In this document: positions 1 to 64,000 of the stretch, in pieces
How the letters are laid out: the number at the start of each line of letters is the position of its first letter
Numbering within the stretch: position 1 is the first letter of the stretch
Assembly: GCA_000004985.1 (NCBI GenBank)
Contig: GG738859.1
Strand: one strand, 5' to 3'
From: Naegleria gruberi
Taxonomy: Eukaryota
Length of the DNA: 64,000 nucleotides
Made by a program: the position numbers and the translations under genes
Notes under the pieces: model-generated
Seen by the model: the letters and a program-made list of their open reading frames with translations, nothing else
What the model was told of the DNA's origin: nothing
Database searches by the model: none

Positions 1-933
1 GTTGATGCCCAATAAATCCCAGTTACCTTCCTTAGTATAGAATTTGATAGCGAATCCTCTTGGCTTGGAAATTGAAAAAATGATATTCGAAAGTCAATAT
101 TAAACTTAAAAACTTACATCTCTTGTAGTTTCTGGATCTCCAACTTCAGTAAAGATACCAGAAAATCTAGTAATAAATTGAGTTGACTTTCCAACTTGAT
201 TAAACAAATCAGCACAAGTATACTTGGAAATGTCATTTGTCACAGTAAATGTACCATAAGCACCAGTTCCCAAAGCATGTACATTTCTTGGAGGAATCTT
301 TTCAGTATTGAAATGTTGAAGCTTTTCTAACAAATCCAAATCTTGAACACAAAGTGGACCTTGACTGCCAGATGTTAAAGAATCCTTGACATGACCAATT
401 GGACAACCTGTTTGTCTTGTAATGATATTTTGTCTGTTAATTTCATTTTGTTCAATCACACCTGGAATTTTACCAAATTGCTTACTGACTTCCTTGGAAG
501 TGAATGAGTCTGAACCATATCCAAGCGGACATTTTAATTGTTGTGATAATTGACTACTTTCAAGTCCTTGTTCTTGTTGAAGCTTTGGTTGAGTGGATTG
601 AATTCCAGATGGTTGTAATCCAGAAGTTTGCTTTCCATATTGTTGTTGTTGAAGTTGTGGTTGTTGTTGCAGTTGTTGTGGTTGCTGTTGAAGTTGTGGT
701 TGATTGGGTTGTTGTAAGCCAACCTGTTGTTGTTGTACTCCAGTTGGTGATTGTTGCATTCCAGTTGGAGATTGTTGTGATTGTTGTGATTGTTGTTGAG
801 TGGAAGATAAATGAGAAGGTCTGAAGGCACCACTAGCATACGTTGGTGAAAAACCTTGTTGTTGCTGAGTGGGTGATTTCTGTTGTAAACCACCCTGTTG
901 TTGTTGAGGTGATTGTGGTTGGTTTGATTGCAT
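1..933 (-). CDS. catalase, 5' part (gene continues beyond the window start), with a ~130-aa Gln-rich N-terminal extension
   Basis: Minus-strand ORF with ATG at 933..931, open to a GTAAGT donor at 117. Intron 64..117 (54 nt, ..TTCCAAG acceptor). The next exon 63..1 is still open at the window edge. Translation: ..[86 protein letters not shown]|[21 protein letters not shown]. This matches the canonical catalase core (RERIPERVVHAKG.GAFGYFEVT..TVRDPRGFA.KFYTEEGNWDLVGNN), and the distal His is retained. The N-terminal ~130 aa are Q-rich (CAA/CAG microsatellite-like coding). Confidence 0.8.
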
Positions 934-1148
934 TTTGTTTTGGCTTAATAAACTTTTTACCCTCCAAATGATTCAAGTTTTTAAGTTAATAAGTGGGACG
1001 AACTTATTTGGAAAATTGTTGAATGAAGAAATTGCATTAGAAAGTCAACGAACTAAGCTTTACTTTTGGAGAATTTACAAAAATCCAAAAGTCGATTTAC
1101 TAAATGTGGGTGGTTCCAAAAGGAGTTTACAGTTATTGTAATAATTAT

Positions 1149-3569
1149 TTATTCGTCATCGTCTGAATCTTCTTCGCTGTCTTCTTCGCCTTCCTCAATG
1201 TCTTGTTCAAAATCATGTTTTCTCTTCTTGTTGGATTTAATACTTCCTGATTCTTCGTCATCGTCGTCTTCGTCCTTATTCTTTCTCTTCTTTCCTAGAG
1301 CATCCCTAATACCTGCTTCTTCATCATCGAGATCTTCATCAGAATCATCTTCCATGTCAAGATCAGTTCCTAAGGCATCAATAAGTCCACCCATTTCATC
1401 ATCCTCATCATCTTGCTCTTCTTCAGAATCAGATCCCATAATTTCCTCCTCATCAGAATCATCTTTAATTTCTTCTTCTTCATCTTCATCGACGAGGTCA
1501 ACCATTTCGTCATCCTTTTCGTCTTCTTCGTCTGCTTCTTCATCAGCCTTGAATTCATCATCGTCTTCATCTGCTTGGAATGCATTGAGTAAACCAGCAT
1601 CGATATCACCATCCACTTTCATGTTACCTTCTTCTGGAGGTACTTCCTCTTCATCATCTGATAAATAAACCTTCTTCTTGCTTGGCTTTTCCTGCACTTC
1701 AAGCACTTCAACAACATCAATTTTGGATTTCTTTGAACTTTTCTTGCTTGGCTTTTCTGTTGTTGCTGTTGCTGTTGCTGTTGTTTCAGCAATTGATTCC
1801 TCCTTTACATCAAAGCCAAAGTTTTGCTTAAGTTTTGGTAAACTCAGATAGAAATTGACTTCATTAAATGGATTGAAGTCTGGCTTCTTATTTTCGTCTT
1901 CCTTAGCTAAACTGACAAGTTCAGCACCACCTCTTGACATTCTCGAAATCATCTTTCTTGCAAAAGAACTTTGAGTATCTGGACTTACACCCATCGAATT
2001 GAAACACATTAATATCTTTTCTGTTGTCATTTTAGTGTCTTTTTGTATAGCAGCAACGAGTTCTTTCCTCATATAGAAATTACACATGAGTAAGGCAGAT
2101 GCAAGAAGGTGACAAGCAATACGAACTTGTACAGTTTTACAAATAAATTTGTCAACATTCAAATGTCTCAATTCTCTTGGTCTAGTCTTTTCATCAGTAA
2201 CAGCAAAACGAAGAAGTAAATCTTGAAGACATTTTGAAGATTTTGGAAGGAAGAGATATGGGTGTTTCTTCATTGCTTCAACTGGAGCATTTGGGAAAAT
2301 AGCTTCAACACTTTCAATACCAGTATCCTTCTTTTCTTTCTTTTTTTCTTCCTTTTCTTCCTTTTCCTTCTTTCCAGCTTTCTTAGTTTGTTTACGATCA
2401 AGAATTCCATTTACATAACAAGTTCTAATAATATTTTGAGCATGATCCTTGAATCTTTTAGCTTGTGAAATTTGGAAAAGACCCAACATGACCATATAAT
2501 AATGAGCAATAGCTGGAATGTCACCAGCAACAGTTTGTAAGAATGTTGAGAAATCCTTTTGATTATCCGTTTCCTCTTGATCAGAATCTTGTTCGTCATC
2601 ACTAGTAATGAACTTTTTCTTTTTCTTTCTCTGTTCTTTAGAGACAGCATTCCAATTCCTATTATCAATTATTGAACCAAAATAGGTTTGTAAGAATTGT
2701 GGAAGGTGGGTGAAATCTGATGTTGATTTAATATTCACATTAACATCTTCACTCAAAGCACCTGTTTCTTCAGTGGCATCTTCAAGAACTGCCCAAACTT
2801 TTTGAAGTGACTTGTTTCTATTGTGTTTTTCCTCAAATTGTTCAATGAGTTGTTTCTCTGAAAATAATAAATCCCTCTTTAAATCAAGAACTTCATGTAA
2901 ATGAGTTGTATGAATATTGAAACTTGGCATGTACTGTTGCATAGTAGACAAGGCAGAAGCTCTTGTTGTTTTTCCGACCAATGTTTGCAATTCTTGTAAT
3001 TGAGCCTTTCTCAAATCAGTTGCTGAAGTAGTAGCTCTCTTTTCTTGAATTTTAGTGTATTTCTTAGAGTTGAAAAGTGTGAGACCATCGTTTTTAACAA
3101 TGGCACCACCAAGTACTCTCTTTTCAAAGAATTGTTTGTATGTGATACCTGGTTGGACAGAATCAATTCCTCCTTGTTCAATTTCCCTCTTTAAAGTTTC
3201 CTTTCTTTCAATATTTTGTTTAGAGTCCTCGTTAATAACATAAAATTCAGGTACATCAATAATTGTTGGCTTGCTTTTACCTTGTTTTACTACAGCCAAT
3301 AAATATTTAGACCCTTGATTTGTGTTATTTGATGAAAATTGCATTGTTTTAGATTCTCCGTATAAGAAAGACTTGGATTCTTCATCTCGCACTAATGTAA
3401 AGTGTACATTAGAAATATTAGGAGGTGCAGAGATTGAATTTGAAAATTGAACAACACATGGTGTTGTCAAGGATGTTTTTTTGCTCTTTTTAGAGGAGCT
3501 TCTTGTCTTCTTTTCATCCTCTGAAGATGATGAAGATGACTCCACTGGCTTGTTTTTGTGTTTACCCAT
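1149..3569 (-). CDS. 806-aa nuclear-type protein: Lys/Ser-rich N-terminus, central conserved region, ~170-aa Asp/Glu-rich C-terminal tail (function unassigned; chromatin/nucleolar-like composition)
   Basis: Uninterrupted minus-strand ORF, ATG 3569..3567 in an AAAATGGG context, TAA at 1151..1149. Composition: the MGKHKNK..SSSSSSEDEKK..KKSKK N-terminus and the ..DEDDDEFKADEEADEEDEKDDE..SEEDSDDDE C-terminus are typical of histone-chaperone or nucleolar proteins. No family can be assigned by eye. Confidence 0.6.
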   Translation of the reverse strand: MGKHKNKPVESSSSSSEDEKKTRSSSKKSKKTSLTTPCVVQFSNSISAPPNISNVHFTLVRDEESKSFLYGESKTMQFSSNNTNQGSKYLLAVVKQGKSKPTIIDVPEFYVINEDSKQNIERKETLKREIEQGGIDSVQPGITYKQFFEKRVLGGAIVKNDGLTLFNSKKYTKIQEKRATTSATDLRKAQLQELQTLVGKTTRASALSTMQQYMPSFNIHTTHLHEVLDLKRDLLFSEKQLIEQFEEKHNRNKSLQKVWAVLEDATEETGALSEDVNVNIKSTSDFTHLPQFLQTYFGSIIDNRNWNAVSKEQRKKKKKFITSDDEQDSDQEETDNQKDFSTFLQTVAGDIPAIAHYYMVMLGLFQISQAKRFKDHAQNIIRTCYVNGILDRKQTKKAGKKEKEEKEEKKKEKKDTGIESVEAIFPNAPVEAMKKHPYLFLPKSSKCLQDLLLRFAVTDEKTRPRELRHLNVDKFICKTVQVRIACHLLASALLMCNFYMRKELVAAIQKDTKMTTEKILMCFNSMGVSPDTQSSFARKMISRMSRGGAELVSLAKEDENKKPDFNPFNEVNFYLSLPKLKQNFGFDVKEESIAETTATATATTEKPSKKSSKKSKIDVVEVLEVQEKPSKKKVYLSDDEEEVPPEEGNMKVDGDIDAGLLNAFQADEDDDEFKADEEADEEDEKDDEMVDLVDEDEEEEIKDDSDEEEIMGSDSEEEQDDEDDEMGGLIDALGTDLDMEDDSDEDLDDEEAGIRDALGKKRKNKDEDDDDEESGSIKSNKKRKHDFEQDIEEGEEDSEEDSDDDE

Positions 3570-3740
3570 TTTTTTTCAAATTCAAAAAATTATTATTCAA
3601 ATTATTTTTGAATGTGAAAGCGTTTCTCTTATGTTTGGGTGTTTGCCAGTGTGGTAACAGTCACACAGATCGGATTTAAGAAAACAAGTTTGTTTATTTT
3701 GTTATTATCTTGAATATGTACAATGTGAAGGGAAACATGA

Positions 3741-4856
3741 TTATATAATGTTCAGTGTTTCCAAATCCTTTTGAAGCAAGATATTCTTCACATCATTAAA
3801 GACCATCTTGATATTATTGGTGTTGGTGGCTGTTGTTACATGGCTATAGAGTTGAGTATTCTTAGAGTTAAGTGATTTGAATTTGTTAATGATGAAATCT
3901 CGAGCTGATTCATATTGATGTCCTCCATGGTAATCACTAAAGGCCACTCTCAGATCTGCATTCTTAATCTTTTCTCTGAACAGATCATCCTTGTTGAATA
4001 AGACAATAATTGGAATGGACTTGAAACAATCAAGCTCACAAATTTCTCTAAAAAGAAGTAAGCTTTCGTGTATTCTATTGGTAGTCTTATCTTCCTCTAA
4101 ATTCATATCAAAATCATTAAGTGAGCAAATAAACACGACAGCTGTAGTATCCACAAAGGCATGAATCCACTTTCTTCTCTCCGTCCTTTGACCACCAACA
4201 TCTGTGAATTTCCATCTGTATCCATCGGCATCAAATTCAACCTCAGTAATACCTAGGGTGGTTAATCTGGCTTTGATGATGTCTTCCTGGGTGGCTACAT
4301 AATCTGGTTTGCATATTCTTTCACAATGATCCAGGAAACTGTTGAATTACCAATGATGAAAATTAATTAATATATATTAATTAGAACAATCATTTCTTAA
4401 ATAACATCTTCAAATAACTTACTATTCAATAGTGTCATTGATGGTAAATTCAGATCTTTTGGCCAAACACTGTTTCATGCCTGGATCTTTCCACAGTTTT
4501 GCAATCTTTCCAGCAATATCCTCTCCATAATTCTCGGTTTTTGTTGTTAGGATTTTTTGAATTTCAATAACAGGCTCCTTAGCAATAGACATTATCATTG
4601 AGGCTGTATCTTCATTCTCCTTCATCAACTCAATTCCTAGATCGTGCATTGCTTTGAGTATTGCCGAACATCCCTCAATCAAATTCTCTCTCACCACATT
4701 CGACATGGAAATCTTTTCCTTCTCTGTGAAGGGCTTATTATTAATAATTCTCAATTGTTTAAAGAGTGTACTCTTTCCACTTTGAGCCGTACCTAGCAAA
4801 ATGAGCTTTAACACTCTCTTTGGTTCATCTTCACCTCCACAGTCAAAGCAGCCCAT
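3741..4856 (-). CDS. heterotrimeric G-protein alpha subunit (2 exons, ~343 aa)
   Basis: Exon 1 complement(4423..4856), intron 4339..4422 (84 nt, GTAAGT..AACAG), exon 2 complement(3741..4338). N-terminus MGCFDCGG is an acylation-type start. P-loop GTAQSGKST. Splicing joins ..INDTIE|YFLDHCERICKPDYVATQEDIIKARLTTLGITE (switch I RxxTxGI), then FTDVGGQRTERRKWIHAF, LFNKDDLF (NKxD) and TTATNT (G5). Confidence 0.85.
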
Positions 4857-5315
4857 TTTTTTCTTAATAATTTAATCCTTAAGGATTTTACTTCTTAACG
4901 GTCAAAAGAAAAAGACTTGATGAATCGTTCCTTCTTTCCAATGCATGAATATATAAAGCAGTGAATTAAAAATGGAACAAAAAATTCAAAATTCCTTAAC
5001 ATTGTTTTTCAATTCAATTGAAGTAATTGACCATGAATGGGTAGTTTTTTAGTTCTACGGAGTTTCAAACTCCAGCAATCTATCATAATTTTATTAGAAA
5101 AAGAACAAGCAATTCTCTTTATGATTTCTAATTTAAAAAAATGAGAAAACGTTGCTGAGCAACACATAATCATCAATTATTACATTCATTAAAACAATTA
5201 TTGATCAGTAAAGAGAATTTAAAATCGGATACTATTTACTATTCATTTATACATCATCAGCATCATTTAGAAAAATATATATCTTGTTGTTGTTATTACA
5301 TAAGACAAGGTGAGA

Positions 5316-8300
5316 ATGAGATTACCAATTCCTCAAAATGTAATGCCGAATAATATGGCAAATAATCATCATCATCCTCCTCATCATCATCAAAATAATA
5401 ATTACCCTAAACATCATTATCATGCCCATTCACGATTTAATGTTAATACTCAACAAAAGCATTTACCACTTTTCAGAAGGGATTTTATTATAGTGGCTGA
5501 GTTTTGTGAACAGAAGGGTCCGACACCTCTTCTCGTCTTGCCAAATGATCGAGCCTTGGAACGTTTCAATGTTCAAAAGTTTGTAACAAGAGTATTGGCT
5601 GGTGATCACACAAGGAAACACGACAAGTTGGGAGATAATTGTACTTGGATTTGTCCAGAGGATACTCAAGTCTACTTGACAGATTCTGCTCAAGGAGCTT
5701 TTGCCTATGTATGTTTCAAAATCAATTCATTATTGGAAATTAATTTTTACTATCTTTCTCTGTTAACTTTACTGTTTATTTATCTTGTTTGATTATCAAT
5801 CATCTACACAACAACAGGTACATCACATTACACTTCATGATATCAATGCAAGAGGATATGTTAGACCAATGGTCATGTGCTATGTGACCAATGATAAGGA
5901 TAAAATAATGCACCATTTTGAATACTTGCTAAATACCTTTACACAAGTTTCACAAACACTCAAGTATGGAAACAATTGTAAATTCTTGAGCGATACTCAA
6001 CATCAATTATATGGAATTCAGAAAATAGAAATGAAATTACATCCCAACAGTGGAAATGAACTGTCTTCACCAAGTATTAGTTCCTCACAGGAATTATCAA
6101 ATGAAGAAAAAATTGAAAAACGTTGGAGAGAAATGTCAGAAGGTTTATTCTCTCCCAACAATGAGAATGCACTTTCAAAGGATACTTTCGAATTGGTAAT
6201 GAAAGAATTGAAGGATTTGAGACGAAGATTCATGATACACATGAACAAGTCCTCATCCATACTGAAACCAAAAAAGAAGACTCAAAAAAACAAAAAGAAT
6301 TCCAAATCAGGTCCATTACAAAATCATACATATTTATTTGAAGAATCGAGGTCAAGATCTGCGAGTAATAGCTCACAATCTACCTATGGAGCTGGGTCCA
6401 CAGAGGAAGATAATTCCGATCAGGAAGTTTCTTCGCTAGGAGATCCTAGTAGTGGTGACTACAAAGTAGTTCAAATTGTACATAATAGCAGCAGTGGAAA
6501 CAAATTGGAGGAAAATGATTTCAATGAAGAATTGGATGAAGAGTCTACCGAACTCATCCTCAATAAGATTGCTGATGAGGAAACTCTTGATACGGGGTTA
6601 ATCGATCATATTTACATGTCGTTTAGTGCTGGAACTTCCTCAGTTTCATCTCTACATTTACATCCAACATTTGCAGTTAATCCTAAGGCAAATCTGAATG
6701 CTGTACCATATAAGAGTTCGCATTTTGTTGGAGGGTTTAGTGGTGCTAGTGTTGGTGCTCCAACAACAGCCTTCTTGTCCTCTCCTCATCAAGGTTCACA
6801 TATTCAAAACACATCTCATATGGTGAATGTACTGAATGATATTAGTGATTCTCCATATTTGAACAGCATTTCCAGTCCAACATTCAATGCAATGAATTCT
6901 CTCAAGGTTCAAAATCCTGACTTTGTGGAATTGTATGAGACTGGTCTTTCTGTGTCCTCTCATAATTTGAAACAATTCATGCCAACCATTTTAAGATGTA
7001 TCCACAGAAATACTAATTTTGAAACCACCCTGAGAACGTTAGCTCAAATTGCTGGACAGAAATTTTATGAAACATCGGTTGATTTGATGTTGAATATTAT
7101 CGAACATTTCTATAGAGATTGTGATGTTATTGATATGGAAAATGCCGACTTGGATATTATCAATTCGAATGACCTTAACTCAATGCTCTTCATTGGAAGA
7201 AACTTTTTATTGGACTTTAATATTGAAAATGGTTATCATTACCCACCAACGTTAAGCAATACCACATTTACAAAGAGCTTCCAATACCAATCAGCTCTGA
7301 ATACTAGTGCTAGCATCAACTCTTCCAATGATGAAGTTTCATGGTTAGACAATGAAAATACATACAATGATGCTGAAGATGAGGCACTATCAACCATCTC
7401 TCATGATGAGCAAGACAATCCACTATTTGGAAGCTTCCCTTCCTCCTCTCCTGTGATGGCAAACAACTCTATCGAACAAAGCAACTCTCTTTCAACCAAC
7501 AACAGTGACCGCTTTCAACTGTACAGAAATGGATTCAAGGGCACTGGTTCCTATGTCAATAGTCTATTCCAAGAATATGACAAGTATGATGAATTATTCC
7601 ACGAATTGAAAAAGAGAAAACATAATTCCTCCAATTATACTGCATCAAATAATAACCAAAATCAATCCCTTCTAACCTCTCTCCTGTTTGAATATAATTA
7701 TGGTGAGCATAGTTACGGAAAAGGAATATTAAGGTTTTTCAGAGAATTTTCATTCACAAAAGATATTGCCTACTCCATCATGATTGGTCGACCTATAGTA
7801 ATATATGCAGATTCTAATCAAGAACAGTAAGTATTAGATCACCACTCTTTTCAAAAATTAATTAATACTTTTATCCAATACAGAATTGTAAGAAGTATTG
7901 TCAACTCCCTAGCTTTATTCATACCAGGGTTTATCAATGGAACATTTGAAAATACAAAGAATGACTACTTTTCTGTTTGTTATTGGAAGACCACTCCAAT
8001 CAATGTAAGTTTTTTCAGCAACATTCAATATCAACTCTGAAAAGATTCTTGATTTTTCCACAAACAAGATTATTGGGCTGAGTAAGAAAGTTCATTTCCC
8101 TACAACATTCGAATCTTGGGTGAGCATTTTGGATTTGGAAAATGAACTCTATACTGGACCAAGCTATTATGGAAGATATTTGGATATTATCTTTGATGAG
8201 TCAAAGGAGTGGTTTACTGAGGATGCATTCTTGGCCTTTACGCATGCCATCTTTTTAGAAATGGGCATGAAGGCATCACTCTACAATCAATTGTATTCCA

Positions 8301-8728
8301 TTGCAAAAACTAGAGGGCACTTTTACAAGAAATCCCTCCACAAAATCTCAACCACTGATCAAGCACCAAAAGATGGAGGAAGATCATCTCTATTTGGACC
8401 AATGTTCCCATCCCTACCACCACAAATGATTCACAAACATAATTCTCAATCCTCAAAGAAATCCAAACAAAAGAAAGCCTCTCAGCATTCACACAGCTAC
8501 CCTATTGGTTCAGGTGCTCTGGAATCCATGAAAGATTGCAGTAAGACCATCCAAAGACAATTAGGACTCAAATCTTGTGACTCTAAAATAGTTGATTATT
8601 TGGTAGATTTGATTCACATTCAGGAATCTATGGAATTAATGTTAAATCCAGTCCTTCAAAACTCCATTCGTGTTGACACTGAAGTTTCTCTCAAGCATAC
8701 CAATAAAAGAAGAAAACAAACCAAGTGA
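5316..8728 (+). CDS. folliculin (FLCN/BHD)-like protein, 4 exons, with a very large Ser/Asn-rich insertion (~1060 aa)
   Basis: Exons 5316..5708, 5818..7826, 7884..8004, 8069..8728. Donors GTATGT/GTAAGT/GTAAGT, acceptors ..CAACAG/..AATACAG/..AACAAG. ORF-track entries 5310.., 5785.. and 8120.. are one gene. N-terminus: IIVAEFCEQKGPTPLLVLP (cf. FLCN ALCHFCELHGPRTLF) plus DNCTWICPED (Cys/His cluster). Exon 2: ARGYVRPMVMCYVTNDKDKIMHHFEYLLNTFTQV (cf. [31 protein letters not shown]). Exons 2/3: IMIGRPIVIYADSNQEQ|IVRSIVNSLALFIPG (cf. [30 protein letters not shown], DENN-like C-terminal domain). Confidence 0.7.
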
Positions 8729-9749
8729 GATGGACAATCCACTGTGGTATTCCTGATAATCGAAAAAGTGACTTATTTTATCAAATTTTCAATTGTTTCA
8801 ATGATTTAAATTCAATCACAAGATAGATGACAATGAAATGAAACGGAATTGTTGTACAGTTAATTGAAGATGATCCACTTATCATGTGGTTGTAATAATT
8901 TACTTTCATTGTGTTCGCTTCACACTTTGGATCATTTATAGAATGAGAGTAATTAATTGGAATTTCATTTATTCGAAACCATGAATCCCAACTCTCACGA
9001 TATTTTTATTCGAATTATCCATCAACAGACATTCAAACACTTTTCGTGATGAAAAAACTGTAAATGTACTTTTCAATGCTTGTTCCATCATCAATACATT
9101 TCAAGTTGGTTCTCAGTGAGAGATATTTCTCTTACCATTCATCTTATTGAAAAACAAAGCTCTTTGGAAGTGCTCTAACCCTAAACTAAAAGAAAGATCA
9201 TTTCGTTTACTTTCGTCTTCAGTTTCTGATTTTGACAACAATCTTGCATAAGATAATCCCACAAGTCAACCAAATCTCAATTATTGCAACTCATTCCAAT
9301 GATGTGAATCACTTGCCGAGTATTTCACGCTGCAAGCCAAATAAAATTCATGCCTTCTTTTTTAATGGTTGTTCGTCAAAATGATGTATGGAGACGTCAG
9401 TTGTCTATCAATAAAAAACAACGTAAAAAAAAACACTTTTCATCCTCTCGCACACTCACTTCATCCAAAACTTCATCAACGAAGCGAAAAGGACAAACTT
9501 GAAAACACAACACACTGATTAAAACATTGAAGTGTGTTCCATTGTTCATTAAAGGCGTTTTCCTCTCTAAAACATTGAAAAAAAAAAGCGGCGCGCTTTA
9601 TTTACCGTAAATTTTAAAACATAGATAACACACAACGCAGGAAGTTGCTTTTGTTTTCTCTCTCACTCTCTAGGAATAAGAAGATAACACACATATAATA
9701 TTTGTAGATTACAAATTACATACAACAATTGATTTAATATAGAAGAAAA

Positions 9750-11002
9750 ATGGGTATTTGCGCAACTAAACAACCAGGATCAGTCCAAGCACTGAATGAA
9801 ATTGAAAAGGGAAGACAACAACAAGAAAGAGAAATTAAAGTCTTGCTTTTGGGAGCAGGTGAATCTGGTAAGAGTAAGTAATCATAACGATAATTGATGG
9901 TGGTTGACCATATACAACAATAACAATTTTAATAACTACAAACTACTAATGATTGTTTGTTGAATGAACATGTTTAATAATGGTAATGATGATCATATGA
10001 AAACCTTTTATCTTTGTTTCTTCAACTTTAACTGATTATAAATTTATATATTGATGATTTATAATAGGTACCATTTTCAAGCAAATGAAGATTATCCATC
10101 AAAATGGTTACTCTGAAGAAGAAAGAGAATCATACAAGGAAATTATCTACGGTAACATATTAAAAGCCATGAAGAATCTGGTCCAAGCGACCTTCTCTTT
10201 TAACATTCCTATTGAACAGGAAGAAAACAGAGAACGTGCTGGTAAGATCAATGAACTCGAACAAGAAGCTCTGCTACACGTACATAAATATTGGACAGCT
10301 GAAATTGCTGACGATATTCAATGTTTGTGGTCAGATCCTGGTATTCAAAAAGTTTTTGAGAAACGTAACGAATTCCAATTGGACGATTCTGCTCCATACT
10401 ATTTCACTCACCTTGATAGAATTAAACAAGCTGACTATAAGCCAACTTTAGAAGACGTTGTCAGATCAAGAGTCAAGACAACTGGTATTGTAGAAATGAG
10501 CTTTAAATTAGATGATAGATCTGTAACCTTGATCGACGTTGGTGGCCAAAGAAACGAACGTAAAAAGTGGATTCACTGCTTTGAAGGTGTCACTGCTATT
10601 ATCTTTGTTACATCACTGAGTGAGTATGATCAAAGATGTTATGAAGATGATTCCACCAACCGTATGCATGAATCCTTGCTATTGTTCGACGAAATTTGTA
10701 ACTCTAGATGGTTCATGGATACATCCATTATCTTGTTCTTGAACAAGATGGATTTGTTCAAGGAAAAGATCAAGAGAACTGATCTCAGTCAATTCTTCCA
10801 AGAATATGAAGGTGGTAGAAACTTTGAAACTGCTGCCAGCTTTATTCGTTCTAAATTCGAAGAAAAGAACAGAAATCCAAGACACAAGACCATCTATGCT
10901 CACTTTACATGTGCCACAGATACACAACAATTACAACAGGTCTTTGATGCCATCAAGGATATCATTCTTAACAAGACTTTAAGAGAACAAGGTCTTTTCT
11001 AA
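9750..11002 (+). CDS. heterotrimeric G-protein alpha subunit (2 exons, 352 aa), canonical motifs
   Basis: Exon 1 9750..9873 (MGICATKQ..KVLLLGAGESGK), intron 9874..10067 (GTAAGT..AATAG, 194 nt), exon 2 10068..11002. Motifs: GAGESGKST, RVKTTGIVE, DVGGQRNERKKWIHCFEGVTAIIFV, FLNKMDLF, TCATDT. MGxxxT/S N-terminus suggests N-myristoylation. Confidence 0.9.
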
Positions 11003-11220
11003 ATGTCCTCCCACATTGTCATATTACTCTATTATCAACCCAAAAGAACTTTTCCAATTCTCTTTCCCCACAAACAATCACACATAAAACATCGAATGAA
11101 AATAAGTGTTCAATTTTGTAAATAACATAATACTTCAATTCCAATTAAATAAAAACACATTAAAAACATTATGAAACAAACGAGTGAGCGAACAAACTCA
11201 AATAATGAAAGAACTAAAAA

Positions 11221-12306
11221 ATGGGTGCAAAACAAAGCAGGAATAGTGCAAAGAAAGTAGACGAAAGCTCATCCACAATACAAGAGAAGAAAATACAAGA
11301 AAGAACCGTTATGCTTTTCTCAAAATGCGGAGCAAGTACATTCAGCAGACAACTCACGAATGATAAATTACATGATAAAAATCAAATTGACTATTGTTGT
11401 CATGCTCTGTTATCACGAATGGAAAATTTTGATGAATTTTATTCTATGGATGAAGAATTTGCAAGATTAAAGAATTTCAATCAATTTAATAGAATTCCAA
11501 GACCTAGGGAAATGCTTACAAGAATTTGGAAACATGACGAAATGAGACGAATCTTAATGGAAAAGTATCACAATGTTTGGAGATTTGAAAATTTATCTTT
11601 ATTTATGGAACACTTATTGAATGGAAATTTTGATAATCAATTGGAAAATCCTTTTACATATGCTTCAACAAAAACAACAGGTGTTATAATTAGTGATTTC
11701 ATTCATAGTGATCCAATTATTGGTCAACCCATTAAATACAATCTAGCAGAAATTGGAGGATCTAGAAGTGAATGGAAGAAAGCATTTATCTGTTTTGAAA
11801 ATGTTTATTTTATATTCTTCTTTTGTGGACTTTCGGATTTTCATGATAATCCTAACTATGATTTCGAACATGAATTTGTAAAATTCAATTATGTTTTTAC
11901 CTGCAATAAGTTTCATGAGATTAATCCAAATTGTAGAATAATATTCTTATTTACAAAACCAGACATCTTACAATCAAAGCTTAAAAGGGGCAGTATTTAT
12001 GACATTAAGAAGAATTATGAAATAAGGGAAGAATTGAAACAAATATCAAATGAAAATGAAAGAAATGTCATCAATTCCATAGTATGTGATTTTTTTGCAG
12101 AGCACGAGACGGAGTATCACATTGTAAATTTACTAAATAAGGAGGAGGTTAATCAGGTGAGAGATTTGATTTTGAGTGGAGTGAAATCAAGGTTTCCATT
12201 CATTTCTAAATGTTTGAGAGATGAAGGAAAATGGAGGCAAGTTCTTTTCAGAATATTGAAAGATTCTAAACTTGGTGATATTTCAATAATTGCCAGAGGT
12301 GAATAA
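11221..12306 (+). CDS. divergent G-alpha-like protein with degenerate GTP-binding/hydrolysis motifs (probable pseudo-GTPase), 361 aa, single exon
   Basis: MGAKQS start. Clear G-alpha homology along the full length. The P-loop GxGESGKST is replaced by FSKCGASTFSR. The switch I Arg is lost (ASTKTTGV instead of RVKTTGI). DVGGQ is replaced by EIGGSRSEWKKAFICFENVYFIFF, so the catalytic Gln becomes Ser. NKxD is replaced by TKPD. It lies 218 bp downstream of the canonical G-alpha at 9750..11002, in the same orientation. Confidence 0.75.
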   Translation: MGAKQSRNSAKKVDESSSTIQEKKIQERTVMLFSKCGASTFSRQLTNDKLHDKNQIDYCCHALLSRMENFDEFYSMDEEFARLKNFNQFNRIPRPREMLTRIWKHDEMRRILMEKYHNVWRFENLSLFMEHLLNGNFDNQLENPFTYASTKTTGVIISDFIHSDPIIGQPIKYNLAEIGGSRSEWKKAFICFENVYFIFFFCGLSDFHDNPNYDFEHEFVKFNYVFTCNKFHEINPNCRIIFLFTKPDILQSKLKRGSIYDIKKNYEIREELKQISNENERNVINSIVCDFFAEHETEYHIVNLLNKEEVNQVRDLILSGVKSRFPFISKCLRDEGKWRQVLFRILKDSKLGDISIIARGE

Positions 12307-12364
12307 ATGTATTTAATTGTATTATTTTGAAATATATAGACAGTACTAATAATATGAAGGAGAA

Positions 12365-12437
12365 GCCGACATAGCTCAGTTGGGAGAGCGTAAGACTGAA
12401 GATCTTAAGGTCCCTGGTTCGATCCCTGGTGTCGGCA
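12365..12437 (+). tRNA. tRNA-Phe (GAA)
   Basis: GCCGACATAGCTCAGTTGGGAGAGCGTAAGACTGAAGATCTTAAGGTCCCTGGTTCGATCCCTGGTGTCGGCA. Cloverleaf with 7-bp acceptor stem, GCTC/GAGC D-stem, TAAGA/TCTTA anticodon stem and loop CTGAAGA. T-arm CCTGG/CCTGG has one T:T mismatch (human tRNA-Phe has T:G there). Followed by a TTTT Pol III terminator (12441..). Confidence 0.85.
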
Positions 12438-12663
12438 AATTTTAGATTTTAGTGTCTTCCCTTAACTGCACAATAGCCATTTTCATAACGATGCAATCTC
12501 AAAATAAATTCATGTTAAAAAAATGTTAGAAAAAAATTAATTCTTTCATTTTTGGTAGTTTACCATTTTGGTTAATTTATCTTCAATATTTGCTATTATC
12601 CTTTTTTGTTTTTTTTACTTTTTGGCTACCTTTTCCAAGTTATCTTTAAAAAAAACAAGCAAA

Positions 12664-14883
12664 ATGGTAGAATCACCAATTCTTCAAAAAGATCCTAATG
12701 AACAGCTGTTGCTACAAAGCCAAAAGCCACTTGGTCAACCACAACAGCAACCTTACAATGCCATGCAAATGGAACTCACTCCACAACAGCAAACTCTGGA
12801 AAGTGTTGATAGACAAATGACTCAAGCATTTGGTCAACCATTGCCCCAACAGCAACCCATCCAATTTCAACAGCAACAACCATTAACCAGTAGTAGTGGT
12901 ACCTTGCCAACTGCTAGCAATTTGGAAAGAAGAGAAGAACCTGAAAAACTTATTCAACCTTCTGAAGAATTAATGGAAGAGAAACAAGGTGGTAGTGCTC
13001 TTGGTGTTAGCAACATTTCTGGTTCTAGTAGTGGAGCTACTCAACAAATGTCCATTTCTCCTTCGGTAGAAAAGTCAACCTTGCCACCCTTACCAACTAG
13101 TACCTTGCCTCAATCTGAACCATTTAGCCAGGAACAACATATGGTTAGTCATGATGTGAAAACACCTCACATTCGTGAGTACCCATGTATGAAAGCAGTT
13201 GTTACTTGTAACTATCAACAAGATGAACCAGAACACATGCTTGTTTATGTTGACAAGTATCCAAGACCTATTCGTATGAAATCTGATGAAATTCTTGTCA
13301 GAATGAAATGTGCTAGTGTCAATGATTTGGATTACAAAATCTGTCAAGGTAAAATTCCAGTTGAAATTCAAACTACTCCAATTCATTATCCGCTCATTGT
13401 TGGCGCAGATGGATGTGGTATAATTGAGAAATTAGGTGGAGATCCAACTAATCTCAGAGTAGGTGATTGTGTCTTTGGTTTCACCAATCAATTGGGTACA
13501 TTTGGTGAGTTTGCTATCTTTAAGGAGAGAGAAGTCATGATGAAACCTGACTGGTTGAGTATGGAAATGGCCAGCTGCATTCCATTCAGTGCTCTTGCTG
13601 CAATGAATTGTTTCCTTCTTGTTGATAAGAAGAGAAAGAAGAAACATGGTTTATTGGGTCCTTCCTTGTCAGTAATGAATAGAATTAGCAAATCACCTCG
13701 CTCAGTTGGTCAATCATCAAGCGTAGAAGAATCCTTTGAGAAAAAGGTCATTGAAAGCTCACAATCTCATCAGAAACTAACTCATGAAAATGAACCAATT
13801 AACCTTGAAGTTGTCAACCAACTGTTAAATGGTGACAAATCTGGTTCCATTCTCATCCAAGGAGGTGATACTTATATTGGCTCTTGGTGTATCTTACTAG
13901 CACGTTACTATTTTGGAGCTCAACGTATCTATACAACCATCAGTACAATGGACAATGAAGAATATGTTAGAAAGATGGGTGCTGATGTCATTCTCAATTC
14001 ACACGATGCCAAATATGAAGAAACCATTGAAAAAGATTTGTTGCAATATTGGGAAACATTTTGTTGTGAATTGGATCCTCACAAGAATCAACAAACAATG
14101 CAACCTCCAGCAACCTCTACATTGAATACAAGTACTGGTAGTGAAACTGTAACCCAACAAATGCAACCAACTTCAATGGTCAATCCACATCAAATGCAAA
14201 CTACCCAACAAACCATGCCTAGCTCAAACATGCAACAAACTTCATACACAACCACTACAGAGACAGTTCAAGAACAAGTGGGTTTTCCTTCTTCTTCTCA
14301 ACAAACTCATACAGTTCCAAGTCAAATGGAGTACAAGCCAAGTATGATGCATCAAACAGAACCTTCCAATGTTTCCATGTCTCCTCAACAACCATCTCCA
14401 ACTCATACTCCACTCACTCAATGGCCACATCCTGCCTTTAAATCAAAGAAGGAAATGGAGAAGTGTAAGCTCTTGATTTCAACACTCCAATTATCAATTG
14501 ACACAGTTGGTGGTTATGATAATATGCAAAAGTCATTCAATTTGTTGAATGGAAGTACCAGTCATTACATTACTACCAATCCACCAATTGAGTTGGAACA
14601 AAAGAAGGTCAGTGGAAAGGATGTTTGGAAATTGGTAAGTATGGCAGCTGCAAACAGATTGAAGAGTTTCTTTGCTAATTATCCACATTTCCACCTCTTG
14701 CCTGCTGTTCAATGTGAGAGAGAATTGATGGTAGAGTTGATGAAATGGTTTGAACAAATGGATAGAGATTGGATCCACAAGTTACTTCCATTCAAGACTT
14801 ATCCAATGACTGAAGCTGCTCGTGCTATGGCAGATTGTAAAAAGAATCCTTTCAAATTAGTGATTAACGTATCCAATGAATAA
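12664..14883 (+). CDS. MDR-superfamily (quinone oxidoreductase / Zn-ADH-like) domain protein flanked by Gln/Pro/Thr-rich low-complexity regions (~739 aa)
   Basis: First ATG in the ORF is at 12664 (the track start 12568 is TTG). GroES-like N-domain: CMKAVVTCNYQQDEPEHMLVYVDKYPRPIRMKSDEILVRMKCASVNDLDYKICQGKIPVE..PLIVGADGCGIIEKLGG..LRVGDCVFGF. Rossmann part: SILIQGGDTYIGSWCILLARYYFGAQRIYTTIS. TAA at 14881..14883. Confidence 0.6.
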   Translation: MVESPILQKDPNEQLLLQSQKPLGQPQQQPYNAMQMELTPQQQTLESVDRQMTQAFGQPLPQQQPIQFQQQQPLTSSSGTLPTASNLERREEPEKLIQPSEELMEEKQGGSALGVSNISGSSSGATQQMSISPSVEKSTLPPLPTSTLPQSEPFSQEQHMVSHDVKTPHIREYPCMKAVVTCNYQQDEPEHMLVYVDKYPRPIRMKSDEILVRMKCASVNDLDYKICQGKIPVEIQTTPIHYPLIVGADGCGIIEKLGGDPTNLRVGDCVFGFTNQLGTFGEFAIFKEREVMMKPDWLSMEMASCIPFSALAAMNCFLLVDKKRKKKHGLLGPSLSVMNRISKSPRSVGQSSSVEESFEKKVIESSQSHQKLTHENEPINLEVVNQLLNGDKSGSILIQGGDTYIGSWCILLARYYFGAQRIYTTISTMDNEEYVRKMGADVILNSHDAKYEETIEKDLLQYWETFCCELDPHKNQQTMQPPATSTLNTSTGSETVTQQMQPTSMVNPHQMQTTQQTMPSSNMQQTSYTTTTETVQEQVGFPSSSQQTHTVPSQMEYKPSMMHQTEPSNVSMSPQQPSPTHTPLTQWPHPAFKSKKEMEKCKLLISTLQLSIDTVGGYDNMQKSFNLLNGSTSHYITTNPPIELEQKKVSGKDVWKLVSMAAANRLKSFFANYPHFHLLPAVQCERELMVELMKWFEQMDRDWIHKLLPFKTYPMTEAARAMADCKKNPFKLVINVSNE

Positions 14884-14930
14884 GTGTAATATAATATTGT
14901 AAAAAAATAAATAGTATTATTTGTGAAATG

Positions 14931-17900
14931 TTACTGTTCTTCAATATCTTCAAAATCATCATCGTTTTCAGAGTTGCTATTTCGTGACCAAGCAACTAAT
15001 CCAATTGCAACATTGACCACATACTTGAAGTAGGTCTTTCCATTGATAGTGCACATGGTGGGAGCGTATAAATCTCTTCGTTTCAGTGAATTACCAGCAC
15101 TTCTTAATCCGTTAAGAGTACTTCTTCCAATGTACATAGAGTCAGAATCAAAGTCAGCATTGGCAAACATGAATTTGATTTCCACTTTTTCTAATGCATG
15201 CTTTTCCTCGTTTTTATCAAATGAGCAGAGAGTTAGGAAGATGGCACACTTATCCGATTGGTCATCAACCAGCACTATAATTGTTGAGATAATAATATTT
15301 CATTAAAAACTTACTTTTTGTTTCTCCTTTTGGATAGAAACAAACACACCACTTGAAACCAAATGCATTGATAATATCTGAATAACAATCATCACCATTC
15401 TCCTCTGATGTAGAAAGAATAGAAACAGTATGAATGGATGTTGGCAATTCGTCAAAAGTTCTAAAAATCCAAGGGGCATAATGTCTAGAAGATAATTCCT
15501 TTTCTCCTTGGTGAATTTGTTCAATTTTCTGAACAGTGGTCTCTGTTTTGTATTCTGGAATTTCCAACAGCTTGAGACAAACTACAAACTTGTAAATATC
15601 AAATTCATCATTTGTTTCGAATGGATGGAATTGAGTTGCATCTACATATTCTCCATAGGAACCACCCAACATTTTAAATTTCTTAACATAGACCAAGTAT
15701 GTTATTGGGTTAAAGTCGTAATTGCACATCATGTATTGGAGTTTGATGTGGTCAAACTTGTCATGTTGTAGTGGGCTCTTTGTGGAATCGAGAGTCAAGT
15801 AGATGGAGGAAGTATGTTCATCATCATTTTCATCATCCTTGTCTTTAGGACAAAAATCAATAATCCATCTGTAGCCATAGGCTTCGAAAGGTTCTGATTC
15901 ATAGTGTCTTGTTCTACTTCCGCTCTTTGGAATTTTAACTGTTGTAATGTGGATGGAAGAATCCTTGTAGGATTGTGGAATTCTCTCATGAATGCATTCT
16001 AATGGATCCTTTCCTTCATAGCTCTCAATTGAAAGTTTAGAAATATAATCATCACCAGGATTGAGTGTCTTGGCAAAATTGTCCAAAGCATGTAAGGTAG
16101 GAACGTGATTCTTCAAAATATCTTGATTCATTAAATAGTGAATAAAGTCCAAAACTTTTGAAATGTGAGGATAGCCTCTGGTTAAAATGTCTGCCATTTG
16201 CATAATGTAAAAAACAGGATAATTCTCAATGATACCATAATTATCCAAAATATGCTGAATTATTTGTTCAATGAGTGGATCAATAGATTCATCACCAGTA
16301 AATTCATCAAGTTTGAATAGACCATTGATAGTGTATCTAATTTCTCCAAGATTGAACAATATCATGGATGCAATTGTAAAGCATCTACAAGATGTCACAA
16401 ACTCCAAGCTCTTTCCAATGGCTTTTGCTAACTTTTTCTTTCTTTCATCTGTTACAATCTCTCTATGGTCTCTCATGATATGATCAAGTAATTCGAATAT
16501 ATTGCAAATACCAGTAGAACCTCCACAGCCACTAGGGAATGTTAGTATGTACTTGTAACAGAAATCATAAATTTTTTCTTGTGGTAGAGGTTCTGATTTA
16601 GGGTCGTGAATATATGGATTTTTGCTCAAATATAAATCTAAAGCAAAATTAGCCAAGGTCATTTCTCTACTCTCCAAAAGAATGTTGACGTAATCCTCCA
16701 CTGCATGGTAATTATTATCTCCGTAAATCCAACCATGATATGATTTAAATTCCTCATATTGCTCATCAATTTCCATTTCCTCATTTTCTGGCTCATCTAC
16801 TACAATGGTAACGAATGGATGTTCCTGTTGGAAAATGGAAAATTCTTTGGAAAATAGAATATTTTCACAATATTGAACAACTATAAGATCACAGTTTGTG
16901 AGTTTTCCAAGGTATGGAAGACAGTTATTTGTAATGGTATTGATATGTTCAAGGTATAGGCAAATAAGCTCCTTTTCGTTGAGAGGAAGTAATTGTTCAA
17001 TAAACTTGTCAGAAAGGTCGGATCCTACAAAGAACAATTCTCGCAATCTTGATAATGACAAAATATTGGAAATAAAACCAGGTTCCAAACCAGTGAGGTG
17101 TTGAGTTCCAGTGAACATTAGCTTTTTCAAAGATGTTGGAAGGATAAAATCTGTAAAATCAGTAACCTCCTCTTCAAATGCACTACACTCCAAGCTCTTT
17201 AAATTTTTAAACTCTCTCAGGAATGGAATGTGGCTCTTTTTAATTCCATATAAATTGAGTTTGGTAATATTTTCTTTAGGTAGGTATTGTGCAAGGGAAC
17301 CTCCAATGCCATTTCCTTCAACTTTACTGAGTGGAAAGTTCATTTTTACATTACTCTTCTTAAGTGTTTCATGGAGAGGTTTGAAAACTTTCACTAGTGC
17401 TTCATTGGTATTTTCATCACCTTTAACAAATAAATTAATCAAGTTTGGTGATTTTCTAAGGAATGAAAAGTCCAGATTTGGTTCTTCTAAAATATCTAGA
17501 ATGAGAGTTTCCAAGCTTGGACCGACCAGAGCATTGATAATCTCCGAGAATGGTCCCTTTACATAGAGTCCACTTTTAATTTTCAAGTATTTCAGGGAAT
17601 TTTTCATAGTAGTATTGAGTGATTCCAAACTGGTTTTGGAGGCCTTGAGGAAGAAGGCATAGAGTTGAAATTTGAGGGTCAATGAGTTCAACTTGGTGAG
17701 AGTACTCAGTGTATTTAGAACACCATCAAATGTGAACTTGCTTCCTTCAAATCTTGGAATAAATTTCAAACATAGTTTTTCTAAATATGGAGCCAGTGTA
17801 GAGATTGATTTTTGTGCGTTAACAATGTGAGCCTCAGTGGAGAGAACGTATGGAATATTGAGAGATCTTATATTTCTAAGAGTTTCTGTTTTAAAAATAG

Positions 17901-18901
17901 TATAAAAGCCACCTTGAATAAGAGTCATTTCTTCGTCCATGTCTTCATCTTCGTCATCATAATTTGGACATACTACCAATTTAAAGTCTTGTAATTTTTT
18001 CAATGATTTTAACATCATTTCAACTGGTTTGTCTTGTAAATTGTCGCCTCCTACATAAAATTTGACAAGATTAGGACATTGGTTTACAATGCTCTTAACG
18101 TTCCTATAAACAACTGGATAGTAAATTTCTAATTCTTCCAAAGTAGGAGGAAGTTCAATACTAGCCTGTTTCATATCTTGATCATTAACGTCCAATTCGT
18201 CGGCATCTCTTCCAAGTGAAAGTATTTTAAGATTTTTGAAATGTTTTAATAGTGGAAGGTGTTCCAAGAGAGTATTTGAAATTTTAAGACTCGTTATTGT
18301 TTCCAATAATTTGCTATTGTTTTTGACCCATTCCTTGAGATAACTACCATGTGCTTCATCGAGAGCAAATAATTCCACCTCCTCTAGTGTTTGCAATTTT
18401 GACAAATGACTCAGTCCAACATCTGTTTTTGAAAATAATGATAATATTATTAGAGCAATCTCAAGAACAAATAAACCTACCAGTGAGTGAAAGGGTACTA
18501 ATTAAATCAAAATCTTGAAAATCAATCTTTTTAAGCTTTGGTAAATGTACAAGAAAATGATCAACAATCTTCTCAAACTTGGTATTTGTTGTTCCGACAC
18601 GAATAGAATACTTGGTTTTCATATTAACAAAATAATACCACACCAAATCTGACAAGTTTTTAGAAACAAGTCTAATACGTAATAATTGATTGGTAGTAAA
18701 ATAACCAAACAAGTGTTCAACCCAAACATCATGCGGAACACCAAGAAAATGGTCTATCAAATCCAATCTAAATTCATGATAAAATTGATGATGTTCACTT
18801 CCATTACTAGCAACTATTTCCTCCACTTTTGAATATTCTTGCTGCTGGTGAGACTGCACACCATTTTGCTGCTCCGAATCTTGTGGTGAGGAGTTTTGCA
18901 T
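14931..18901 (-). CDS. F-box / leucine-rich-repeat protein with C-terminal MATH(TRAF-like) domain (3 exons, ~1290 aa)
   Basis: Exon 1 complement(18481..18901) carries the F-box: LDLIDHFLGVPHDVWVEHLFGYFTTNQLLRIRLVSKNLSDLVWYY. Intron 18423..18480 (GTAGGT..AACAG). Exon 2 complement(15315..18422) has ~3.1 kb of LRRs (LxxLxL-type repeats throughout). Intron 15275..15314 (GTAAGT..TATAG). Exon 3 complement(14931..15274). The MATH-like segment spans the last intron: ..AFGFKWCVCFYPKGETK|MLVDDQSDKCAIFLTLCSFDKNEEKHALEKVEIKFMFANADFD. Confidence 0.7.
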
Positions 18902-19170
18902 TTTTATTAATAAGTTTAAAAATAATTGTTGGATTTATTTTTGGTTTGAAAATTGAATTGAACGTACTTATTGAAGTTTGAATAAGAGAAAGGTAGCAAT
19001 GAATGGTATTCTTATATTGAGTCTCAAACCTTAATGAATTTTTGTGTTTAATTCTTGTTTTTAGATGACACTCAAATTGGGATCAGCTCCTCTAGGAATA
19101 CAAGAGCAATCAATTTGAAGTTGGTTTAATAGTAAATAACGGATTGAAATGTAACTTAATTTATAGATTT

Positions 19171-20358
19171 TTATATGAAAGTGAGTATCCTCTTATTGGA
19201 AGAATCAACAATTAGTAATTCTCCAGTTTTTTCACAAAGACAAAGAGCATTAGGAAATGAGAATTCATTTCGTCCCTTTCCTTTTCTTCCAAAACTTTTA
19301 AGATGATGACCATCCTCACTGAATACTTGAAGTCTATGGTTTGAATAGTCACAAACAACTATCCTCTTGTGAACTGAGTCAAAGACAATTGAGCTTGGAT
19401 ATTCCATTCGCCCATTTTCGCTTCCCCTTCCACCAATGATTTTGCTAGTTTTCCAAATTTCTTGATATTGGTTCGAGTTGTCAATCTTTGTTAAATGGCG
19501 TTTCAATATTTGAATTCTGTGAGAAAGACTCTCGGTGACAATCATTTCCCCACAACTTGTAAAGTCAATTCCCCAAGGACTTGTCATTGAAATTCTATCC
19601 TGAATACCTATTGAGGTTACAGTTTGTCCGTTCAATGTTTTCATCACTCGTACACAATTCGAACTTCCATCACAAACGAAAGTGTAATTTCTCTCAACTC
19701 GTCTCTCATTGATAATGTCTACAAATTTCCTTGAAACTATTCCATTTGGATATTTAACATCAGTGTTTCTCCACAAATATTTTGATTCCTTACATTCAAT
19801 CATGGATTTGAGATCGTACTTGTAAACAGAATTATCATTACTTGTAAATAAGAGAGCATCATTTCCGTAGCCATCATAATCTGACTCAATGTGCATATAT
19901 CGAGGGGTGGAAGGTAAATTGATTGAGGTGAGGAATCTACGAGAAATTAAATCAAAGAGTTGAATCATTCTCGACTCCTTCTCACTCACCAAAACACAAG
20001 AGCACGAGAAGGAAATTTTAACATCGAAAGGATTTTTAAGGAGAGGTTGTTGAGAGGAGTTGTTGTCTGGTTGTGAACTTCTTCCATCCTCAATACAAGG
20101 TTCTGAGCAATATTCGAGAGAATGAATGAGATGAAAATTCATGGAGAAACCTTTTGGGGAATCAGAATGGGCCATTCTAATTCGAAGTTGTTCGAAGGAG
20201 GTACTTGTTGATTTGTGCAAGTCTATCAAGTGAACAACTACTTGATCTGCTGTCGATGTTGTTGTGGTTGAGGCCTGATATTGGAACGTCATTATTTTGC
20301 TAAATTCCATGCTTGAAGTAAAATTATTATTAATGAGAGAATCTCTACAGTTGTTCAT
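19171..20358 (-). CDS. NHL-repeat (beta-propeller) protein
   Basis: ORF open from 20526 (TTG), first ATG at 20358. C-terminal repeats of the NHL type: NHRLQVFSEDGHHLKSFGRKGKGRNEFSFPNALCLCEKTGELLIVDSSNKRILTF. An upstream exon cannot be excluded. Confidence 0.6.
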   Translation of the reverse strand: MNNCRDSLINNNFTSSMEFSKIMTFQYQASTTTTSTADQVVVHLIDLHKSTSTSFEQLRIRMAHSDSPKGFSMNFHLIHSLEYCSEPCIEDGRSSQPDNNSSQQPLLKNPFDVKISFSCSCVLVSEKESRMIQLFDLISRRFLTSINLPSTPRYMHIESDYDGYGNDALLFTSNDNSVYKYDLKSMIECKESKYLWRNTDVKYPNGIVSRKFVDIINERRVERNYTFVCDGSSNCVRVMKTLNGQTVTSIGIQDRISMTSPWGIDFTSCGEMIVTESLSHRIQILKRHLTKIDNSNQYQEIWKTSKIIGGRGSENGRMEYPSSIVFDSVHKRIVVCDYSNHRLQVFSEDGHHLKSFGRKGKGRNEFSFPNALCLCEKTGELLIVDSSNKRILTFI

Positions 20359-21597
20359 ATTGTTAGTGTTGTTTTTTCTGATTATTATTTTGAAGAACAC
20401 AATGGAGCAAAAATTTAAATAGCAAAATTCAATGGTTGTCCTCTTGGAATTATAATAATCAAAGTTCGAGATAAGTTTCTTGCAGTACTGAGAGACAGGA
20501 CATTTTCGATGTTCGTCCTTGTACAAAAATATTAATGCTCAATTAATTTGGAAAATATGATGATTGAATCATACATGTTTCAATTTTTCAAAAATCTATC
20601 TTTTCCTTTCCCAAAATCAATCAATTGCTGTTCAATAGGTATACGAAGGATTCTTAGATGGATTCTTGAGTGTTTCTTATTATTTAGAATACAAATCAAT
20701 CTCTATTTTCAATACAGTTCTTTCAGTTTTGTTTTTGATATGATATCTTCCAGATTGGTGTTGACAATTGAAAGTCTGCTGAAATAATTGTTGTCTTGAT
20801 GATAAGAATCCTCCACAGAAGTTTGAAATCTTCTCTTGTAACGGAGGTAGGAGTATGTTGTTTTAAATGGTTCGAAGAATCCTTAGATTTTTCAATCAAT
20901 GTGAAGGAGAACACTCCTTAGATTCGTTTCTATAAGTGTGAGAGAATAAGGCAAATTAAGTCAAAGATAGGTTCATCAAAAGGGAAGTATCACACCATTC
21001 TCATATTATAACCAATATCCAACGTGGATGTTCTTTCAACGTAACAACAGATAAAATCCTTTTCTAATTCGGTGGATAATATTGTTATTGGTGTAGTGTT
21101 GCTTGTTGGATGGAAAATAACGTGAAGATAGGCGTATCTTGGATCATGATTTTTGTTTGCTTGGATTGTGAGTTGGAGAGAAGGTGAGGGCTGTAGTAAT
21201 TAATATTCATTGTACTCTGTGTGTTGAAGATTGCGGATAACCTTAATGTTCTTTGGAACAATCGATAGTATTGAATGATATGCTGGAAAGTATTTGAATG
21301 GTTTTTTATCAAAAAATTCTTCATTTTCTTTGATATTAGAAACTATAAGCGTCTTATTTTCTTTGGTATCAATGGCTCTTCTTAGGTTTTGAGGTTGAAC
21401 TTATTTTCCCGCCAAATTCCTTAACGCCATCTGTAAATTTAGGTTACGAAAAAACTTTAAAATCACTTTAAAAAAATTTGGACAATTACCCTCAGCCTTC
21501 CACTCAGAAGAGCTCTTGTCCAATTATAACAACATCAACAACAACAAAATCATCAACTCATCATCATCAAATTATTGGTTTTATTGGAATAAGGAAT

Positions 21598-24500
21598 ATG
21601 AGTGAGCAAGAGGATATTCATCAACAAGTAGAAAAATTCTGCTTTCAAGCAACTGAGGCAATTAACTCTAATAATTTAAAGTCAGCCTTTGAATTTGTTA
21701 GTAAAGCTAAAAATTGTATGCCCTCAGACTCTTGGACAAATGAATCGTTCTATGAACAAGTTTTAAACGTTAATCTTTTATATGCCGAGTGCGAGTACAT
21801 CTCTGGCAATCATTCATCAGCAATAGAAATATATCAAAGTATTCTGCCCAACATTGTGGATAATGTAGACAGGCTGAAAGTCAGATTTTTACTGCTAAAA
21901 TCATCATCAGCATCATCCAAGTATGAAATTATGTATGACGAATTTATTGACTTGCTGGCGTCAAATCCCTCAACACATTGTCTAGTTGCTAATGGTGATG
22001 CCTTTACCGAAAAATGGATAGAGTCAACAACAATACAAATCAAGGAAAGCCTTGAATCATATTCAACACTTAGTGATGTATTACAAATGAAAGAATGTGA
22101 GGATGAAGAATCTGTAGCATTTGCTAGATGTTTATTGGAATGTATTCAAGGAGTGTACATAGGAAAAAACTCCAACAAAATCTTTCTCTTTGTAACCCCA
22201 CTTTTATTGTTCAAATCAATGCTAGAAGATGGATTGTACATGGATTTAACTCATACCATCTTAACAGCTCTAGGGTAAGATTATTTTATTAGTATCAATT
22301 AACTAAATATTATAGATGGCAATTTTCTTATTTGGATGACCCAAAACTAGGAAGCGACTTGTCAGAGGTTGGTAGTACCTTAGCAAAAGAGCATCACTCT
22401 ACAGAAGCAAATTTTGCCCTCACAAAGTTTTTCGAATTGTGTATAACGGCTTGTACAGGCGGTCTAGATGATGTTTTGAAGGTTTCGTATGATGCTTTCA
22501 AAATTGCAGAAACAGTTGAGGAAATTTCTTGGGGTGCTCAAAGTGGTTTTGTAAGTTTTAGTTCTTGCTTAAGAGTTTTCTAAATTATTACTATAGTGGC
22601 TTGGATTGACAAGTATTTTAAAAGGTTTTGATAAGGATTCGAATGAAAATCATTTGGAGGAAATCAAGACATTCAACAGAAAATGTAGTAGAGAATTCGA
22701 GAGTGATTTACTGGCTTGTATTGAACAAATTCCATTGTTTTTATATGGAGCAACTGAGAATTTTTCCCCTAGTTTCATGCTTGACGGTTTTGAAGAGATA
22801 ACCTTCTCAAGATTAATAGTCTTCTTTACAAAAGCTTTAATTCATTTTTTCAAGGGTCAATATCAGGAAGCAGCTGAGCAAATCAATGAATCTGATGATG
22901 TGATAGATGACTGCTTTGGTACACCGTTTTACATGTTCTACAAGTGGTTTTCCTTCATTATTTTATCCTCCTTCTATGAAAAATATGATGATATAATGGC
23001 AACCAAAAACCAGAAAAAGTCCAAACTTTCAATAATGGAAGTAATGCTTGGTCCCAATGCCAAAGCTCCAAAAACAATGAAAGAAAAGACATTGGAAAGA
23101 ATTTTAGAGCACGAAAAGGATATTCTTGACTTGCATGCCAAGTATCCTCATTTGATGGCAGCTGCTAGATCCATGTGTTCAGCAGAAGTCACTAAATTGC
23201 ACAATGGAGATAAGGATGAAGTGATTGAGCTTTATGTCAATGCGTATGAAGTTTCTGTGAATCAGAATATGCACCTCTATGCTGGTTTGATCCAAAATAG
23301 ACTGTGTGACTTTTGTGTCTCAAATGAAATAGAGACAAAGTTCATCAAATCATACGCAGAAAATGCAATTAAGACATGGAAGATGTGTGGTGCTCATGCA
23401 ATGGTTTCCAAATTGAATGAGCAATATAAGGATGTACTGACGTTGGAGGTTGGAGATTCTCCAGAGTTTGAAAATATTGTTCCTATTGACTCGATACCAC
23501 TGTCCATTGTTCTATCTAAGCAAACTCAAAGTTTCCTTTCATTCTCTAATTGTGATAGATTGGGAATATTTGTAAAAGAGCCAAACACTAAGGAATTCAT
23601 TTTATTGTGCGAAAAAGAAAAGGGACACGAGGTAGAAATTTTCGACGAGTTGGAACTCTCCCAAGCAGATTTCAAGTTTAGCATCAAGTCCCTTAAGATT
23701 TGTCTAAATTGCAAGAATCCTGTAATTATCTCTAATGCTGCTGGAAGTGACTATACAAGAAATCAAGTTTCTGATTGTGAGTATCTGCAGCAAAACAAAA
23801 ATGTAAAAGAACAAATGATTATTCCACTGATTGGAGAATCAATACTGAGAGGAGCCATAGTTTTTGAGTCATCTGTTGAAGAAACATTCAATAAGAACAT
23901 GCTCAATAATACCAAGGCCCTTGTTGATACGCTTATTGATGGGTTGATAATACAGAATGAACAATTTAGAGCCCAAAGAAAGCTTGTTCCATTGGAATCT
24001 CTAAAACAATTAGGCAAGGATGCAGGAAGTGTACAGTTAGGAGATCATGCCATCAAGAACGCTACCATTATGTGTTTGGAATTGAGAAACTTTACGGAAA
24101 TAATAGAATCAGGACTAAGCTTTGTAAACTTGTTAATAGGGACAATATCTCCAATAATAGAAAACCTAGGTGGATTTATAGAAAATTGTACAGGGCCAAA
24201 AATTGTGGCAGTTTTTACTAATTCTTCATCGAAGGCAGTAAGCGCCTCTTTGGATATTGTAAAAGCTTTGAGAGATTTGGGCAAAAATGTTAATTCAAAG
24301 ACAACTCCTTCAATAGGTATTGGTATCCATTCAGGTAGTTGTTCTTTTGGAGTGGTAGGATCTTCTCAAATGTTTTCCATCATGTATTCCGAATCATTTT
24401 CAATGTGTTTGGAACTTACCAAACTTTCAAACAGCTTGGGAGCTATTGTTGTTTTGACTCAAGATGTTCTCGATAGTCTAAATGCTCAAGAGTTGAAATT

Positions 24501-25089
24501 TAAATCAAGAAAGCTAGGGAAATTTATTTTTGAAAACAAAAAGACCCATCCTTATTCACTCTTTGAAATTTCAGGACCTGATTGGATTGAATACAGCAAT
24601 GATATTTCAAAGAATATTTCTCAACAAGTTGAGGAGTGTATTGACTTTTTTTCAAAGAAGAAGTTTGACAAGGTTTTAACCATCACAGAGGGTTTAGAAA
24701 AGACAGTTAGGGACAAGTTTGATAATAATCCTTCACTCTTAGGATCCCTCCCTCATCTCAAACTAATTCAAATGTACAGAGATCAAAGTAAGCGAAATAT
24801 GAGTGTGACCTCTTTGCTGGGTGATTGGTGCGGAGAAATTAGCATTGATCATTCCGGTAATCCACAACATTTATTCGAGCAATCTATAACATCTGAACAA
24901 GTACAGGTAACCCCAAAGGCAAATGAAGTGAATGAAGACATTGAAAAGAAGCTGAGAAGTTTACAAACTCAATTGGAACAACTAAAGTCAGAAAATGAAA
25001 ACTTGAGATCTATTGCCAAGAATGAAGACTCAGGGATGGGATGTTTTTGTATGCCTAGCAGGAAGAAGATACATCCAACTAATAAATAA
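21598..25089 (+). CDS. helical N-domain / GAF / cyclase-homology-domain protein (class III nucleotidyl cyclase-like, probably catalytically degenerate), 3 exons, ~1134 aa
   Basis: Exons 21598..22274, 22316..22550, 22597..25089 (donors GTAAGA, GTAAGT; acceptors TATAG). ORF-track entries 21478.., 22332.. and 22606.. are one gene. GAF-like region: ..KSLKICLNCKNPVIISNAAGSDYTRNQ..NVKEQMIIPLIGESILRGAIVFES. CHD: ATIMCLELRNFTEI (cf. VTILFSDIVGFT, first metal Asp becomes Glu), LGGFIENCTGPKIVAVFT (cf. hGG.v.K.iGDaymavfG, second metal Asp becomes Pro), IGIGIHSGSCSFGVVGSSQMFSIMYSESFSMCLELTK (cf. RIGIHSGPVVAGVIG..YDVWGDTVNLASRMES). Confidence 0.7.
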
Positions 25090-25103
25090 CAAGTAATTAT
25101 TTC

Positions 25104-26027
25104 TTAATTGTTGTTTTTAGCCTTCTCTGCCTTTTCTAAACCTGTTATAAACTGATCCCAAAGAACAAATTGTTTGGAAATGGTTAAGATCTGTAATTCA
25201 TAATAAATAATAAATATAATTAACACGTTGAAACATACCATACTGTTATAGGCTGATAATTGTTTGAGAATAGTTTCTGCCTGAATGGTGGAAAGATCAT
25301 GCTTTTCCTCCATCGATAAATGAAACTGTTTCAAATCTTCGAGCTTGTTACAAAGTAAGTCCAATTGTTCCCTATCTGAAATCATATCCACAACAGGTAA
25401 TAACTTTTCCAACTCTTCGAAAGACTTTGACATGTGTTCAATCATCTCTTGTTGCTGGTTGATATAATTCAATAGGGCTTCCTTCTTGAGAAGAGATGAT
25501 GGCAATTCTTCCTGAATATTCTCATAATCTGACGAGGTAAAATTTGCATACTCTTGCAAATCCTTTGCTTCCTCAATAAAACTCTCATACTCATAAATAT
25601 TTAAATCTTGTATTTGATCCACAAACTCTTTCACTAGTGGAGTCTCCAAACTCTCAAAATTCTCCTCAATATCCTTCAACTTTTCCAAAAAACTAGGCTT
25701 CTTCTTTTGATTTTTAAATCTATTCCCTATATAATACTCCTGATCAAACTCTTCCCAAATACTATCATTAACATGCTGATGATGATTCGATTTCTGCAAT
25801 CCACCACTGGAATTCAACAAGTGACCAGAATCCCACGTTAATTGTTCCATCGGAAAGAGTCTACACTCCAATTCTCTAATTCTATTCTCCAATTCATCTA
25901 TATTCATTGTTTTATTCAGAACTGTTCTTGTTGAATCATCATCTTGATCTTCATGTTCTACTTCTCTATGTTGTATTTGAGGTTGGCGTTGATTTTCAGT
26001 CATTTTTTTTAAGGTTTTCTTCTTCAT
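25104..26027 (-). CDS. coiled-coil protein (unassigned), 307 aa as continuous ORF
   Basis: ATG 26027..26025, TAA 25106..25104. Heptad-rich acidic sequence. A possible in-frame 48-nt intron (25191..25238, GTATGT..TTACAG) would remove the hydrophobic VCFNVLIIFIIYYELQ segment. Frame alone cannot decide. Confidence 0.5.
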   Translation of the reverse strand: MKKKTLKKMTENQRQPQIQHREVEHEDQDDDSTRTVLNKTMNIDELENRIRELECRLFPMEQLTWDSGHLLNSSGGLQKSNHHQHVNDSIWEEFDQEYYIGNRFKNQKKKPSFLEKLKDIEENFESLETPLVKEFVDQIQDLNIYEYESFIEEAKDLQEYANFTSSDYENIQEELPSSLLKKEALLNYINQQQEMIEHMSKSFEELEKLLPVVDMISDREQLDLLCNKLEDLKQFHLSMEEKHDLSTIQAETILKQLSAYNSMVCFNVLIIFIIYYELQILTISKQFVLWDQFITGLEKAEKAKNNN

Positions 26028-26137
26028 ACAAAAATCAATGATTCCTTATCAAAGATCTTCGTCATCGCGACATGCAGTATTACATTTTAAATTATATAAT
26101 TTTTGTAAAGCGTTTTAAATATATTTAAGGTGCAATA

Positions 26138-27949
26138 ATGAAAAAGACCAAGAATAAAAAAATGCCACCAAAACATCAAAAAAAGAAGGGATTTTACGGA
26201 GGTAAAAAGACTCTCCAAGATTTTGATTCCATCCAGGGAATTTTATTCACCTGTAATGGTACTAGGCAAAAGGAAGCTGCACAGGAAGCTCTCGGATTAG
26301 TAGAACAGGTTTGTTTCTTGTTGAATAATAGTAATAATAATAGAATTTCTTGTTGAATTATTTGATGATGATGAAATTGTTGTTATTATTGCATAACACC
26401 ATTATTATTTTATTTAATAATTTACTAATTTAATATTTTAATGAAAGTTTGGAGATAAATTGGTGGAAACGAGTGATACTTTGCAAAATGATATTTTGGA
26501 AATAATGACAAAGGAACAAGAGAAACAAATAGCTGCTAGTAAAAAGAAGCAAGATAGAATTAATGCGAGAATTTCAAGAGAACAACAAGGTGCTGCCTCT
26601 TCTTCAGTTGATAAAGCAATAATCAATCCAACAACCACTGATAGTAGTTCAAATGAAACAAAGGTTGAACTAGTCCCTACTCCTTCAGAACCAGTGAAAT
26701 TGGAAATTAAATCGGAACAAGATGCTGTAACCAATGTTGCTAGTAATGTTTCAACAATTGTGGAAAAAGTGGAAGAGCAGGAAATTAATTCAACAATACA
26801 GAAATCATCAGAGGATAAACCATTGGAAGGAGTTGCAGCAACTCCTGTTAGTGATTCCGATACAGCAATAGCAACAACAACAAATACTACTGTAACATCC
26901 GAAGTTAAAGAATCACAAACAACCACTACTTCAGAGGAAAAACAAAAATTAACAACATGGCAAATGAAGGAAAAGAACAAACCACTTCCAACTGGTTTGG
27001 ACTTGTCAACAATATTATCATGTGAATATTTGGAAACTGAAGTTAAAATTGTAAAGGATGGAACTAAGAATTACGAATTATTGGAGACTGGAGTGAATGG
27101 TCAACTCTTTGTTCGTATTAGAAATAGAGCTATTTCACCAGTAGCCGTATGTCAAAAAATCTCAAAACATTTCAAAAAGGCATACGATAATCAAGAAGAA
27201 ATTTCCTCTCGATTTTTATTCAAAATGTTCCCAATCTGTGACATGTTCCAAGCCAATGAAAATAATTTAAATAACAGATTTGCAAGTAAGTTTACACAAT
27301 AATTCTTCATTTTGTGACACTCATAGATATGATTGAAAATAAGGTTGATAGGACAAAAGCTGTGAAATATGTAGTTAATATCAAATCCCATCACAATAAT
27401 TCCTTGGACAAGAAAATTATTTATGAAACCATCTCTCAGAGAATGCCTAATGGATCTGTGGAGTTAAACAATGCCACTGTGGAATTTCATGTCTTCCTCA
27501 TGAAGGGCAAGTGTTTATTAGGCATTTCTACTGATTGTGATATTTTCAATTATAACATTAATGCAATGAGACACATGACAACACAAGATGAAATTTTGAA
27601 GGAGAACCAAAGAAATGCAAGTAAACGAAAGGCTACTGAAATGTTAACAGAAACCTCCCTTGAGGTTGCAGATATGATTGAAGTGGAAAATTCCAAGAAC
27701 ACCAATGAGCCATCCGAAAAGGAGGACGAAACAATGGAAGATAACAATCCATCAGCATCCAATGCTACTGAAACCGATTCTCAAATCAATCCAAAGACTG
27801 AGGAAAATGACCAGGAAATGTATGAATTTTTGGAAGAACCAATCGTAGTACCTTTGGTGGAAGCAACTGTTTCTTTACAAGTTTATTCAAAGAGGCGAAA
27901 AATTGAAAATCATCCCTCTCTTGAATTTGACGATATTAAAGTTATTTAA
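26138..27949 (+). CDS. THUMP-domain protein, THUMPD1/Tan1 homolog (3 exons, ~543 aa)
   Basis: Exons 26138..26308, 26448..27285, 27327..27949 (donors GTTTGT, GTAAGT; acceptors ..GAAAG, ..CATAG). N-terminus KKKGFYGGKKTLQDFDSIQGILFTCNGTRQKEAAQEALGLVEQ (cf. THUMPD1 ..GLQGILITCNMNERKCVEEAYSLLNEY). Also VNGQLFVRI..TRFLFKMFPICDMFQANE (cf. RVILRMLPISGTCKAFLED). Confidence 0.7.
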
Positions 27950-28760
27950 TTGATGACAATTCATTTCTTTATTCTTTGCAACAACTGAACAACAAATGAA
28001 CAATATTGTAAAGATTAACATTTTCAGAAATTATTTGCATGAAAAAGGAAAGATTCGTTAACATAACAATACATTCTAGTTGAAGCACTCAGATTTTGAT
28101 ATTCTGTGGCCAGTTCTGTGATCCTTCTGATAAAACATGAATCAGTTAAACACCTGCTTTATCTTTTCTGATACAAATATCTGTACTATTATCCTTACTA
28201 TCTCACTCGGCAACCTCAACCCCATTTTCTCATCACATTATAATTTCCCAAACAAACATTAAGCATATTAAGTTAGGTATGACTTTTGACATTCTACCTT
28301 CCACATCAAATACATTTACCGCCAAGACATTAGACACCTATTATCAAGTCATTGCCGTCCATTTAAATCCTTTATGTGTCGGACCTTAACACGCACCGCA
28401 GAATCTCCAAATATTTTGTGATGAAACATCGTTTAAAAAGCACAAGAAGAAAAAAACGAAACTCTTCCCCGAACGAGCATCAAGCCATAGAGCTCTTTGT
28501 AAATATATTATAGTTGTGTTATTCCAAGCAGCCTGTATTAGCATATATTGTATTATTATTATTTGTAGTAATATTATTATTTAGTATTTAATATTTAATA
28601 TTTAATATTTAAAATTGAAAGTAGGAATAGTCTTTGCTTTAATACAAAACAACAACAACTAATTGTACATTAAAATATTACCCATCTTGATTATTTAGTA
28701 TTAATTAAATATTAAATATATATTTAAACTATTAAAATATAATAGAAGAAAATTAATAAT

Positions 28761-31700
28761 ATGAAGAAACTATTATCAACAATGGGAGCTCACGATTCTC
28801 AACAACAACAACAAAATCATGGAAATTCATCATCAACAACTCCACGAGAACAATTACTTGGTATTCCATTGAGTGGAAAGAGAGCGACAACTAATTTGAG
28901 TGGCTATTCGAATCAATCATCCTCCTCCTCACCAAATACCACAACAAGTGTCAGCAGTAGCAATGTATTTAGTACAAGTAGTTCGATACTGAGTAATTCG
29001 AATAGTGCTGTTTCGTCTCCTCCTCATCATTCTATGCATTTTACAAATCCAATAACTTATCCATCATCTTCATCATCAGCAACAACAACAGGAGGAGGAG
29101 GAGGTAGAAATAGAAGTAACAGCTCCTCTTCAACACATCATCAATATTTGGGAGCTACTTCTCCATCAACCATGTCAACTTCACCACACAATGCCATTTC
29201 TCCCAACACTTTACAAAGTCATATTCAAAATATGCAACAAACAGCAAAGAATGAACAATTACATGCAAAGCAAATTCAATTAGCCAAGATGTATAAATTC
29301 CAATTTGAGGAAATTTATGATAATCATGAAACTAGAGCCCTTTTTAAACAATTTCTTATCAAGAATCAGAACGGAGAAAATATCTATTTTGATAAGACTC
29401 TAGATTCCGAGTATAAACCTCTAAAATCGAATAGAAATAGATATTATATGGCAAAGAGAATAGTAGAGACGTTTATAAAGGAGGGATCTCCGTATGAAGT
29501 GAATTTATCAGAAAAGGTGAAACATGCCTTGTTGAGAGAGTTTGCAAAGGCAAGTGAAGAAAATTGTCCTTTAGATTTATTTGATTCTGTTCAGTATCAA
29601 GTTTTAAGTTCAATGAGAATGGTATGTTTTTTTTATTGATCGATTTGAATTTGAATTTTTATTATTTGATTTTATAATTATTTGATGATTTGATGATTTG
29701 TAATAATTTATTGGAAACTACATAGGATGCCTATCCAAGATTTGTACAAAGTGATGAATTTTTAAGTTTTATTGGAAGTAAATTATTAAATGCAAAGAAT
29801 ATGCATCATAAACTGAGGTTTTTAAAGGCCATTAATGCTGTTAGAAAGGTTTCACCTCTGGAATTATCATCTTCAAAGGCCAATCTCAGAAAGAGTTTGA
29901 ATGTGAAACAAAAAAAGACTGAGGAAGATCAATTGAAGGAAGCTCTAATCATGGACCAAATAGAATTGGAAGATAATGCTCATGAAAATTTAATATTACA
30001 CATTCCTGATGCTGATCCTACATTGACACCTCGATCCTATTATACCTACACTTCTGCACCTGCCAATGGTCAAACAGCTCCATCACTCAATTCTCCAAAT
30101 AATACCAACAATCATGCACATACTCATCAAACATCGGAAATTAGTGAACCTTCTACAATTAAGAGAAGTATGTCAAATTTGATGGGACATTTCTTTAAGA
30201 GTGGCGACAAACAATCAAGTAACGAAAAGAATTCAAACAATAGAAAGAGTACAGCTGCTACTCCAGTTCAACCCTATGTTCATACCACTAGAAATAGACA
30301 TTCTAGATCAGGATCTGCTCTTGGTCTTTCTCTGGGTGAGTTGACAACAAGTAGTAATAGCATTGGAGTTAAATTGCATGACAGCTTACCGAAAGCTATT
30401 CCTCCAATTAACAACTTTATTGTCACACCTGGTAGCGATGATGAACATGACGATGAGGAAGATTATTCCAACAATACTGCCGACCATCAAGATAATGAGG
30501 ATGACGATGACATTCCACTCTCTGAGCACGAAAGAGTTAAAAGATTTGACACCATTCTCAGTAAGAGTAACATGTTTGGACAAAATCATAATCACCATCA
30601 TCATCATCAAGATGAAATGGTTGAAGTTATTGATCCATGGCAAGATGTGGAATCTTACATTTCTGGAGATTCTTCTGACGATGATGAAGATGAATTGGAT
30701 CAAATGGATATTGGAGGAAATTTGGCAGCTATTGCTGGCACTCATGTTAATTCCAGTCCTCTTACACACAATACAATTGTTCCAATTCTTGAAGGATTGT
30801 CGACTCATATAGAAGATCTACAACTTTCTACAAGAGAAGTTGAAGCCATCAAATCTGAGTACATGCACTATGTGGATAACAAGTCAGTATTGGATCTTGC
30901 AACCATTTTGAAACAAGTAGATGAGAAGGATAAGAAAACTAAATCAGGATGGTCCATGGTCAATTTGCAACCTAAAAAGAGAAGACTCGGCAGGAGAAGT
31001 AAATCAATTTCCTCATTGGACCTGATTGCACAACATTCAGTGAAGGCCTACTCTGCAAGATTTGACTCTATTGCCACCGATGATATTACATACATGTTGA
31101 GAAGATCTTGTCGATTGCCTTACAATGCCTTTTCAGTTTTACAAATTTTGGCAGATGAAAGCACGGACGAAAGTATTGTCAATCCGTTATTGACAAGTCC
31201 AGCAGAATATATCGAATTTATTGTTAAGGAAACTGAACATGCCTATGCCTCATTGATTACTTTAGAAGGTGCCAGATGGCCTTGGCCTCTTAAACAACGT
31301 CACTATGTCACCACTGGTACTGTTATTTCTGATATTATCAATGACGAAAAGGATAATCCAGGAAGAAAACGTTATGTCATTATCAAGAGAAGTGTTGTAA
31401 ATAATCCAAAATTGGAAATTACATTGAGTAAGAAGGATAATCCAAACAGAGTATTTGGACTCAAATTAGAGGCCTACTTTATCGAATCTTTCAATACCAA
31501 TGAATGTACATTGACCATGTTCAATGAATGGAAATTCACCAATGCCAACAAGTGGTCCTTCCCAACCAAACTCTTTAGAAAAACTCTGAGAACCTTCTCC
31601 ACTGATTTCCATCAAAATTTAATTGACAGATTATCGAGCTCAGCTGGTCATCAACCAATTTCCTATCATGAATTCATCAGCCATACCAATACAGCTCACG

Positions 31701-31993
31701 ATGTCTCTCCAAGAAACGATCACACTCTCCTCCACACACTCTTCCGTAATCAAGCTCTATCTCCATATAAGAAGAAGGAGGAAATTAAGGGTAAAGTTCA
31801 GAGTGTTTTCAATACATTATCCCTGATGAGATTATTCGAGTATGATCTTCATGAAACTTGTCGAATCATTGAGGAAAGATATCACAATTCAAGTGCTACT
31901 ACACCATCTGATGATAATAATCAACATCTTGTCAATCCTTCCATTCACATTGTTTCTGAAGAATCATCTCAGAAACAAACAAAAGTCTTGTAA
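28761..31993 (+). CDS. RGS (regulator of G-protein signalling) domain protein with long low-complexity N-terminus and ~700-aa C-terminal extension (2 exons, ~1042 aa)
   Basis: Exon 1 28761..29621, intron 29622..29725 (GTATGT..CATAG), exon 2 29726..31993. The RGS domain spans the intron: FEEIYDNHETRALFKQFLIKNQNGENIYFDKTLDSEYKPLKSNRNRYYMAKRIVETFIKEGSPYEVNLSEKVKHALLREF..FDSVQYQVLSSMRM|DAYPRFVQSDEF. Confidence 0.8.
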
Positions 31994-32442
31994 AAGACAT
32001 TATCATTACCAACATATACAGGTTGTGCCAACTTACATTGGTTTTCAACAGTCAATTATATCCCAAATTAAATATTTAATCCAAGAGCAACAACAAGGGA
32101 TTATTCAATATTAAAATATGAGAATTAAATAATTGTTAATTTATTCGAATCAACGTTTTTCAATGGTTGTTAAAAACCGTATTGGAAATGGGCGGTAAGA
32201 GCAAGCAAATAAATTTGCAACGCACGTTTAAATGTTCTCCCAATCTTCACAAGTTAAAAATAAAATTAGATCAAAACCAAAGCAAATCGTGATGATGGGA
32301 AGTCACGAATTTGCACAAATCTATTTTTTCACATGTGAAACATTTTGCATTAAGCTATTTAAACTGACTTTAGTTTCAGCACCATTTCTTCCAACACAAA
32401 AAAAACAAATACAACAACTGAAACACTCTAATCACGTTCAAT

Positions 32443-33549
32443 ATGCAAACAACTCAACTCACTTTCGATCAAATTAAATCCTCAATTCTCGTCTCTTTAG
32501 ATAAGAAGAAATCTGATCAACATTGTAAACTTCTTTTCGAACAACTTGTTGGAAAGTTTAAATTCAGAAATAACAAATATACCTTCTCGGGATCATATGA
32601 TCTTGCACAGTGGCTGGTTCTCTCTTTTGATTCAATGATTAAGGAAGATGAAAAGTTTTTCACAGAGATTGTCATTCCTATTGTTGCCTATATTTCAATT
32701 GTGGATGATGCTTGTGATGAGAACATGACTCTTTCGTCTATTGCAGAGATGAAAGAGCACTGTAAGATATTTAGAGGAGAACCAGTTTATGCTTCTCACC
32801 AAGCTCTCAAGATGGGACAATTTGTGTATAATCTTATCAAGGGAGAAAGATTCGAATGTATAAGAAGAAAGGTTTTGGAATTCCTGGTGACTGGAACTAA
32901 TCTAATTGTAAAGGCAAAGCAAGAATGTGAAAATGTCACTAAAGAAACATTGGAAAACTTTTTAGAGGATAGAAGAATTGACTCCATGGCATCACTTTTC
33001 TTTACAATTAATAATTTCTTTAAGAATATTCAAGAATTTGACAGATGCGATACTGTATCCACTTTATATAATCACAAGGCAAGTGACACCATCAGTTTAT
33101 TAAATGATGTTGCCTCCATTGCAAAAGATACCAAAAAGCAACTTGTTAACAATTATGTAATATTGAATAAGGGATTGAAAGAGAACTTGACATACACTCA
33201 ATTGAAACAACTCCCAATTGAAGCATTTGAATCATCCCTGAATGAAGTTTTAGAATTAATCAAAGACAATTTACTCCAAATGCAAACAATCAAATCCTCC
33301 AACCCATCCTACTCCACTCAATTCGATTCAATCGATGAAGTCATGAAGGGATATTGTACATGGTGTATCATTTCCAAAAGATTCCAACTTGAAAATCATC
33401 TCCTTCCTGAATATCATCCAAAGATGACATCAGGTGAGTTGAAGCCAGCACAAAAACCATGGGCTGATGATGATATGGATACTTATTTTGTTGATATTGA
33501 AAAATTCAATGAAGAACTTCTCCTCACTTTCAGAATATTGATGCTGTAA
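32443..33549 (+). CDS. class I terpene-synthase-like protein (microbial-type TPS fold candidate), 368 aa, single exon
   Basis: Asp-rich motif IVDDACDE (DDxxD/E) at ~aa 88. NSE/DTE-like motif LNDVASIAKD ~125 aa downstream. All-helical composition and a size typical of microbial/amoebal TPS. Assignment is by motif spacing only. Confidence 0.45.
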   Translation: MQTTQLTFDQIKSSILVSLDKKKSDQHCKLLFEQLVGKFKFRNNKYTFSGSYDLAQWLVLSFDSMIKEDEKFFTEIVIPIVAYISIVDDACDENMTLSSIAEMKEHCKIFRGEPVYASHQALKMGQFVYNLIKGERFECIRRKVLEFLVTGTNLIVKAKQECENVTKETLENFLEDRRIDSMASLFFTINNFFKNIQEFDRCDTVSTLYNHKASDTISLLNDVASIAKDTKKQLVNNYVILNKGLKENLTYTQLKQLPIEAFESSLNEVLELIKDNLLQMQTIKSSNPSYSTQFDSIDEVMKGYCTWCIISKRFQLENHLLPEYHPKMTSGELKPAQKPWADDDMDTYFVDIEKFNEELLLTFRILML

Positions 33550-34068
33550 TCACACTTGCCTTCTCACTTGTACAATTTTGTAAAATATCTCAGTGTAAAT
33601 AATAAATATCATGTAATTGAAATAATTAATAATTATAATTTGACAACTTTCCAGAGAAATTCAAGGAAAAGTGAGTGAAAACTTGGAATGAATATAAGCC
33701 TGTCAATAATGGCTCATTCAAATACAATGAAGTTTTCAAATATTTCATCATGAACATTAGTAATCATGTTGCTCAATCAGAAGAACAACGCGAGAGAGCT
33801 AATAAACTTGAAAGAATAAGGAGTTCCAATAGAAGAGAGTTGGGTCTTTGCAGATGTGATGAGAGTGTGATGATAATCTTGATAAATGTAACGCTTGTGT
33901 TCTCAAGAATGCAGAGCAAAAGAGAGTTCCTGTCTTTTGTGTTATGGTATTCCATTGATGATGAAAAGATGTAAATATTCTTGCTTAATATTAAATAACA
34001 AGTGGGTGAAAGATAATATTGATTATTGAAAAACTAAAAGTGAATTGAGAAAAGATCCAAAAGTCAGA

Positions 34069-34149
34069 CGCAAACTGCAGGATTTGAACCTGCGAGGGTT
34101 TCCCCACGAGATTTCGAGTCTCGCGCCTTAACCTCTCGGCCAAGTTTGC
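34069..34149 (-). tRNA. tRNA-Ser (CGA)
   Basis: Reverse complement: GCAAACTTGGCCGAGAGGTTAAGGCGCGAGACTCGAAATCTCGTGGGGAAACCCTCGCAGGTTCAAATCCTGCAGTTTGCG. It has a 3-bp D-stem, anticodon loop CTCGAAA, a long variable arm, T-stem GCAGG/CCTGC and discriminator G. A TTTT run follows on the minus strand. Confidence 0.85.
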
Positions 34150-34317
34150 TTACATTAAGATTTGAAAAATTAGCCTTGTGGGAGGTATAGCACGGTATTG
34201 CCTTAATAAAAAACAAATGTTTGATATCATCAACTAGATAATAAACGTATTTATCGAGAGCCTACAAGAAAGAATCAATTCAAGTCTTTAAATTTGTACA
34301 CAATTTTTTTTAATAAA

Positions 34318-35348
34318 TTAAATAAGTTTCTTGGTTTTGAAAAAGCTTCTCAAACTAATCAATTGGAATGTTGCTGAAATAGTGTTAATATATAAATGTA
34401 AAAAAAAACAGAATACCTACTTCCGAAAACAATAAAAACAAATTTAAGAAAACCAATCCAGAATGTTCTTTCATAAGTACTATCGGTAGTATCACGGAAT
34501 CTACTTTCTCTAGTTCTGAAATAAGTTTGTTCATCACGGATAATATCAATTTGATTCTTGATATCTTTCAACAGGGTTGAGAGACGATCAAGTTGGTCAA
34601 CTGTTTGAGGTTCCTTTTCCAAATGATAATGAACATCCACATCAACACGAACATCAATAAATGATTCTACAGCAATAGATGGAGAAAAATCGAAACAAAT
34701 TTCTATTCCAATTCAATAAAATTAAATGTTATCAATCATTACAAGTTCATATGAAGAAATCAAATCCATTATTATTATTATTATATTTTTAAAATAATAA
34801 CAAAATATATAATATCAAATGTAAAGAGTAATATTCAAGAAGTAAACATACCATATTCACCAGTGACACCAGAGTGTGCTTTTAAATGGAAAACACTTTC
34901 CTTGGCCTTGTCCAACATTTCACTCTTCAATTCATGTCCATATGGATCAGTGACTCTGAGTTGAGCACTATCTGGACGATTAAAATATGGTCGAACAGTG
35001 AGTTTAAATGGTGTATTTTCACTATTTAGTAGTTTCCAATCATGATTTTTCATCCGATTAATTATATTATCCAATAGATAGTAGGTAAATAATTATTGAT
35101 GATCCAAAAATGTTATTGGTGATGTAATGATGAGGCAATGATGATGATATTTAGTAGTAAATAATATTATTGTTACACAAGATATTTGGTCAAGTCAATA
35201 TATTGAAATCAACAAACCTCAAATGTTCATGAAGACAAGCTTTACTTCCTCTAACCATCTTGACCAATACTCCTTCCGTGCCCACACTCATCATACCAAT
35301 CAAGGTGATGAAAACCAGCAGACATGAAAAAACACATGAAATTTTCAT
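34318..35348 (-). CDS. p24/emp24/GOLD-domain cargo receptor (TMED family), 4 exons, ~212 aa
   Basis: Exons complement(35218..35348), (34852..35021), (34421..34702), (34318..34373). Introns of 196, 149 and 47 nt with GTTTGT/GTATGT/GTAGGT donors. Signal peptide MKISCVFSCLLVFITLIGMMSVG. GOLD domain ..VTDPYGHEL..GVTGEYG|EICFDFS. Coiled coil, then TM (WIGFLKFVFIVFG) and C-terminal ..LRSFFKTKKLI* (KKxx ER-retrieval motif). An upstream ATG at 35405 is an alternative start. Confidence 0.8.
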
Positions 35349-35498
35349 TTTTTTAATTTTAAAAACATATGACGATCGATGACAACAAGATAATCTCGTC
35401 ATCATCAGAATAGATAATATTATTATTATTTAATAAATTGGATAACATCATCTTCATCGATAACGGATTTCATTCATTATAATATAAAACCATGGAAG

Positions 35499-36287
35499 TT
35501 ACAACTGGGTGAGAGGAGTGGTTGGATTATCATAATAATTCTTGTCAGTAATACGTTCAGACAAGAAGGAATATGGTGCATGGGACCACTGATCAGTATG
35601 AGAATAGAAGAAATCGTGAATATCTTCTCCTGGAGCTCTATTGTTCAATATTTGCTTATCGATAGAGTAGACCTCCTCTTCGAAAATGTAACATTTCGAG
35701 TCGGTGAACATGTAGGCATAAACAACATCATTATTACCAATAGGACTGTATAGTGCTTGAATAGGCTCATCCATAGTAAATTTACCAACATGAATACCAA
35801 AGAACCAACATTCATTGGAAGGAATAAATCTAATCAATAGGGCAGCACCATGGAAGAGTATTGGATACGCATTGCTTGGAAAGACCTCTGCAGTATTATC
35901 AATACCAGGGAAAACTTCAAAAGGAGTTTCATTGGCATCTAATTCCTTGATGAGAGCAAAGAAGTAGGCCTCTCTTTGGTTGAATTCCTTCAAGTACAAA
36001 CCCTTTCGAGTGATCTTGTCTCCATTGGAGAGGATGATTTCTTGTTCGACCATATTTACACTTGTTTGATCACGAGATTGCTTGGTGAAGGAAGCTTCGT
36101 AAATGTAGATGTGTTGTTTATCATTTCTGACTTGAATAACAAAGGCACGACCTCCATTGTCATGTGTTACATAGAGTTGATAATCAGCAAAGGTTTGATT
36201 GGAAAGTTCAACTTCTTGGAAGGAGGTGATTTGTGGACCCGATTGAACAGCCTGGTTGTTCATTGGTGTACTGACGAGAGTTGGCAT
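35499..36287 (-). CDS. hypothetical protein, 262 aa
   Basis: Uninterrupted ORF, ATG 36287..36285, TAA 35501..35499. No recognisable motif. Non-repetitive, moderately hydrophilic. Confidence 0.45.
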   Translation of the reverse strand: MPTLVSTPMNNQAVQSGPQITSFQEVELSNQTFADYQLYVTHDNGGRAFVIQVRNDKQHIYIYEASFTKQSRDQTSVNMVEQEIILSNGDKITRKGLYLKEFNQREAYFFALIKELDANETPFEVFPGIDNTAEVFPSNAYPILFHGAALLIRFIPSNECWFFGIHVGKFTMDEPIQALYSPIGNNDVVYAYMFTDSKCYIFEEEVYSIDKQILNNRAPGEDIHDFFYSHTDQWSHAPYSFLSERITDKNYYDNPTTPLTQL

Positions 36288-36666
36288 TTGTTTTGTTGTG
36301 AAATATCATTACCATCTGAATCATGCTTTGAACATTTCACAAATGGTGAGCTGTTGGAAATGTTAAAAAATCTGTTTTTCAACCAACAACAGGAAGATTG
36401 GTTGTGGCAACACTTTATGAACAATTGTTGATATCAACAGAAGCATTTGCGCTATTTTTTTTTAAAGTTACCGTTACATATTTTATTTTGAATTAATAAA
36501 AAATTCTTTCTTTCAAAACTGTCTTCATCATCATCATAAACAATGCTGTTGGATTGCTTCCATACAATAGCATCTTCCTTTGGTCTTGTATATCCTCCAA
36601 CACAAATATGATTCGGAATATTCTCATTATCATCATTAACGCACCTATCACCAAATATTAAACCAA

Positions 36667-38574
36667 TTAATTGTTATTATTATTCTTATTCATCATGGCA
36701 ATATATTGTTCTAATAAATCAGACCATTGCTCCTGACTCAATTCTTGCAATGGAACAGAAGTTGATGCTGATGCCATAGTTGCTGTTGTTGCTACAGCAG
36801 AACTATTATCAAATACAAAATTGCTCAAATCCTCCTCAACAATGAAATCCTCCAATGGAAGAAATGATGATGAAGGTAAAACTTCGGCATTCATAAAGCT
36901 AGCATTGTTATTTGCTGCTGCTTCGTTATTAGTAGTAATAGATTGTTGTTGTTGTAGATGTTGTGGAAATAGACTTTCAACAACAGGTGATAAACTGGCA
37001 AGTAAATTATCAACTGGATTAATATTGGTATCTTGATGGGAACAATTCATCATTGAATTATTAGTGTTAGAGAATGAGCTGATGGGAGTATATTCATTGT
37101 TGTTTAAACAGGATAATTCAAGATACTTATTTCCAACAAATTGTTGATTATTATTAACATTGGAAAGGAGAATATTCAAAACATTGGAATTATTCTCAAT
37201 TGGAGGAGATGATCGTGTTGTTGATGCTGTTTGTGTGGTTACTGAAGGAATAATTGCCTGTTGAGTAAGTAATTGATGAGTAATGGTCATTGGTTGTTGA
37301 TCCAATTGACCATTTGAATTATTAGAGGAATTAGAAGTATTTGGAGAATGAGTCATTCTAATATTTGATTGAATAAATTGTTGTGGTACATGTTGAGTTA
37401 ATTGCATTTGTGGAATAGTTAACATTGGAGAAGATTGATTGGAAGCAGATGAAGAATCCAAAGATTGCATTGATTGACTTGGAATATGTTGTTGAAAAAC
37501 TTGAATTGGTTGTTGTGCAAAAACACCAAATTGTTGTTTCATTTGCTTATTTCCCATTCCATTATTCGAAACCTTCTTATTCTTCTTTTGATTATTCAAT
37601 TTAGGTGAATTTCCACTTCCACTCTGAATCTCTCCACTAATAATCTCATTCACTGAAATATTATGAAATGAAATTTGTGCCTTTTCCTTCTTCTTTTCAA
37701 ATACGAAATAATTTTGCTTGAATTTTGGTTTTTCACACAAAACTGTTTCATTCTTCAATAGTGGACGACTGAATTTTCCTTCACTCTTAATGACAACATT
37801 CCCAGTAGAGAGAGAAGAATTGAATTGTTGTTGTGGAGTCAATGGAGTTGAAGAGGAGGATGAAGAAGCTAGTTCTGAACTTGTTGTTGGTGAAGAATGA
37901 AGACATGTTGATGAAACATGTTGAGTCAATTTGGCCATTTTGTGTGATTTTTGAATGCCTCTAGCATGTAGTGGTGGAGTGGATGATAACTTTTGAAGTG
38001 GTGGGCTAGGTGTTAATGAATCATTCAAATTAGTTTGATTGTTTGTTGTAACATGTTGTTGATGAAAATTGAAAATTTGATTGTCAGCACTTGACATGTT
38101 AAATTGGTGTTGATTATCAAAATGTGAAGGAGAAGAATTGTTTCCACTCATGTTATGACTCTTTGAAGGTGTTATACATGTATTTACAAGATTAATCATT
38201 GGATTTGGATGATTCAATGAAGTGTTATGACTATTGTTGTTAATCACAACTAGAATTGGAGAAACTGAAGTTGAGTTTTGTTGAGTATGAGGTGGTGGTG
38301 ATAATTTGCTAGTTGCAGCCAACAGTATTTGATCTAGTGTTGTTGTTGATGTGGATTCATTTTGTTGACATGTGTTGGCAGATGATTGAGAGGTGGCACT
38401 TTGCATTAATAATTGGTACATGTCCCAAACACTCTTATCTACAGTGACTGGTTGGGATGTATTTGTTGTTGTTGGAGAATTTTGAAGTGAATGATTTTCA
38501 GATGTCGAATAGAAACCATTATTCGAAAGGTTGTTGTTCGAGAGATTATTCTTACTCATCATTAAATTGAGCAT
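36667..38574 (-). CDS. Gln/Asn/Ser/Thr-rich low-complexity (prion-like composition) protein, 635 aa
   Basis: Continuous ORF in an AT-rich genome (unlikely by chance). Long runs of N, Q, S, T. Coded by CAA/AAT/TCA-type repeats. Confidence 0.5.
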   Translation of the reverse strand: MLNLMMSKNNLSNNNLSNNGFYSTSENHSLQNSPTTTNTSQPVTVDKSVWDMYQLLMQSATSQSSANTCQQNESTSTTTLDQILLAATSKLSPPPHTQQNSTSVSPILVVINNNSHNTSLNHPNPMINLVNTCITPSKSHNMSGNNSSPSHFDNQHQFNMSSADNQIFNFHQQHVTTNNQTNLNDSLTPSPPLQKLSSTPPLHARGIQKSHKMAKLTQHVSSTCLHSSPTTSSELASSSSSSTPLTPQQQFNSSLSTGNVVIKSEGKFSRPLLKNETVLCEKPKFKQNYFVFEKKKEKAQISFHNISVNEIISGEIQSGSGNSPKLNNQKKNKKVSNNGMGNKQMKQQFGVFAQQPIQVFQQHIPSQSMQSLDSSSASNQSSPMLTIPQMQLTQHVPQQFIQSNIRMTHSPNTSNSSNNSNGQLDQQPMTITHQLLTQQAIIPSVTTQTASTTRSSPPIENNSNVLNILLSNVNNNQQFVGNKYLELSCLNNNEYTPISSFSNTNNSMMNCSHQDTNINPVDNLLASLSPVVESLFPQHLQQQQSITTNNEAAANNNASFMNAEVLPSSSFLPLEDFIVEEDLSNFVFDNSSAVATTATMASASTSVPLQELSQEQWSDLLEQYIAMMNKNNNNN

Positions 38575-39677
38575 TTCAGAGAGAATGGATATCTTTGTGA
38601 TGTTTTGTGAAATAGTGTAATAAACAAGGAGAGAGATTATTAACTAATAGTCTTGTTTCTAATAGAGAGGCGGCTGATTTCGTTTGTTTTCGGATGTACA
38701 ATGGTTGATGTAAAACTCAAATAGTCCTTCTCAGAATAATAAACGATTCTCAAAGGTAGATGTTGGTTTGTTTTTTTCAAAATTGCTAAAACTTTGGAAG
38801 TCTAATCATCTTCCTTTAAAAGTTGTAGAAATAGCTTGAAATTAAACCTCGCTCTTGAAAATTATGATGAAAAAATCATCATCGTCCACCTGTCGACTAT
38901 TTAGGTTGAAGATAAAAAAGGATCAGTCAACGTCAGTAATCAAATTTAGAAAAAAGCGCTGTCAAAAAAATTGGAACTAGCACCTTGGAGCGACATGAGA
39001 GCATTCAAACGAAAAGTTTTGGGCGAGTTACTAAATTATCATGCATTCTCAACTTCTCAAAATAAAATGATTAACCAAAAGCAATGTGGACTCACTCAAT
39101 TCGTATAACATTCGTTGAGATTATTCTTTTTAAAGATTAGTATCCAGGGGCAACGTGGGTTCTTATCGTTCAAATAACATTGAACGGTTTAATTGGTGAT
39201 ATTGGACGAGTTAGAATTGGGGCATTTAGTTTCGTCTTGTTTCGTTTTTCTAATTTGAGAAGAAATAATTGTGTGATCCTCCTATGTAGGAAGAGTTGAC
39301 CGTTGGTGTATTTAAAAGAGGTGTAATGCTAAACTGTTGTCTATCCATTGACTGGAGATTCTATACGAAAGTAACCTAATAATTGTAATCTTCCTTCTGT
39401 TAGAGAATCAGCTCTAAACCTTTTTACAGCAAACACCTCAGCATTCAAAGCAGCTTTTCAATATTGTACAAGTTGTTGTCATCTTTCCAATTCATGAAAA
39501 ATTAAATATTTTAAATTCTCATGAGGGTTATTCTAAATAGTAAAGATTAATCTCCTTTCGTCCAATGTTTACATAAATTACAAAGACAACATTACAATGA
39601 TAATTTGGTTTATTACACTGTGAATGTATTATGAGAGATTACATAGTATTAGTTTTTTAGAATTTATTTTGGTCAAC

Positions 39678-40643
39678 TCACGGTTTTGAAGTTGGAGGTG
39701 AATTTTGTAATCTGAAACTTCTTGAAAGTTTTGAAAATGACAATCTTGGCAAATGTTTCTCTTGTGGTTGTTCAGGTGTGACTGGAATTGTAGACGATTC
39801 TCCAACACTAGACGAAACATGAATTGGTGGCACTGCCGAAGGTCCATTCTTCAAAGCAGTTGAAGCTTGCTTTCCAATCGAAACATTCACCAATAGCGCT
39901 TCAATAATCAATAAGGGTTTAGTTCGAGATCTCTCTAAGAATCCATTCTCAACGAATTGAGATTCTAATTGAATTTCTAATTGTAAATAATGAGGTTTCT
40001 TCTTCTGATCATACATTGCTTGCTTATATTCATATGATTTCCATAAATCTCCCCAATTGACTTGAACATATTTGGATGCTGTCAAGTCAATGTCATGAGA
40101 TTGTGACATTTCTTGTATTTCTTCAATTTCTTCATCTGAAAAATTGACAAATTCTGCTTGTTTCATTGTAGGAGTGGGAGTTGGTGGAATATTTACCAAA
40201 TTATGAAAATCTTGCACAATTGACTGAGAATCTGAAAGATACAACCACCAAGGAGGACCATTTCCACTCTCATCTTCACATTCAACTGGACAACCATCGA
40301 AAATACACGAAAGTGGAAGAAAGCACTTTCCAATCTTTTCATTTCTACCAATTCTATCATGATCATAAATTGTAAACTCAATCGTGTTGGTTTTCTTTGT
40401 TTCTCTATTTGGAACGAAGAGTGTTGAAGTGCTAATAATTGAGGGATATAAATTTTGTAGAGTTAAACCTTTCAGATTGAACTGCATGGTTTCGTCCCAG
40501 ATTGGATTTAAAGTTTCTTTCAAAACTGCAGTTTTTCTTGAATGACCATTTATATCAATTTCAATAAAGGGATCGGATTTTTTGAATAGATCAGAGGGAG
40601 GCAGATGATGTGCTCTAATGACACGAATGAAAAGTTTTGCCAT
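39678..40643 (-). CDS. C2-domain protein, 321 aa
   Basis: N-terminal C2: KLFIRVIRAHHLPPSDLFKKSDPFIEIDINGHSRKTAVLKETLNPIWDETMQFNL..EFTIYDHDRIGRNEKIGKCFLPL. Confidence 0.7.
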   Translation of the reverse strand: MAKLFIRVIRAHHLPPSDLFKKSDPFIEIDINGHSRKTAVLKETLNPIWDETMQFNLKGLTLQNLYPSIISTSTLFVPNRETKKTNTIEFTIYDHDRIGRNEKIGKCFLPLSCIFDGCPVECEDESGNGPPWWLYLSDSQSIVQDFHNLVNIPPTPTPTMKQAEFVNFSDEEIEEIQEMSQSHDIDLTASKYVQVNWGDLWKSYEYKQAMYDQKKKPHYLQLEIQLESQFVENGFLERSRTKPLLIIEALLVNVSIGKQASTALKNGPSAVPPIHVSSSVGESSTIPVTPEQPQEKHLPRLSFSKLSRSFRLQNSPPTSKP

Positions 40644-40788
40644 TTTTTTTTATTAAAGTAAATTACAATTTTTGGAAATCAAAAGAAATTTGATTGGATT
40701 AATTTGGATAAATTCCAAATTTGGAATGTTGATAGATTACAAATTGAATTGATTGGATGGGGAGTATTTTGGATCATAAATATTTGAG

Positions 40789-42179
40789 TTAGACAGTATT
40801 CTCTTGAATATTACTTGGGGCAGTATGCAATTCTTGAGATTCGTCCACTTTAGCTCCAATTTTGTTGGTTTGTTTTCGTTTAGTTGACGAGGTTCCATTA
40901 GAAGATATGCTATTTCTTCTAAATACTCGTTGAACCTCCTTCAATGGTCTATGAATTCCAATAAACAAACTAACAATCACAACAATAGTCACGTCATAAG
41001 TCACAAAATAAACCAACATTAAATTCTTATCAATCATTGACAGTGGAATGAAAAAGAATCCAATAAACTGAATGACCAAACACACTGTTGCAACAATCAA
41101 TATAGCCCATGCTTTTTTCAATACTTGTTTCTTAATATTTACGGAATTTTCTTGTTCCTTACTTTCAATGTAAGGCGTTTCAATTTTTTCTGATTTTTCT
41201 TGTTGTGTTTGTTGAGTGATTTCTGAATTATTATTTTGATTGATTGAAGGATTGGTGAGCTGAGCATTATTTTGAAGAGCTTTGGCTCTTGCATGACCTT
41301 GATGGAGAGATTTCAAGAGTATACTTCCAGTCATCTGGAAATGTCACATTGACATGTATGAAATTAAAGTATTACTTACATGGAGAAGACATAAAATACA
41401 GATGGACAATACAAAGAATGTCAAGGCACTAATCAAGAAAACAGCCAATATCAAATTATTCATCACTGGAGTATTTCCATATCCAGCAATTAATCCTCCT
41501 GCCACAAACAAGATTACAGTCAAGACACAAATTATAATAAACAAGACAATTAAAAATCCAATAATCAAATATCTCATAATCTTGTACTTTCTAGTCGAAA
41601 CTGCTCCAACTGCCTTTGTCGTATTCAAACTATCATTATTGTAAACTCTTAAAAATCCTTAATTTCAAAAAAAACTTACAAAATCAATGAAACATGACCC
41701 AACAATAGAAATTCCCAATAACAATTCCATGAAATTACAGTTCTATCCAAAGCTTTCATTACAGCATAGATTTCATCTGCCTTAACAAGAGTTGGATCTA
41801 AATAACTCAATTCGGCACACATTCTTGTGAGCATATTCAAAGTGGAGAAACTGCAAAATGCCATTAGAATGTAAAAGATTATTCTCTGGTTTCGTTTTAA
41901 TTCGCTTTTCATTGTAATAATTTTGTAAATGCATAAAAATAATAAAAATGGAAAGATGAACATGAAGGGAATGTTAATGCCGAATGTGGTGTATTGATAA
42001 TAAGTCATGTGGTGAGTGACTGTTGTTGATGAATTGTTGGTGGAATTGAAGGTATCTGAAAGGTTGTCAAGGGTTGTACTTTCGAATAAGAAACTATCCA
42101 AAAAATGATGATTCCCAAATAGAAAATTTAAAGACAATTGTTGAAAATTGTCGTTTAGAGATGTGGAGCTATCTGCCAT
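40789..42179 (-). CDS. seven-transmembrane receptor-like protein (GPCR-like topology), 3 exons, ~437 aa
   Basis: Exons complement(41680..42179), (41380..41647), (40789..41334); introns of 32 and 45 nt (GTAAGT donors). Spliced product has 7 hydrophobic helices: IPFMFIFPFLLFLCIY / IIFYILMAFCSFSTLNML / WEFLLLGHVSLILLV / YLIIGFLIVLFIIICVLTVILFV / LILAVFLISALTFFVLSICILCLL / AWAILIVATVCLVIQFIGFFFIPL / LMLVYFVTYDVTIVVIVSLFIGI. The N-terminus is N-glycosylation-rich (NSTNNSST), there is a long third cytoplasmic loop, and the C-tail is Ser/Thr-rich. Confidence 0.6.
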
Positions 42180-42950
42180 GATGATGGTTCAGTATGTTGA
42201 AGGGTAAAATATTTGACAGAAGGTGTGGGAAACCTTTCGTTCTTTTTTTTATGGTTGAACGTTGTTTATTAAGAGAGGTTTGGACACATGATTTATTATT
42301 CATCTTTATCTTCTGTTTCCATTCGAAACTGATTTCGGTAGATATTACGAAGCTAATTTTAAAGTATGTTCTAAATTGTTGTCAAGATTCCAAACCAGAA
42401 GGAAAAAGTAAAAGAAATGAAGTTATAAGAATCAATTTAGTTTCGCTCCTTCTTTCGCATTATCAAACGAAGAGCTTCTAGAATATCTTAATGGGAAAGG
42501 TTCTGTTTGGGAATATTTTATCCGTAAGGTTGCAAAATTATGCAGCAAAAACAATAAAACTTTTGCTGACGGACGGGATCGAATTGTTGCACATAAGGTG
42601 GCGATTTTCCAACAACTATTACGGTTTTACGTCTTTTTGAATTAAGGCACAATGCTTAGACATCTACTTACTGATCAAACAACAATAAGAAACAAAGAAG
42701 ACAGGGCTGATGTTTCTTACAATGTAATTATGTCTATGAACTAAATTTCCACTTTCATTATTTGCCATGTTATTAGTGTGTAAATGATGTTTGTTGGTAA
42801 CTTTGTCATTGCTCTATTCATTAAATTTTGTAAGTGTTGCACATGCGCTTAGTCCTCTCTTGTTCAAATTACCGTCTAATGCGAAAGAAGCGGGGAATAA
42901 AATCCCATTTAATAAGATGATCATGTTTTTTAGATGGAATTTTAAAAAAA

Positions 42951-44629
42951 ATGAAAACTCTTAAGACAGTTACCTTGCTGGCTTCAAAACAACAAACTAC
43001 AGCCAGAGCCTTCTCCACTACAACTTTAATAACATCCCAGAAATGTCCACATTTAAATTCCGAATCCTCCTCAGAAACATCAACATTAAACAAACAACCA
43101 TTGAAAAGATTTGATGAAATGCCAGGCCCTAAGGGATTACCAGTCCTTGGAAATGCTCTTGAATTGGCCAAACATGCCAACAATCCAGTTCAATATTTTA
43201 CTGAATTGGCTGCTAAATATGGTGATATGGTTAGAACTAGGGTTTTCAATGAAAAGATGGTTTTATTATCTGATCCTCAATTAGCTCGTGTCTTGTCTAG
43301 AGAAGAGGAGGGAAGAATCACTCTCAAAGCTGGAAGACATTACTCCCTCGACAGGGGATATCCACTCATTCCATTATTTGCTTATACACATGAGAATTGG
43401 AATGACATGCGTCAAGTTTTAAATGTTGCTATGAAGCCACAATTTGTTAATGAGATTATTCTTCCACAATTAACTGAATTGAATAGTGATTTATTACAAG
43501 ATATCATCAAACATTTCAAATTTGATAAGGAAAGACAACAGTTCTATATTGAAGATCCAAATAGAGATGTCACAAGCCCGTATGCATTTGGCAGTGTATT
43601 GAAATCAATTCTTGGTGGTCGCTTATCAAAAGAAAAATTGAGTCAATTTGGTTTCACAGTGCGACAATTCATTGACGATGGAAATGTTGGTGCTGATCTC
43701 ATTACAAAACTTCAATATCTTCCACAAATTTACAAATATTACAAAACCAAAGATTACAAAGAATTTGAAAGAGTTTTGGATTTGACTCATACTAGAGTTG
43801 AACGAATGATGGAACTCTATAAGGAAAATGAAAGTGGAAAGGCAAGATTAGTGGAATATTTTGAAGAAAGAGCAAAGGAAAGTAATATGGATTCAAAATG
43901 TGTTGGAGCATGTACTGGAGCTCTGTTCAATGCTGGAACTGATGTTACTGCCAAAGTTTTGGCTATTTTGCTTTACAGAGTAGCTAACGAGAAGGATTAT
44001 GCTGATAGGATGTATGAAGAGCTAGTGACTGTATTTGGAGAACCAACTTTGGATGAAATTACAAGTGAGAATGGACTTGTTGTCACTTCAGAAGACTTGA
44101 AACAATTGAGATTGTGTAAGAATTTCATAGATGAAGTACTGAGGGTTGATCACATTATTCCAATCAGAAATACAAGATATCTCTCAAAAGATATTGAACT
44201 GGGAGGTTATCTTTTAGAAAAGGGAACATTAATCTCCTTTCTGGATGAACTTAACACGCAATCAAAATATGTTCCAAGAGGTTGTGAATTTTTACCAGAT
44301 CGCCATGAGAAGGGATCTGATTTGAGTGAACCAAAGGGTTATCTTGGACCATTTGGTCGTGGTGCTCGTAAATGTCCAGTAAGTTTCAAGTTTAACAATT
44401 AATTCATTAATCGAAAATATAGGGAGAAAGAGTTGCTGGAATTGAAGTTTATTTGACCTTGATTAATGTAGTGAGACATTTCAAATTAGCTCATTCAAAT
44501 GGTGATCAATTTCCTCCATTGTCAGCTGACAAGTCAATGATGTTTATGGATGCTTCAAAGTATAGATTATTCTTCACTCCAAGAGACCATTTAATTAATC
44601 ATTTAAAACAATTAAACAAGTATCAATAA
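42951..44629 (+). CDS. cytochrome P450 (mitochondrial-type presequence), 2 exons, ~544 aa
   Basis: Exon 1 42951..44378, intron 44379..44422 (GTAAGT..ATATAG), exon 2 44423..44629. Presequence MKTLKTVTLLASKQQTTARAFSTT. Pro-rich hinge PGPKGLPVLGN. The heme-binding loop spans the intron: FGRGARKCP|GERVAG (FxxGxRxCxG). Confidence 0.85.
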
Positions 44630-45332
44630 TTTATTTGCATTATTAAAATTAATGTTTATCCAAATTACATATTTAAAATTCAACAAATGGACCTTCATGG
44701 CCTTGACACGATTTTCAGAGTGGTTTCACATCGTCATCTCAGTGTCATCTAAATAGTAGTAATAATAGTAATTTTTGAGTAATTAGTGAGAATGTTTCAT
44801 CATGAAATTTTGGATACAAGTTGGTGTTCCATCATCCGATCATTCACCAACCAATGATCATTATTGTTTTCCATCAATATTATAAGCAAGTTGGAAAACA
44901 TGTTCATTTATTATCAGATTTTGATCATCGTGTTGTAAATTTATCAAGTACCGATATTCAATGCTACCCAATTTTTGATCGTTTAGTACAATTTTCGCAA
45001 TACCCACTAACAATTTAAATTTCTTTAAACTTTGTTGATGGTATTTGACATAATCTTATCTTAATGATTAAATAGTCATTCATGAATACAAATCAGTATA
45101 TGCAAAATATTCAAATTAAAAAATATTGATACATGACACAGAGATAATTGCGTGCGAATTTCGTATAATTTCGAATAAGGTTTGTTGTGACCCTGAAATA
45201 GTTTGAAATCTCTTGAAGGTTTTAGAATGGACAAAGAGACGAAACAAACATGTGGTGCAATCACCATCTTGATATCTCCTGAAATTTGTAATATTGTTTC
45301 GTGTTTCAAGATATCAACAAAATCATAAAAAA

Positions 45333-47972
45333 ATGAAAGAAACGAAACAAGTCATTCCAATTGTCAAATCAAAAGATGAACGAGAGGTCGATGAGGAAAA
45401 TCCAAAGGATGACACATCAAGTGATCTTTTTATTCAAGAAGATAAGAGAAAGATTGCATTCTTTGGTTCAATTAAAATGTGGCTAATTTTGATAATTTCC
45501 ATAATTGTATTGTTGACAGTTTTTATTCTGTCAGCGATTTGGTTGAGCAGTTTTATGCCATCAGTGGTTTCGTATAGTTCAGAATTGAGAGATTTTGAGT
45601 TTAACAATATTATTTCATTTGTAGAACAGTTGATTAGAGAAGTGTCAATGTCAAGTGATAATGCCAAACATTTAATGTTGAAATCACTTGATTTTTCGAA
45701 TAGAGATCAGATAGAAGTGTTGATTTATCAGTTTTATAAGCAACAAAAGGGTTACATGAAAGGAGTTGTTGTCACTTGCAATATTGGTGACAATGAAGGA
45801 AGGTAAATACTTTACAACAGTTTTAATCTTTACATTCTTAAAGACAATATGGAGTTATGGACTGGGGAGGCAAGCAAGCCTTATTCAACATCACCACAAA
45901 AGATCAACAACTTTATTATTGTAATAATTTTGATGAATTGATTATTGTAATAGAAGTTCAATTCCTGACATTCAATTAGGATTTTTTGACTTGACTGTTA
46001 TGATTACAACAGGAAATACTCATCCAAACAAAGCAACCATGTCTCTAAGTTTCATAGATGCATCACAACCACAGTATACTTTCATTACCATGTATAATTC
46101 AATGCCATTAACTCAACCAGATCCAAAAGGAAACAAATTTAAATATTATTTGGCCATTGACATGTCTGCTGAGACTATTTCTCAATATTTAGCGAATGCA
46201 ACTTCTAAAATAAGTGGTTCTAAGAGTTTTATTATTGAAATGGCAACTCAATATATGATTGCAAGTAAGTTTAACAATGAACAAGGTAAAAAGTTTACAA
46301 TAATTGAAAGATGACAATTCCAATGCAAGAGTTGCAGTTGTTAATTCAGATGGATCTGTCACAAGACAAACCTATCTCAAAATTGATAATGATGAAAGAG
46401 TTTCGTCAATTGCTCGTATATTAGAAAAAAATTATGGAACTAGTTTGAATATTAAATGCAATACCAAGTATTTGATTACATCTGCAACTGATTACATTTC
46501 AGTTTATAGATTATGCACAGATACTGATGTTGATTGGTAAGTAACCTAAACGAGCTAGAAATGTAATAATTATTCGAAATAGGTTGTTTGTGTTGGCAGT
46601 TCCTCAATGGAATTATATTAGTTCAATTGTTATTGCTGTAATTTGTGCTACTCTTGGTGCCACATTAATTGTCACAACAGGTGTAGCCATTTCCATCTTC
46701 ATTTCAGTCAGATTAGTGAAACCATTTTACAACTTGATTGATTTATTCGAAAGTGTTTCTCACATGGATTTGGATAATTTAATAATTCATGATTCCAAAT
46801 TTACAGAAGTTAAACATTTACAAACTCATTTCAAAACCATGACAGATAGAATCAAACTTTACAGAGCTTTCATTCCATCACATTTACTTTCTCAATTAGA
46901 TCAAGGAGGTGGCAACAATGAAAACAATGGAGGTCAAGATTCAAAGAAGAAACACGATGCTTCAATGGATTCCTCTCATAAATCCTCAAAAGAATCTGCT
47001 TGGAGTAGAAGTCATGCAGGAGATAGTTCAAGTTCACATCGAAGATATTCGAATGATTTGGATATTTTCTCACTTCATTTGGATCGAAAGAAATTATCCA
47101 TTGTTGCAATTCATATTGAAGGGTTGAATAGATTATTCTCTGAAATATCAGCAGGAGACTGTGTTGATTTATTGAAAGATTTCTTTGATCATTTGGGATT
47201 AGTTTGTAGAACAAGTAATGGTTATCTGGGAAATTTTGAAAATGATTTAATTTCAATTTCATTCAATGCAAGTTCAAATCAATCGAAACATTCAGAAAAA
47301 GCAGCTTCAGCATGTGTTCAATTAATGGAAAAGTTGAACACAACCAAATCAAAGAAATGGCCAAATCAATTGAAAAAGAAACCTCACTTGATTGAAATTG
47401 TTAAATTTAGATTTGCAATTTGTGTTCAAGAATCATTGTGTGGAAATTTGGGATCTAATGATTTTAAGAATTTCACAGTTATTTCAAGTGCCAAATTCAA
47501 TTTGGAATGCATGTTGGATGTTGCATCAAAATTGAATTTGAATATTGTATTATCTGATAGAGTATTTGCAAATTTAGAAGAACATTATCAAATGAGATAT
47601 GTTTATACGAAAGAATTAATTCCAGATTCACATTATTCATCTCCATTTATTCAACACAAAGAAAATGAAAGAGCACCAATTGAACCAACACATATTTATG
47701 AATTGGGTGAAAGCTTACATATTGGAATGGATGGTAAGTTTACAATATTTAATAATATTTCGAAATATTTACAATTTAACAATTTATTAGAATGGATGTA
47801 TGAATTACAAGAAAAGGAAAAGAAAGCAAAATGGACCAAATACAATCAAGCTTGCAAACTCTTCTTCTCAAATCAATTCGAAGAAGCTAAGGAACTCTTC
47901 AAAGAATATCATGAACTCAACAATGATGTGGCGGCTGAATTACTAATGCACAAATGTTCCAAAATTAATTAA
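45333..47972 (+). CDS. receptor-type cyclase-homology-domain protein, copy 1 (5 exons; carries a -1 frameshift in exon 2, so a possible pseudogene or assembly error)
   Basis: Exons 45333..45802, 45844..46264, 46311..46536, 46583..47733, 47791..47972, all with GTAAAT/GTAAGT donors. Topology: short cytoplasmic N-terminus, TM1 (IAFFGSIKMWLILIISIIVLLTVFILSAIWLSSF), ~330-aa extracellular domain, TM2 (LFVLAVPQWNYISSIVIAVICATLGATLIVTTGVAISIFISV), Ser-rich linker, CHD (SIVAIHIEGLNRLF..GYLGNFENDLISISF..FRFAICVQESLCGNLG..FNLECMLD). Relative to copy 2, one C is missing near 45937 (GAATTGATTATTGT vs GAACTTGATTATTGT), giving an in-frame TAG at 45977..45979. The last intron (57 nt) is in-frame and stop-free, so the track ORF reads through it. 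Confidence 0.6.
47031..47727. repeat. near-100% identical inverted-repeat tract (partner at ~53073..53763): putative gene-conversion segment within the diverged paralog pair
   Basis: Direct reading: the reverse complements of 53701..53760 and 53101..53160 are base-for-base identical to the corresponding copy-1 sequence, including synonymous sites. The encoded 231 aa (SSHRRYSNDLD..ELGESLH) are identical. Outside the tract the copies differ (extracellular domain ~70-75% aa identity). The left boundary has a small indel (copy 1 has extra GGAGATAGTTCA). Confidence 0.8.
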
Positions 47973-48303
47973 GATTGATCTCATAAAGATAAATTAAAAC
48001 ATAAACCAGTATAAGTATGCAATTTTTCAAAAACTCAAAATTCTAATCCGCCTTCTTATCAATAATTGATACTTCTGGATGGAAAATGAATATCTCAGTA
48101 AGATGACTCAATTGACCAATTAAACCAAGGCTGGAAAGCCGTTATGGTGATAAATCTCAGGGTGGACTTGGGCTTTCATCTCCAGTTGATATAAGTCACA
48201 GATGCCGTCACCCCATAACACTTAAACGCTGAACCGAATTACTGGTTGTAGACCTCGTCTCTCAGGTCTTTACGATACAAGAGACGTTAATAAATATTAC
48301 AAT

Positions 48304-51300
48304 TTATTTTTGGAGAAATATTCTAAAATTGCTAAGAACTTCTTCTAAGTTACCTCCAGTTTCATTAATCATTTTACTACCCTTCGCATAATTCTGCTCG
48401 ATATCCAATCCATACATGTATATTACTCCTAACTTTTGCTTTGCATCTATATCACTATCGTCAAATTCAAGAGCCCTTGTATACCACACAAAAGCTTCCT
48501 TGAAATCATTCTTAAATGCATGAAAATCTGCAAGAATCGTCATGCTGTCTTTAACTTGCATTTCTATTGCCTTATTGATCCAATACAAGAATAGTGCGTC
48601 GTCTTGATCCACTCCCTCGCCATGCATATATGAAATAGCAACATTTTTCATTGAATTACTGTCCCCAATAAGTGCAGCTTGTAAGCTGTATTGGAAAGAT
48701 TTTTGAAGATTATCTGAGTCGAAATAAATGGTTGATAATTTTGTCATGCAATATATATTTCCCAATTCGGCTCCTTTGGTGTAGTAAGGGATGGGATCAC
48801 CATTCGAATTGAAATAGTAATAATCTCCTAGTTTCATAAATGCTTCATCGTTGTTGTGAAGAGAAGATCTTTCGAATAATGAAAGAGCTTTTTTCAAGTC
48901 TTTCTCATATCCGATTTCAACACTTCCAATTTCGTACAATTCGCCCAAGTAGTTGAGAGCAGGACCATAGTCGTATCTAGCTGCTAGCTCTATTAATTTT
49001 AGTCCAAACCTTTCGTTTGATAAAACCTTGGACTTTCCAAAATCGAAGCAAGCTTTCGGATCAAAAAGAATTTTGTTCCTTACTTGCTTCACCTCTTGTA
49101 GTACAGTAATAAGAGTCTTTCCAAAAAGTAAATTAATTCCCAATTCTAATTGTAAGCCTTCTTGAGCAGCACAAAACAATTCTTGTTTCAAAAACTCTTC
49201 ATAATTTGGCATTTCAGAGTTGATCTCATAAACAGAACAGGAAAAGTCAATTTTCAGTTTCTTTGGTACCAATTCTCGATTAGTAAATTGTGTTTCATCA
49301 AACCCAGATATAAACAGAACATGCTTGTTGGATATCACGGATTCAATTGCAGTTTTCATTCCGCTTTCTGATAAATTTTGAATGGTTGTTTTAAGATTGA
49401 ACAAAACTAGCTCTTTTGATTGGATCGTAAAAAATTCGTACATTAAATTGAAAAACTCTGCAAGAAACTGAGCTCTATGTTTGATAGTAAGTGCTCTCCC
49501 AATAAATTCGCTTATTTTCTTCATGATTTTTTCTCCAAAATTATTGGAAGTATTTGCAAGTAATAGGTCGAAAATCTCCAATCTAATACTTTCCAAAATG
49601 TGATCCTTATCATTTTGTACAGATATGCGTATATTGTGCTCTTTCAGTTCCAGAGTTTTAGTTATGCAATCAACCATTTGTTGATATACTTCAGAAGCAA
49701 GAGAAGAGCTTTTTTTCAAGGCACCTCTTTTCGATTGATGGTAGTGAGGATATCCAGGGAAATTATCTATAAATCTCAAATCCTCTTCTCTAGTTGCTAC
49801 AGAAATTACACCATTCTTTGGAGAGCCCACTGCATGATTGACAATTTCACAAAGTCTTCTCATTTCCTTATTCCAATTTTCATCATTTGTCCAGTTAGAT
49901 CCATGATGGTCTACGTAGGCATGTCTTACTCCAACCCAATCTTTAAAAACATCTGGTTCAAATGGACGAATATCTTCTTGTTTGATTTCTTCATCAAACA
50001 AGCCAGGTTCAAATATTTTGACATTATCTACAATTAAATCATCCCAGCATACAAAGAATTGATCTCCGTCCAAATCTGATCCTGATATCATATTTGGTAC
50101 AGGTCTTTTACCTTTTGATGAAAAAACAATAACATCACACAAGTGAGATAATTTGGGATAGTAAACTGCTTTGATTTTTCTCAAGTCACCTCTATGAAGA
50201 CAAGGTTCTTTTGTCAATACAATTTCTTTCTGTAGAACTTGTTTGTGACTTGGATTTTTAAATGAAGAAATCTGAACAAATACCTCTCCTTCATTGAGGA
50301 CTTCATAAGGATCTACCACTCCATATAATCTTCTTGAATTTGAGAATGGAATTTTCAATGATGTTATGAGACTCTTGTATGGACCAGCCAGAAATGCAAA
50401 TCCTTTGTTTTTTGTGGTTGAGAGAACATTAAGGGAAATCAAATTATTATCTTTCATATATTGCCTCGCAATAACTTCAGTATCTTCATGAACGTATTTG
50501 TCTAAAGAGTTTTGAACGTGAGCAGATGCCATCTCTAATACTCTCTTTCTCACTTCTCCGTTAGAATCACATCCACTCAGTAAGTGCATGATTGTAGAGT
50601 TGACTCTTGTTAATTCGCATGGACTGGAATGACCAACTATTTGAAGAGTGCTAAAACTTTGGTCAACTTTTTCATTAGTTTTACATTTGACCATTGATTC
50701 TCTCAGTACAATGTGAACTCTATACTTTTCAAATGTTTCAGTATTAACAACAAGCATTCCTTTTGCTCCTCTAAATCTAATTTGAAACGCTGAAGGAATG
50801 TAAGAGCTATCAGAAAACAAATCAAAACCACGTTGCTCATCATATCCAATTTCATCTTCCTCTTGATCAGTTTTTATCAAAACTCTATTTTCGGCATTCA
50901 AGATGTGTTTGTAAACTTTCTTAGCCATGTCTGGAGAAATAAATCCACAACCATCTGTAAAGTTGAAACCATCTCTTTCAATATCTGGAATTACTGTGAA
51001 ATATTGAATGATTTCTGTTGGGATCACTGGTGTATTATAAAGAGCCAATCTAATTCTCTGCTTTAATATATTTTTCGAATCATACAGAGTTGGATTAAGC
51101 TCTTTAGGAATTGCCCATTCTTTAATTTGTTCAACAGTTGAGAGCTTTCTTGTTGGATCCTGCGTATTTGCTAATTGAGGGCAACAATACACATACTTAT
51201 ATGAATGCATTCCACTAGTATTTTGGCAAAGAATATTAAATTGATATTTTCCAAATTTGAAAGGTAATGGATTGATATTGTCTTTAAATGCTTTCTTCCA

Positions 51301-52071
51301 AGTTATCAACTCATTTCTAAATCTTGATTGATGTTTCAATTTCTTGATGTACTCCTTATCAAACACATCATTAATAATATCAGTATCCTGTTTCAGAATT
51401 TTCATTTTGGTCAACAGGAAGAAAAAATCGATTTCTTCAAAGCTAAATGGATTGAGAATAGAACCATTCATTTGTTCATCTCGAACCATTCTTTGAGATT
51501 TCAATCCCATTCTCGAGAATATAAACGATACATTCAATATGCAATCACCTCCAAACTCTTGTCTAAATCTTCCAATAACAAAATTGTCTTTTGGTGAGCT
51601 TTTAAATATAACACATAGCTCTGCTTTCTCAGCAGCAATAAAAGAATAGAACGTAATTGACCTCATTCTACTCAATTTCAATCCTGCCCTTCCATCAGAA
51701 TACGATTTATCATCTTTTCCTTCCAAAAACCAGTTGTTGATACTTTCCAAACCTTCGGGGTAGGTAACTATTACCTTCTTACTAACTTTCTTCATTAATT
51801 CGAATCTCTGATCGAAGGACATACCTGAATAACCTTCCCCTCTGAGATGACTCAATCTGGCAAGACAAATACCAGCATCATGTTCATTCCGAATCAATGG
51901 AAGTGTTTTATTTCGAGAAAGATGATAACAGTAGAAGAGATTATCTATTAATTGCTCGGTGGACGAATTTGCTGTTGTTTGATTGTTAGAATCATTCTGT
52001 TTGAAGGGCATTTCATGGTTTTTGTTAATGGAGAAAAGTTTGGGAAGGTTTGCAGTGAATTGTGTGAACAT
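48304..52071 (-). CDS. cellular RNA-dependent RNA polymerase (RDR/QDE-1 family) fused to C-terminal Sel1-like repeats, 1255 aa, single exon
   Basis: ATG 52071..52069, TAA 48306..48304. RdRP catalytic region ..PCLHRGDLRKIKAVYYPKLSHLCDVIVFSSKGKRPVPNMISGSDLDGDQFFVCWDD (DxDGD motif; cf. plant RDR ..VVFPQKG.RPHPNECSGSDLDGD.YFVSWD) at ~50050..50095. The last ~230 aa are Sel1/TPR-like repeats (..AISYMHGEGVDQDDALFLYWINKAIEMQ..; ..LGVIYMYGLDIEQNYAKG..). Confidence 0.85.
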   Translation of the reverse strand: MFTQFTANLPKLFSINKNHEMPFKQNDSNNQTTANSSTEQLIDNLFYCYHLSRNKTLPLIRNEHDAGICLARLSHLRGEGYSGMSFDQRFELMKKVSKKVIVTYPEGLESINNWFLEGKDDKSYSDGRAGLKLSRMRSITFYSFIAAEKAELCVIFKSSPKDNFVIGRFRQEFGGDCILNVSFIFSRMGLKSQRMVRDEQMNGSILNPFSFEEIDFFFLLTKMKILKQDTDIINDVFDKEYIKKLKHQSRFRNELITWKKAFKDNINPLPFKFGKYQFNILCQNTSGMHSYKYVYCCPQLANTQDPTRKLSTVEQIKEWAIPKELNPTLYDSKNILKQRIRLALYNTPVIPTEIIQYFTVIPDIERDGFNFTDGCGFISPDMAKKVYKHILNAENRVLIKTDQEEDEIGYDEQRGFDLFSDSSYIPSAFQIRFRGAKGMLVVNTETFEKYRVHIVLRESMVKCKTNEKVDQSFSTLQIVGHSSPCELTRVNSTIMHLLSGCDSNGEVRKRVLEMASAHVQNSLDKYVHEDTEVIARQYMKDNNLISLNVLSTTKNKGFAFLAGPYKSLITSLKIPFSNSRRLYGVVDPYEVLNEGEVFVQISSFKNPSHKQVLQKEIVLTKEPCLHRGDLRKIKAVYYPKLSHLCDVIVFSSKGKRPVPNMISGSDLDGDQFFVCWDDLIVDNVKIFEPGLFDEEIKQEDIRPFEPDVFKDWVGVRHAYVDHHGSNWTNDENWNKEMRRLCEIVNHAVGSPKNGVISVATREEDLRFIDNFPGYPHYHQSKRGALKKSSSLASEVYQQMVDCITKTLELKEHNIRISVQNDKDHILESIRLEIFDLLLANTSNNFGEKIMKKISEFIGRALTIKHRAQFLAEFFNLMYEFFTIQSKELVLFNLKTTIQNLSESGMKTAIESVISNKHVLFISGFDETQFTNRELVPKKLKIDFSCSVYEINSEMPNYEEFLKQELFCAAQEGLQLELGINLLFGKTLITVLQEVKQVRNKILFDPKACFDFGKSKVLSNERFGLKLIELAARYDYGPALNYLGELYEIGSVEIGYEKDLKKALSLFERSSLHNNDEAFMKLGDYYYFNSNGDPIPYYTKGAELGNIYCMTKLSTIYFDSDNLQKSFQYSLQAALIGDSNSMKNVAISYMHGEGVDQDDALFLYWINKAIEMQVKDSMTILADFHAFKNDFKEAFVWYTRALEFDDSDIDAKQKLGVIYMYGLDIEQNYAKGSKMINETGGNLEEVLSNFRIFLQK

Positions 52072-52806
52072 TTTTTATGTTTGTATGAGATTTGAGAGTT
52101 AAATTTAGTGCGAATAAATTTGTGTTTTGAATTCCCAAGCCAATTTATTTTAAAATTCCGTCCTGATTATAATCTTTGAATGAAGTACAAAAGCAACTTG
52201 GTTGATAAAAAACAAAACAACTACAGAAGTAACGAAACTACGCACTTTTTGAGATGTTTACAAGTGTTTAATGCATAGAATTGGATAAATTCGTCATCAC
52301 TGGTGGATCTACTGGACAAGTTGAAAACTGTCAATGTAGTATTGTTCGGAAGTCAATAGTAGGTAGGAGAACTTTCTCTTATCAATTTTGGTCAAGTTAT
52401 GTGAATTTTGAAAAAGTATGGACCATAACTCAACATGAATGGAGCAACACTTTTCTATTATATTCAATGAATAAGGGATGAGAAACACTCATTTGAAGAA
52501 GATAGATTTCCAGTGATATTTTCTCTCTCTATACAATTTATTATTTCAAAATCTGTTAAATTAAAATATTGGAGTGGTAATTGTTGAAAATTAAGAGAAA
52601 AATCTTTCCTGCTACATTCCATTCGCCAATTATGTTAATCTTTTGTAAGCAAATTGGAAAAGTTGACTGAGTTTAAGATTAACAAGTTCAGTTTATACTA
52701 TTCCTCAATTTGGTGTTTTAAAAGTCAAGTTGTTAGTTAAGAATAGTTTTTTTCAAATACTGGAATCATTGAATAGAAGTGAAATAATAAAATAACATAA
52801 AAGAAA

Positions 52807-55490
52807 CTACAATTCACTAATAGGTGTTGTAGTTGAACATTTTTTAATCATCAATTCAGCTGCCACATCATTGTTGAGTTCATGAAATTCCTGGAATAAT
52901 TCTCTAGCTTCTTCGAATTGATTTGAGAAGAAGAGTTTGCAAGCTTGATTGTATTTGGTCCATTTTGCTTTCTTTTCCTTTTCTTGTAATTCATACATCC
53001 ATTCTAATAAATAGTTAAATTATAAATATTTCGACAAATTATTAAATATTGTAAACTTACCATCCATTCCAACATGTAAGCTTTCACCCAATTCATAAAT
53101 ATGTGTTGGTTCAATTGGTGCTCTTTCATTTTCTTTGTGTTGAATAAATGGAGATGAATAATGTGAATCTGGAATTAATTCTTTCGTATAAACATATCTC
53201 ATTTGATAATGTTCTTCTAAATTTGCAAATACTCTATCAGATAATACAATATTCAAATTCAATTTTGATGCAACATCCAACATGCATTCCAAATTGAATT
53301 TGGCACTTGAAATAACTGTGAAATTCTTAAAATCATTCGATCCTAAATTTCCACACAATGATTCTTGAACACAAATTGCAAATCTAAATTTAACAATTTC
53401 AATCAAGTGAGGTTTCTTTTTCAATTGATTTGGCCATTTCTTTGATTTGGTTGTGTTCAACTTTTCCATTAATTGAACACATGCTGAAGCTGCTTTTTCT
53501 GAATGTTTTGATTGATTTGAACTTGCATTGAATGAAATTGAAATTAAATCATTTTCAAAATTTCCCAGATAACCATTACTTGTTCTACAAACTAATCCCA
53601 AATGATCAAAGAAATCTTTCAATAAATCAACACAGTCTCCTGCTGATATTTCAGAGAATAATCTATTCAATCCTTCAATATGAATTGCAACAATGGATAA
53701 TTTCTTTCGATCCAAATGAAGTGAGAAAATATCCAAATCATTCGAATATCTTCGATGTGAACTAGAGGCATGACTTCTACTCAAGCTAGATTGTTTGGAG
53801 TCTAATCTCGAAGATCTCTGAGAGGATTTATGAGAGGAAGCCATAGAAATGGAATCATTTTCATGAGCTTTCTTTTTGGCGTCAACATGATCTCCTCCTT
53901 GATCTAATTGAGAAAGTAAATGTGATGGAATGAATGCTCTGTAAAGTTTGATTCTATCTGTCATGGTTTTGAAATGATTTTGTAAATGTTTCACTTCTGT
54001 AAATTTGGAATCATTAATTACTAAATTATCCAAATCCATATGAGAAACACTTTCGAATAAATCAATCAAGTTGTAAAATGGTTTCACTAGTTTGACTGAA
54101 ATAATGACAGATGTTATAACACCTGCAGAAATTATAATACATGCGCCTAGAGTAGCACAAATTACAGCAATAACAATTGAACTAATATAATTCCATTGAG
54201 GAACTGCCAACACAAACAACCTATTTCGAATAATTATTATAGAGTTCGAAATTGATTTGCTAACTTACCAATCAACATCAGTATCTGTGCATAATCTATA
54301 AACTGAAATGTAATCAGTTGCAGATGTAATTAATGATTTGTTTCCACATCCAATAGTATCCAATTCTGTTCCCAATTCCGAAGCCAATACCTTGGCGATT
54401 GACGAAACTCTTTCATCATTATCAATTTTGAGATAGGTTTGTCTTGTGACAGATCCATCTGAATTAACAACTGCAACTCTTGCATTAGAATTGTCATCTT
54501 TCAATTATTGTAAACTTTTTACCTTTTTCATTGTTAAACTTACTTGCAATAATGTATTGAGTTGCCATTTCAATAATAAAACTCTTTGAACCACTCAATT
54601 TCAACGTGACCTGTGCCAAATATTGAGAAATAGTCTCAGCAGACAAATCTGTTCCTAAGTAATATTTAAATTTGTTTCCTTTCGAATCTGGTTGAGGTAA
54701 CGCAATAGAATTAACCATTGTAATGAAAGTATACTGTGGTTGTGATGCATCTATGAAACTATTAGTGATGGTTGGTTTTCCTGGATGTGCATTTCCAGCA
54801 TTAATCAAAATTGTCAAATCAAAAAATCCTAATTGAATATCTGGAGTTGAACTTCTATTACAATAATCAAGTTCATCAAAGTTATTACAATAATAAAGTT
54901 GTTGATCTTTGGTGGTGATGTTGAATAATGTAGGTTTTCCTCCCCAGTCCATAATTCCATATTGTCTTAAGAAATTAATGAAATATTGTAAAGATTAAAA
55001 CTTTTGTAAAGTACTTACGTACTTACCTTCCTTCATTGTCACCAATGTGATTTGTAACAACTAAACCTTTAAGATAGGTCCACTGTTGTTTCAAAAACTG
55101 ATAAATCAACACTTCTATCTGATCTCTATTCGAAAAGTCAAGTGTTTTCATCATTAAATGTTTACCAGTTTCACTTGTCATTTTTACTTCTCTAATTGTT
55201 TGTTTGACAAATGCAATAATATTATCAAATTCAAAATCTCTTAGTTCCTTGCTATATTCAACAACTGAAGGAATGAAACTACTCAACCAAATTGCTGACA
55301 GGATAAAAACTGTCAATAATACAATTACAGAAATAATTAGAATCAACCACATTTTAATTGAACCAAAGAATGCAATCTTTCTTGCGTCTTGTTGAAAATT
55401 ATCGCTTGAAGTATCTTCGATAGGTTGAGTATTATCTTCTGTTGCATCGTGCTGGGATCTGACAGGAATGACTTGTGTCGTTTCTTTCAT
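52807..55490 (-). CDS. receptor-type cyclase-homology-domain protein, copy 2 (intact paralog of the gene at 45333..47972, inverted), 5 exons, ~823 aa
   Basis: Exons complement(55027..55490), (54544..54965), (54269..54497), (53061..54220), (52807..53003). Introns of 61, 46, 48 and 57 nt at positions homologous to copy 1. Start chosen at the conserved AAAATCATAAAAAAATGAAAGAAACG context; an upstream in-frame ATG at 55544 is an alternative. Same 2-TM + extracellular domain + CHD architecture as copy 1. The C-terminal ~231 aa are identical to copy 1. Confidence 0.7.
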
Positions 55491-56994
55491 TTTTTTATGA
55501 TTTTTTCTATTGGGTATTGAGCTTGTTTGATGCTCAATCATCATGCATTTTTAGTTGCCAACATTAAGAATAGGTTGATGAAATACTAAATGCATCTTGT
55601 TTCGTAAATTTTTTCGGTCATTAGACCAAGAGATATTTGGTAAAGTCCTTAATTGAACAATACATTTGTTGCATCTGGACTTGTCATTTGCCATTAAATA
55701 ACAAGATGAAAATGTACATGCAAATAATAAGTTCAATGGATACAGATGTTGATGGGAGTTTTGTCATCTCTGGGAATACAGTTCTTTTCGCCAGCTGTTG
55801 ACTTGTCATTAACAAATGGATTTCCGTTTGTCTATATATTGTTAGCCTTCTTCCCCTTCTTTCTACCTCATTTCAGATCAGATAGTATCCAAAATCTGTG
55901 GAAATGTTTTTCCCGCTTTTTTCTAGTGCTCCCTCTTTAAAAGGAAATATTTAGTTTAATACATGGTATAACATCTTGAATTTTACACGGGTGATTTCAT
56001 ATCATGTATACTATATCCTATTCATTTTTGAATATTTAATCTTTTGTTTTCATTGAGATAATTAGTGAGTTATGACATCATATACCTTTTTGGGAAAAGT
56101 GATTTTTCGCTCAACTACTTAATATCGAATATTGAATTTTGTGGTGGTAAGAGATAAGATCAGATACTAATACCATGTGTAATTTTTTTTTACGAATTGT
56201 TGTGTATTAAGGAGGATATGCTTGGTTAAAGTTGGTGAATTTTTTTGTGAAATTAAAATAAAATGGAAGTTTATTAGAAGGAGAGTTATTTTTTGGCGCG
56301 AAGTTTCTTTCCCATAGAGAGAAAGGTTTCGGCCAGCAGTTTTCTAAAGTCTGAATACTTGATTCGAACAGTTTCATTCATAATAGCGAACAAGTTATAA
56401 AAAAAATCATTGAGACCGGTCCGGAATCGCTGTTTCTTGAGATATTCCAATTATATAGATGCTGATATTGATTTCTATCACTCAGAAACGTTATCAATAT
56501 CAGTTATAAGAGTACTGGTATGATGTTCAATCATGTTGTACATCTTGATATGACTTGTCATATTATCATGAGTAGTTAGTGACATGGTTAAATGACATGA
56601 ATACTGAATGATGTCCAAATGATTTGAAATTGATAGAAACCTCATTATATGATGTTAATAACATATTGTATCAATTTGGTATTGAATCTCATTGTCCTTA
56701 GGGTACTTCGCTATTGAGGTACCTTAATTGACCATCTCTATGTTTAAATTGAGATATGATATTTATTTCAATTGTATCATTTTGTAAATGATGGATAAGT
56801 GGCCTAGTTGTGTATGGTGTAGAATTGGTATAACATTATTTTCAACATTTACAAGTGCCATTTCTCATCATCTGTTGGACCAAAACAAAAATTTTTGTTA
56901 TAGTGGTGGTTTTTTTACTAATATCCACATGTACAATATCGGAACAAGGAGATGCTCTATAGTTGTGCAGAATCATTCCACCAACAATAAGTTT

Positions 56995-59230
56995 TTGAAA
57001 TATTCTTTTCTTAGTGAACTTTGCTTGCATCATAATTATTAAGGAATTGTTTCAAGTAGATGGAAAGTGTTCTAAAATTGCTGTAGATGGTAACATTCCG
57101 TTACAGCATAGTTAAATTCTAAGAAATGATTGAGATTTGTGATTTTTTCACAACTGTTATCTTTTAAACAATGGTTGTCATCCAACCCGATGTAAAAACT
57201 TTTTGAAATTGTTTCAAATGAGCTTGGAGTGGCTCAAACCCGTTGCTTCTTTTCAAAAAAGAGACTTATCCAACCTTTTGAATGAGACTGTATTATACTA
57301 TACAACAAACTGAAATTTATTCTTTCTTACTGAACTTTTCTTACTTCACAATTATTAAGGAATTTTTTCAAGTAGATGGAAAATGTTCCAAACTCGATGG
57401 AAATGGGGGCAGTCCTTTTCAGTATACTCAAAATCTCAATAATGATTGAGATTGGTCGATTTTTCACAACTGTAATCTTTAAAACAGTGGTTCCAACCCG
57501 CTTGTGGAACAAATTGAAATTGTTTCAAATGAACATGGTGGGGCTCAAACCCGTTGCTTCTTTTCGAAAGAGTGACGTAGCCAACCTTTTGACAAGACTG
57601 TATTATACTATACAACAAATTAAAATTTTTGCATTCTTACTGAACTTTTCTTACTTCACAATTATTAAGGAATTTTTTCAAGTAGATGGAAAATGTTCCA
57701 AAATCGATGGAAATGGTGGAAGTCCTTTAAAGTGTACTTAAATTCTCAATAATGATTGAGATCAGTCGATTTTTCACAACTGTAATCTTTAAAACAGTGG
57801 TTGTCATCCAACCCGATGTAACAACTACTATTAAATATTTCAAATGAGCTTGGAGTTGCTCAAACCCGTTGCTTCTTCTCAAAACAGTGACTTATTCAAC
57901 CTTTTGGTGGGGATTGTACAATAATGTTCAACAAATTAACATTGTCTTTTCTTAGTGAACTTTTCCTTCATCCTAATTATTAAGGAATTTTTACAAGTAG
58001 ATGGAAAATGTTCAAAACTGGCTATAGATGGTATAATTCCATTGAACTATACTCAAATTCTTAATAATGATTGAGATTGGTCGATTTTTCACAACTGTTA
58101 TCTTTGAAACAGTGATTTCATCCAACCACGCTTTAATAACAACTCCATGGACTGGCTCAAACCCGTTGTAAAATTAAATTAAACTTTCTCAAATGAGCTT
58201 GGCGTGGCTCAAACCCGGTGTGCTTACGTAAAATTCAATCGGAATACAATTTTAACTGGTATTCTGGCAAAGAGCCAACATTTTCACAATTAAACTTTCT
58301 TACTGAACTTTGAATATTTCACATAGTAAGGAATTTTTTCAAGTAGATGGAAAATGTTCCAAACTCGATAGAAATGGTACCAGTCCTTTACAGTATACTT
58401 AAATTCTCAAAAATGATTGAGATTTGCCATTTTTTCACAACTGTAATCTTTAAAACAGTGGTTGTAATCCAACCCGCTTGTGGAACAATTTGAAAAGGTT
58501 TCAAATGAGCTTGGAGTGGCTCAAACCCGTTACTTCTTTTCAAAAAAGTTCCTGATCGAGCTATGTGGTGAGACTGTATTATAGTATACAACAAATTAAA
58601 ATTTTTGCATTCTTATTGAACTATGAATATTTCACAATTATTAAGGAATTTTTACAAGTGGTTGGAAAATGTTCTAAACTGTATGTAGATGGTAACATTC
58701 CATTGGAATATACTCAACATCTTAATAATGACTGAGATTAGTCGATTTTTCACAACTGTAATCTTTAAAACAGTGGTTGTCATCCAACCCGATGTAAAAA
58801 CTTTTTGAAATTGTTTCAAATGAACATGGATTGGCTCAAACCCGTTGCTTCTTTTCAAAAAAGTTCCTGATCGAGCAATGTGACGAGGCTGGAATATACT
58901 ATTCAACAAAGTAAATTGTTTGCAATCTTACTGAACTTTGAATATTTCAAAATTATTAAGGAATTTTTACAAGGGGATGGAAAATGTTCTAAACTGTATG
59001 TAGATGGTAACATTCCATTGGAGTATACTCAAATTCTTAATAATGATTGAGATCAGTCGATTTTTCACAAATGTTATCTTTAAAACAGTGGTTGTCGTCA
59101 AACCCGATGTAAAAACTACTTGAAATTGTTTCAAATGAACATGGTGTGGCTCAAACCCGTTGTAAAATTAAATTACACTTTCTCAAATGAGCTTGGTGTG
59201 GCTCAAACCCGGTGTGCTTATGTAAAGTTC
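56995..59230. repeat. subtelomeric satellite: ~310-345-bp unit, ~7 tandem copies, in two higher-order blocks
   Basis: The anchor CAAGTAGATGGAAAATGTTC(C/T)AAA recurs at ~57053, 57370, 57680, 57997, 58340, 58658 (variant) and 58969 (variant). Each unit also contains TTTCACAACTGTAATCTTTAAAACAGTGGTT and TTTCAAATGA(G/A)C(T/A)TGG.GTGGCTCAAACCCGTTGC. Two blocks (to ~58260 and to ~59230) each end with a duplicated GGCTCAAACCCG(T/G)TGT..AAATT motif. Track ORFs inside (57327.., 57376.., 57436.., 58388.., 58652..) are repeat artefacts. Confidence 0.75.
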
Positions 59231-60953
59231 AATCCAAGTAAATGGATACTTGATTCAATTCTTGTATGATGACAAGACCCAATATCTTCAATGAATCTTT
59301 CTCAGATTGCACCTATCACCAATAGGAATGTGTTCATGCTTCATACTTGTTTGATATTTACAAACTGAATGAGCTGGTGCGTATTCTATATATTGAAAAG
59401 TTACTTTTTGACAGATTGTTATTATTATCAAGTTATTTTCTATTCAGAATATCTAAAATTAATACAATATGTACAATAGTGTGATTAAACGTATCTGGTA
59501 AAGTTATAGGATGATTGGATGTACTTTCACTGAGATGAAGTGTTCACTATGGTATACCTAGGATTGACATTGAACATTTACTGATTAATTTTATGAAAGT
59601 AGTTTGAAATGTTTCTAAACTATTGTAGATGTATTTAATTGATATATAGACTATGTGGTATCAATTCTAGACTTATTATATGTAAAGGTTTTGGAAACGT
59701 GTTGTTTTGATTTGTTTCTTCTGTGGCTCCATGGTCTTTATGATCTGATATAGGGTTATTAAGCGCCGTTTGGGTATTTTGTTGGTTTTTTTAGTAAAGT
59801 TTTAAAAAAAGTATATAGTTCTTATCTAGTTATCGAGTTGTGGTGTAAATGTGTTGTTTTCAAGCTATTCGAAAGTAGTAACGATTTCGATATTCCGTTA
59901 CTTTGCGTCACTTTGCGGACGGACTTATATTCAATCAATTTGGTTGTCATTCATATTGATGCGTAGAATTTTTGAGATTATTTTTGAATGTACGTTATTT
60001 TTATCTACGCATGAATGAAAAGTACAACAATGATCAAGAGGAATTGAGTCATGAGTATGATACTTTCTCAGATTGTTCTACGCATCAAGAGTATTCGATT
60101 CAGGATTCTATTCATATATGATATTTGTTATAAATATATTGAATTGGATGAGATGGAGTGCCATCTTGTTGTTAAAAGTTGAGTCGACATTAAGGTATTC
60201 AGTAAATTGATACCACATGACTAATTAGAGTGATTATATGCCATTATATCAATTTCTTTGAAAACAGACTTGCTTCTGGACCTTTCAGATTTCTAGCCAC
60301 ATTGACAGATCACCATGTACTATCTACTGGATGCATTTCTTGAAATAAAAGTATATATTTTGAATAAAGTCCACTTTATTTGAGATGAACTACATGATAA
60401 TAAAGTTTATTTTGAGATTGTCAACTTTTTCTATAGTGACATCCTTAATTGTCTTAATTGACTCAAAGAGGCCAAGGAGAGATTTCAAATCATAAAATAA
60501 ATGATATTTTCGAGATTTAATAATGATTTACAATCGATTGATATGTATTTTGCTGATTGAGGATGTAGTTCTCTTATTGAATATTGCCCTGTCCTTCAAA
60601 GTCAACCTTGATAAATCACTCCTTACCTTACTATATGATGGAATGTTCACTAGAACGTCTGAAAACTGAAATATATACATTATTAGAGATTTAGAACATG
60701 ATTATATGATTTAATTTGAGAGTGGTAACTTGGCCGAACAACTTGTACATTATAGAGAGAGTTGACTTGGGTTTGGTACCTGGAACCTCTTGGGTTTGGG
60801 AACAGTCTTTTCAACATGAATTCATTGATTATTCTATATCTACTCATCATCTCAAATAAATTAATTATTATTTTTCTGGTCTGGTAATTGTGAAGATACT
60901 GTAGTTGTAAGTTTTACTTTTCATTGTGTATTTATAAAGATAATATATTTCTA

Positions 60954-62838
60954 NNNNNNNNNNNNNNNNNNNNNNNNNNNNNNNNNNNNNNNNNNNNNNN
61001 NNNNNNNNNNNNNNNNNNNNNNNNNNNNNNNNNNNNNNNNNNNNNNNNNNNNNNNNNNNNNNNNNNNNNNNNNNNNNNNNNNNNNNNNNNNNNNNNNNNN
61101 NNNNNNNNNNNNNNNNNNNNNNNNNNNNNNNNNNNNNNNNNNNNNNNNNNNNNNNNNNNNNNNNNNNNNNNNNNNNNNNNNNNNNNNNNNNNNNNNNNNN
61201 NNNNNNNNNNNNNNNNNNNNNNNNNNNNNNNNNNNNNNNNNNNNNNNNNNNNNNNNNNNNNNNNNNNNNNNNNNNNNNNNNNNNNNNNNNNNNNNNNNNN
61301 NNNNNNNNNNNNNNNNNNNNNNNNNNNNNNNNNNNNNNNNNNNNNNNNNNNNNNNNNNNNNNNNNNNNNNNNNNNNNNNNNNNNNNNNNNNNNNNNNNNN
61401 NNNNNNNNNNNNNNNNNNNNNNNNNNNNNNNNNNNNNNNNNNNNNNNNNNNNNNNNNNNNNNNNNNNNNNNNNNNNNNNNNNNNNNNNNNNNNNNNNNNN
61501 NNNNNNNNNNNNNNNNNNNNNNNNNNNNNNNNNNNNNNNNNNNNNNNNNNNNNNNNNNNNNNNNNNNNNNNNNNNNNNNNNNNNNNNNNNNNNNNNNNNN
61601 NNNNNNNNNNNNNNNNNNNNNNNNNNNNNNNNNNNNNNNNNNNNNNNNNNNNNNNNNNNNNNNNNNNNNNNNNNNNNNNNNNNNNNNNNNNNNNNNNNNN
61701 NNNNNNNNNNNNNNNNNNNNNNNNNNNNNNNNNNNNNNNNNNNNNNNNNNNNNNNNNNNNNNNNNNNNNNNNNNNNNNNNNNNNNNNNNNNNNNNNNNNN
61801 NNNNNNNNNNNNNNNNNNNNNNNNNNNNNNNNNNNNNNNNNNNNNNNNNNNNNNNNNNNNNNNNNNNNNNNNNNNNNNNNNNNNNNNNNNNNNNNNNNNN
61901 NNNNNNNNNNNNNNNNNNNNNNNNNNNNNNNNNNNNNNNNNNNNNNNNNNNNNNNNNNNNNNNNNNNNNNNNNNNNNNNNNNNNNNNNNNNNNNNNNNNN
62001 NNNNNNNNNNNNNNNNNNNNNNNNNNNNNNNNNNNNNNNNNNNNNNNNNNNNNNNNNNNNNNNNNNNNNNNNNNNNNNNNNNNNNNNNNNNNNNNNNNNN
62101 NNNNNNNNNNNNNNNNNNNNNNNNNNNNNNNNNNNNNNNNNNNNNNNNNNNNNNNNNNNNNNNNNNNNNNNNNNNNNNNNNNNNNNNNNNNNNNNNNNNN
62201 NNNNNNNNNNNNNNNNNNNNNNNNNNNNNNNNNNNNNNNNNNNNNNNNNNNNNNNNNNNNNNNNNNNNNNNNNNNNNNNNNNNNNNNNNNNNNNNNNNNN
62301 NNNNNNNNNNNNNNNNNNNNNNNNNNNNNNNNNNNNNNNNNNNNNNNNNNNNNNNNNNNNNNNNNNNNNNNNNNNNNNNNNNNNNNNNNNNNNNNNNNNN
62401 NNNNNNNNNNNNNNNNNNNNNNNNNNNNNNNNNNNNNNNNNNNNNNNNNNNNNNNNNNNNNNNNNNNNNNNNNNNNNNNNNNNNNNNNNNNNNNNNNNNN
62501 NNNNNNNNNNNNNNNNNNNNNNNNNNNNNNNNNNNNNNNNNNNNNNNNNNNNNNNNNNNNNNNNNNNNNNNNNNNNNNNNNNNNNNNNNNNNNNNNNNNN
62601 NNNNNNNNNNNNNNNNNNNNNNNNNNNNNNNNNNNNNNNNNNNNNNNNNNNNNNNNNNNNNNNNNNNNNNNNNNNNNNNNNNNNNNNNNNNNNNNNNNNN
62701 NNNNNNNNNNNNNNNNNNNNNNNNNNNNNNNNNNNNNNNNNNNNNNNNNNNNNNNNNNNNNNNNNNNNNNNNNNNNNNNNNNNNNNNNNNNNNNNNNNNN
62801 NNNNNNNNNNNNNNNNNNNNNNNNNNNNNNNNNNNNNN
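60954..62838. other. assembly gap (1,885 N)
   Basis: Uninterrupted run of n. The 641-668-aa all-X ORFs in the track across it are artefacts. Confidence 0.99.
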
Positions 62839-63649
62839 ATTGTGAACACAATGGTATCAATAGTTATATGATTCATGATAGTTTAAAATTGAGTTGGTCA
62901 TCTAAGGATAGGTCATTAAGGTTTGAATGAATTGATATGAAATTCAATACCAATTATTGAAATACCATGACTAACTGATCTATATATGATGCTATAATTG
63001 AAAGATTTTAAAATTAATATGATTTGATTATCTTGATATTCATTATTCCCATGATTACACTCCTGACATGTTGAATGATATCAAATTGTCATGAAACTGA
63101 TACAGTAGTGTTCATTCACCTTTTGTAAGGTACTGTATCAATTTCATAATGATCTGTAAAGTAGATGTCATTGTCACATCCCTGTAGGTATCAAGTGGAT
63201 CTGCCATGTACCATGTATGATATGGATGAATATCAAAATGATATTACTGTATTTCATTATCATGTGTAGATGTATTGGAAGTGAATTGAAGTGGTATAGA
63301 TTTCTATCTTCAATGTTAGTATAGGTCAGTTGACAAGTTGAATAGCAAATATCCTGAAATGATACCAAAGTATTTGAAATTGATATATATTGTTATTAAC
63401 ATGATTTATAAGGTGATATATTGATTTGAAATGAATTTGAAATGTTTTCATTGATATTTTAATTGTCTAATCTATTATATGAAATTAACTTATATAAGAC
63501 ATGATAATGATGTAATATTATGTTATATTATGATTATATATTCAATTTGGAGTATATTGATATATAATATATTGATTTATAATGAGTATTTATTGAGATA
63601 ATTAATTAAGATGAATAAAAGTCAAAATGTTGGGTCTGACCTTAGTCGT

Positions 63650-64000
63650 GGGTTTGGGTTTGGGTTTGGGTTTGGGTTTGGGTTTGGGTTTGGGTTTGGG
63701 TTTGGGTTTGGGTTTGGGTTTGGGTTTGGGTTTGGGTTTGGGTTTGGGTTTGGGTTTGGGTTTGGGTTTGGGTTTGGGTTTGGGTTTGGGTTTGGGTTTG
63801 GGTTTGGGTTTGGGTTTGGGTTTGGGTTTGGGTTTGGGTTTGGGTTTGGGTTTGGGTTTGGGTTTGGGTTTGGGTTTGGGTTTGGGTTTGGGTTTGGGTT
63901 TGGGTTTGGGTTTGGGTTTGGGTTTGGGTTTGGGTTTGGGTTTGGGTTTGGGTTTGGGTTTGGGTTTGGGTTTGGGTTCGGGTTTGGGTTTGGGTTTGGA
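63650..64000 (+). repeat. telomeric repeat (GGGTTT)n, ~58 units, running to the window end (chromosome terminus; G-rich strand 5'->3' toward the end)
   Basis: Perfect hexamer array from 63650. One variant unit GGGTTC at ~63974..63979. Preceded by AT-rich unique sequence and the satellite. Confidence 0.9.

What the first reader, a model, noticed from the sequence alone, without database searches (positions are those of the whole stretch)
45844..46264. Single-base deletion frameshifts exon 2 of copy 1
Alignment with copy 2 shows one missing C near 45937 (copy 1 GAATTGATTATTGT; copy 2 GAACTTGATTATTGT). The copy-1 frame then hits TAG at 45977..45979, while the original frame resumes intact downstream (..FFDLTVMITTGNTHPNK..). 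Everything else in copy 1 (splice sites, TM segments, cyclase-homology domain) is intact. This is either a very young pseudogene kept similar by gene conversion or a sequencing/assembly error in a homopolymer-poor context.
Basis: seen in the sequence. Interest (0 to 1): 0.5.

Follow-up and report, generated by a model that had tools for sequence, protein, structure and literature searches.

The report
One-base gap breaks Naegleria receptor gene
One of two neighbouring, mirror-image copies of a Naegleria gruberi membrane-receptor gene lacks a single C in exon 2 of the reference genome; every close relative has that base, so this is either a newly disabled gene or a sequencing slip, and it is ordinary either way.

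Summary
The window is the telomeric end of a Naegleria gruberi NEG-M scaffold. It holds two convergent paralogs of a receptor with a dCache-like ectodomain and a cyclase-homology domain. Copy 1 (+ strand, gene NAEGRDRAFT_65846) has a 421-nt exon 2; copy 2 has 422 nt. A C is missing between 45937 and 45938, and the frame then stops at TAG 45977-45979.

The gap is derived and private to this assembly. The C is present in copy 2, in the N. lovaniensis ortholog, and in a metagenome contig that is 98.8% identical to copy 1 over exons 1-2. The same-genome paralog NAEGRDRAFT_69157 (protein only) reads through the site.

Copy 1 shows no other decay:
- splice sites are intact and all other coding indels are multiples of 3;
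- dN/dS is 0.2-0.3;
- it has only 2 private amino-acid changes.

Gene conversion from copy 2 is real and recent (47028-47733 is 99.2% identical).

The RefSeq protein avoids the frameshift with a 151-nt intron. That intron removes 37 conserved codons: three core beta-strands and two invariant cysteines. I read this as an annotation work-around.

Without reads I cannot separate a just-born null allele (about 0.45) from a draft consensus error (about 0.40). Interest is low.

The parts
45333..45802 (+). Copy 1 (NAEGRDRAFT_65846) exon 1: start codon, cytoplasmic N-terminus, TM1 and the start of the ectodomain. It ends in phase 2 (..GGA AG|gt).
   Evidence: 100% identical to P0002 / XP_002679045.1.
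45803..45843 (+). Copy 1 canonical intron 1 (41 nt, GTAAAT..TTAAAG). The position and phase match copy 2 (61 nt) and N. lovaniensis (130 nt).
45844..46264 (+). Copy 1 exon 2: 421 nt instead of 422, and therefore frameshifted.
   Evidence: The environmental ortholog L002 has a 422-nt exon 2.
45937..45938 (+). Site of the missing C (GATGAA^TTGATT). The C is present in copy 2, N. lovaniensis and metagenome contig L002; the protein of NAEGRDRAFT_69157 reads through the site.
45977..45979 (+). Premature TAG in the shifted frame, 13 codons after the deletion.
45952..45953 (+). Alternative acceptor AG (tgtaatAG|AAGTTC) used by the RefSeq model. With donor 45803 it makes a 151-nt intron, restores the frame and removes 37 conserved codons.
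   Evidence: The removed segment is conserved in all 13 relatives that contain it.
46311..46536 (+). Copy 1 exon 3. Its 5' part (46322-46410) is identical to copy 2 but differs from the environmental ortholog, so it is a recent conversion tract.
46583..47733 (+). Copy 1 exon 4: TM2, HAMP-like/coiled-coil helix, low-complexity linker and cyclase-homology domain. The stretch 47028-47733 is 99.2% identical to copy 2.
47791..47972 (+). Copy 1 exon 5 and stop codon (C-terminal TPR-like helices).
48304..52071 (-). RNA-dependent RNA polymerase gene with C-terminal Sel1 repeats (1255-aa ORF), lying between the two convergent copies.
52807..55490 (-). Copy 2: intact paralog of 823 aa. Exons are 55490-55027, 54965-54544, 54497-54269, 54220-53061 and 53003-52807. 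It carries the C at 54871 on the + strand (G) within 54860-54874.
   Evidence: The nearest database protein is NAEGRDRAFT_63468, 97.8% identical, on another scaffold.
60954..62838 (.). Scaffold gap (1885 N), which shows that the window comes from a gapped draft assembly.
63649..63999 (+). Telomere repeat (TTTGGG)n, 58.5 copies, with the G-rich strand running 3' to the end. This places the gene pair 8-18 kb from a chromosome end.
   Evidence: TTTGGG is reported as the candidate N. gruberi telomere in PMC3622300.

Best explanation
Copy 1 is the gene NAEGRDRAFT_65846 of Naegleria gruberi NEG-M. It is one of a convergent, subtelomeric pair of receptor genes. The encoded protein has TM1, a dCache-like ectodomain, TM2, a coiled coil and a degenerate class III cyclase-homology domain. 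In the reference sequence a single C has been lost from codon Leu-189 (CTT) in exon 2. Translation from the canonical mRNA would stop 13 codons later, within the first PAS-like module of the sensor and before TM2 and the cyclase-homology domain, so no functional receptor could be made. The most likely reading is that the deletion is real but extremely recent: a just-born unprocessed pseudogene, or a null allele that may be heterozygous in this polyploid laboratory clone. It sits in a gene that was under purifying selection until then, and copy 2 repeatedly overwrites parts of it by gene conversion. Shown: the lesion itself, its derived and private status, the absence of any other decay, and the conversion tracts. 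Inferred: that the base is truly missing from the DNA, and that the product is non-functional.
For: The gap and the premature stop are confirmed. The deposited RefSeq protein P0002 / XP_002679045.1 is 100% identical to copy 1 but jumps from exon 1 to ..RSSIPD. This shows the deposited assembly itself carries the frameshift. The ancestral C is present in copy 2, in N. lovaniensis and in contig L002, which is 98.8% identical to copy 1 over exons 1-2 with pS 0.035. The protein of paralog NAEGRDRAFT_69157 reads FDELDYCNRSSIPD through the site. The lesion therefore arose within a very short branch. That fits the lack of any second lesion, the fact that all other coding indels are multiples of 3, dN/dS of 0.19 upstream and 0.32 downstream, only 2 private amino-acid changes, and retention of all family-invariant residues of the N-terminal 469 aa, including those downstream of the gap. 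The setting favours gene turnover: it is subtelomeric, belongs to a multi-copy family and has an intact neighbour that could cover the function. The missing base is an isolated C rather than part of a homopolymer, which is not the typical context for a base-calling indel. About 35 kb of the window lies in uninterrupted ORFs of at least 250 codons, so the local sequence is not riddled with indel errors.
Against: Nothing but the single base distinguishes copy 1 from a working gene, which is also exactly what a consensus error would look like. The assembly is a gapped draft, with 1885 N only 15 kb away. No independent NEG-M reads or transcripts could be reached: exact look-ups for frameshift-type ORFs found nothing and the one metagenome DNA scan found nothing. 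My rough prior for an indel error in a 2.45-kb coding sequence of an 8x Sanger draft (own knowledge, about 1-8%) is at least as large as my prior for pseudogenisation within a branch of pS at most 0.035.
Confidence: 0.45

Rival explanations
1. The missing C is a consensus or base-calling error of the draft NEG-M assembly. In that case the real gene has a 422-nt exon 2 and encodes an intact 816-aa receptor.
For: Inserting one C restores a complete open frame with all splice sites intact. Copy 1 has only 2 private amino-acid changes and keeps all family-invariant residues checked (the N-terminal 469 aa). dN/dS against the environmental ortholog is 0.12. The ortholog in an independent data set is intact. 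The window is a gapped draft scaffold near a chromosome end, where coverage is usually poorer. One apparent indel in roughly 38 kb of coding sequence fits a normal draft error rate.
Against: The context is not a homopolymer or a GC-rich compression. The rest of the window shows long uninterrupted ORFs. The sequence around the site differs enough from copy 2 (about 90% identity) that cross-assembly with copy 2 is unlikely. Misplaced reads from the intact paralog 69157 would add the C, not remove it.
Confidence: 0.4
2. The deletion is real, but the gene is still expressed through the alternative 3' splice site at 45952-45953 (a 151-nt intron 1), as in RefSeq XP_002679045.1. This would give a receptor that lacks 37 ectodomain residues.
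For: This is the smallest GT..AG solution that restores the frame. It is the deposited gene model. The model of a second paralog, P0001 / NAEGRDRAFT_63468, skips the same codons. Introns longer than 100 nt occur at this position in N. lovaniensis (130 nt).
Against: The skipped segment is coding and conserved in all 13 other family members, with both cysteines invariant. It is 28/36 identical between N. gruberi copy 2 and N. lovaniensis, while the neighbouring intron is unalignable. In the confident AF2 model of the ortholog (pLDDT about 90) it forms strands 162-168, 171-177 and 182-186 of the membrane-distal PAS-like module, plus Cys187 and Cys196. The canonical short intron remains intact in copy 1. 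The same pipeline modelled the segment as exon in the intact paralog 69157. It also chose different intron-2 acceptors for almost identical DNA in P0001 and P0002, so these models do not look transcript-based.
Confidence: 0.1
3. Programmed recoding (ribosomal frameshifting or transcript slippage) restores the frame at or near the deletion.
For: Only the fact that the downstream frame is perfectly preserved.
Against: There is no X XXY YYZ slippery heptamer in the zero frame between 45845 and 45979 and no homopolymer run for transcriptional slippage. Close relatives simply have the extra base, so no conserved recoding signal exists.
Confidence: 0.02

Closest known systems
Unprocessed (duplicated) pseudogene, or nascent null allele, in a subtelomeric gene family evolving by interlocus gene conversion
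   Same: It is an intron-containing paralog next to an intact copy. It has a single frame-disrupting lesion. It lies 8-18 kb from a telomere. Its identity to the neighbour is mosaic, 78% to 99%, with significant conversion tracts.
   Different: It shows no relaxed-constraint signature, no second lesion and only 2 private amino-acid changes. If it is a pseudogene, it is at the very first step. The lesion has not been verified in reads.
Draft-assembly frameshift hidden by a gene-model work-around (an artificial intron placed over an indel)
   Same: The RefSeq/JGI model XP_002679045.1 places a 151-nt intron exactly over the indel and the premature stop. It drops conserved codons that the same pipeline keeps in paralog XP_002675834.1.
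   Different: Whether the indel is an error is unknown. A second model (XP_002681430.1) skips the same codons for reasons I could not examine, because no DNA was accessible.
Class III (receptor-type) adenylyl/guanylyl cyclases, e.g. P. aeruginosa CyaB (3r5g), Cya2 (2w01), Dictyostelium ACG-like receptor cyclases
   Same: A single C-terminal cyclase-homology domain has the class III fold (TM-score 0.74-0.79 to 3r5g; family-profile E-value 1.4e-9). It follows a two-TM sensor module.
   Different: Pfam Guanylate_cyc scores below its threshold (13.9 vs 21.9 bits; 1 of 18 members at E=0.0012). In the profile alignment the first metal Asp, the substrate Lys and the transition-state Arg are replaced (H, N/S, M), and only the second Asp and the Asn remain. 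This looks like a pseudo-cyclase or a non-canonical enzyme.
dCache (double Cache) ligand-binding domains of bacterial chemoreceptors, e.g. PctD (7prq)
   Same: The ectodomain has a long N-terminal helix followed by two PAS-like alpha/beta modules between two TM helices. Foldseek gives E about 3e-7 and TM-score 0.54-0.58 to 7prq.
   Different: There is no Pfam dCache hit. The organism is a eukaryote, and the distal module carries a conserved Cys pair.

Membership tests
Unprocessed pseudogene | Derived from a duplicated gene and retaining its exon-intron structure | tested here: met
   Five exons and four GT..AG introns sit at the same positions as in copy 2. Paralogs P0056 and P0001 exist elsewhere in the genome.
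Unprocessed pseudogene | Disabling lesion in the coding sequence as assembled | tested here: met
   A 1-nt gap at 45937/45938 leads to TAG at 45977-45979.
Unprocessed pseudogene | The lesion is present in the organism's DNA and is not an assembly artefact | not testable with these tools
   No NEG-M reads or second NEG-M assembly could be reached.
Unprocessed pseudogene | Relaxed selection or further decay (dN/dS near 1, extra lesions) | tested here: not met
   dN/dS is 0.32 downstream of the lesion and 0.12 against the environmental ortholog. Copy 1 has 2 private amino-acid changes and no other non-3n indel. This is compatible only with a very recent event.
Interlocus gene conversion between paralogs | Mosaic identity with tracts far longer than chance, including introns and silent sites | tested here: met
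   Identity is 99.2% over 47028-47733 against 77.8% in exon 1. The longest identical run is 264 nt, against a maximum of 115 in 5000 shuffles. pS is 0-0.04 in the tract against 0.5-0.6 in exon 1. In aa 666-725 copy 1 equals copy 2 (100%) but is 78% identical to its sister P0056.
Alternative-splice rescue (RefSeq model XP_002679045.1) | A GT..AG intron that restores the frame | tested here: met
   Donor 45803 with acceptor 45952-53 gives 151 nt and restores the frame. This matches P0002.
Alternative-splice rescue (RefSeq model XP_002679045.1) | The removed segment is dispensable or non-coding in relatives | tested here: not met
   The segment is present and conserved in 13 of 13 relatives, with two invariant Cys. 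It forms three core strands at pLDDT about 90. It is coding in N. lovaniensis DNA.
Alternative-splice rescue (RefSeq model XP_002679045.1) | Transcript evidence for the junction | not testable with these tools
   No RNA data are available. The locus tags and accessions appear in no held paper.
Class III nucleotidyl cyclase (PF00211) | Cyclase-homology fold | tested here: met
   Foldseek on the ortholog model hits 3r5g, 2w01 and 1wc0 with TM-score 0.7-0.79. The family profile hits 3r5g at E=1.4e-9.
Class III nucleotidyl cyclase (PF00211) | Passes the Pfam gathering threshold | tested here: not met
   13.9 bits against a cut-off of 21.9. Only 1 of 18 members matches at all, at E=0.0012.
Class III nucleotidyl cyclase (PF00211) | Canonical catalytic residues: two metal-binding Asp, substrate-specifying Lys plus Asp/Thr, transition-state Asn and Arg | tested here: not met
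   In the profile alignment to CyaB, Asp1 is replaced by His, Lys by Asn/Ser and Arg by Met. Asp2 (END) and Asn are kept. Residue roles come from established class III cyclase literature (own knowledge).
Class III nucleotidyl cyclase (PF00211) | cAMP or cGMP synthesis | not testable with these tools
   This needs an enzyme assay.
dCache sensor domain | Long helix plus two tandem PAS-like modules between two TM helices | tested here: met
   AF2 secondary structure and Foldseek hits to the PctD ligand-binding domain 7prq and to 9a69. This was tested on the N. lovaniensis ortholog, not on the window protein itself.
Programmed ribosomal frameshift | Slippery site at the shift position, conserved in relatives | tested here: not met
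   There is no slippery heptamer. Relatives carry the extra base instead.

The most novel reading that the evidence does not exclude
The 37-codon stretch at the start of exon 2 might be a genuinely regulated alternative region in N. gruberi. Both deposited models NAEGRDRAFT_65846 and NAEGRDRAFT_63468 splice it out. On this reading the frameshifted copy 1 would be tolerated because it is expressed only as the short isoform: a receptor with a truncated distal sensor module that could act as a decoy or as a constitutive partner of the intact neighbour.
Probability: 0.05. Interest if true: 0.4.

Novelty: new member of a known kind. Interest (0 to 1): 0.15.

Why it matters
The main value is for curation.
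- NAEGRDRAFT_65846 / XP_002679045.1, and probably XP_002681430.1, are mis-modelled. Each lacks 37 conserved residues of the sensor domain.
- The intact neighbour (copy 2) appears to have no protein record.
- Comparative counts of Naegleria "cyclases" inherit these errors.

If the deletion is real, the locus catches a subtelomeric receptor gene at the first step of pseudogenisation, while its neighbour is still overwriting it by gene conversion. That would be a tidy but unsurprising example of birth-and-death evolution combined with concerted evolution.

The family itself is a more interesting lead than the frameshift. It pairs a dCache-like ectodomain with a catalytically degenerate cyclase-homology domain and is essentially invisible to Pfam.

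Tried and rejected
- Exact-protein look-ups to reach N. gruberi DNA from other assemblies all failed. These covered the RdRP ORF, P0001, P0002, P0056 and three copy-1 ORFs that would exist only with the frameshift.
I modelled the N. lovaniensis ortholog instead.
- A metagenome scan with a pattern matching both the C and no-C versions found nothing.
- Literature searches for the locus tags, protein accessions and the metagenome run accessions found nothing. The N. gruberi genome paper is not held.

**Readings considered and rejected**
- *Ciliate genetic code.* This was prompted by the G/T-rich telomere and the AT-richness. It is rejected because long standard-code ORFs are present and the best hits are Naegleria. 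The shifted frame would in any case hit TGA soon after.
- *Other frame-restoring introns.* Thirteen GT..AG combinations keep an open frame, but every one removes at least 37 conserved codons.
- *Copy 1 decaying for a long time.* An initial relative-rate test suggested this (37 vs 17 unique changes, p=0.006). However, 33 of the 36 changes are shared with the intact sister paralog NAEGRDRAFT_69157, so they belong to the lineage and not to the pseudogene.
- *Programmed frameshifting.* No slippery site is present.
Full report
**What the window is**

The sequence uses the standard genetic code. It has many long ORFs, about 33% GC and introns of 41-61 nt. It ends in 58.5 copies of TTTGGG, with the G-rich strand running to the 3' end. 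An 1885-nt run of N lies at 60954-62838.

Protein searches place it in Naegleria gruberi. The protein XP_002679045.1 / NAEGRDRAFT_65846 (P0002, on a 530,355-nt scaffold) is 100% identical to copy 1. TTTGGG is the candidate telomere repeat reported for N. gruberi (PMC3622300). The window is therefore the telomeric end of a scaffold of the gapped NEG-M draft assembly. By my own recollection that assembly is Sanger whole-genome shotgun at about 8x.

**The observation**

Two paralogs lie tail to tail.
- Copy 1 is on the + strand, with exons 45333-45802, 45844-46264, 46311-46536, 46583-47733 and 47791-47972.
- Copy 2 is on the - strand, with exons 55490-55027, 54965-54544, 54497-54269, 54220-53061 and 53003-52807. 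It encodes an intact 823-aa protein.
- An RdRP/Sel1 gene at 48304-52071 (-) lies between them.

Exon 2 is 421 nt in copy 1 and 422 nt in copy 2. The difference is one C missing between 45937 and 45938: GATGAA^TTGATT against GATGAACTTGATT at 54860-54874 (-). The copy-1 frame then reads ..FDELIIVIEVQFLTFN and stops at TAG 45977-45979. Inserting the C gives an uninterrupted 816-aa protein. Of 13 indel events between the two genes, this is the only coding one that is not a multiple of three.

**What the gene encodes**

Pfam barely detects the protein: Guanylate_cyc scores E=0.04, below threshold, and only 1 of 18 family members matches at all. A profile built from the family does hit class III cyclases in the PDB (CyaB 3r5g, E=1.4e-9).

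An AlphaFold model of the N. lovaniensis ortholog P0003 (53% identical to repaired copy 1, 52-54% to copy 2) is confident in both folded regions. It matches class III cyclase domains (TM-score 0.74-0.79) and dCache ligand-binding domains of chemoreceptors such as 7prq.

The architecture is TM1, a dCache-like ectodomain, TM2, a long helix, a low-complexity linker, a cyclase-homology domain, and TPR-like helices. In the profile alignment the first metal-binding Asp, the substrate Lys and the transition-state Arg are replaced. Only the second Asp and the Asn remain. The domain is therefore probably not a canonical cyclase. This holds for the whole family and does not come from the frameshift.

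**Is the skipped segment really coding?**

The deposited model P0002 joins ..GDNEGR directly to SSIPDIQ... It uses donor 45803 and the AG at 45952-45953, giving a 151-nt intron that hides both the deletion and the stop. An enumeration of GT..AG options shows this is the smallest frame-restoring solution. Every option removes at least 37 codons.

Several results show that those 37 codons (QYGxMDWGGK..FDELDYCN) are genuine coding sequence.
- They are present and conserved in all 13 other family members from N. lovaniensis, N. fowleri and N. gruberi, and both cysteines are invariant.
- In N. lovaniensis DNA, intron 1 sits at the same position and phase. Exon 2 begins with the same ACAATATGG..ATGGACTGGGGAGG, while the intron itself is unalignable.
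- In the structure model the segment forms three beta-strands of the membrane-distal PAS-like module, plus Cys187 and Cys196, at pLDDT about 90.
- The same annotation pipeline kept the segment in the intact paralog NAEGRDRAFT_69157.
- The pipeline also chose different intron-2 acceptors for nearly identical DNA in P0001 and P0002.

I therefore regard the RefSeq intron as an annotation work-around and not a biological rescue. I leave 10% for real use of that splice site.

**Polarity and age of the lesion**

An exhaustive phmmer search with the exon-2 peptide of copy 2 found P0019, a 142-aa ORF. It reproduces copy-1 exon 2 with the frame intact (..FDELDYCNRSSIPD..).

P0019 lies on a 1183-nt metagenome contig, L002 (ENA ERZ929261, run ERR1078381); L003 is the Logan assembly of the same run. 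L002 is 98.8% identical to copy 1 across exon 1, intron 1 and exon 2, against about 80-88% identity to copy 2. It reads GATGAACTTGATT and has a 422-nt exon 2. Between copy 1 and L002, exons 1-2 differ by 6 synonymous and 3 non-synonymous changes (pS 0.035, pN/pS 0.12).

The 90% cluster of P0019 also contains NAEGRDRAFT_69157 (P0056, 829 aa, on another scaffold). It is 92% identical to copy 1 and intact through the site.

The C is therefore ancestral. The gap is private to the NEG-M reference copy, and it arose, if real, within a branch shorter than pS 0.035.

**No decay elsewhere**
- Pairwise dN/dS between the copies is 0.28 overall, 0.19 upstream of the gap and 0.32 downstream.
- A first relative-rate test seemed to show faster evolution of copy 1 (37 vs 17 unique changes). 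However, 33 of 36 such changes are shared with the intact sister P0056. Copy 1 has only 2 private amino-acid changes.
- All family-invariant residues in the N-terminal 469 aa are retained, including those downstream of the gap.

**Gene conversion**

Identity between the copies ranges from 77.8% in exon 1 to 99.2% over 47028-47733. Introns are included in the high-identity stretches. The longest identical run is 264 nt, against a maximum of 115 in 5000 shuffles. pS falls from 0.5-0.6 to 0-0.04.

In residues 666-725 copy 1 equals copy 2 (100%) but is only 78% identical to its sister P0056, while P0001 resembles copy 2. Copy-2-type sequence therefore overwrote copy 1.

At 46322-46410 copy 1 equals copy 2, whereas the environmental ortholog carries P0056-like bases. 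Conversion thus operates on the time scale of strain divergence.

The frameshift site itself lies in a stretch of about 90% identity and is not in a fresh tract. Conversion explains why the 3' half looks pristine. It is not needed to explain the intact frame just downstream of the gap.

**Real mutation or error?**

Both readings predict exactly what is seen: one missing base and nothing else. The arguments are balanced.
- For an error: this is a gapped draft near a chromosome end, and one indel in about 38 kb of coding sequence is a normal draft error rate.
- For a real lesion: the context is not a homopolymer, the surrounding sequence quality appears good, the site is subtelomeric with a redundant neighbour, and the strain is a long-cultured and probably polyploid clone in which a null allele would be masked (the last point is my own knowledge).

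No independent NEG-M data could be reached. Recoding is excluded for practical purposes. I assign 0.45 to a real, just-born pseudogene or null allele, 0.40 to a consensus error, 0.10 to a real deletion rescued by the alternative acceptor, and about 0.02 to recoding, with the small remainder unassigned.

**Verdict**

The feature is an ordinary single-base frameshift in a duplicated subtelomeric gene of a draft genome. Its practical consequence is that at least one, and probably two, RefSeq models are wrong and that one intact gene (copy 2) seems to lack a protein record. Interest is low (0.15). It is a new member of a known kind.

Noticed in passing
window 52807-55490 (-): Copy 2 is an intact five-exon gene of 823 aa, but no identical protein turned up in the protein search. 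The nearest is NAEGRDRAFT_63468 (P0001), 97.8% identical, on a different 707,703-nt scaffold. Copy 2 may be unannotated in the N. gruberi gene catalogue.
   Followed up: partly
P0001 / XP_002681430.1 (NAEGRDRAFT_63468), not in the window: This deposited model skips exactly the same 37 codons as the frameshifted copy 1, although its relatives are intact there. The cause is unknown. It could be a gap, an indel, or the same deletion spread by conversion. Its DNA could not be retrieved.
   Followed up: partly
window 46264-46340; P0002: The RefSeq model of copy 1 also uses a different intron-2 acceptor (..caagAG|TT). That drops the conserved residues NDNSNAR(V), which the model of P0001 keeps for nearly identical DNA.
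   Followed up: partly
window 47028-47733 and 53061-53766; family alignments A2 and A4: The cyclase-homology domain of the whole family (Naegleria gruberi, lovaniensis, fowleri and metagenomic relatives) lacks the first metal Asp, the substrate Lys and the transition-state Arg, and is almost invisible to Pfam. Together with a dCache-like ectodomain, this suggests a Naegleria family of pseudo-cyclase receptors.
   Followed up: partly
L002 1-1183 (ENA ERZ929261, run ERR1078381) and L003: A metagenome contains a near-identical N. gruberi-like strain. Its copy-1 ortholog is a mosaic, copy-1-like in exons 1-2 and NAEGRDRAFT_69157-like in exon 3. The two assemblies of the same run differ at 11 positions, which suggests that several paralogs or alleles are present in the sample.
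   Followed up: partly
window 48304-52071 (-): A 1255-aa ORF combines an RNA-dependent RNA polymerase domain (PF05183, E=3.6e-81) with C-terminal Sel1 repeats. It sits exactly between the two inverted receptor genes.
   Followed up: no
window 57007-59162: A tandem array of 6.8 copies of a 315-nt unit (76% matches) has no open reading frame in any of the six frames. It is a non-coding subtelomeric satellite between copy 2 and the telomere.
   Followed up: partly
window 63649-63999 and 60954-62838: The window ends in (TTTGGG)58, which matches the candidate N. gruberi telomere repeat inferred bioinformatically in PMC3622300. A 1885-N scaffold gap lies 0.8 kb inside it.
   Followed up: yes
L001 10001-12555 (N. 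lovaniensis PYSW02000001.1): The single N. lovaniensis ortholog also lies about 15 kb from the end of its 1.08-Mb contig, next to another Guanylate_cyc gene and without an adjacent inverted partner or RdRP. The subtelomeric position is conserved; the inverted duplication appears specific to N. gruberi.
   Followed up: partly
window 55026-55011 (-): Intron 1 of copy 2 starts with a tandemly duplicated donor (GTAAGTACGTAAGTAC), whereas copy 1 has a single one. Together with a 12-nt difference near the acceptor, this makes copy 1's intron 1 (41 nt) the shortest in either gene.
   Followed up: no

What the first reader, a model, noticed from the sequence alone, without database searches (positions are those of the whole stretch)
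48304..52071. RdRP (DLDGD catalytic motif) fused to C-terminal Sel1-like repeats: unusual domain architecture
The N-terminal ~1000 aa carry the hallmark of cellular RNA-dependent RNA polymerases (..VIVFSSKGKRPVPNMISGSDLDGDQFFVCWDD). The last ~230 aa are Sel1/TPR-like repeats, an adaptor module not present in the classical RDR/QDE-1/EGO-1 architectures I know of. The gene is intron-less, sits inside the inverted duplication and is subtelomeric. A Sel1 platform could tether the polymerase to a partner or membrane. This may be a lineage-specific small-RNA amplification factor.
Basis: partly seen in the sequence, partly recalled or inferred. Interest (0 to 1): 0.7.

Follow-up and report, generated by a model that had tools for sequence, protein, structure and literature searches.

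The report
Naegleria RNA-copying polymerase with Sel1 tail
This is an intact Naegleria gruberi gene for a cellular RNA-dependent RNA polymerase that carries about six Sel1-type protein-binding repeats at its C-terminus, a combination found here only in Naegleria-type amoebae, already present in public protein databases, and with no description found in the papers searched.

Summary
Window 48304-52071 (-) is one uninterrupted 1255-codon ORF. Pfam finds RdRP (PF05183, E=3.6e-81, aa 256-791) with an intact DLDGD loop (aa 666-670), and Sel1 (PF08238, above the curated cut-off). Solved Sel1 proteins match aa 1030-1237 (E=3e-19).

The organism is Naegleria gruberi. The gene is already in NCBI/UniProt (100% identical from Met21) with both domains precomputed.

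The fusion is real and old. Two N. gruberi paralogues and one environmental orthologue keep the same collinear order. Sel1-less relatives stop exactly where Sel1 begins. Of 231 RdRP-bearing proteins examined, including the best hits from 1.84 billion representatives, only these four carry Sel1.

The wider heterolobosean RdRP clade carries different C-terminal modules:
- Sel1
- Sel1+TLDc
- probable LRR
- TPR+MYND (Willaertia)
- none (N. lovaniensis)

Other lineages attach SF1 helicases instead.

Best reading: an active RNAi-type polymerase whose solenoid recruits a protein partner in cis. The function, the transcript structure and any small RNAs remain untested.

I found no paper describing the architecture. 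It is a new variant of a known kind, of moderate interest.

The parts
48304..52071 (-). Complete ORF of the RdRP-Sel1 protein (1255 codons plus stop). The NCBI model starts at Met21 (window 52011).
51307..52071 (-). N-terminal region, aa 1-255. No Pfam family, but conserved in all Naegleria-type RdRPs. No RRM of the plant RDR type.
   Evidence: phmmer E 1e-12 to 1e-22 against P0002-P0006 and P0121
49699..51306 (-). RdRP catalytic domain (PF05183), aa 256-791.
   Evidence: E=3.6e-81; Arabidopsis RDR2 E=3.8e-25; model core pLDDT >90; Foldseek to maize RDR2 E=6e-24 and to QDE-1 E=5e-21
50062..50076 (-). Catalytic DbDGD loop: DLDGD, aa 666-670.
   Evidence: these are invariant columns D437/D439/G440/D441 of alignment A1
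48985..49698 (-). Post-catalytic region, aa 792-1029, shared by all clade members including the Sel1-less ones. It contains a small beta-alpha-beta-alpha-beta-beta unit at about aa 887-951 (window about 49219-49413) with no family assignment.
   Evidence: alignment; the same secondary structure in two models, pLDDT 60-90; no Pfam hit
48352..48984 (-). Sel1-like repeat solenoid, aa 1030-1240. I read about six helix-turn-helix units from the sequence and the model.
   Evidence: PF08238, 36.9 bits, aa 1037-1073; Sel1 proteins matching aa 1030-1237; all-helical; confident only at aa ~1109-1179; Foldseek to Sel1 proteins, E about 1e-3
45433..47959 (.). Left arm of the inverted duplication flanking the gene. 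It encodes a class III adenylate-cyclase-like ORF (46584-47972, +).
52835..55396 (.). Right arm of the inverted duplication. It encodes the paralogous cyclase-like ORF (53020-54219, -).
63649..64000 (+). Telomere-like hexamer array (TGGGTT/TTTGGG), 58.5 copies, at the end of the window.

Best explanation
The gene encodes a catalytically competent cellular RNA-dependent RNA polymerase of the QDE-1/RDR2 two-barrel type from Naegleria gruberi. The polymerase body (conserved N-terminal region, catalytic domain, conserved post-catalytic region; aa ~20-1029) would copy single-stranded RNA into complementary RNA. That feeds the Dicer/Argonaute silencing machinery that Naegleria encodes. The C-terminal solenoid of about six Sel1-like repeats (aa 1030-1240) would act as a built-in protein-binding adaptor. 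It would bring the polymerase to a partner or template source in cis. In other organisms that job is done by separate subunits or by fused helicases. Shown here: the domain identities, the intact active site, the continuity and age of the fusion, and its restriction to this lineage. Inferred: polymerase activity, the link to RNAi, and the adaptor role of the repeats.
For: Domains and active site. The protein keeps all 21 residues that are invariant across 42 RdRPs from plants, fungi, animals, oomycetes and amoebae, including D666/D668/G669/D670. A real fusion: a single open frame with homogeneous codon usage across segments (codon-usage cosine 0.886 for polymerase part against both linker and Sel1). 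The NCBI model is collinear. The same order RdRP-linker-Sel1 is found in P0002 (34% identical, aligned over 98% of the query) and in P0003/P0004. The P0003/P0004 orthologue pair aligns in one 1369-aa segment across the junction. Its Sel1 region is 59% identical and gap-free over 175 aa, against 80% for the RdRP core, 66% for the linker and 54% for the N-terminus, so the module is under constraint. Sel1-less relatives (N. lovaniensis P0005) end exactly at the Sel1 boundary, with no Sel1 coding sequence nearby. Rarity: 4 of 120 word-index hits and 4 of 231 RdRP-bearing proteins carry Sel1. Next-nearest long RdRPs carry SF1 helicases instead. RNAi context: Dicer-like and Argonaute homologues are reported for Naegleria (N. 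gruberi DCR3 in PMC4791657; N. gruberi Dicer scheme in PMC10328071; N. fowleri Dicer/Argonaute candidates in PMC13315211). Adaptor role: this rests on established knowledge that Sel1-like repeats are protein-protein interaction scaffolds. An analogous enzyme with a C-terminal Sel1-like domain (eEF2 kinase, 8gm4) appears among the weak fold matches, below the significance threshold (E=1.3e-2).
Against: No transcript, small-RNA, protein or activity data were available, so the function is inferred from homology alone. The Sel1 Pfam score is modest (36.9 bits, one repeat passing on its own). Roughly half of the solenoid is modelled with low confidence. No close orthologue of this particular paralogue covers the Sel1 part; the only closer relative, P0128, is a 151-aa fragment at 67% identity within the catalytic domain. 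Constraint on this copy's repeats is therefore not shown directly. The gene sits 11.6 kb from a telomere in a palindromic duplication, a setting where fast-evolving or dispensable paralogues are common. No partner is identified.
Confidence: 0.55

Rival explanations
1. The C-terminal repeats are not a passive adaptor. They are a variable 'receptor' module. Heterolobosean RdRPs would be a family of sensors in which one conserved polymerase body is coupled to interchangeable solenoids (Sel1, Sel1+TLDc, LRR, TPR+MYND). Each solenoid would direct RNA copying to a different target, for example viral or transposon ribonucleoproteins.
For: Within one clade with 100% bootstrap support, and its Willaertia relative, the C-terminal module differs. 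Q and P0002 have Sel1; P0003/P0004 have Sel1+TLDc. P0006 has a probable RI-type LRR (LRR_6, 80.9 bits in the ORF that continues its tail after a one-base frame change). Willaertia P0123 and metagenomic P0127 have TPR plus two MYND fingers. N. lovaniensis has none. The Willaertia TPR region has no detectable similarity to the Sel1 region, which is consistent with independent acquisitions.
Against: Nothing shows that the repeats recognise non-self. No NTPase switch or other signalling domain typical of repeat-based immune sensors is present. Diversity of add-on modules is equally expected for ordinary partner recruitment in paralogous pathways. The LRR case depends on an assumed frameshift in a metagenome contig.
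Confidence: 0.15
2. The Sel1 module acts within the enzyme, as a regulatory or oligomerisation domain, rather than recruiting another protein.
For: QDE-1 crystallises as a homodimer (established knowledge; 2j7n chains A and B appear). In eEF2 kinase the C-terminal Sel1-like repeats pack against and activate the catalytic domain (established knowledge; 8gm4 appears).
Against: The structure models give no confident contact between the solenoid and the core; low-confidence segments surround the junction (aa ~972-1090). Close relatives function, presumably, without any Sel1 module (P0005).
Confidence: 0.15
3. A dispensable or decaying subtelomeric paralogue: an intact-looking ORF with no current role.
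For: The gene lies 11.6 kb from a telomere array, between the arms of an inverted duplication. It is only 33-38% identical to every other family member. No full-length orthologue was found in 1.84 billion representatives.
Against: A 3.8-kb ORF in a 33% G+C genome, with 81 and 129 stops in the alternative frames, cannot stay open by chance. All family-invariant residues are retained. A 67%-identical environmental fragment (P0128) indicates that orthologues exist.
Confidence: 0.1
4. The fusion is an annotation artefact: two adjacent genes (a polymerase and a Sel1 protein) that merely share a frame.
For: No transcript evidence was available here. In-frame Met codons occur in the linker (aa 799, 850, 877, 905, 954).
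Against: There is no stop codon anywhere between the domains. The region between them is a conserved, structured part of the polymerase, not a spacer. The same uninterrupted order is kept in three other proteins that diverged to 33-37% identity, and in a 66%-identical orthologue pair.
Confidence: 0.05

Closest known systems
Plant RDR1/RDR2/RDR6 (for example Arabidopsis and maize RDR2; PDB 7eu0, 7roz, 7w82)
   Same: Same Pfam family. Same DLDGD form of the catalytic loop. Best sequence and fold matches among solved structures.
   Different: Plant enzymes have an N-terminal RRM and the PF26252/PF24823/PF26250/PF26253 accessory domains, none of which is detected here. They have no Sel1 or TPR tail. 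Their partners (Pol IV, SGS3) are separate proteins (established knowledge).
Neurospora QDE-1 (PDB 2j7n, 7y7p-t)
   Same: Two-barrel polymerase fold and catalytic loop.
   Different: Only about 17-19% identical. No repeat module. Sequence similarity is confined to aa 568-684.
RdRP-helicase fusions (oomycete DEAD-box type P0081/P0097; SF1 AAA_11/AAA_12 type P0021, P0139, P0148, P0154, P0158, P0161)
   Same: The same principle: a partner function fused to the polymerase in one chain.
   Different: There the add-on is an enzyme, a helicase. Here it is a non-catalytic alpha-solenoid.
N. gruberi paralogues P0002 (RdRP+Sel1/TPR) and P0003 (RdRP+Sel1+TLDc); environmental P0004
   Same: Same clade and same collinear order of N-terminal region, RdRP, linker and Sel1.
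   Different: Only 33-37% identical. P0002 has more and stronger Sel1 units (122 bits, five repeats). P0003 and P0004 add a TLDc domain.
Willaertia magna KAL9647075.1 (P0123) and metagenomic P0127: RdRP+TPR+zf-MYND
   Same: Heterolobosean RdRP whose match also covers the N-terminal region of the query, with a C-terminal alpha-solenoid.
   Different: It has TPR plus MYND fingers rather than Sel1. There is no detectable similarity between the two repeat regions.
Sel1-like repeat adaptors (SEL1L/Hrd3, Legionella LpnE/LceB, Helicobacter Hcp, the eEF2 kinase C-terminal domain)
   Same: Same repeat family by sequence and fold. eEF2 kinase is a precedent for an enzyme with a C-terminal Sel1-like domain.
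   Different: None of these is linked to a nucleic-acid polymerase.

Membership tests
Eukaryotic cellular RdRP (Pfam PF05183; RDR/QDE-1/EGO-1) | Match to the family profile above the curated threshold | tested here: met
   274 bits against a cut-off of 23.8, aa 256-791, profile positions 53-574 of 582
Eukaryotic cellular RdRP (Pfam PF05183; RDR/QDE-1/EGO-1) | Catalytic DbDGD loop with three aspartates | tested here: met
   DLDGD at aa 666-670; these columns are invariant in 42 sequences
Eukaryotic cellular RdRP (Pfam PF05183; RDR/QDE-1/EGO-1) | Two-barrel (double-psi beta-barrel) polymerase fold as in QDE-1 and RDR2 | tested here: met
   AlphaFold2 core pLDDT >90. Foldseek matches to maize RDR2 E=6.1e-24, QDE-1 5.3e-21 and Arabidopsis RDR2 1e-20. 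The TM-score is only about 0.4 because of the extra domains.
Eukaryotic cellular RdRP (Pfam PF05183; RDR/QDE-1/EGO-1) | RNA-templated RNA synthesis | not testable with these tools
   Needs recombinant enzyme assays
Plant-type RDR1/2/6 architecture | N-terminal RRM and the PF26252/PF24823/PF26250/PF26253 accessory domains | tested here: not met
   No such Pfam hits at E<=1. They are present in the plant hits.
RDR-alpha clade (DLDGD-type RDRs of plants, animals and fungi) | Phylogenetic placement inside the clade | tested here: inconclusive
   The neighbour-joining tree puts the Naegleria clade next to bdelloid-rotifer and animal RdRPs with only 39-44% bootstrap support. The DLDGD form of the motif is consistent with this clade.
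Sel1-like repeat (SLR) family (Pfam PF08238) | Match to the repeat profile above the curated threshold | tested here: met
   36.9 bits against a cut-off of 30.7, best unit aa 1037-1073
Sel1-like repeat (SLR) family (Pfam PF08238) | Tandem array of helix-turn-helix units forming a solenoid | tested here: met
   Solved SLR proteins align over aa 1030-1237 (6ok3 E=2.7e-19, 4bwr, 8sxq, 6ork, 6deh). The region is all-helical in both models. Only aa ~1109-1179 reach pLDDT >=75. Foldseek to SLR structures is weak (E about 1e-3).
RNAi amplification machinery | Co-occurrence with Dicer and Argonaute in the same genome | not tested
   Taken from papers only: N. gruberi Dicer-like proteins (PMC4791657, PMC10328071) and N. 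fowleri Dicer/Argonaute candidates (PMC13315211)
RNAi amplification machinery | RdRP-dependent secondary small RNAs | not testable with these tools
   Needs small-RNA sequencing of wild type against a knock-down

The most novel reading that the evidence does not exclude
Heterolobosean amoebae have turned the RNAi polymerase into a modular family. One conserved polymerase body is joined to interchangeable C-terminal solenoid modules (Sel1, Sel1+TLDc, LRR, TPR+MYND). These act as target-specific receptors and direct RNA copying to particular viral, transposon or cellular ribonucleoproteins. The design principle would resemble that of repeat-based innate immune sensors.
Probability: 0.12. Interest if true: 0.7.

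Novelty: new variant of a known kind. Interest (0 to 1): 0.35.

Why it matters
How cellular RdRPs choose their templates is a central open question in RNA silencing. In the model systems it depends on separate partner proteins that had to be found genetically. A polymerase that carries its adaptor in the same chain, in a lineage far from plants, fungi and animals, would help. So would sister copies carrying different adaptors. Together they give a direct handle: the repeat module can be used as bait to find what the enzyme is recruited to, and modules can be swapped between paralogues to test specificity. It also adds a protist data point on RNAi in Naegleria, where gene-silencing tools are wanted for work on the pathogenic relative N. 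fowleri. The immediate significance is limited. The sequence is already public and the function is entirely inferred.

Tried and rejected
- A single-sequence phmmer search with this gene's Sel1 region as a census tool missed P0003 and P0004, which Pfam calls Sel1-positive. I replaced it with a profile built from the Sel1-rich hits.
- The ranking of the exhaustive search was confounded. Long multi-repeat Sel1 proteins reach scores comparable to RdRPs by summing repeats, so the top 150 had to be rescored by domain.
- Origin of the Sel1 module: the best Sel1-only hits are generic bacterial or metagenomic multi-repeat proteins (Akkermansiaceae SEL1-like protein, JGI 'TPR repeat protein'), which gives no clue.
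- The second structure job (aa 792-1255 with six sequences) gave pLDDT 55. That is too low for a fold search, so the small alpha/beta unit in the linker stays unassigned. Pfam on the linker found nothing.
- I tested whether N. lovaniensis P0005 is a truncated model hiding Sel1 repeats downstream. tblastn found none.
- Five full-text literature searches found no paper linking Naegleria or heterolobosean RdRPs to Sel1 or TPR. One review I recalled (Burroughs, Ando and Aravind 2014) could not be retrieved under the PMC id I tried, so a prior description there cannot be excluded.
- The exact 1255-aa sequence is not in the protein collection; only the 1235-aa model is.
- No transcript evidence could be obtained with these tools.
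Full report
**1. What is in the sequence**

Window 48304..52071 on the minus strand is a single ORF of 1255 codons. The other two frames of that strand contain 81 and 129 stops. In a region of about 34% G+C the open frame cannot be a chance event.

**2. Domains**

- Pfam assigns RdRP (PF05183) at E=3.6e-81 (274 bits against a curated cut-off of 23.8) to aa 256-791. It assigns Sel1 (PF08238) at 36.9 bits (cut-off 30.7), with the best unit at aa 1037-1073.
- By sequence, aa 423-786 match Arabidopsis RDR2 (E=3.8e-25). Maize RDR2 matches a similar stretch (aa 421-683). QDE-1 matches aa 568-684.
- The C-terminus (aa 1030-1237) matches crystallised Sel1-repeat proteins: 6ok3 at 2.7e-19, 4bwr at 1.8e-13, 8sxq at 1.6e-11.
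- An AlphaFold2 model of aa 230-1255 (mean pLDDT 72, pTM 0.68) has a polymerase core above pLDDT 90 and an all-helical tail.
- Foldseek returns maize and Arabidopsis RDR2 and QDE-1 at E=1e-24 to 1e-18, followed by Sel1 proteins at about 1e-3.
- In a 42-sequence alignment spanning plants, fungi, animals, oomycetes and amoebae, 21 columns are invariant, including the catalytic aspartates. This protein has all of them.
- From the sequence and the modelled helices I read about six Sel1-type units between aa 1037 and 1240. That count is my own reading.

**3. Organism and database status**

The best hit is an NCBI/UniProt protein named 'RNA dependent RNA polymerase [Naegleria gruberi]'. It is 1235 aa, is 100% identical from Met21 onwards, and has PF05183 and PF08238 precomputed. 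The gene is therefore already public and automatically annotated with both domains. The 1255-aa version with the 20 extra N-terminal codons is not in the collection.

**4. Is the fusion real?**

- There is no stop between the domains.
- Codon usage is homogeneous. GC3 is 0.24-0.34 in all four segments, and the cosine of codon usage is 0.886 for the polymerase part against both the linker and Sel1.
- The 240 residues between the Pfam RdRP domain and Sel1 are not a spacer. They are conserved in all clade members, including those without Sel1, and they contain a structured alpha/beta unit in both models.
- The collinear order is kept in N. gruberi P0002 (34% identity over 98% of the query; five Sel1 units, 122 bits) and in P0003 and P0004 (RdRP, Sel1, TLDc).
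- P0003 and P0004 are orthologues (66% identity). They align in one 1369-residue segment across the junction. Their Sel1 region is gap-free and 59% identical, comparable to the N-terminal region (54%) and the linker (66%). The module therefore evolves as constrained coding sequence.
- N. lovaniensis P0005 ends exactly where Sel1 begins in the others, and no Sel1 coding potential exists within 8 kb. Both states are genuine.
- What is missing is transcript evidence, which these tools cannot supply.

**5. Census**

- Among 120 word-index homologues, only P0001-P0004 carry Sel1.
- An exhaustive HMMER search of 1.84 billion representatives with aa 56-1255 gave 17,849 hits, a mixture of RdRPs and Sel1-only proteins.
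- I rescored the 265 proteins then held with separate RdRP and Sel1 queries, the latter as a profile. This found 231 RdRP-bearing proteins, of which only the same four have Sel1.
- This census is strong for near relatives and partial for the whole family.
- The closest relatives outside the Naegleria clade are Willaertia magna KAL9647075.1 (1870 aa) and a metagenomic protein (1898 aa). Both have RdRP + TPR + two MYND fingers. Their repeat region has no detectable similarity to this Sel1 region.
- Six further long RdRPs were scanned. Five carry C-terminal SF1 helicases, and P0156 shows RdRP only.

**6. Phylogeny**

A neighbour-joining tree of 456 core columns with 200 bootstraps recovers the Naegleria-type RdRPs as a clade at 100%. 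P0002 (Sel1) branches first, then this gene (Sel1). Next come P0003/P0004 (Sel1+TLDc) together with the Sel1-less copies. That order suggests one old gain followed by loss, but the internal nodes have only 50-70% support. The sister position of the bdelloid-rotifer RdRPs is also weak (41%).

**7. Variation in the C-terminal module**

In metagenome contig L002 the RdRP P0006 ends with one RI-type leucine-rich unit ('LTSLCMTFNKIGNEGV'). A different frame continues 'KYLSQGRFDNLNELVLSGNYIGVVGARYL...' into an ORF that scores 80.9 bits on LRR_6. A single-base frame change would make an RdRP-LRR fusion. Heterolobosean RdRPs thus carry Sel1, Sel1+TLDc, probably LRR, TPR+MYND, or nothing.

**8. Genomic setting**

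- The gene lies in the 4875-bp unique spacer between two inverted arms, 45433-47959 and 52835-55396. The arms are 97% complementary next to the spacer and 81-92% further out.
- Each arm encodes a class III adenylate-cyclase-like protein (CyaB 3r5g, E=2.8e-7). Pfam found nothing for them.
- A (TGGGTT) array of 58.5 copies ends the window. It lies 11.6 kb from the gene, across a 1.9-kb run of N.

**9. Mechanism**

The shown facts are the following:
- an intact RdRP body;
- a constrained, ancient, lineage-restricted Sel1 tail;
- no hydrophobic segment (maximum Kyte-Doolittle 1.37).

Papers report Dicer-like and Argonaute homologues in Naegleria. From established knowledge, cellular RdRPs act in complexes that decide their templates, and Sel1-like repeats are protein-interaction scaffolds. 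On that basis I infer that the tail recruits a partner in cis (confidence about 0.55).

Alternatives:
- a variable receptor role (0.15);
- an intramolecular regulatory or dimerisation role (0.15);
- a dispensable subtelomeric paralogue (0.10);
- two genes misread as one (0.05).

**10. Novelty and verdict**

Five full-text searches found no paper that describes an RdRP-Sel1 architecture or discusses Naegleria RdRPs. One review that might mention it could not be retrieved.

The enzyme family and the repeat family are both well known, and the sequence is public. What is new is the combination and the modular pattern across the clade. I rate it a new variant of a known kind, with interest 0.35.

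Noticed in passing
window 45433-47959 and 52835-55396: Inverted duplication whose arms are most alike next to the central spacer (97% over 932 nt) and less alike further out (81-92%). Each arm encodes a class III adenylate-cyclase-like protein (best solved match CyaB 3r5g, E=2.8e-7; no Pfam hit at E<=0.01). The right-arm ORF is shorter (399 against 462 aa), so one copy may have an intron or a disruption.
   Followed up: partly
window 63649-64000 and 60955-62849: A hexamer array (TGGGTT, read as TTTGGG) of 58.5 copies at 99% match ends the window, as expected of a chromosome end. A 1.9-kb run of N lies between it and the genes, so the distance to the telomere rests on scaffolding. The ORFs listed at 60924-62930 run through the N stretch and are artefacts.
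   Followed up: partly
L002 5941-6941 (ENA ERZ27315067 k141_282444): RdRP P0006 ends in one RI-type LRR unit. The ORF that overlaps its stop by 4 nt is a strong LRR_6 protein (80.9 bits). A one-base frame change would give an RdRP-LRR fusion.
   Followed up: partly
L001 4762-11357 (N. lovaniensis PYSW02000051.1): Two RdRP genes lie head to head, 41 bp apart (1065 aa on the minus strand, 1118 aa on the plus strand). They are each other's closest relatives (100% bootstrap) and both lack Sel1. Protein-kinase genes flank them.
   Followed up: partly
P0123 (Willaertia magna KAL9647075.1), P0127, P0145: The nearest RdRPs outside the Naegleria clade carry C-terminal TPR repeats and MYND zinc fingers. 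I have not seen this RdRP architecture described either.
   Followed up: partly
P0007-P0010 (Rotaria, Adineta): After the heterolobosean proteins, the best named hits in the word-index search are bdelloid-rotifer RdRPs (HMMER E 1e-33 to 1e-36), ahead of plants and fungi. In the tree they are sister to the Naegleria clade, at only 41% support.
   Followed up: no
window about 49219-49413 (aa ~887-951): A small beta-alpha-beta-alpha-beta-beta unit sits in the post-catalytic region. It was predicted with the same topology in two independent models (pLDDT 60-90) and is conserved across the clade. It has no Pfam match and no fold assignment.
   Followed up: partly
window 52011-52071: The ORF starts 20 codons upstream of the Met used in the NCBI model, so the true start codon is undetermined.
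   Followed up: no
P0003 aa 1503-1666; P0004 aa 1556-1722: One paralogue lineage adds a TLDc domain (56.6 and 73.9 bits) after the Sel1 repeats. I have not seen this domain linked to RNA silencing.
   Followed up: no

What the first reader, a model, noticed from the sequence alone, without database searches (positions are those of the whole stretch)
56995..64000. Chromosome-end architecture: gene / 320-bp satellite / unique AT-rich spacer (with gap) / (GGGTTT)n telomere
The terminal repeat is a GGGTTT hexamer (i.e. TTTGGG), not the common TTAGGG/TTTAGGG types. It has a single GGGTTC variant near the distal end and the correct G-strand orientation for a genuine right-hand terminus. Proximal to it is a ~2.2-kb satellite whose units share a conserved GGCTCAAACCCGTTGC core (possible protein-binding or recombination motif) and show two higher-order blocks. 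The last gene (copy 2 of the receptor pair) ends only ~1.5 kb before the satellite.
Basis: seen in the sequence. Interest (0 to 1): 0.5.

Follow-up and report, generated by a model that had tools for sequence, protein, structure and literature searches.

The report
Naegleria chromosome end: TTTGGG telomere, satellite
This is an ordinary chromosome end of the amoeba Naegleria gruberi, carrying a (TTTGGG)n telomere whose motif was already published for this genome in 2013, plus a 315-bp subtelomeric satellite that appears undescribed but is unremarkable.

Summary
The window is Naegleria gruberi: an RdRP ORF matches the NCBI N. gruberi protein at 100% identity.

- **Telomere array:** 58 hexamers (57 GGGTTT, 1 GGGTTC) occupy 63650-63997, followed by GG and a stray A at 64000. 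The G-rich strand runs 5'->3' into the end.
- **Satellite:** seven 310-316-bp monomers lie at 57008-59234, 69-87% identical to each other. They form two blocks, and each block ends in the same 95-bp "cap".
- **Spacer:** a sequence unique within the window runs from 59235 to 63649. It is interrupted by 1,885 N.

The interpretation as a chromosome end is supported, but the headline is not new. Fulneckova et al. 2013 (PMC3622300) already named TTTGGG as the candidate telomere of N. gruberi from this assembly.

Small additions:
- The period is 315 bp, not 320.
- The blocks are not a classical higher-order repeat.
- The invariant core GCTCAAACCCG contains one inverted telomere unit.
- Two telomere-like decamers sit in the spacer.
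- Twelve of 12 TTTGGG-ended contigs from a probable heterolobosean in a culture metagenome show the telomere orientation.

Other N. gruberi scaffold ends could not be reached, and the telomere contig is joined only across a gap. The case for the satellite's novelty is narrow: three negative sequence searches and one full-text literature search for subtelomeres; the 2010 genome paper and the 2013 survey's supplementary table could not be read. Interest is low.

The parts
52835..55504 (-). Last gene before the end: the distal copy of an inverted, duplicated receptor-type gene. It has a transmembrane N-terminus and what I read by eye as a cyclase-like C-terminal region; Pfam supports no domain call. 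ORFs are 53020-54219, 54494-54952 and 55023-55544. Its start codon faces the telomere.
   Evidence: ORF list. It is 86.3% identical over 2.7 kb to 45319-47959 on the + strand. Pfam gives no hit above the curated cut-off.
55545..57007 (.). Gene-free stretch between the last gene and the satellite: 1,463 bp, 31.1% GC.
   Evidence: Only ORFs of 84 aa or less. GC.
57008..59234 (+). Subtelomeric tandem satellite of seven monomers of 310-316 bp (U1-U7), arranged as two blocks, U1-U4 and U5-U7.
   Evidence: TRF period 315, 6.8 copies, score 2011. Monomer alignment shows 69-87% identity. Not found elsewhere in the window. No Rfam match and no tRNA. No protein homologue for the 121-aa ORF across it. 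No support for a conserved RNA fold.
58146..58240 (+). Cap of block 1: a truncated monomer with a 52-bp re-duplication of the core (cores at 58154 and 58206).
   Evidence: Matches the cap of block 2 at 89 of 95 positions. Core positions.
59140..59234 (+). Cap of block 2, and the distal end of the satellite (cores at 59148 and 59200).
57231..57246 (+). First of nine copies of the conserved core GGCTCAAACCCGTTGC. The others start at 57542, 57857, 58154, 58206, 58518, 58833, 59148 and 59200. The core contains CAAACCC, one telomere unit in C-strand (inverted) orientation.
   Evidence: CAAACCCG occurs 10 times and CCAACCCG 5 times, all on the + strand and none outside the satellite.
59235..60953 (.). 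Proximal part of the spacer, unique within the window; 30.1% GC.
   Evidence: No self-similarity. No tandem repeats of note. GC.
60767..60800 (+). Two interstitial telomere-like words, TTGGGTTTGG at 60767 and TTGGGTTTGGG at 60790, in G-strand orientation.
   Evidence: One such 10-mer is not rare (0.68 expected per 59.5 kb), but two within 50 bp occurred in 0 of 300 Markov simulations.
60954..62838 (.). Scaffold gap of 1,885 N.
62839..63649 (.). Distal spacer on the terminal contig: 25.8% GC overall and 20.7% in the last 150 bp. The junction with the telomere is abrupt.
63650..63999 (+). Telomere array of 58 hexamers plus GG. The G-rich strand runs 5'->3' toward the end. There is one GGGTTC unit at 63974-63979.
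   Evidence: The motif was published for N. gruberi (PMC3622300).
64000..64000 (+). Final base A, which breaks the repeat (G expected). Probably a read-end or vector artefact.

Best explanation
The region is the right-hand end of a Naegleria gruberi nuclear chromosome as assembled.

**Shown**
- A 350-bp, nearly perfect (TTTGGG)n array sits at the very end, with the G-rich strand running 5'->3' outward.
- It is preceded by a spacer that is unique within the window and mildly AT-rich.
- Inboard of the spacer lies a 2.2-kb satellite of 315-bp units that shows no sign of coding for protein or a conserved structured RNA.
- A 1.5-kb gene-free stretch separates the satellite from the last gene.

**Inferred**
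- Telomerase makes the array by copying a CCCAAA-containing RNA template onto the 3' end. The assembled 350 bp is a lower bound on its length.
- The satellite is a telomere-associated repeat. It grew by unequal exchange or replication slippage, and then by one duplication of a multi-monomer block together with its cap.
- It most likely acts as a passive buffer or heterochromatin substrate, not as a gene or an RNA.
For: **Organism:** the RdRP ORF is 100% identical to the NCBI N. gruberi protein on a 530,355-bp contig.

**Array:** position, purity and orientation come. The array ends 1 bp from the end of a fixed-length window. That is very unlikely unless the window was cut at a scaffold end (inference).

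**Published precedent:** TTTGGG was reported as the candidate telomere of N. gruberi. The survey included only genomes in which the repeat dominates terminal positions (PMC3622300).

**Outside support:**
- In a metagenome scan for (GGGTTT)6, all 12 contigs from one culture metagenome (JAESGV01 / IMG 3300037860) carry the array at a contig end in the telomere orientation.
- These contigs use the standard genetic code.
- One carries tandem DYW-type PPR genes.
- The best named match of that PPR protein among 1.84 billion representatives is the heterolobosean Acrasis kona (E = 5.5e-173).
- DYW-PPR proteins are a known heterolobosean feature (PMC4202320).

**Subtelomere:** it is gene-free, and GC falls toward the end.

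**Satellite anatomy:**
Against: - Only one chromosome end could be examined.
- The 1,162-bp telomere contig is linked to the rest of the scaffold only across 1,885 N.
- Outside JAESGV01, terminal TTTGGG arrays in metagenome contigs are 16 in the telomere orientation and 13 in the opposite one. Orientation at a single end is therefore weak evidence on its own.
- The last 27 bases hold both deviations, GGGTTC and the final A.
- No experimental evidence for Naegleria (Bal31 digestion, TRAP, telomerase RNA) was found in the searchable literature.
- Sharing of the satellite among chromosome ends is untested.
- The satellite is absent from the probable heterolobosean contigs.
Confidence: 0.87

Rival explanations
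1. The telomere is real, but the architecture is partly an assembly construct. The short terminal contig (62839-64000) would belong to another chromosome end and was joined here by mate pairs across the gap.
For: The join is a 1,885-N gap. The terminal contig is only 1.16 kb. The GC of the distal spacer (25.8%) differs somewhat from the proximal spacer (30.1%).
Against: The proximal side already looks subtelomeric: it has the satellite, no genes, and two telomere-like decamers at 60767-60800. GC falls monotonically across the gap. No repeat is shared between the two sides that would promote a false join.
Confidence: 0.1
2. The array is an interstitial (TTTGGG)n microsatellite at which the assembly simply stopped, not a chromosome end.
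For: Assemblies do break at such arrays: 13 metagenome contigs end in TTTGGG arrays in the non-telomeric orientation. The final base A does not fit the repeat.
Against: - At 350 bp the array is longer than any array in the 120 metagenome loci, where the maximum is 141 bp.
- It is 99% pure.
- No other array is present in the window. GGGTTT and AAACCC hexamers are, if anything, under-represented in the first 57 kb upstream of the satellite: 7 and 2 observed against about 10 expected each.
- The published survey found the motif predominantly at scaffold termini.
Confidence: 0.03
3. The satellite is a functional array of protein-binding sites rather than neutral filler. Its invariant core carries one telomere unit (CAAACCCG, read as CGGGTTTG on the other strand). 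It would recruit the duplex telomere-repeat-binding (Myb-type) protein and so extend telomeric chromatin inward, in the way Tbf1 sites do in yeast subtelomeres or telo-boxes do in plants.
For: The longest invariant run of the monomer contains the telomere unit. There are 15 C[A/C]AACCCG octamers in 2.2 kb, all in one orientation, and none in the other 60 kb. The core is re-duplicated in both caps.
Against: A 7-nt telomere-phase match occurs in 15% of random 315-bp sequences of this composition. The core is only 1 nt longer than the next invariant run. Uniform orientation and number follow automatically from tandem repetition. No binding protein is known. The satellite is not seen at the probable heterolobosean ends.
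Confidence: 0.1
4. The satellite is a tandem array of small RNA genes, or is derived from a mobile element (SINE, MITE) or a virus.
For: The core loosely resembles a tRNA B-box, and short inverted repeats are present in the monomer (read from the sequence).
Against: - No Rfam match at E <= 1.
- No tRNA.
- Consensus folds are weak (-15 and -12.5 kcal/mol over 316 nt), and the covariation terms are unfavourable.
- No dispersed copies in the window.
- No match in viral contigs.
- No protein homologues.
Confidence: 0.03

Closest known systems
Candidate TTTGGG telomere of Naegleria gruberi (Fulneckova et al. 2013, PMC3622300)
   Same: Same motif, same species and the same public assembly. It was identified from terminal position and orientation on scaffolds.
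   Different: Nothing differs for the motif itself. The main text of that paper does not describe the subtelomere (satellite, spacer, interstitial telomere-like words). Its evidence is in silico only, and its supplementary table could not be read here.
Paramecium macronuclear telomeres: random mixture of TTGGGG and TTTGGG
   Same: TTTGGG is one of the two hexamers added by Paramecium telomerase (bioRxiv 10.1101/2025.11.06.686955). It is the same TxGy class, without the A of TTAGGG.
   Different: In Paramecium, TTTGGG arises from misincorporation at one template position and is interspersed with TTGGGG. Here 57 of 58 units are TTTGGG and none is TTGGGG.
Subtelomeric satellites or telomere-associated sequences in general. 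Examples from my own knowledge, not tested here: Plasmodium falciparum TARE/rep20 arrays, yeast X/Y' elements, plant HRS60/TGR1-type satellites.
   Same: Non-coding tandem repeats of hundreds of bp lie a few kb inside the telomere, between it and the first gene. Units have diverged, and there is evidence of block duplication.
   Different: No sequence relationship to any of them is claimed or tested. Sharing between chromosome ends, which is typical of such families, could not be tested here. The array is short (7 units).
Single-unit telomere motifs used as cis-elements. Examples from my own knowledge: plant telo-box AAACCCTA, yeast subtelomeric Tbf1 TTAGGG sites.
   Same: One telomere unit is embedded in the most conserved part of a non-telomeric sequence.
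   Different: No protein binding is known. The match is only 7 nt and is not significant on its own.
TTTGGG-ended contigs of an unidentified, probably heterolobosean, eukaryote in a terrestrial cyanobacterial culture metagenome (JAESGV01 / IMG 3300037860)
   Same: Pure TTTGGG arrays lie at 12 of 12 contig ends in the telomere orientation. The contigs are AT-rich, use the standard code and have long intron-poor ORFs.
   Different: No 315-bp satellite and no DNA or protein similarity to the window. Genes and a gypsy-like element lie within about 0.2-1 kb of the telomere. A 49-bp minisatellite is present at only 2 ends. The taxonomic assignment rests on one DYW-PPR protein with 31% identity to Acrasis kona.

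Membership tests
Telomerase-type telomeric minisatellite (TxGy class) | Short tandem unit (5-8 nt) with a G cluster, highly homogeneous | tested here: met
   58 units, 57 of them GGGTTT; 99% matches.
Telomerase-type telomeric minisatellite (TxGy class) | Located at the physical end of the sequence, with the G-rich strand 5'->3' toward the end | tested here: met
   The array occupies 63650-63999 of 64000 on the + strand. This is terminal only at assembly level, and one non-matching base follows.
Telomerase-type telomeric minisatellite (TxGy class) | Present at most or all chromosome ends, and rare or short internally | not testable with these tools
   Other N. gruberi scaffolds could not be fetched. 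Within the window there is no internal array. The published survey reports terminal predominance.
Telomerase-type telomeric minisatellite (TxGy class) | Synthesised by telomerase (TRAP product, TER template) and Bal31-sensitive | not testable with these tools
   This needs wet-lab work. No such data for Naegleria were found in the literature searches.
Subtelomeric satellite / telomere-associated sequence | Tandem array of units of tens to hundreds of bp, with no detectable coding or structured-RNA signal | tested here: met
   Seven monomers of 315 bp. No protein homologues, Rfam match, tRNA or conserved fold.
Subtelomeric satellite / telomere-associated sequence | Lies between the telomere and the first gene | tested here: met
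   The satellite ends 4.4 kb (gap included) from the array and starts 1.46 kb from the last ORF.
Subtelomeric satellite / telomere-associated sequence | The same repeat family is present at several chromosome ends | not testable with these tools
   No access to the rest of the genome. Absent from the rest of the window, from viral contigs and from the 120 metagenome loci.
Higher-order repeat (HOR) satellite | Monomers at equivalent positions of successive blocks are more alike than neighbouring monomers | tested here: not met
   U2-U5 is 86.7% identical, but U3-U6 is 77.4% and U4-U7 is 70.5%. U6-U7, which are neighbours, are 81.2% identical. Only the 95-bp caps correspond, at 94%.

The most novel reading that the evidence does not exclude
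The 315-bp satellite would be a functional extension of the telomere. Its invariant core presents one telomere unit (CGGGTTTG on the minus strand) about every 315 bp, and twice in each cap. Together with the two TTGGGTTTGG words in the spacer, these sites would seed binding of the duplex TTTGGG-binding protein several kb inboard. That would set up subtelomeric chromatin, silencing or recombination at Naegleria chromosome ends. In parallel, TTTGGG would be the ancestral telomere motif of Heterolobosea as a whole rather than a peculiarity of N. gruberi.
Probability: 0.1. Interest if true: 0.45.

Novelty: new member of a known kind. Interest (0 to 1): 0.2.

Why it matters
There is little that is new for telomere biology, because the TTTGGG motif of N. 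gruberi has been in the literature since 2013.

The useful residue is practical:
- It gives a concrete, coordinate-level description of one Naegleria chromosome end.
- It provides a candidate subtelomeric probe, the 315-bp satellite.
- It provides a simple motif to test for binding by telomere proteins.
- It hints that TTTGGG telomeres extend to another, probably heterolobosean, amoeba.

Naegleria lacks any experimental telomere characterisation. It is the sister of the pathogen N. fowleri, so these sequences could help when finishing long-read assemblies and designing Bal31, TRF or TRAP experiments.

Tried and rejected
1. **Reaching other N. gruberi chromosome ends.**
   - Exact-protein look-ups of window or N. 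gruberi proteins found no contigs on record.
   - The 121-aa ORF spanning a satellite monomer has no homologue among 5.8 billion proteins.
   - The satellite's presence at other ends therefore stays untested.
2. **Metagenome scan for (GGGTTT)6**. No locus shares DNA or protein similarity with the window. I first suspected that the JAESGV01 contigs were ciliate macronuclear DNA, because the telomere is added to unrelated sequences and L085 shows mixed TTGGGG/TTTGGG at its junction. I rejected that idea: ORFs of 1,000-1,250 codons are open under the standard code, and the best named relative of the DYW-PPR protein is Acrasis kona.
3. **Monomer as a dimer of an approximately 157-bp, nucleosome-sized unit.** Half-against-half local alignment scores are no better than shuffles, with z from -0.5 to 2.6.
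4. **Satellite as structured RNA, tRNA- or SINE-derived, or viral.** There are no Rfam or tRNA hits, consensus folds on both strands are weak with positive covariation terms, and viral contigs give no match.
5. **Hidden tandem structure in the "unique spacer".** Only trivial AT-rich micro-repeats were found.
6. **Pfam assignment for the "receptor" pair.** Nothing scored above the curated cut-off. The cyclase-like call rests on my reading of the sequence and on the neighbouring paralogous family (ORF 22606-25089 hits Guanylate_cyc weakly).
7. **The 2010 N. gruberi genome paper and the 2013 supplementary table** are not held, so they could not be checked.


Full report
**Identity of the window.** The window is AT-rich (33% GC) and gene-dense, with long ORFs that have few introns. 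The 1,255-aa ORF at 48304-52071 (minus strand) is 100% identical to "RNA dependent RNA polymerase [Naegleria gruberi]" on a 530,355-bp contig. The window is therefore nuclear DNA of the heterolobosean amoeboflagellate N. gruberi.

**Telomere array.**
- TRF finds a 6-bp array at 63649-63999, 58.5 copies, 99% matches.
- Parsed exactly, it is 58 in-register hexamers at 63650-63997 (57 GGGTTT and one GGGTTC at 63974-63979), then GG, then a final A at 64000 that does not fit the repeat.
- All 57 overlapping 12-mer matches are on the + strand and inside the array, against 0.28 expected.
- No comparable array exists elsewhere in the window.

**Satellite.**
- TRF finds a 315-bp-period array at 57007-59162, 6.8 copies, 76% matches.
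- I resolved seven monomers, U1-U7, of 310-316 bp. Pairwise identity is 69-87%.
- The core GGCTCAAACCCGTTGC occurs nine times at up to 3 mismatches against 0.08 expected. All copies are on the + strand and inside the satellite.
- GCTCAAACCCG is the longest invariant run at 11 nt, only slightly longer than the next ones of 10 and 9 nt.

**Gap, spacer and last gene.**
- The gap is 1,885 N at 60954-62838.
- The spacer has no similarity to the rest of the window.
- It is only mildly AT-rich. GC runs 33.4% (genes), 31.1% (gene-to-satellite gap), 32.6% (satellite), 30.1%, 25.8%, and 20.7% in the last 150 bp.
- The last ORF (55023-55544) is on the minus strand. It is therefore the gene's start that faces the telomere, 1,463 bp from the satellite.

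**Anatomy of the satellite.** U4 and U7 both stop short and end in the same 95-bp cap. The cap is the core, then 36 bp, then a second copy of the core in a GGTGT variant, then GCTTAYGTAAARTTCAATC. The two caps (58146-58240 and 59140-59234) match at 89 of 95 positions, which is better than any pair of whole monomers. The array is thus two runs, U1-U4 and U5-U7, each closed by the same cap. The simplest explanation is one duplication of a multi-monomer block together with its end. It is not a classical higher-order repeat, because positional homologues are not consistently closer than neighbours: U2-U5 is 86.7%, U3-U6 77.4%, U4-U7 70.5% and U6-U7 81.2%.

**What the satellite is not.**
- It has no Rfam match at E <= 1 and no tRNA.
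- Its consensus RNA folds are weak on both strands, and the covariation terms are unfavourable.
- It has no half-monomer periodicity.
- The longest ORF across it has no protein homologue.
- Its conserved blocks have no match in viral contigs.

**Telomere-like words inside the subtelomere.**
- The invariant core contains CAAACCC, one telomere unit in the C-strand orientation, which is inverted relative to the terminal array.
- CAAACCCG occurs 10 times and CCAACCCG 5 times in the satellite. All are on the + strand, and none lies elsewhere in the window. In the first 57 kb, upstream of the satellite, the plain hexamers are, if anything, under-represented: AAACCC 2 and GGGTTT 7 observed against about 10 expected each.
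- This is suggestive but not significant alone. 15% of random 315-bp sequences of this composition contain a 7-nt telomere-phase match, and once such a match sits in a monomer, tandem repetition multiplies it automatically.
- Separately, TTGGGTTTGG and TTGGGTTTGGG lie 23 bp apart at 60767-60800 in the G-strand orientation. One such 10-mer is not rare (0.68 expected), but two within 50 bp occurred in 0 of 300 simulations. This may be a relic of an older end or a short interstitial telomeric site.

**Is it a telomere?** The evidence from the window:
- The array is terminal, and the G-strand points outward.
- It is long and pure.
- It has an abrupt junction with the spacer.
- It follows about 8.5 kb without genes in an otherwise gene-dense genome.
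- It ends one base from the end of a fixed-length 64,000-bp window. That would be a remarkable coincidence unless the window was cut at the scaffold end (inference).

From the literature, Fulneckova et al. 2013 searched 143 genome assemblies. They listed TTTGGG as the unexpected candidate telomere of N. gruberi and included only genomes with a convincing terminal pattern. They state that experiments are still needed (PMC3622300). I found no later paper in the library linking Naegleria to this motif, to telomerase, or to subtelomeres.

**Calibration from the metagenome scan.** A scan of metagenome contigs for (GGGTTT)6 returned 120 loci.
- Outside one assembly, terminal arrays are 16 in the telomere orientation and 13 in the opposite one. 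Orientation at a single end is therefore weak evidence, and assemblies do break at such microsatellites.
- All 12 contigs of JAESGV01 carry the array at an end in the telomere orientation. JAESGV01 is IMG 3300037860, a non-axenic terrestrial cyanobacterial culture (PMC8354539).
- These contigs use the standard genetic code.
- One contig carries two tandem DYW-type PPR genes.
- The best named relative of one of them, among 1.84 billion representatives, is from the heterolobosean Acrasis kona, with E = 5.5e-173 and 31% identity.
- DYW-PPR proteins are a known feature of Naegleria and Acrasis (PMC4202320).
- This is modest independent support that TTTGGG caps chromosomes in heteroloboseans beyond N. 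gruberi.
- Those ends lack the 315-bp satellite. Their genes or a gypsy-like element lie within about a kilobase of the telomere, and a 49-bp minisatellite is present at only two ends.

**Caveats.**
- The telomere-bearing contig is 1,162 bp long and is joined to the rest of the scaffold only across the N gap, so the full architecture depends on scaffolding.
- The GGGTTC unit and the final A both lie in the last 27 bases. True variant repeats are usually proximal.
- The 350 bp is a lower bound on telomere length.
- I could not fetch any other N. gruberi scaffold.

**Mechanism.**
- Most likely (about 0.87), this is a genuine chromosome end. Its G-strand is extended by telomerase copying a CCCAAA-containing template (inferred from the general mechanism; not shown for Naegleria).
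- The satellite is a telomere-associated repeat that expands and contracts by unequal exchange and block duplication, and serves as a buffer between the telomere and the first gene.
- A more interesting but weakly supported reading (about 0.1) is that the telomere unit in the core makes the satellite an array of binding sites for the duplex telomere-binding protein.
- Rivals:
  - mis-scaffolding of the terminal contig (about 0.1);
  - an interstitial microsatellite at an assembly break (about 0.03);
  - an RNA-gene or mobile-element origin of the satellite (about 0.03).

**Comparison and novelty.**
- The motif belongs to the TxGy class, like ciliate TTGGGG. TTTGGG itself is one of the two hexamers in Paramecium macronuclear telomeres, where it arises by template misincorporation and is mixed with TTGGGG. 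Here it is essentially the only unit.
- The motif in N. gruberi is already published.
- The satellite, its cap structure and the telomere-like words turned up in none of the searches I could run. These were the protein search with the longest satellite ORF, the viral-contig scans, the comparison with the metagenome loci and one full-text search of the paper library for Naegleria plus subtelomeres. No search was made for a Naegleria satellite as such. The 2010 genome paper and the 2013 survey's supplementary table could not be read. Either way, they are an instance of a very common kind of feature.

**Verdict.** Novelty is low: a new member of a known kind, with the headline already known. Interest is about 0.2.

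Noticed in passing
window 45319-47959 (+) and 52835-55504 (-): A 2.7-kb inverted duplication (86.3% identity) carries two receptor-type (cyclase-like, by my reading) genes. The two copies flank the RdRP gene at 48304-52071, forming a palindromic three-gene unit next to the subtelomere.
   Followed up: partly
window 48304-52071 (-): An RNA-dependent RNA polymerase is fused to Sel1 repeats. Beyond Naegleria and two unnamed ENA metagenome proteins (33% and 37% identity, probably Naegleria relatives), the closest hits are bdelloid rotifers (Rotaria, Adineta; about 35% identity over a quarter of the protein), ahead of plants and fungi.
   Followed up: no
window 60767-60800: Two telomere-phase words, TTGGGTTTGG and TTGGGTTTGGG, lie 23 bp apart in the G-strand orientation, about 2.85 kb (including the 1,885-N gap) inside the terminal array. 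This could be a relic of an older end or a short interstitial telomeric site. Two such words within 50 bp were seen in 0 of 300 simulations.
   Followed up: partly
window 57231-59215 (nine cores): The satellite's invariant core GCTCAAACCCG contains one telomere unit in inverted orientation. A second, weaker copy (CCAACCCG, or CAAACCCG in U7) lies about 55 bp upstream in most monomers.
   Followed up: partly
window 64000 and 63979: The last base (A) breaks the repeat, and the only variant unit (GGGTTC) is 21 bases from the end. Both are probably low-quality read-end bases or a cloning remnant.
   Followed up: no
L005, L028, L029, L040, L054, L078, L080, L084, L085, L086/L121, L106, L120 (JAESGV01 / IMG 3300037860): Twelve of 12 contigs from a terrestrial cyanobacterial culture metagenome end in TTTGGG arrays in the telomere orientation. 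They use the standard code. One carries tandem DYW-PPR genes and a gypsy-like element beside a telomere. The best named relative of one PPR protein is Acrasis kona. This is probably an unrecognised heterolobosean amoeba living in the culture.
   Followed up: partly
L080 4286-6059 vs L106 8070-9843 (coordinates after I reoriented both loci so the telomere is at the right end): A 1.8-kb segment (91.6% identity) runs right up to the telomere in L106 but is internal in L080, 660 bp from that contig's telomere. This suggests paralogous ends or alleles with different telomere-addition points.
   Followed up: no
window 10085-11002 and 11221-12306 (+): Two adjacent G-protein alpha-subunit-like ORFs lie in tandem, followed by tRNA-Phe at 12365-12437. 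A tRNA-Ser lies at 34069-34149.
   Followed up: no
window 1149-3569 (-) / 1066-1668 (+): A long acidic, low-complexity protein ORF has a serine-rich antisense ORF on the opposite strand. This is probably a compositional artefact of the Asp/Glu-rich codon run (GAA/GAT read on the other strand as TTC/ATC).
   Followed up: no
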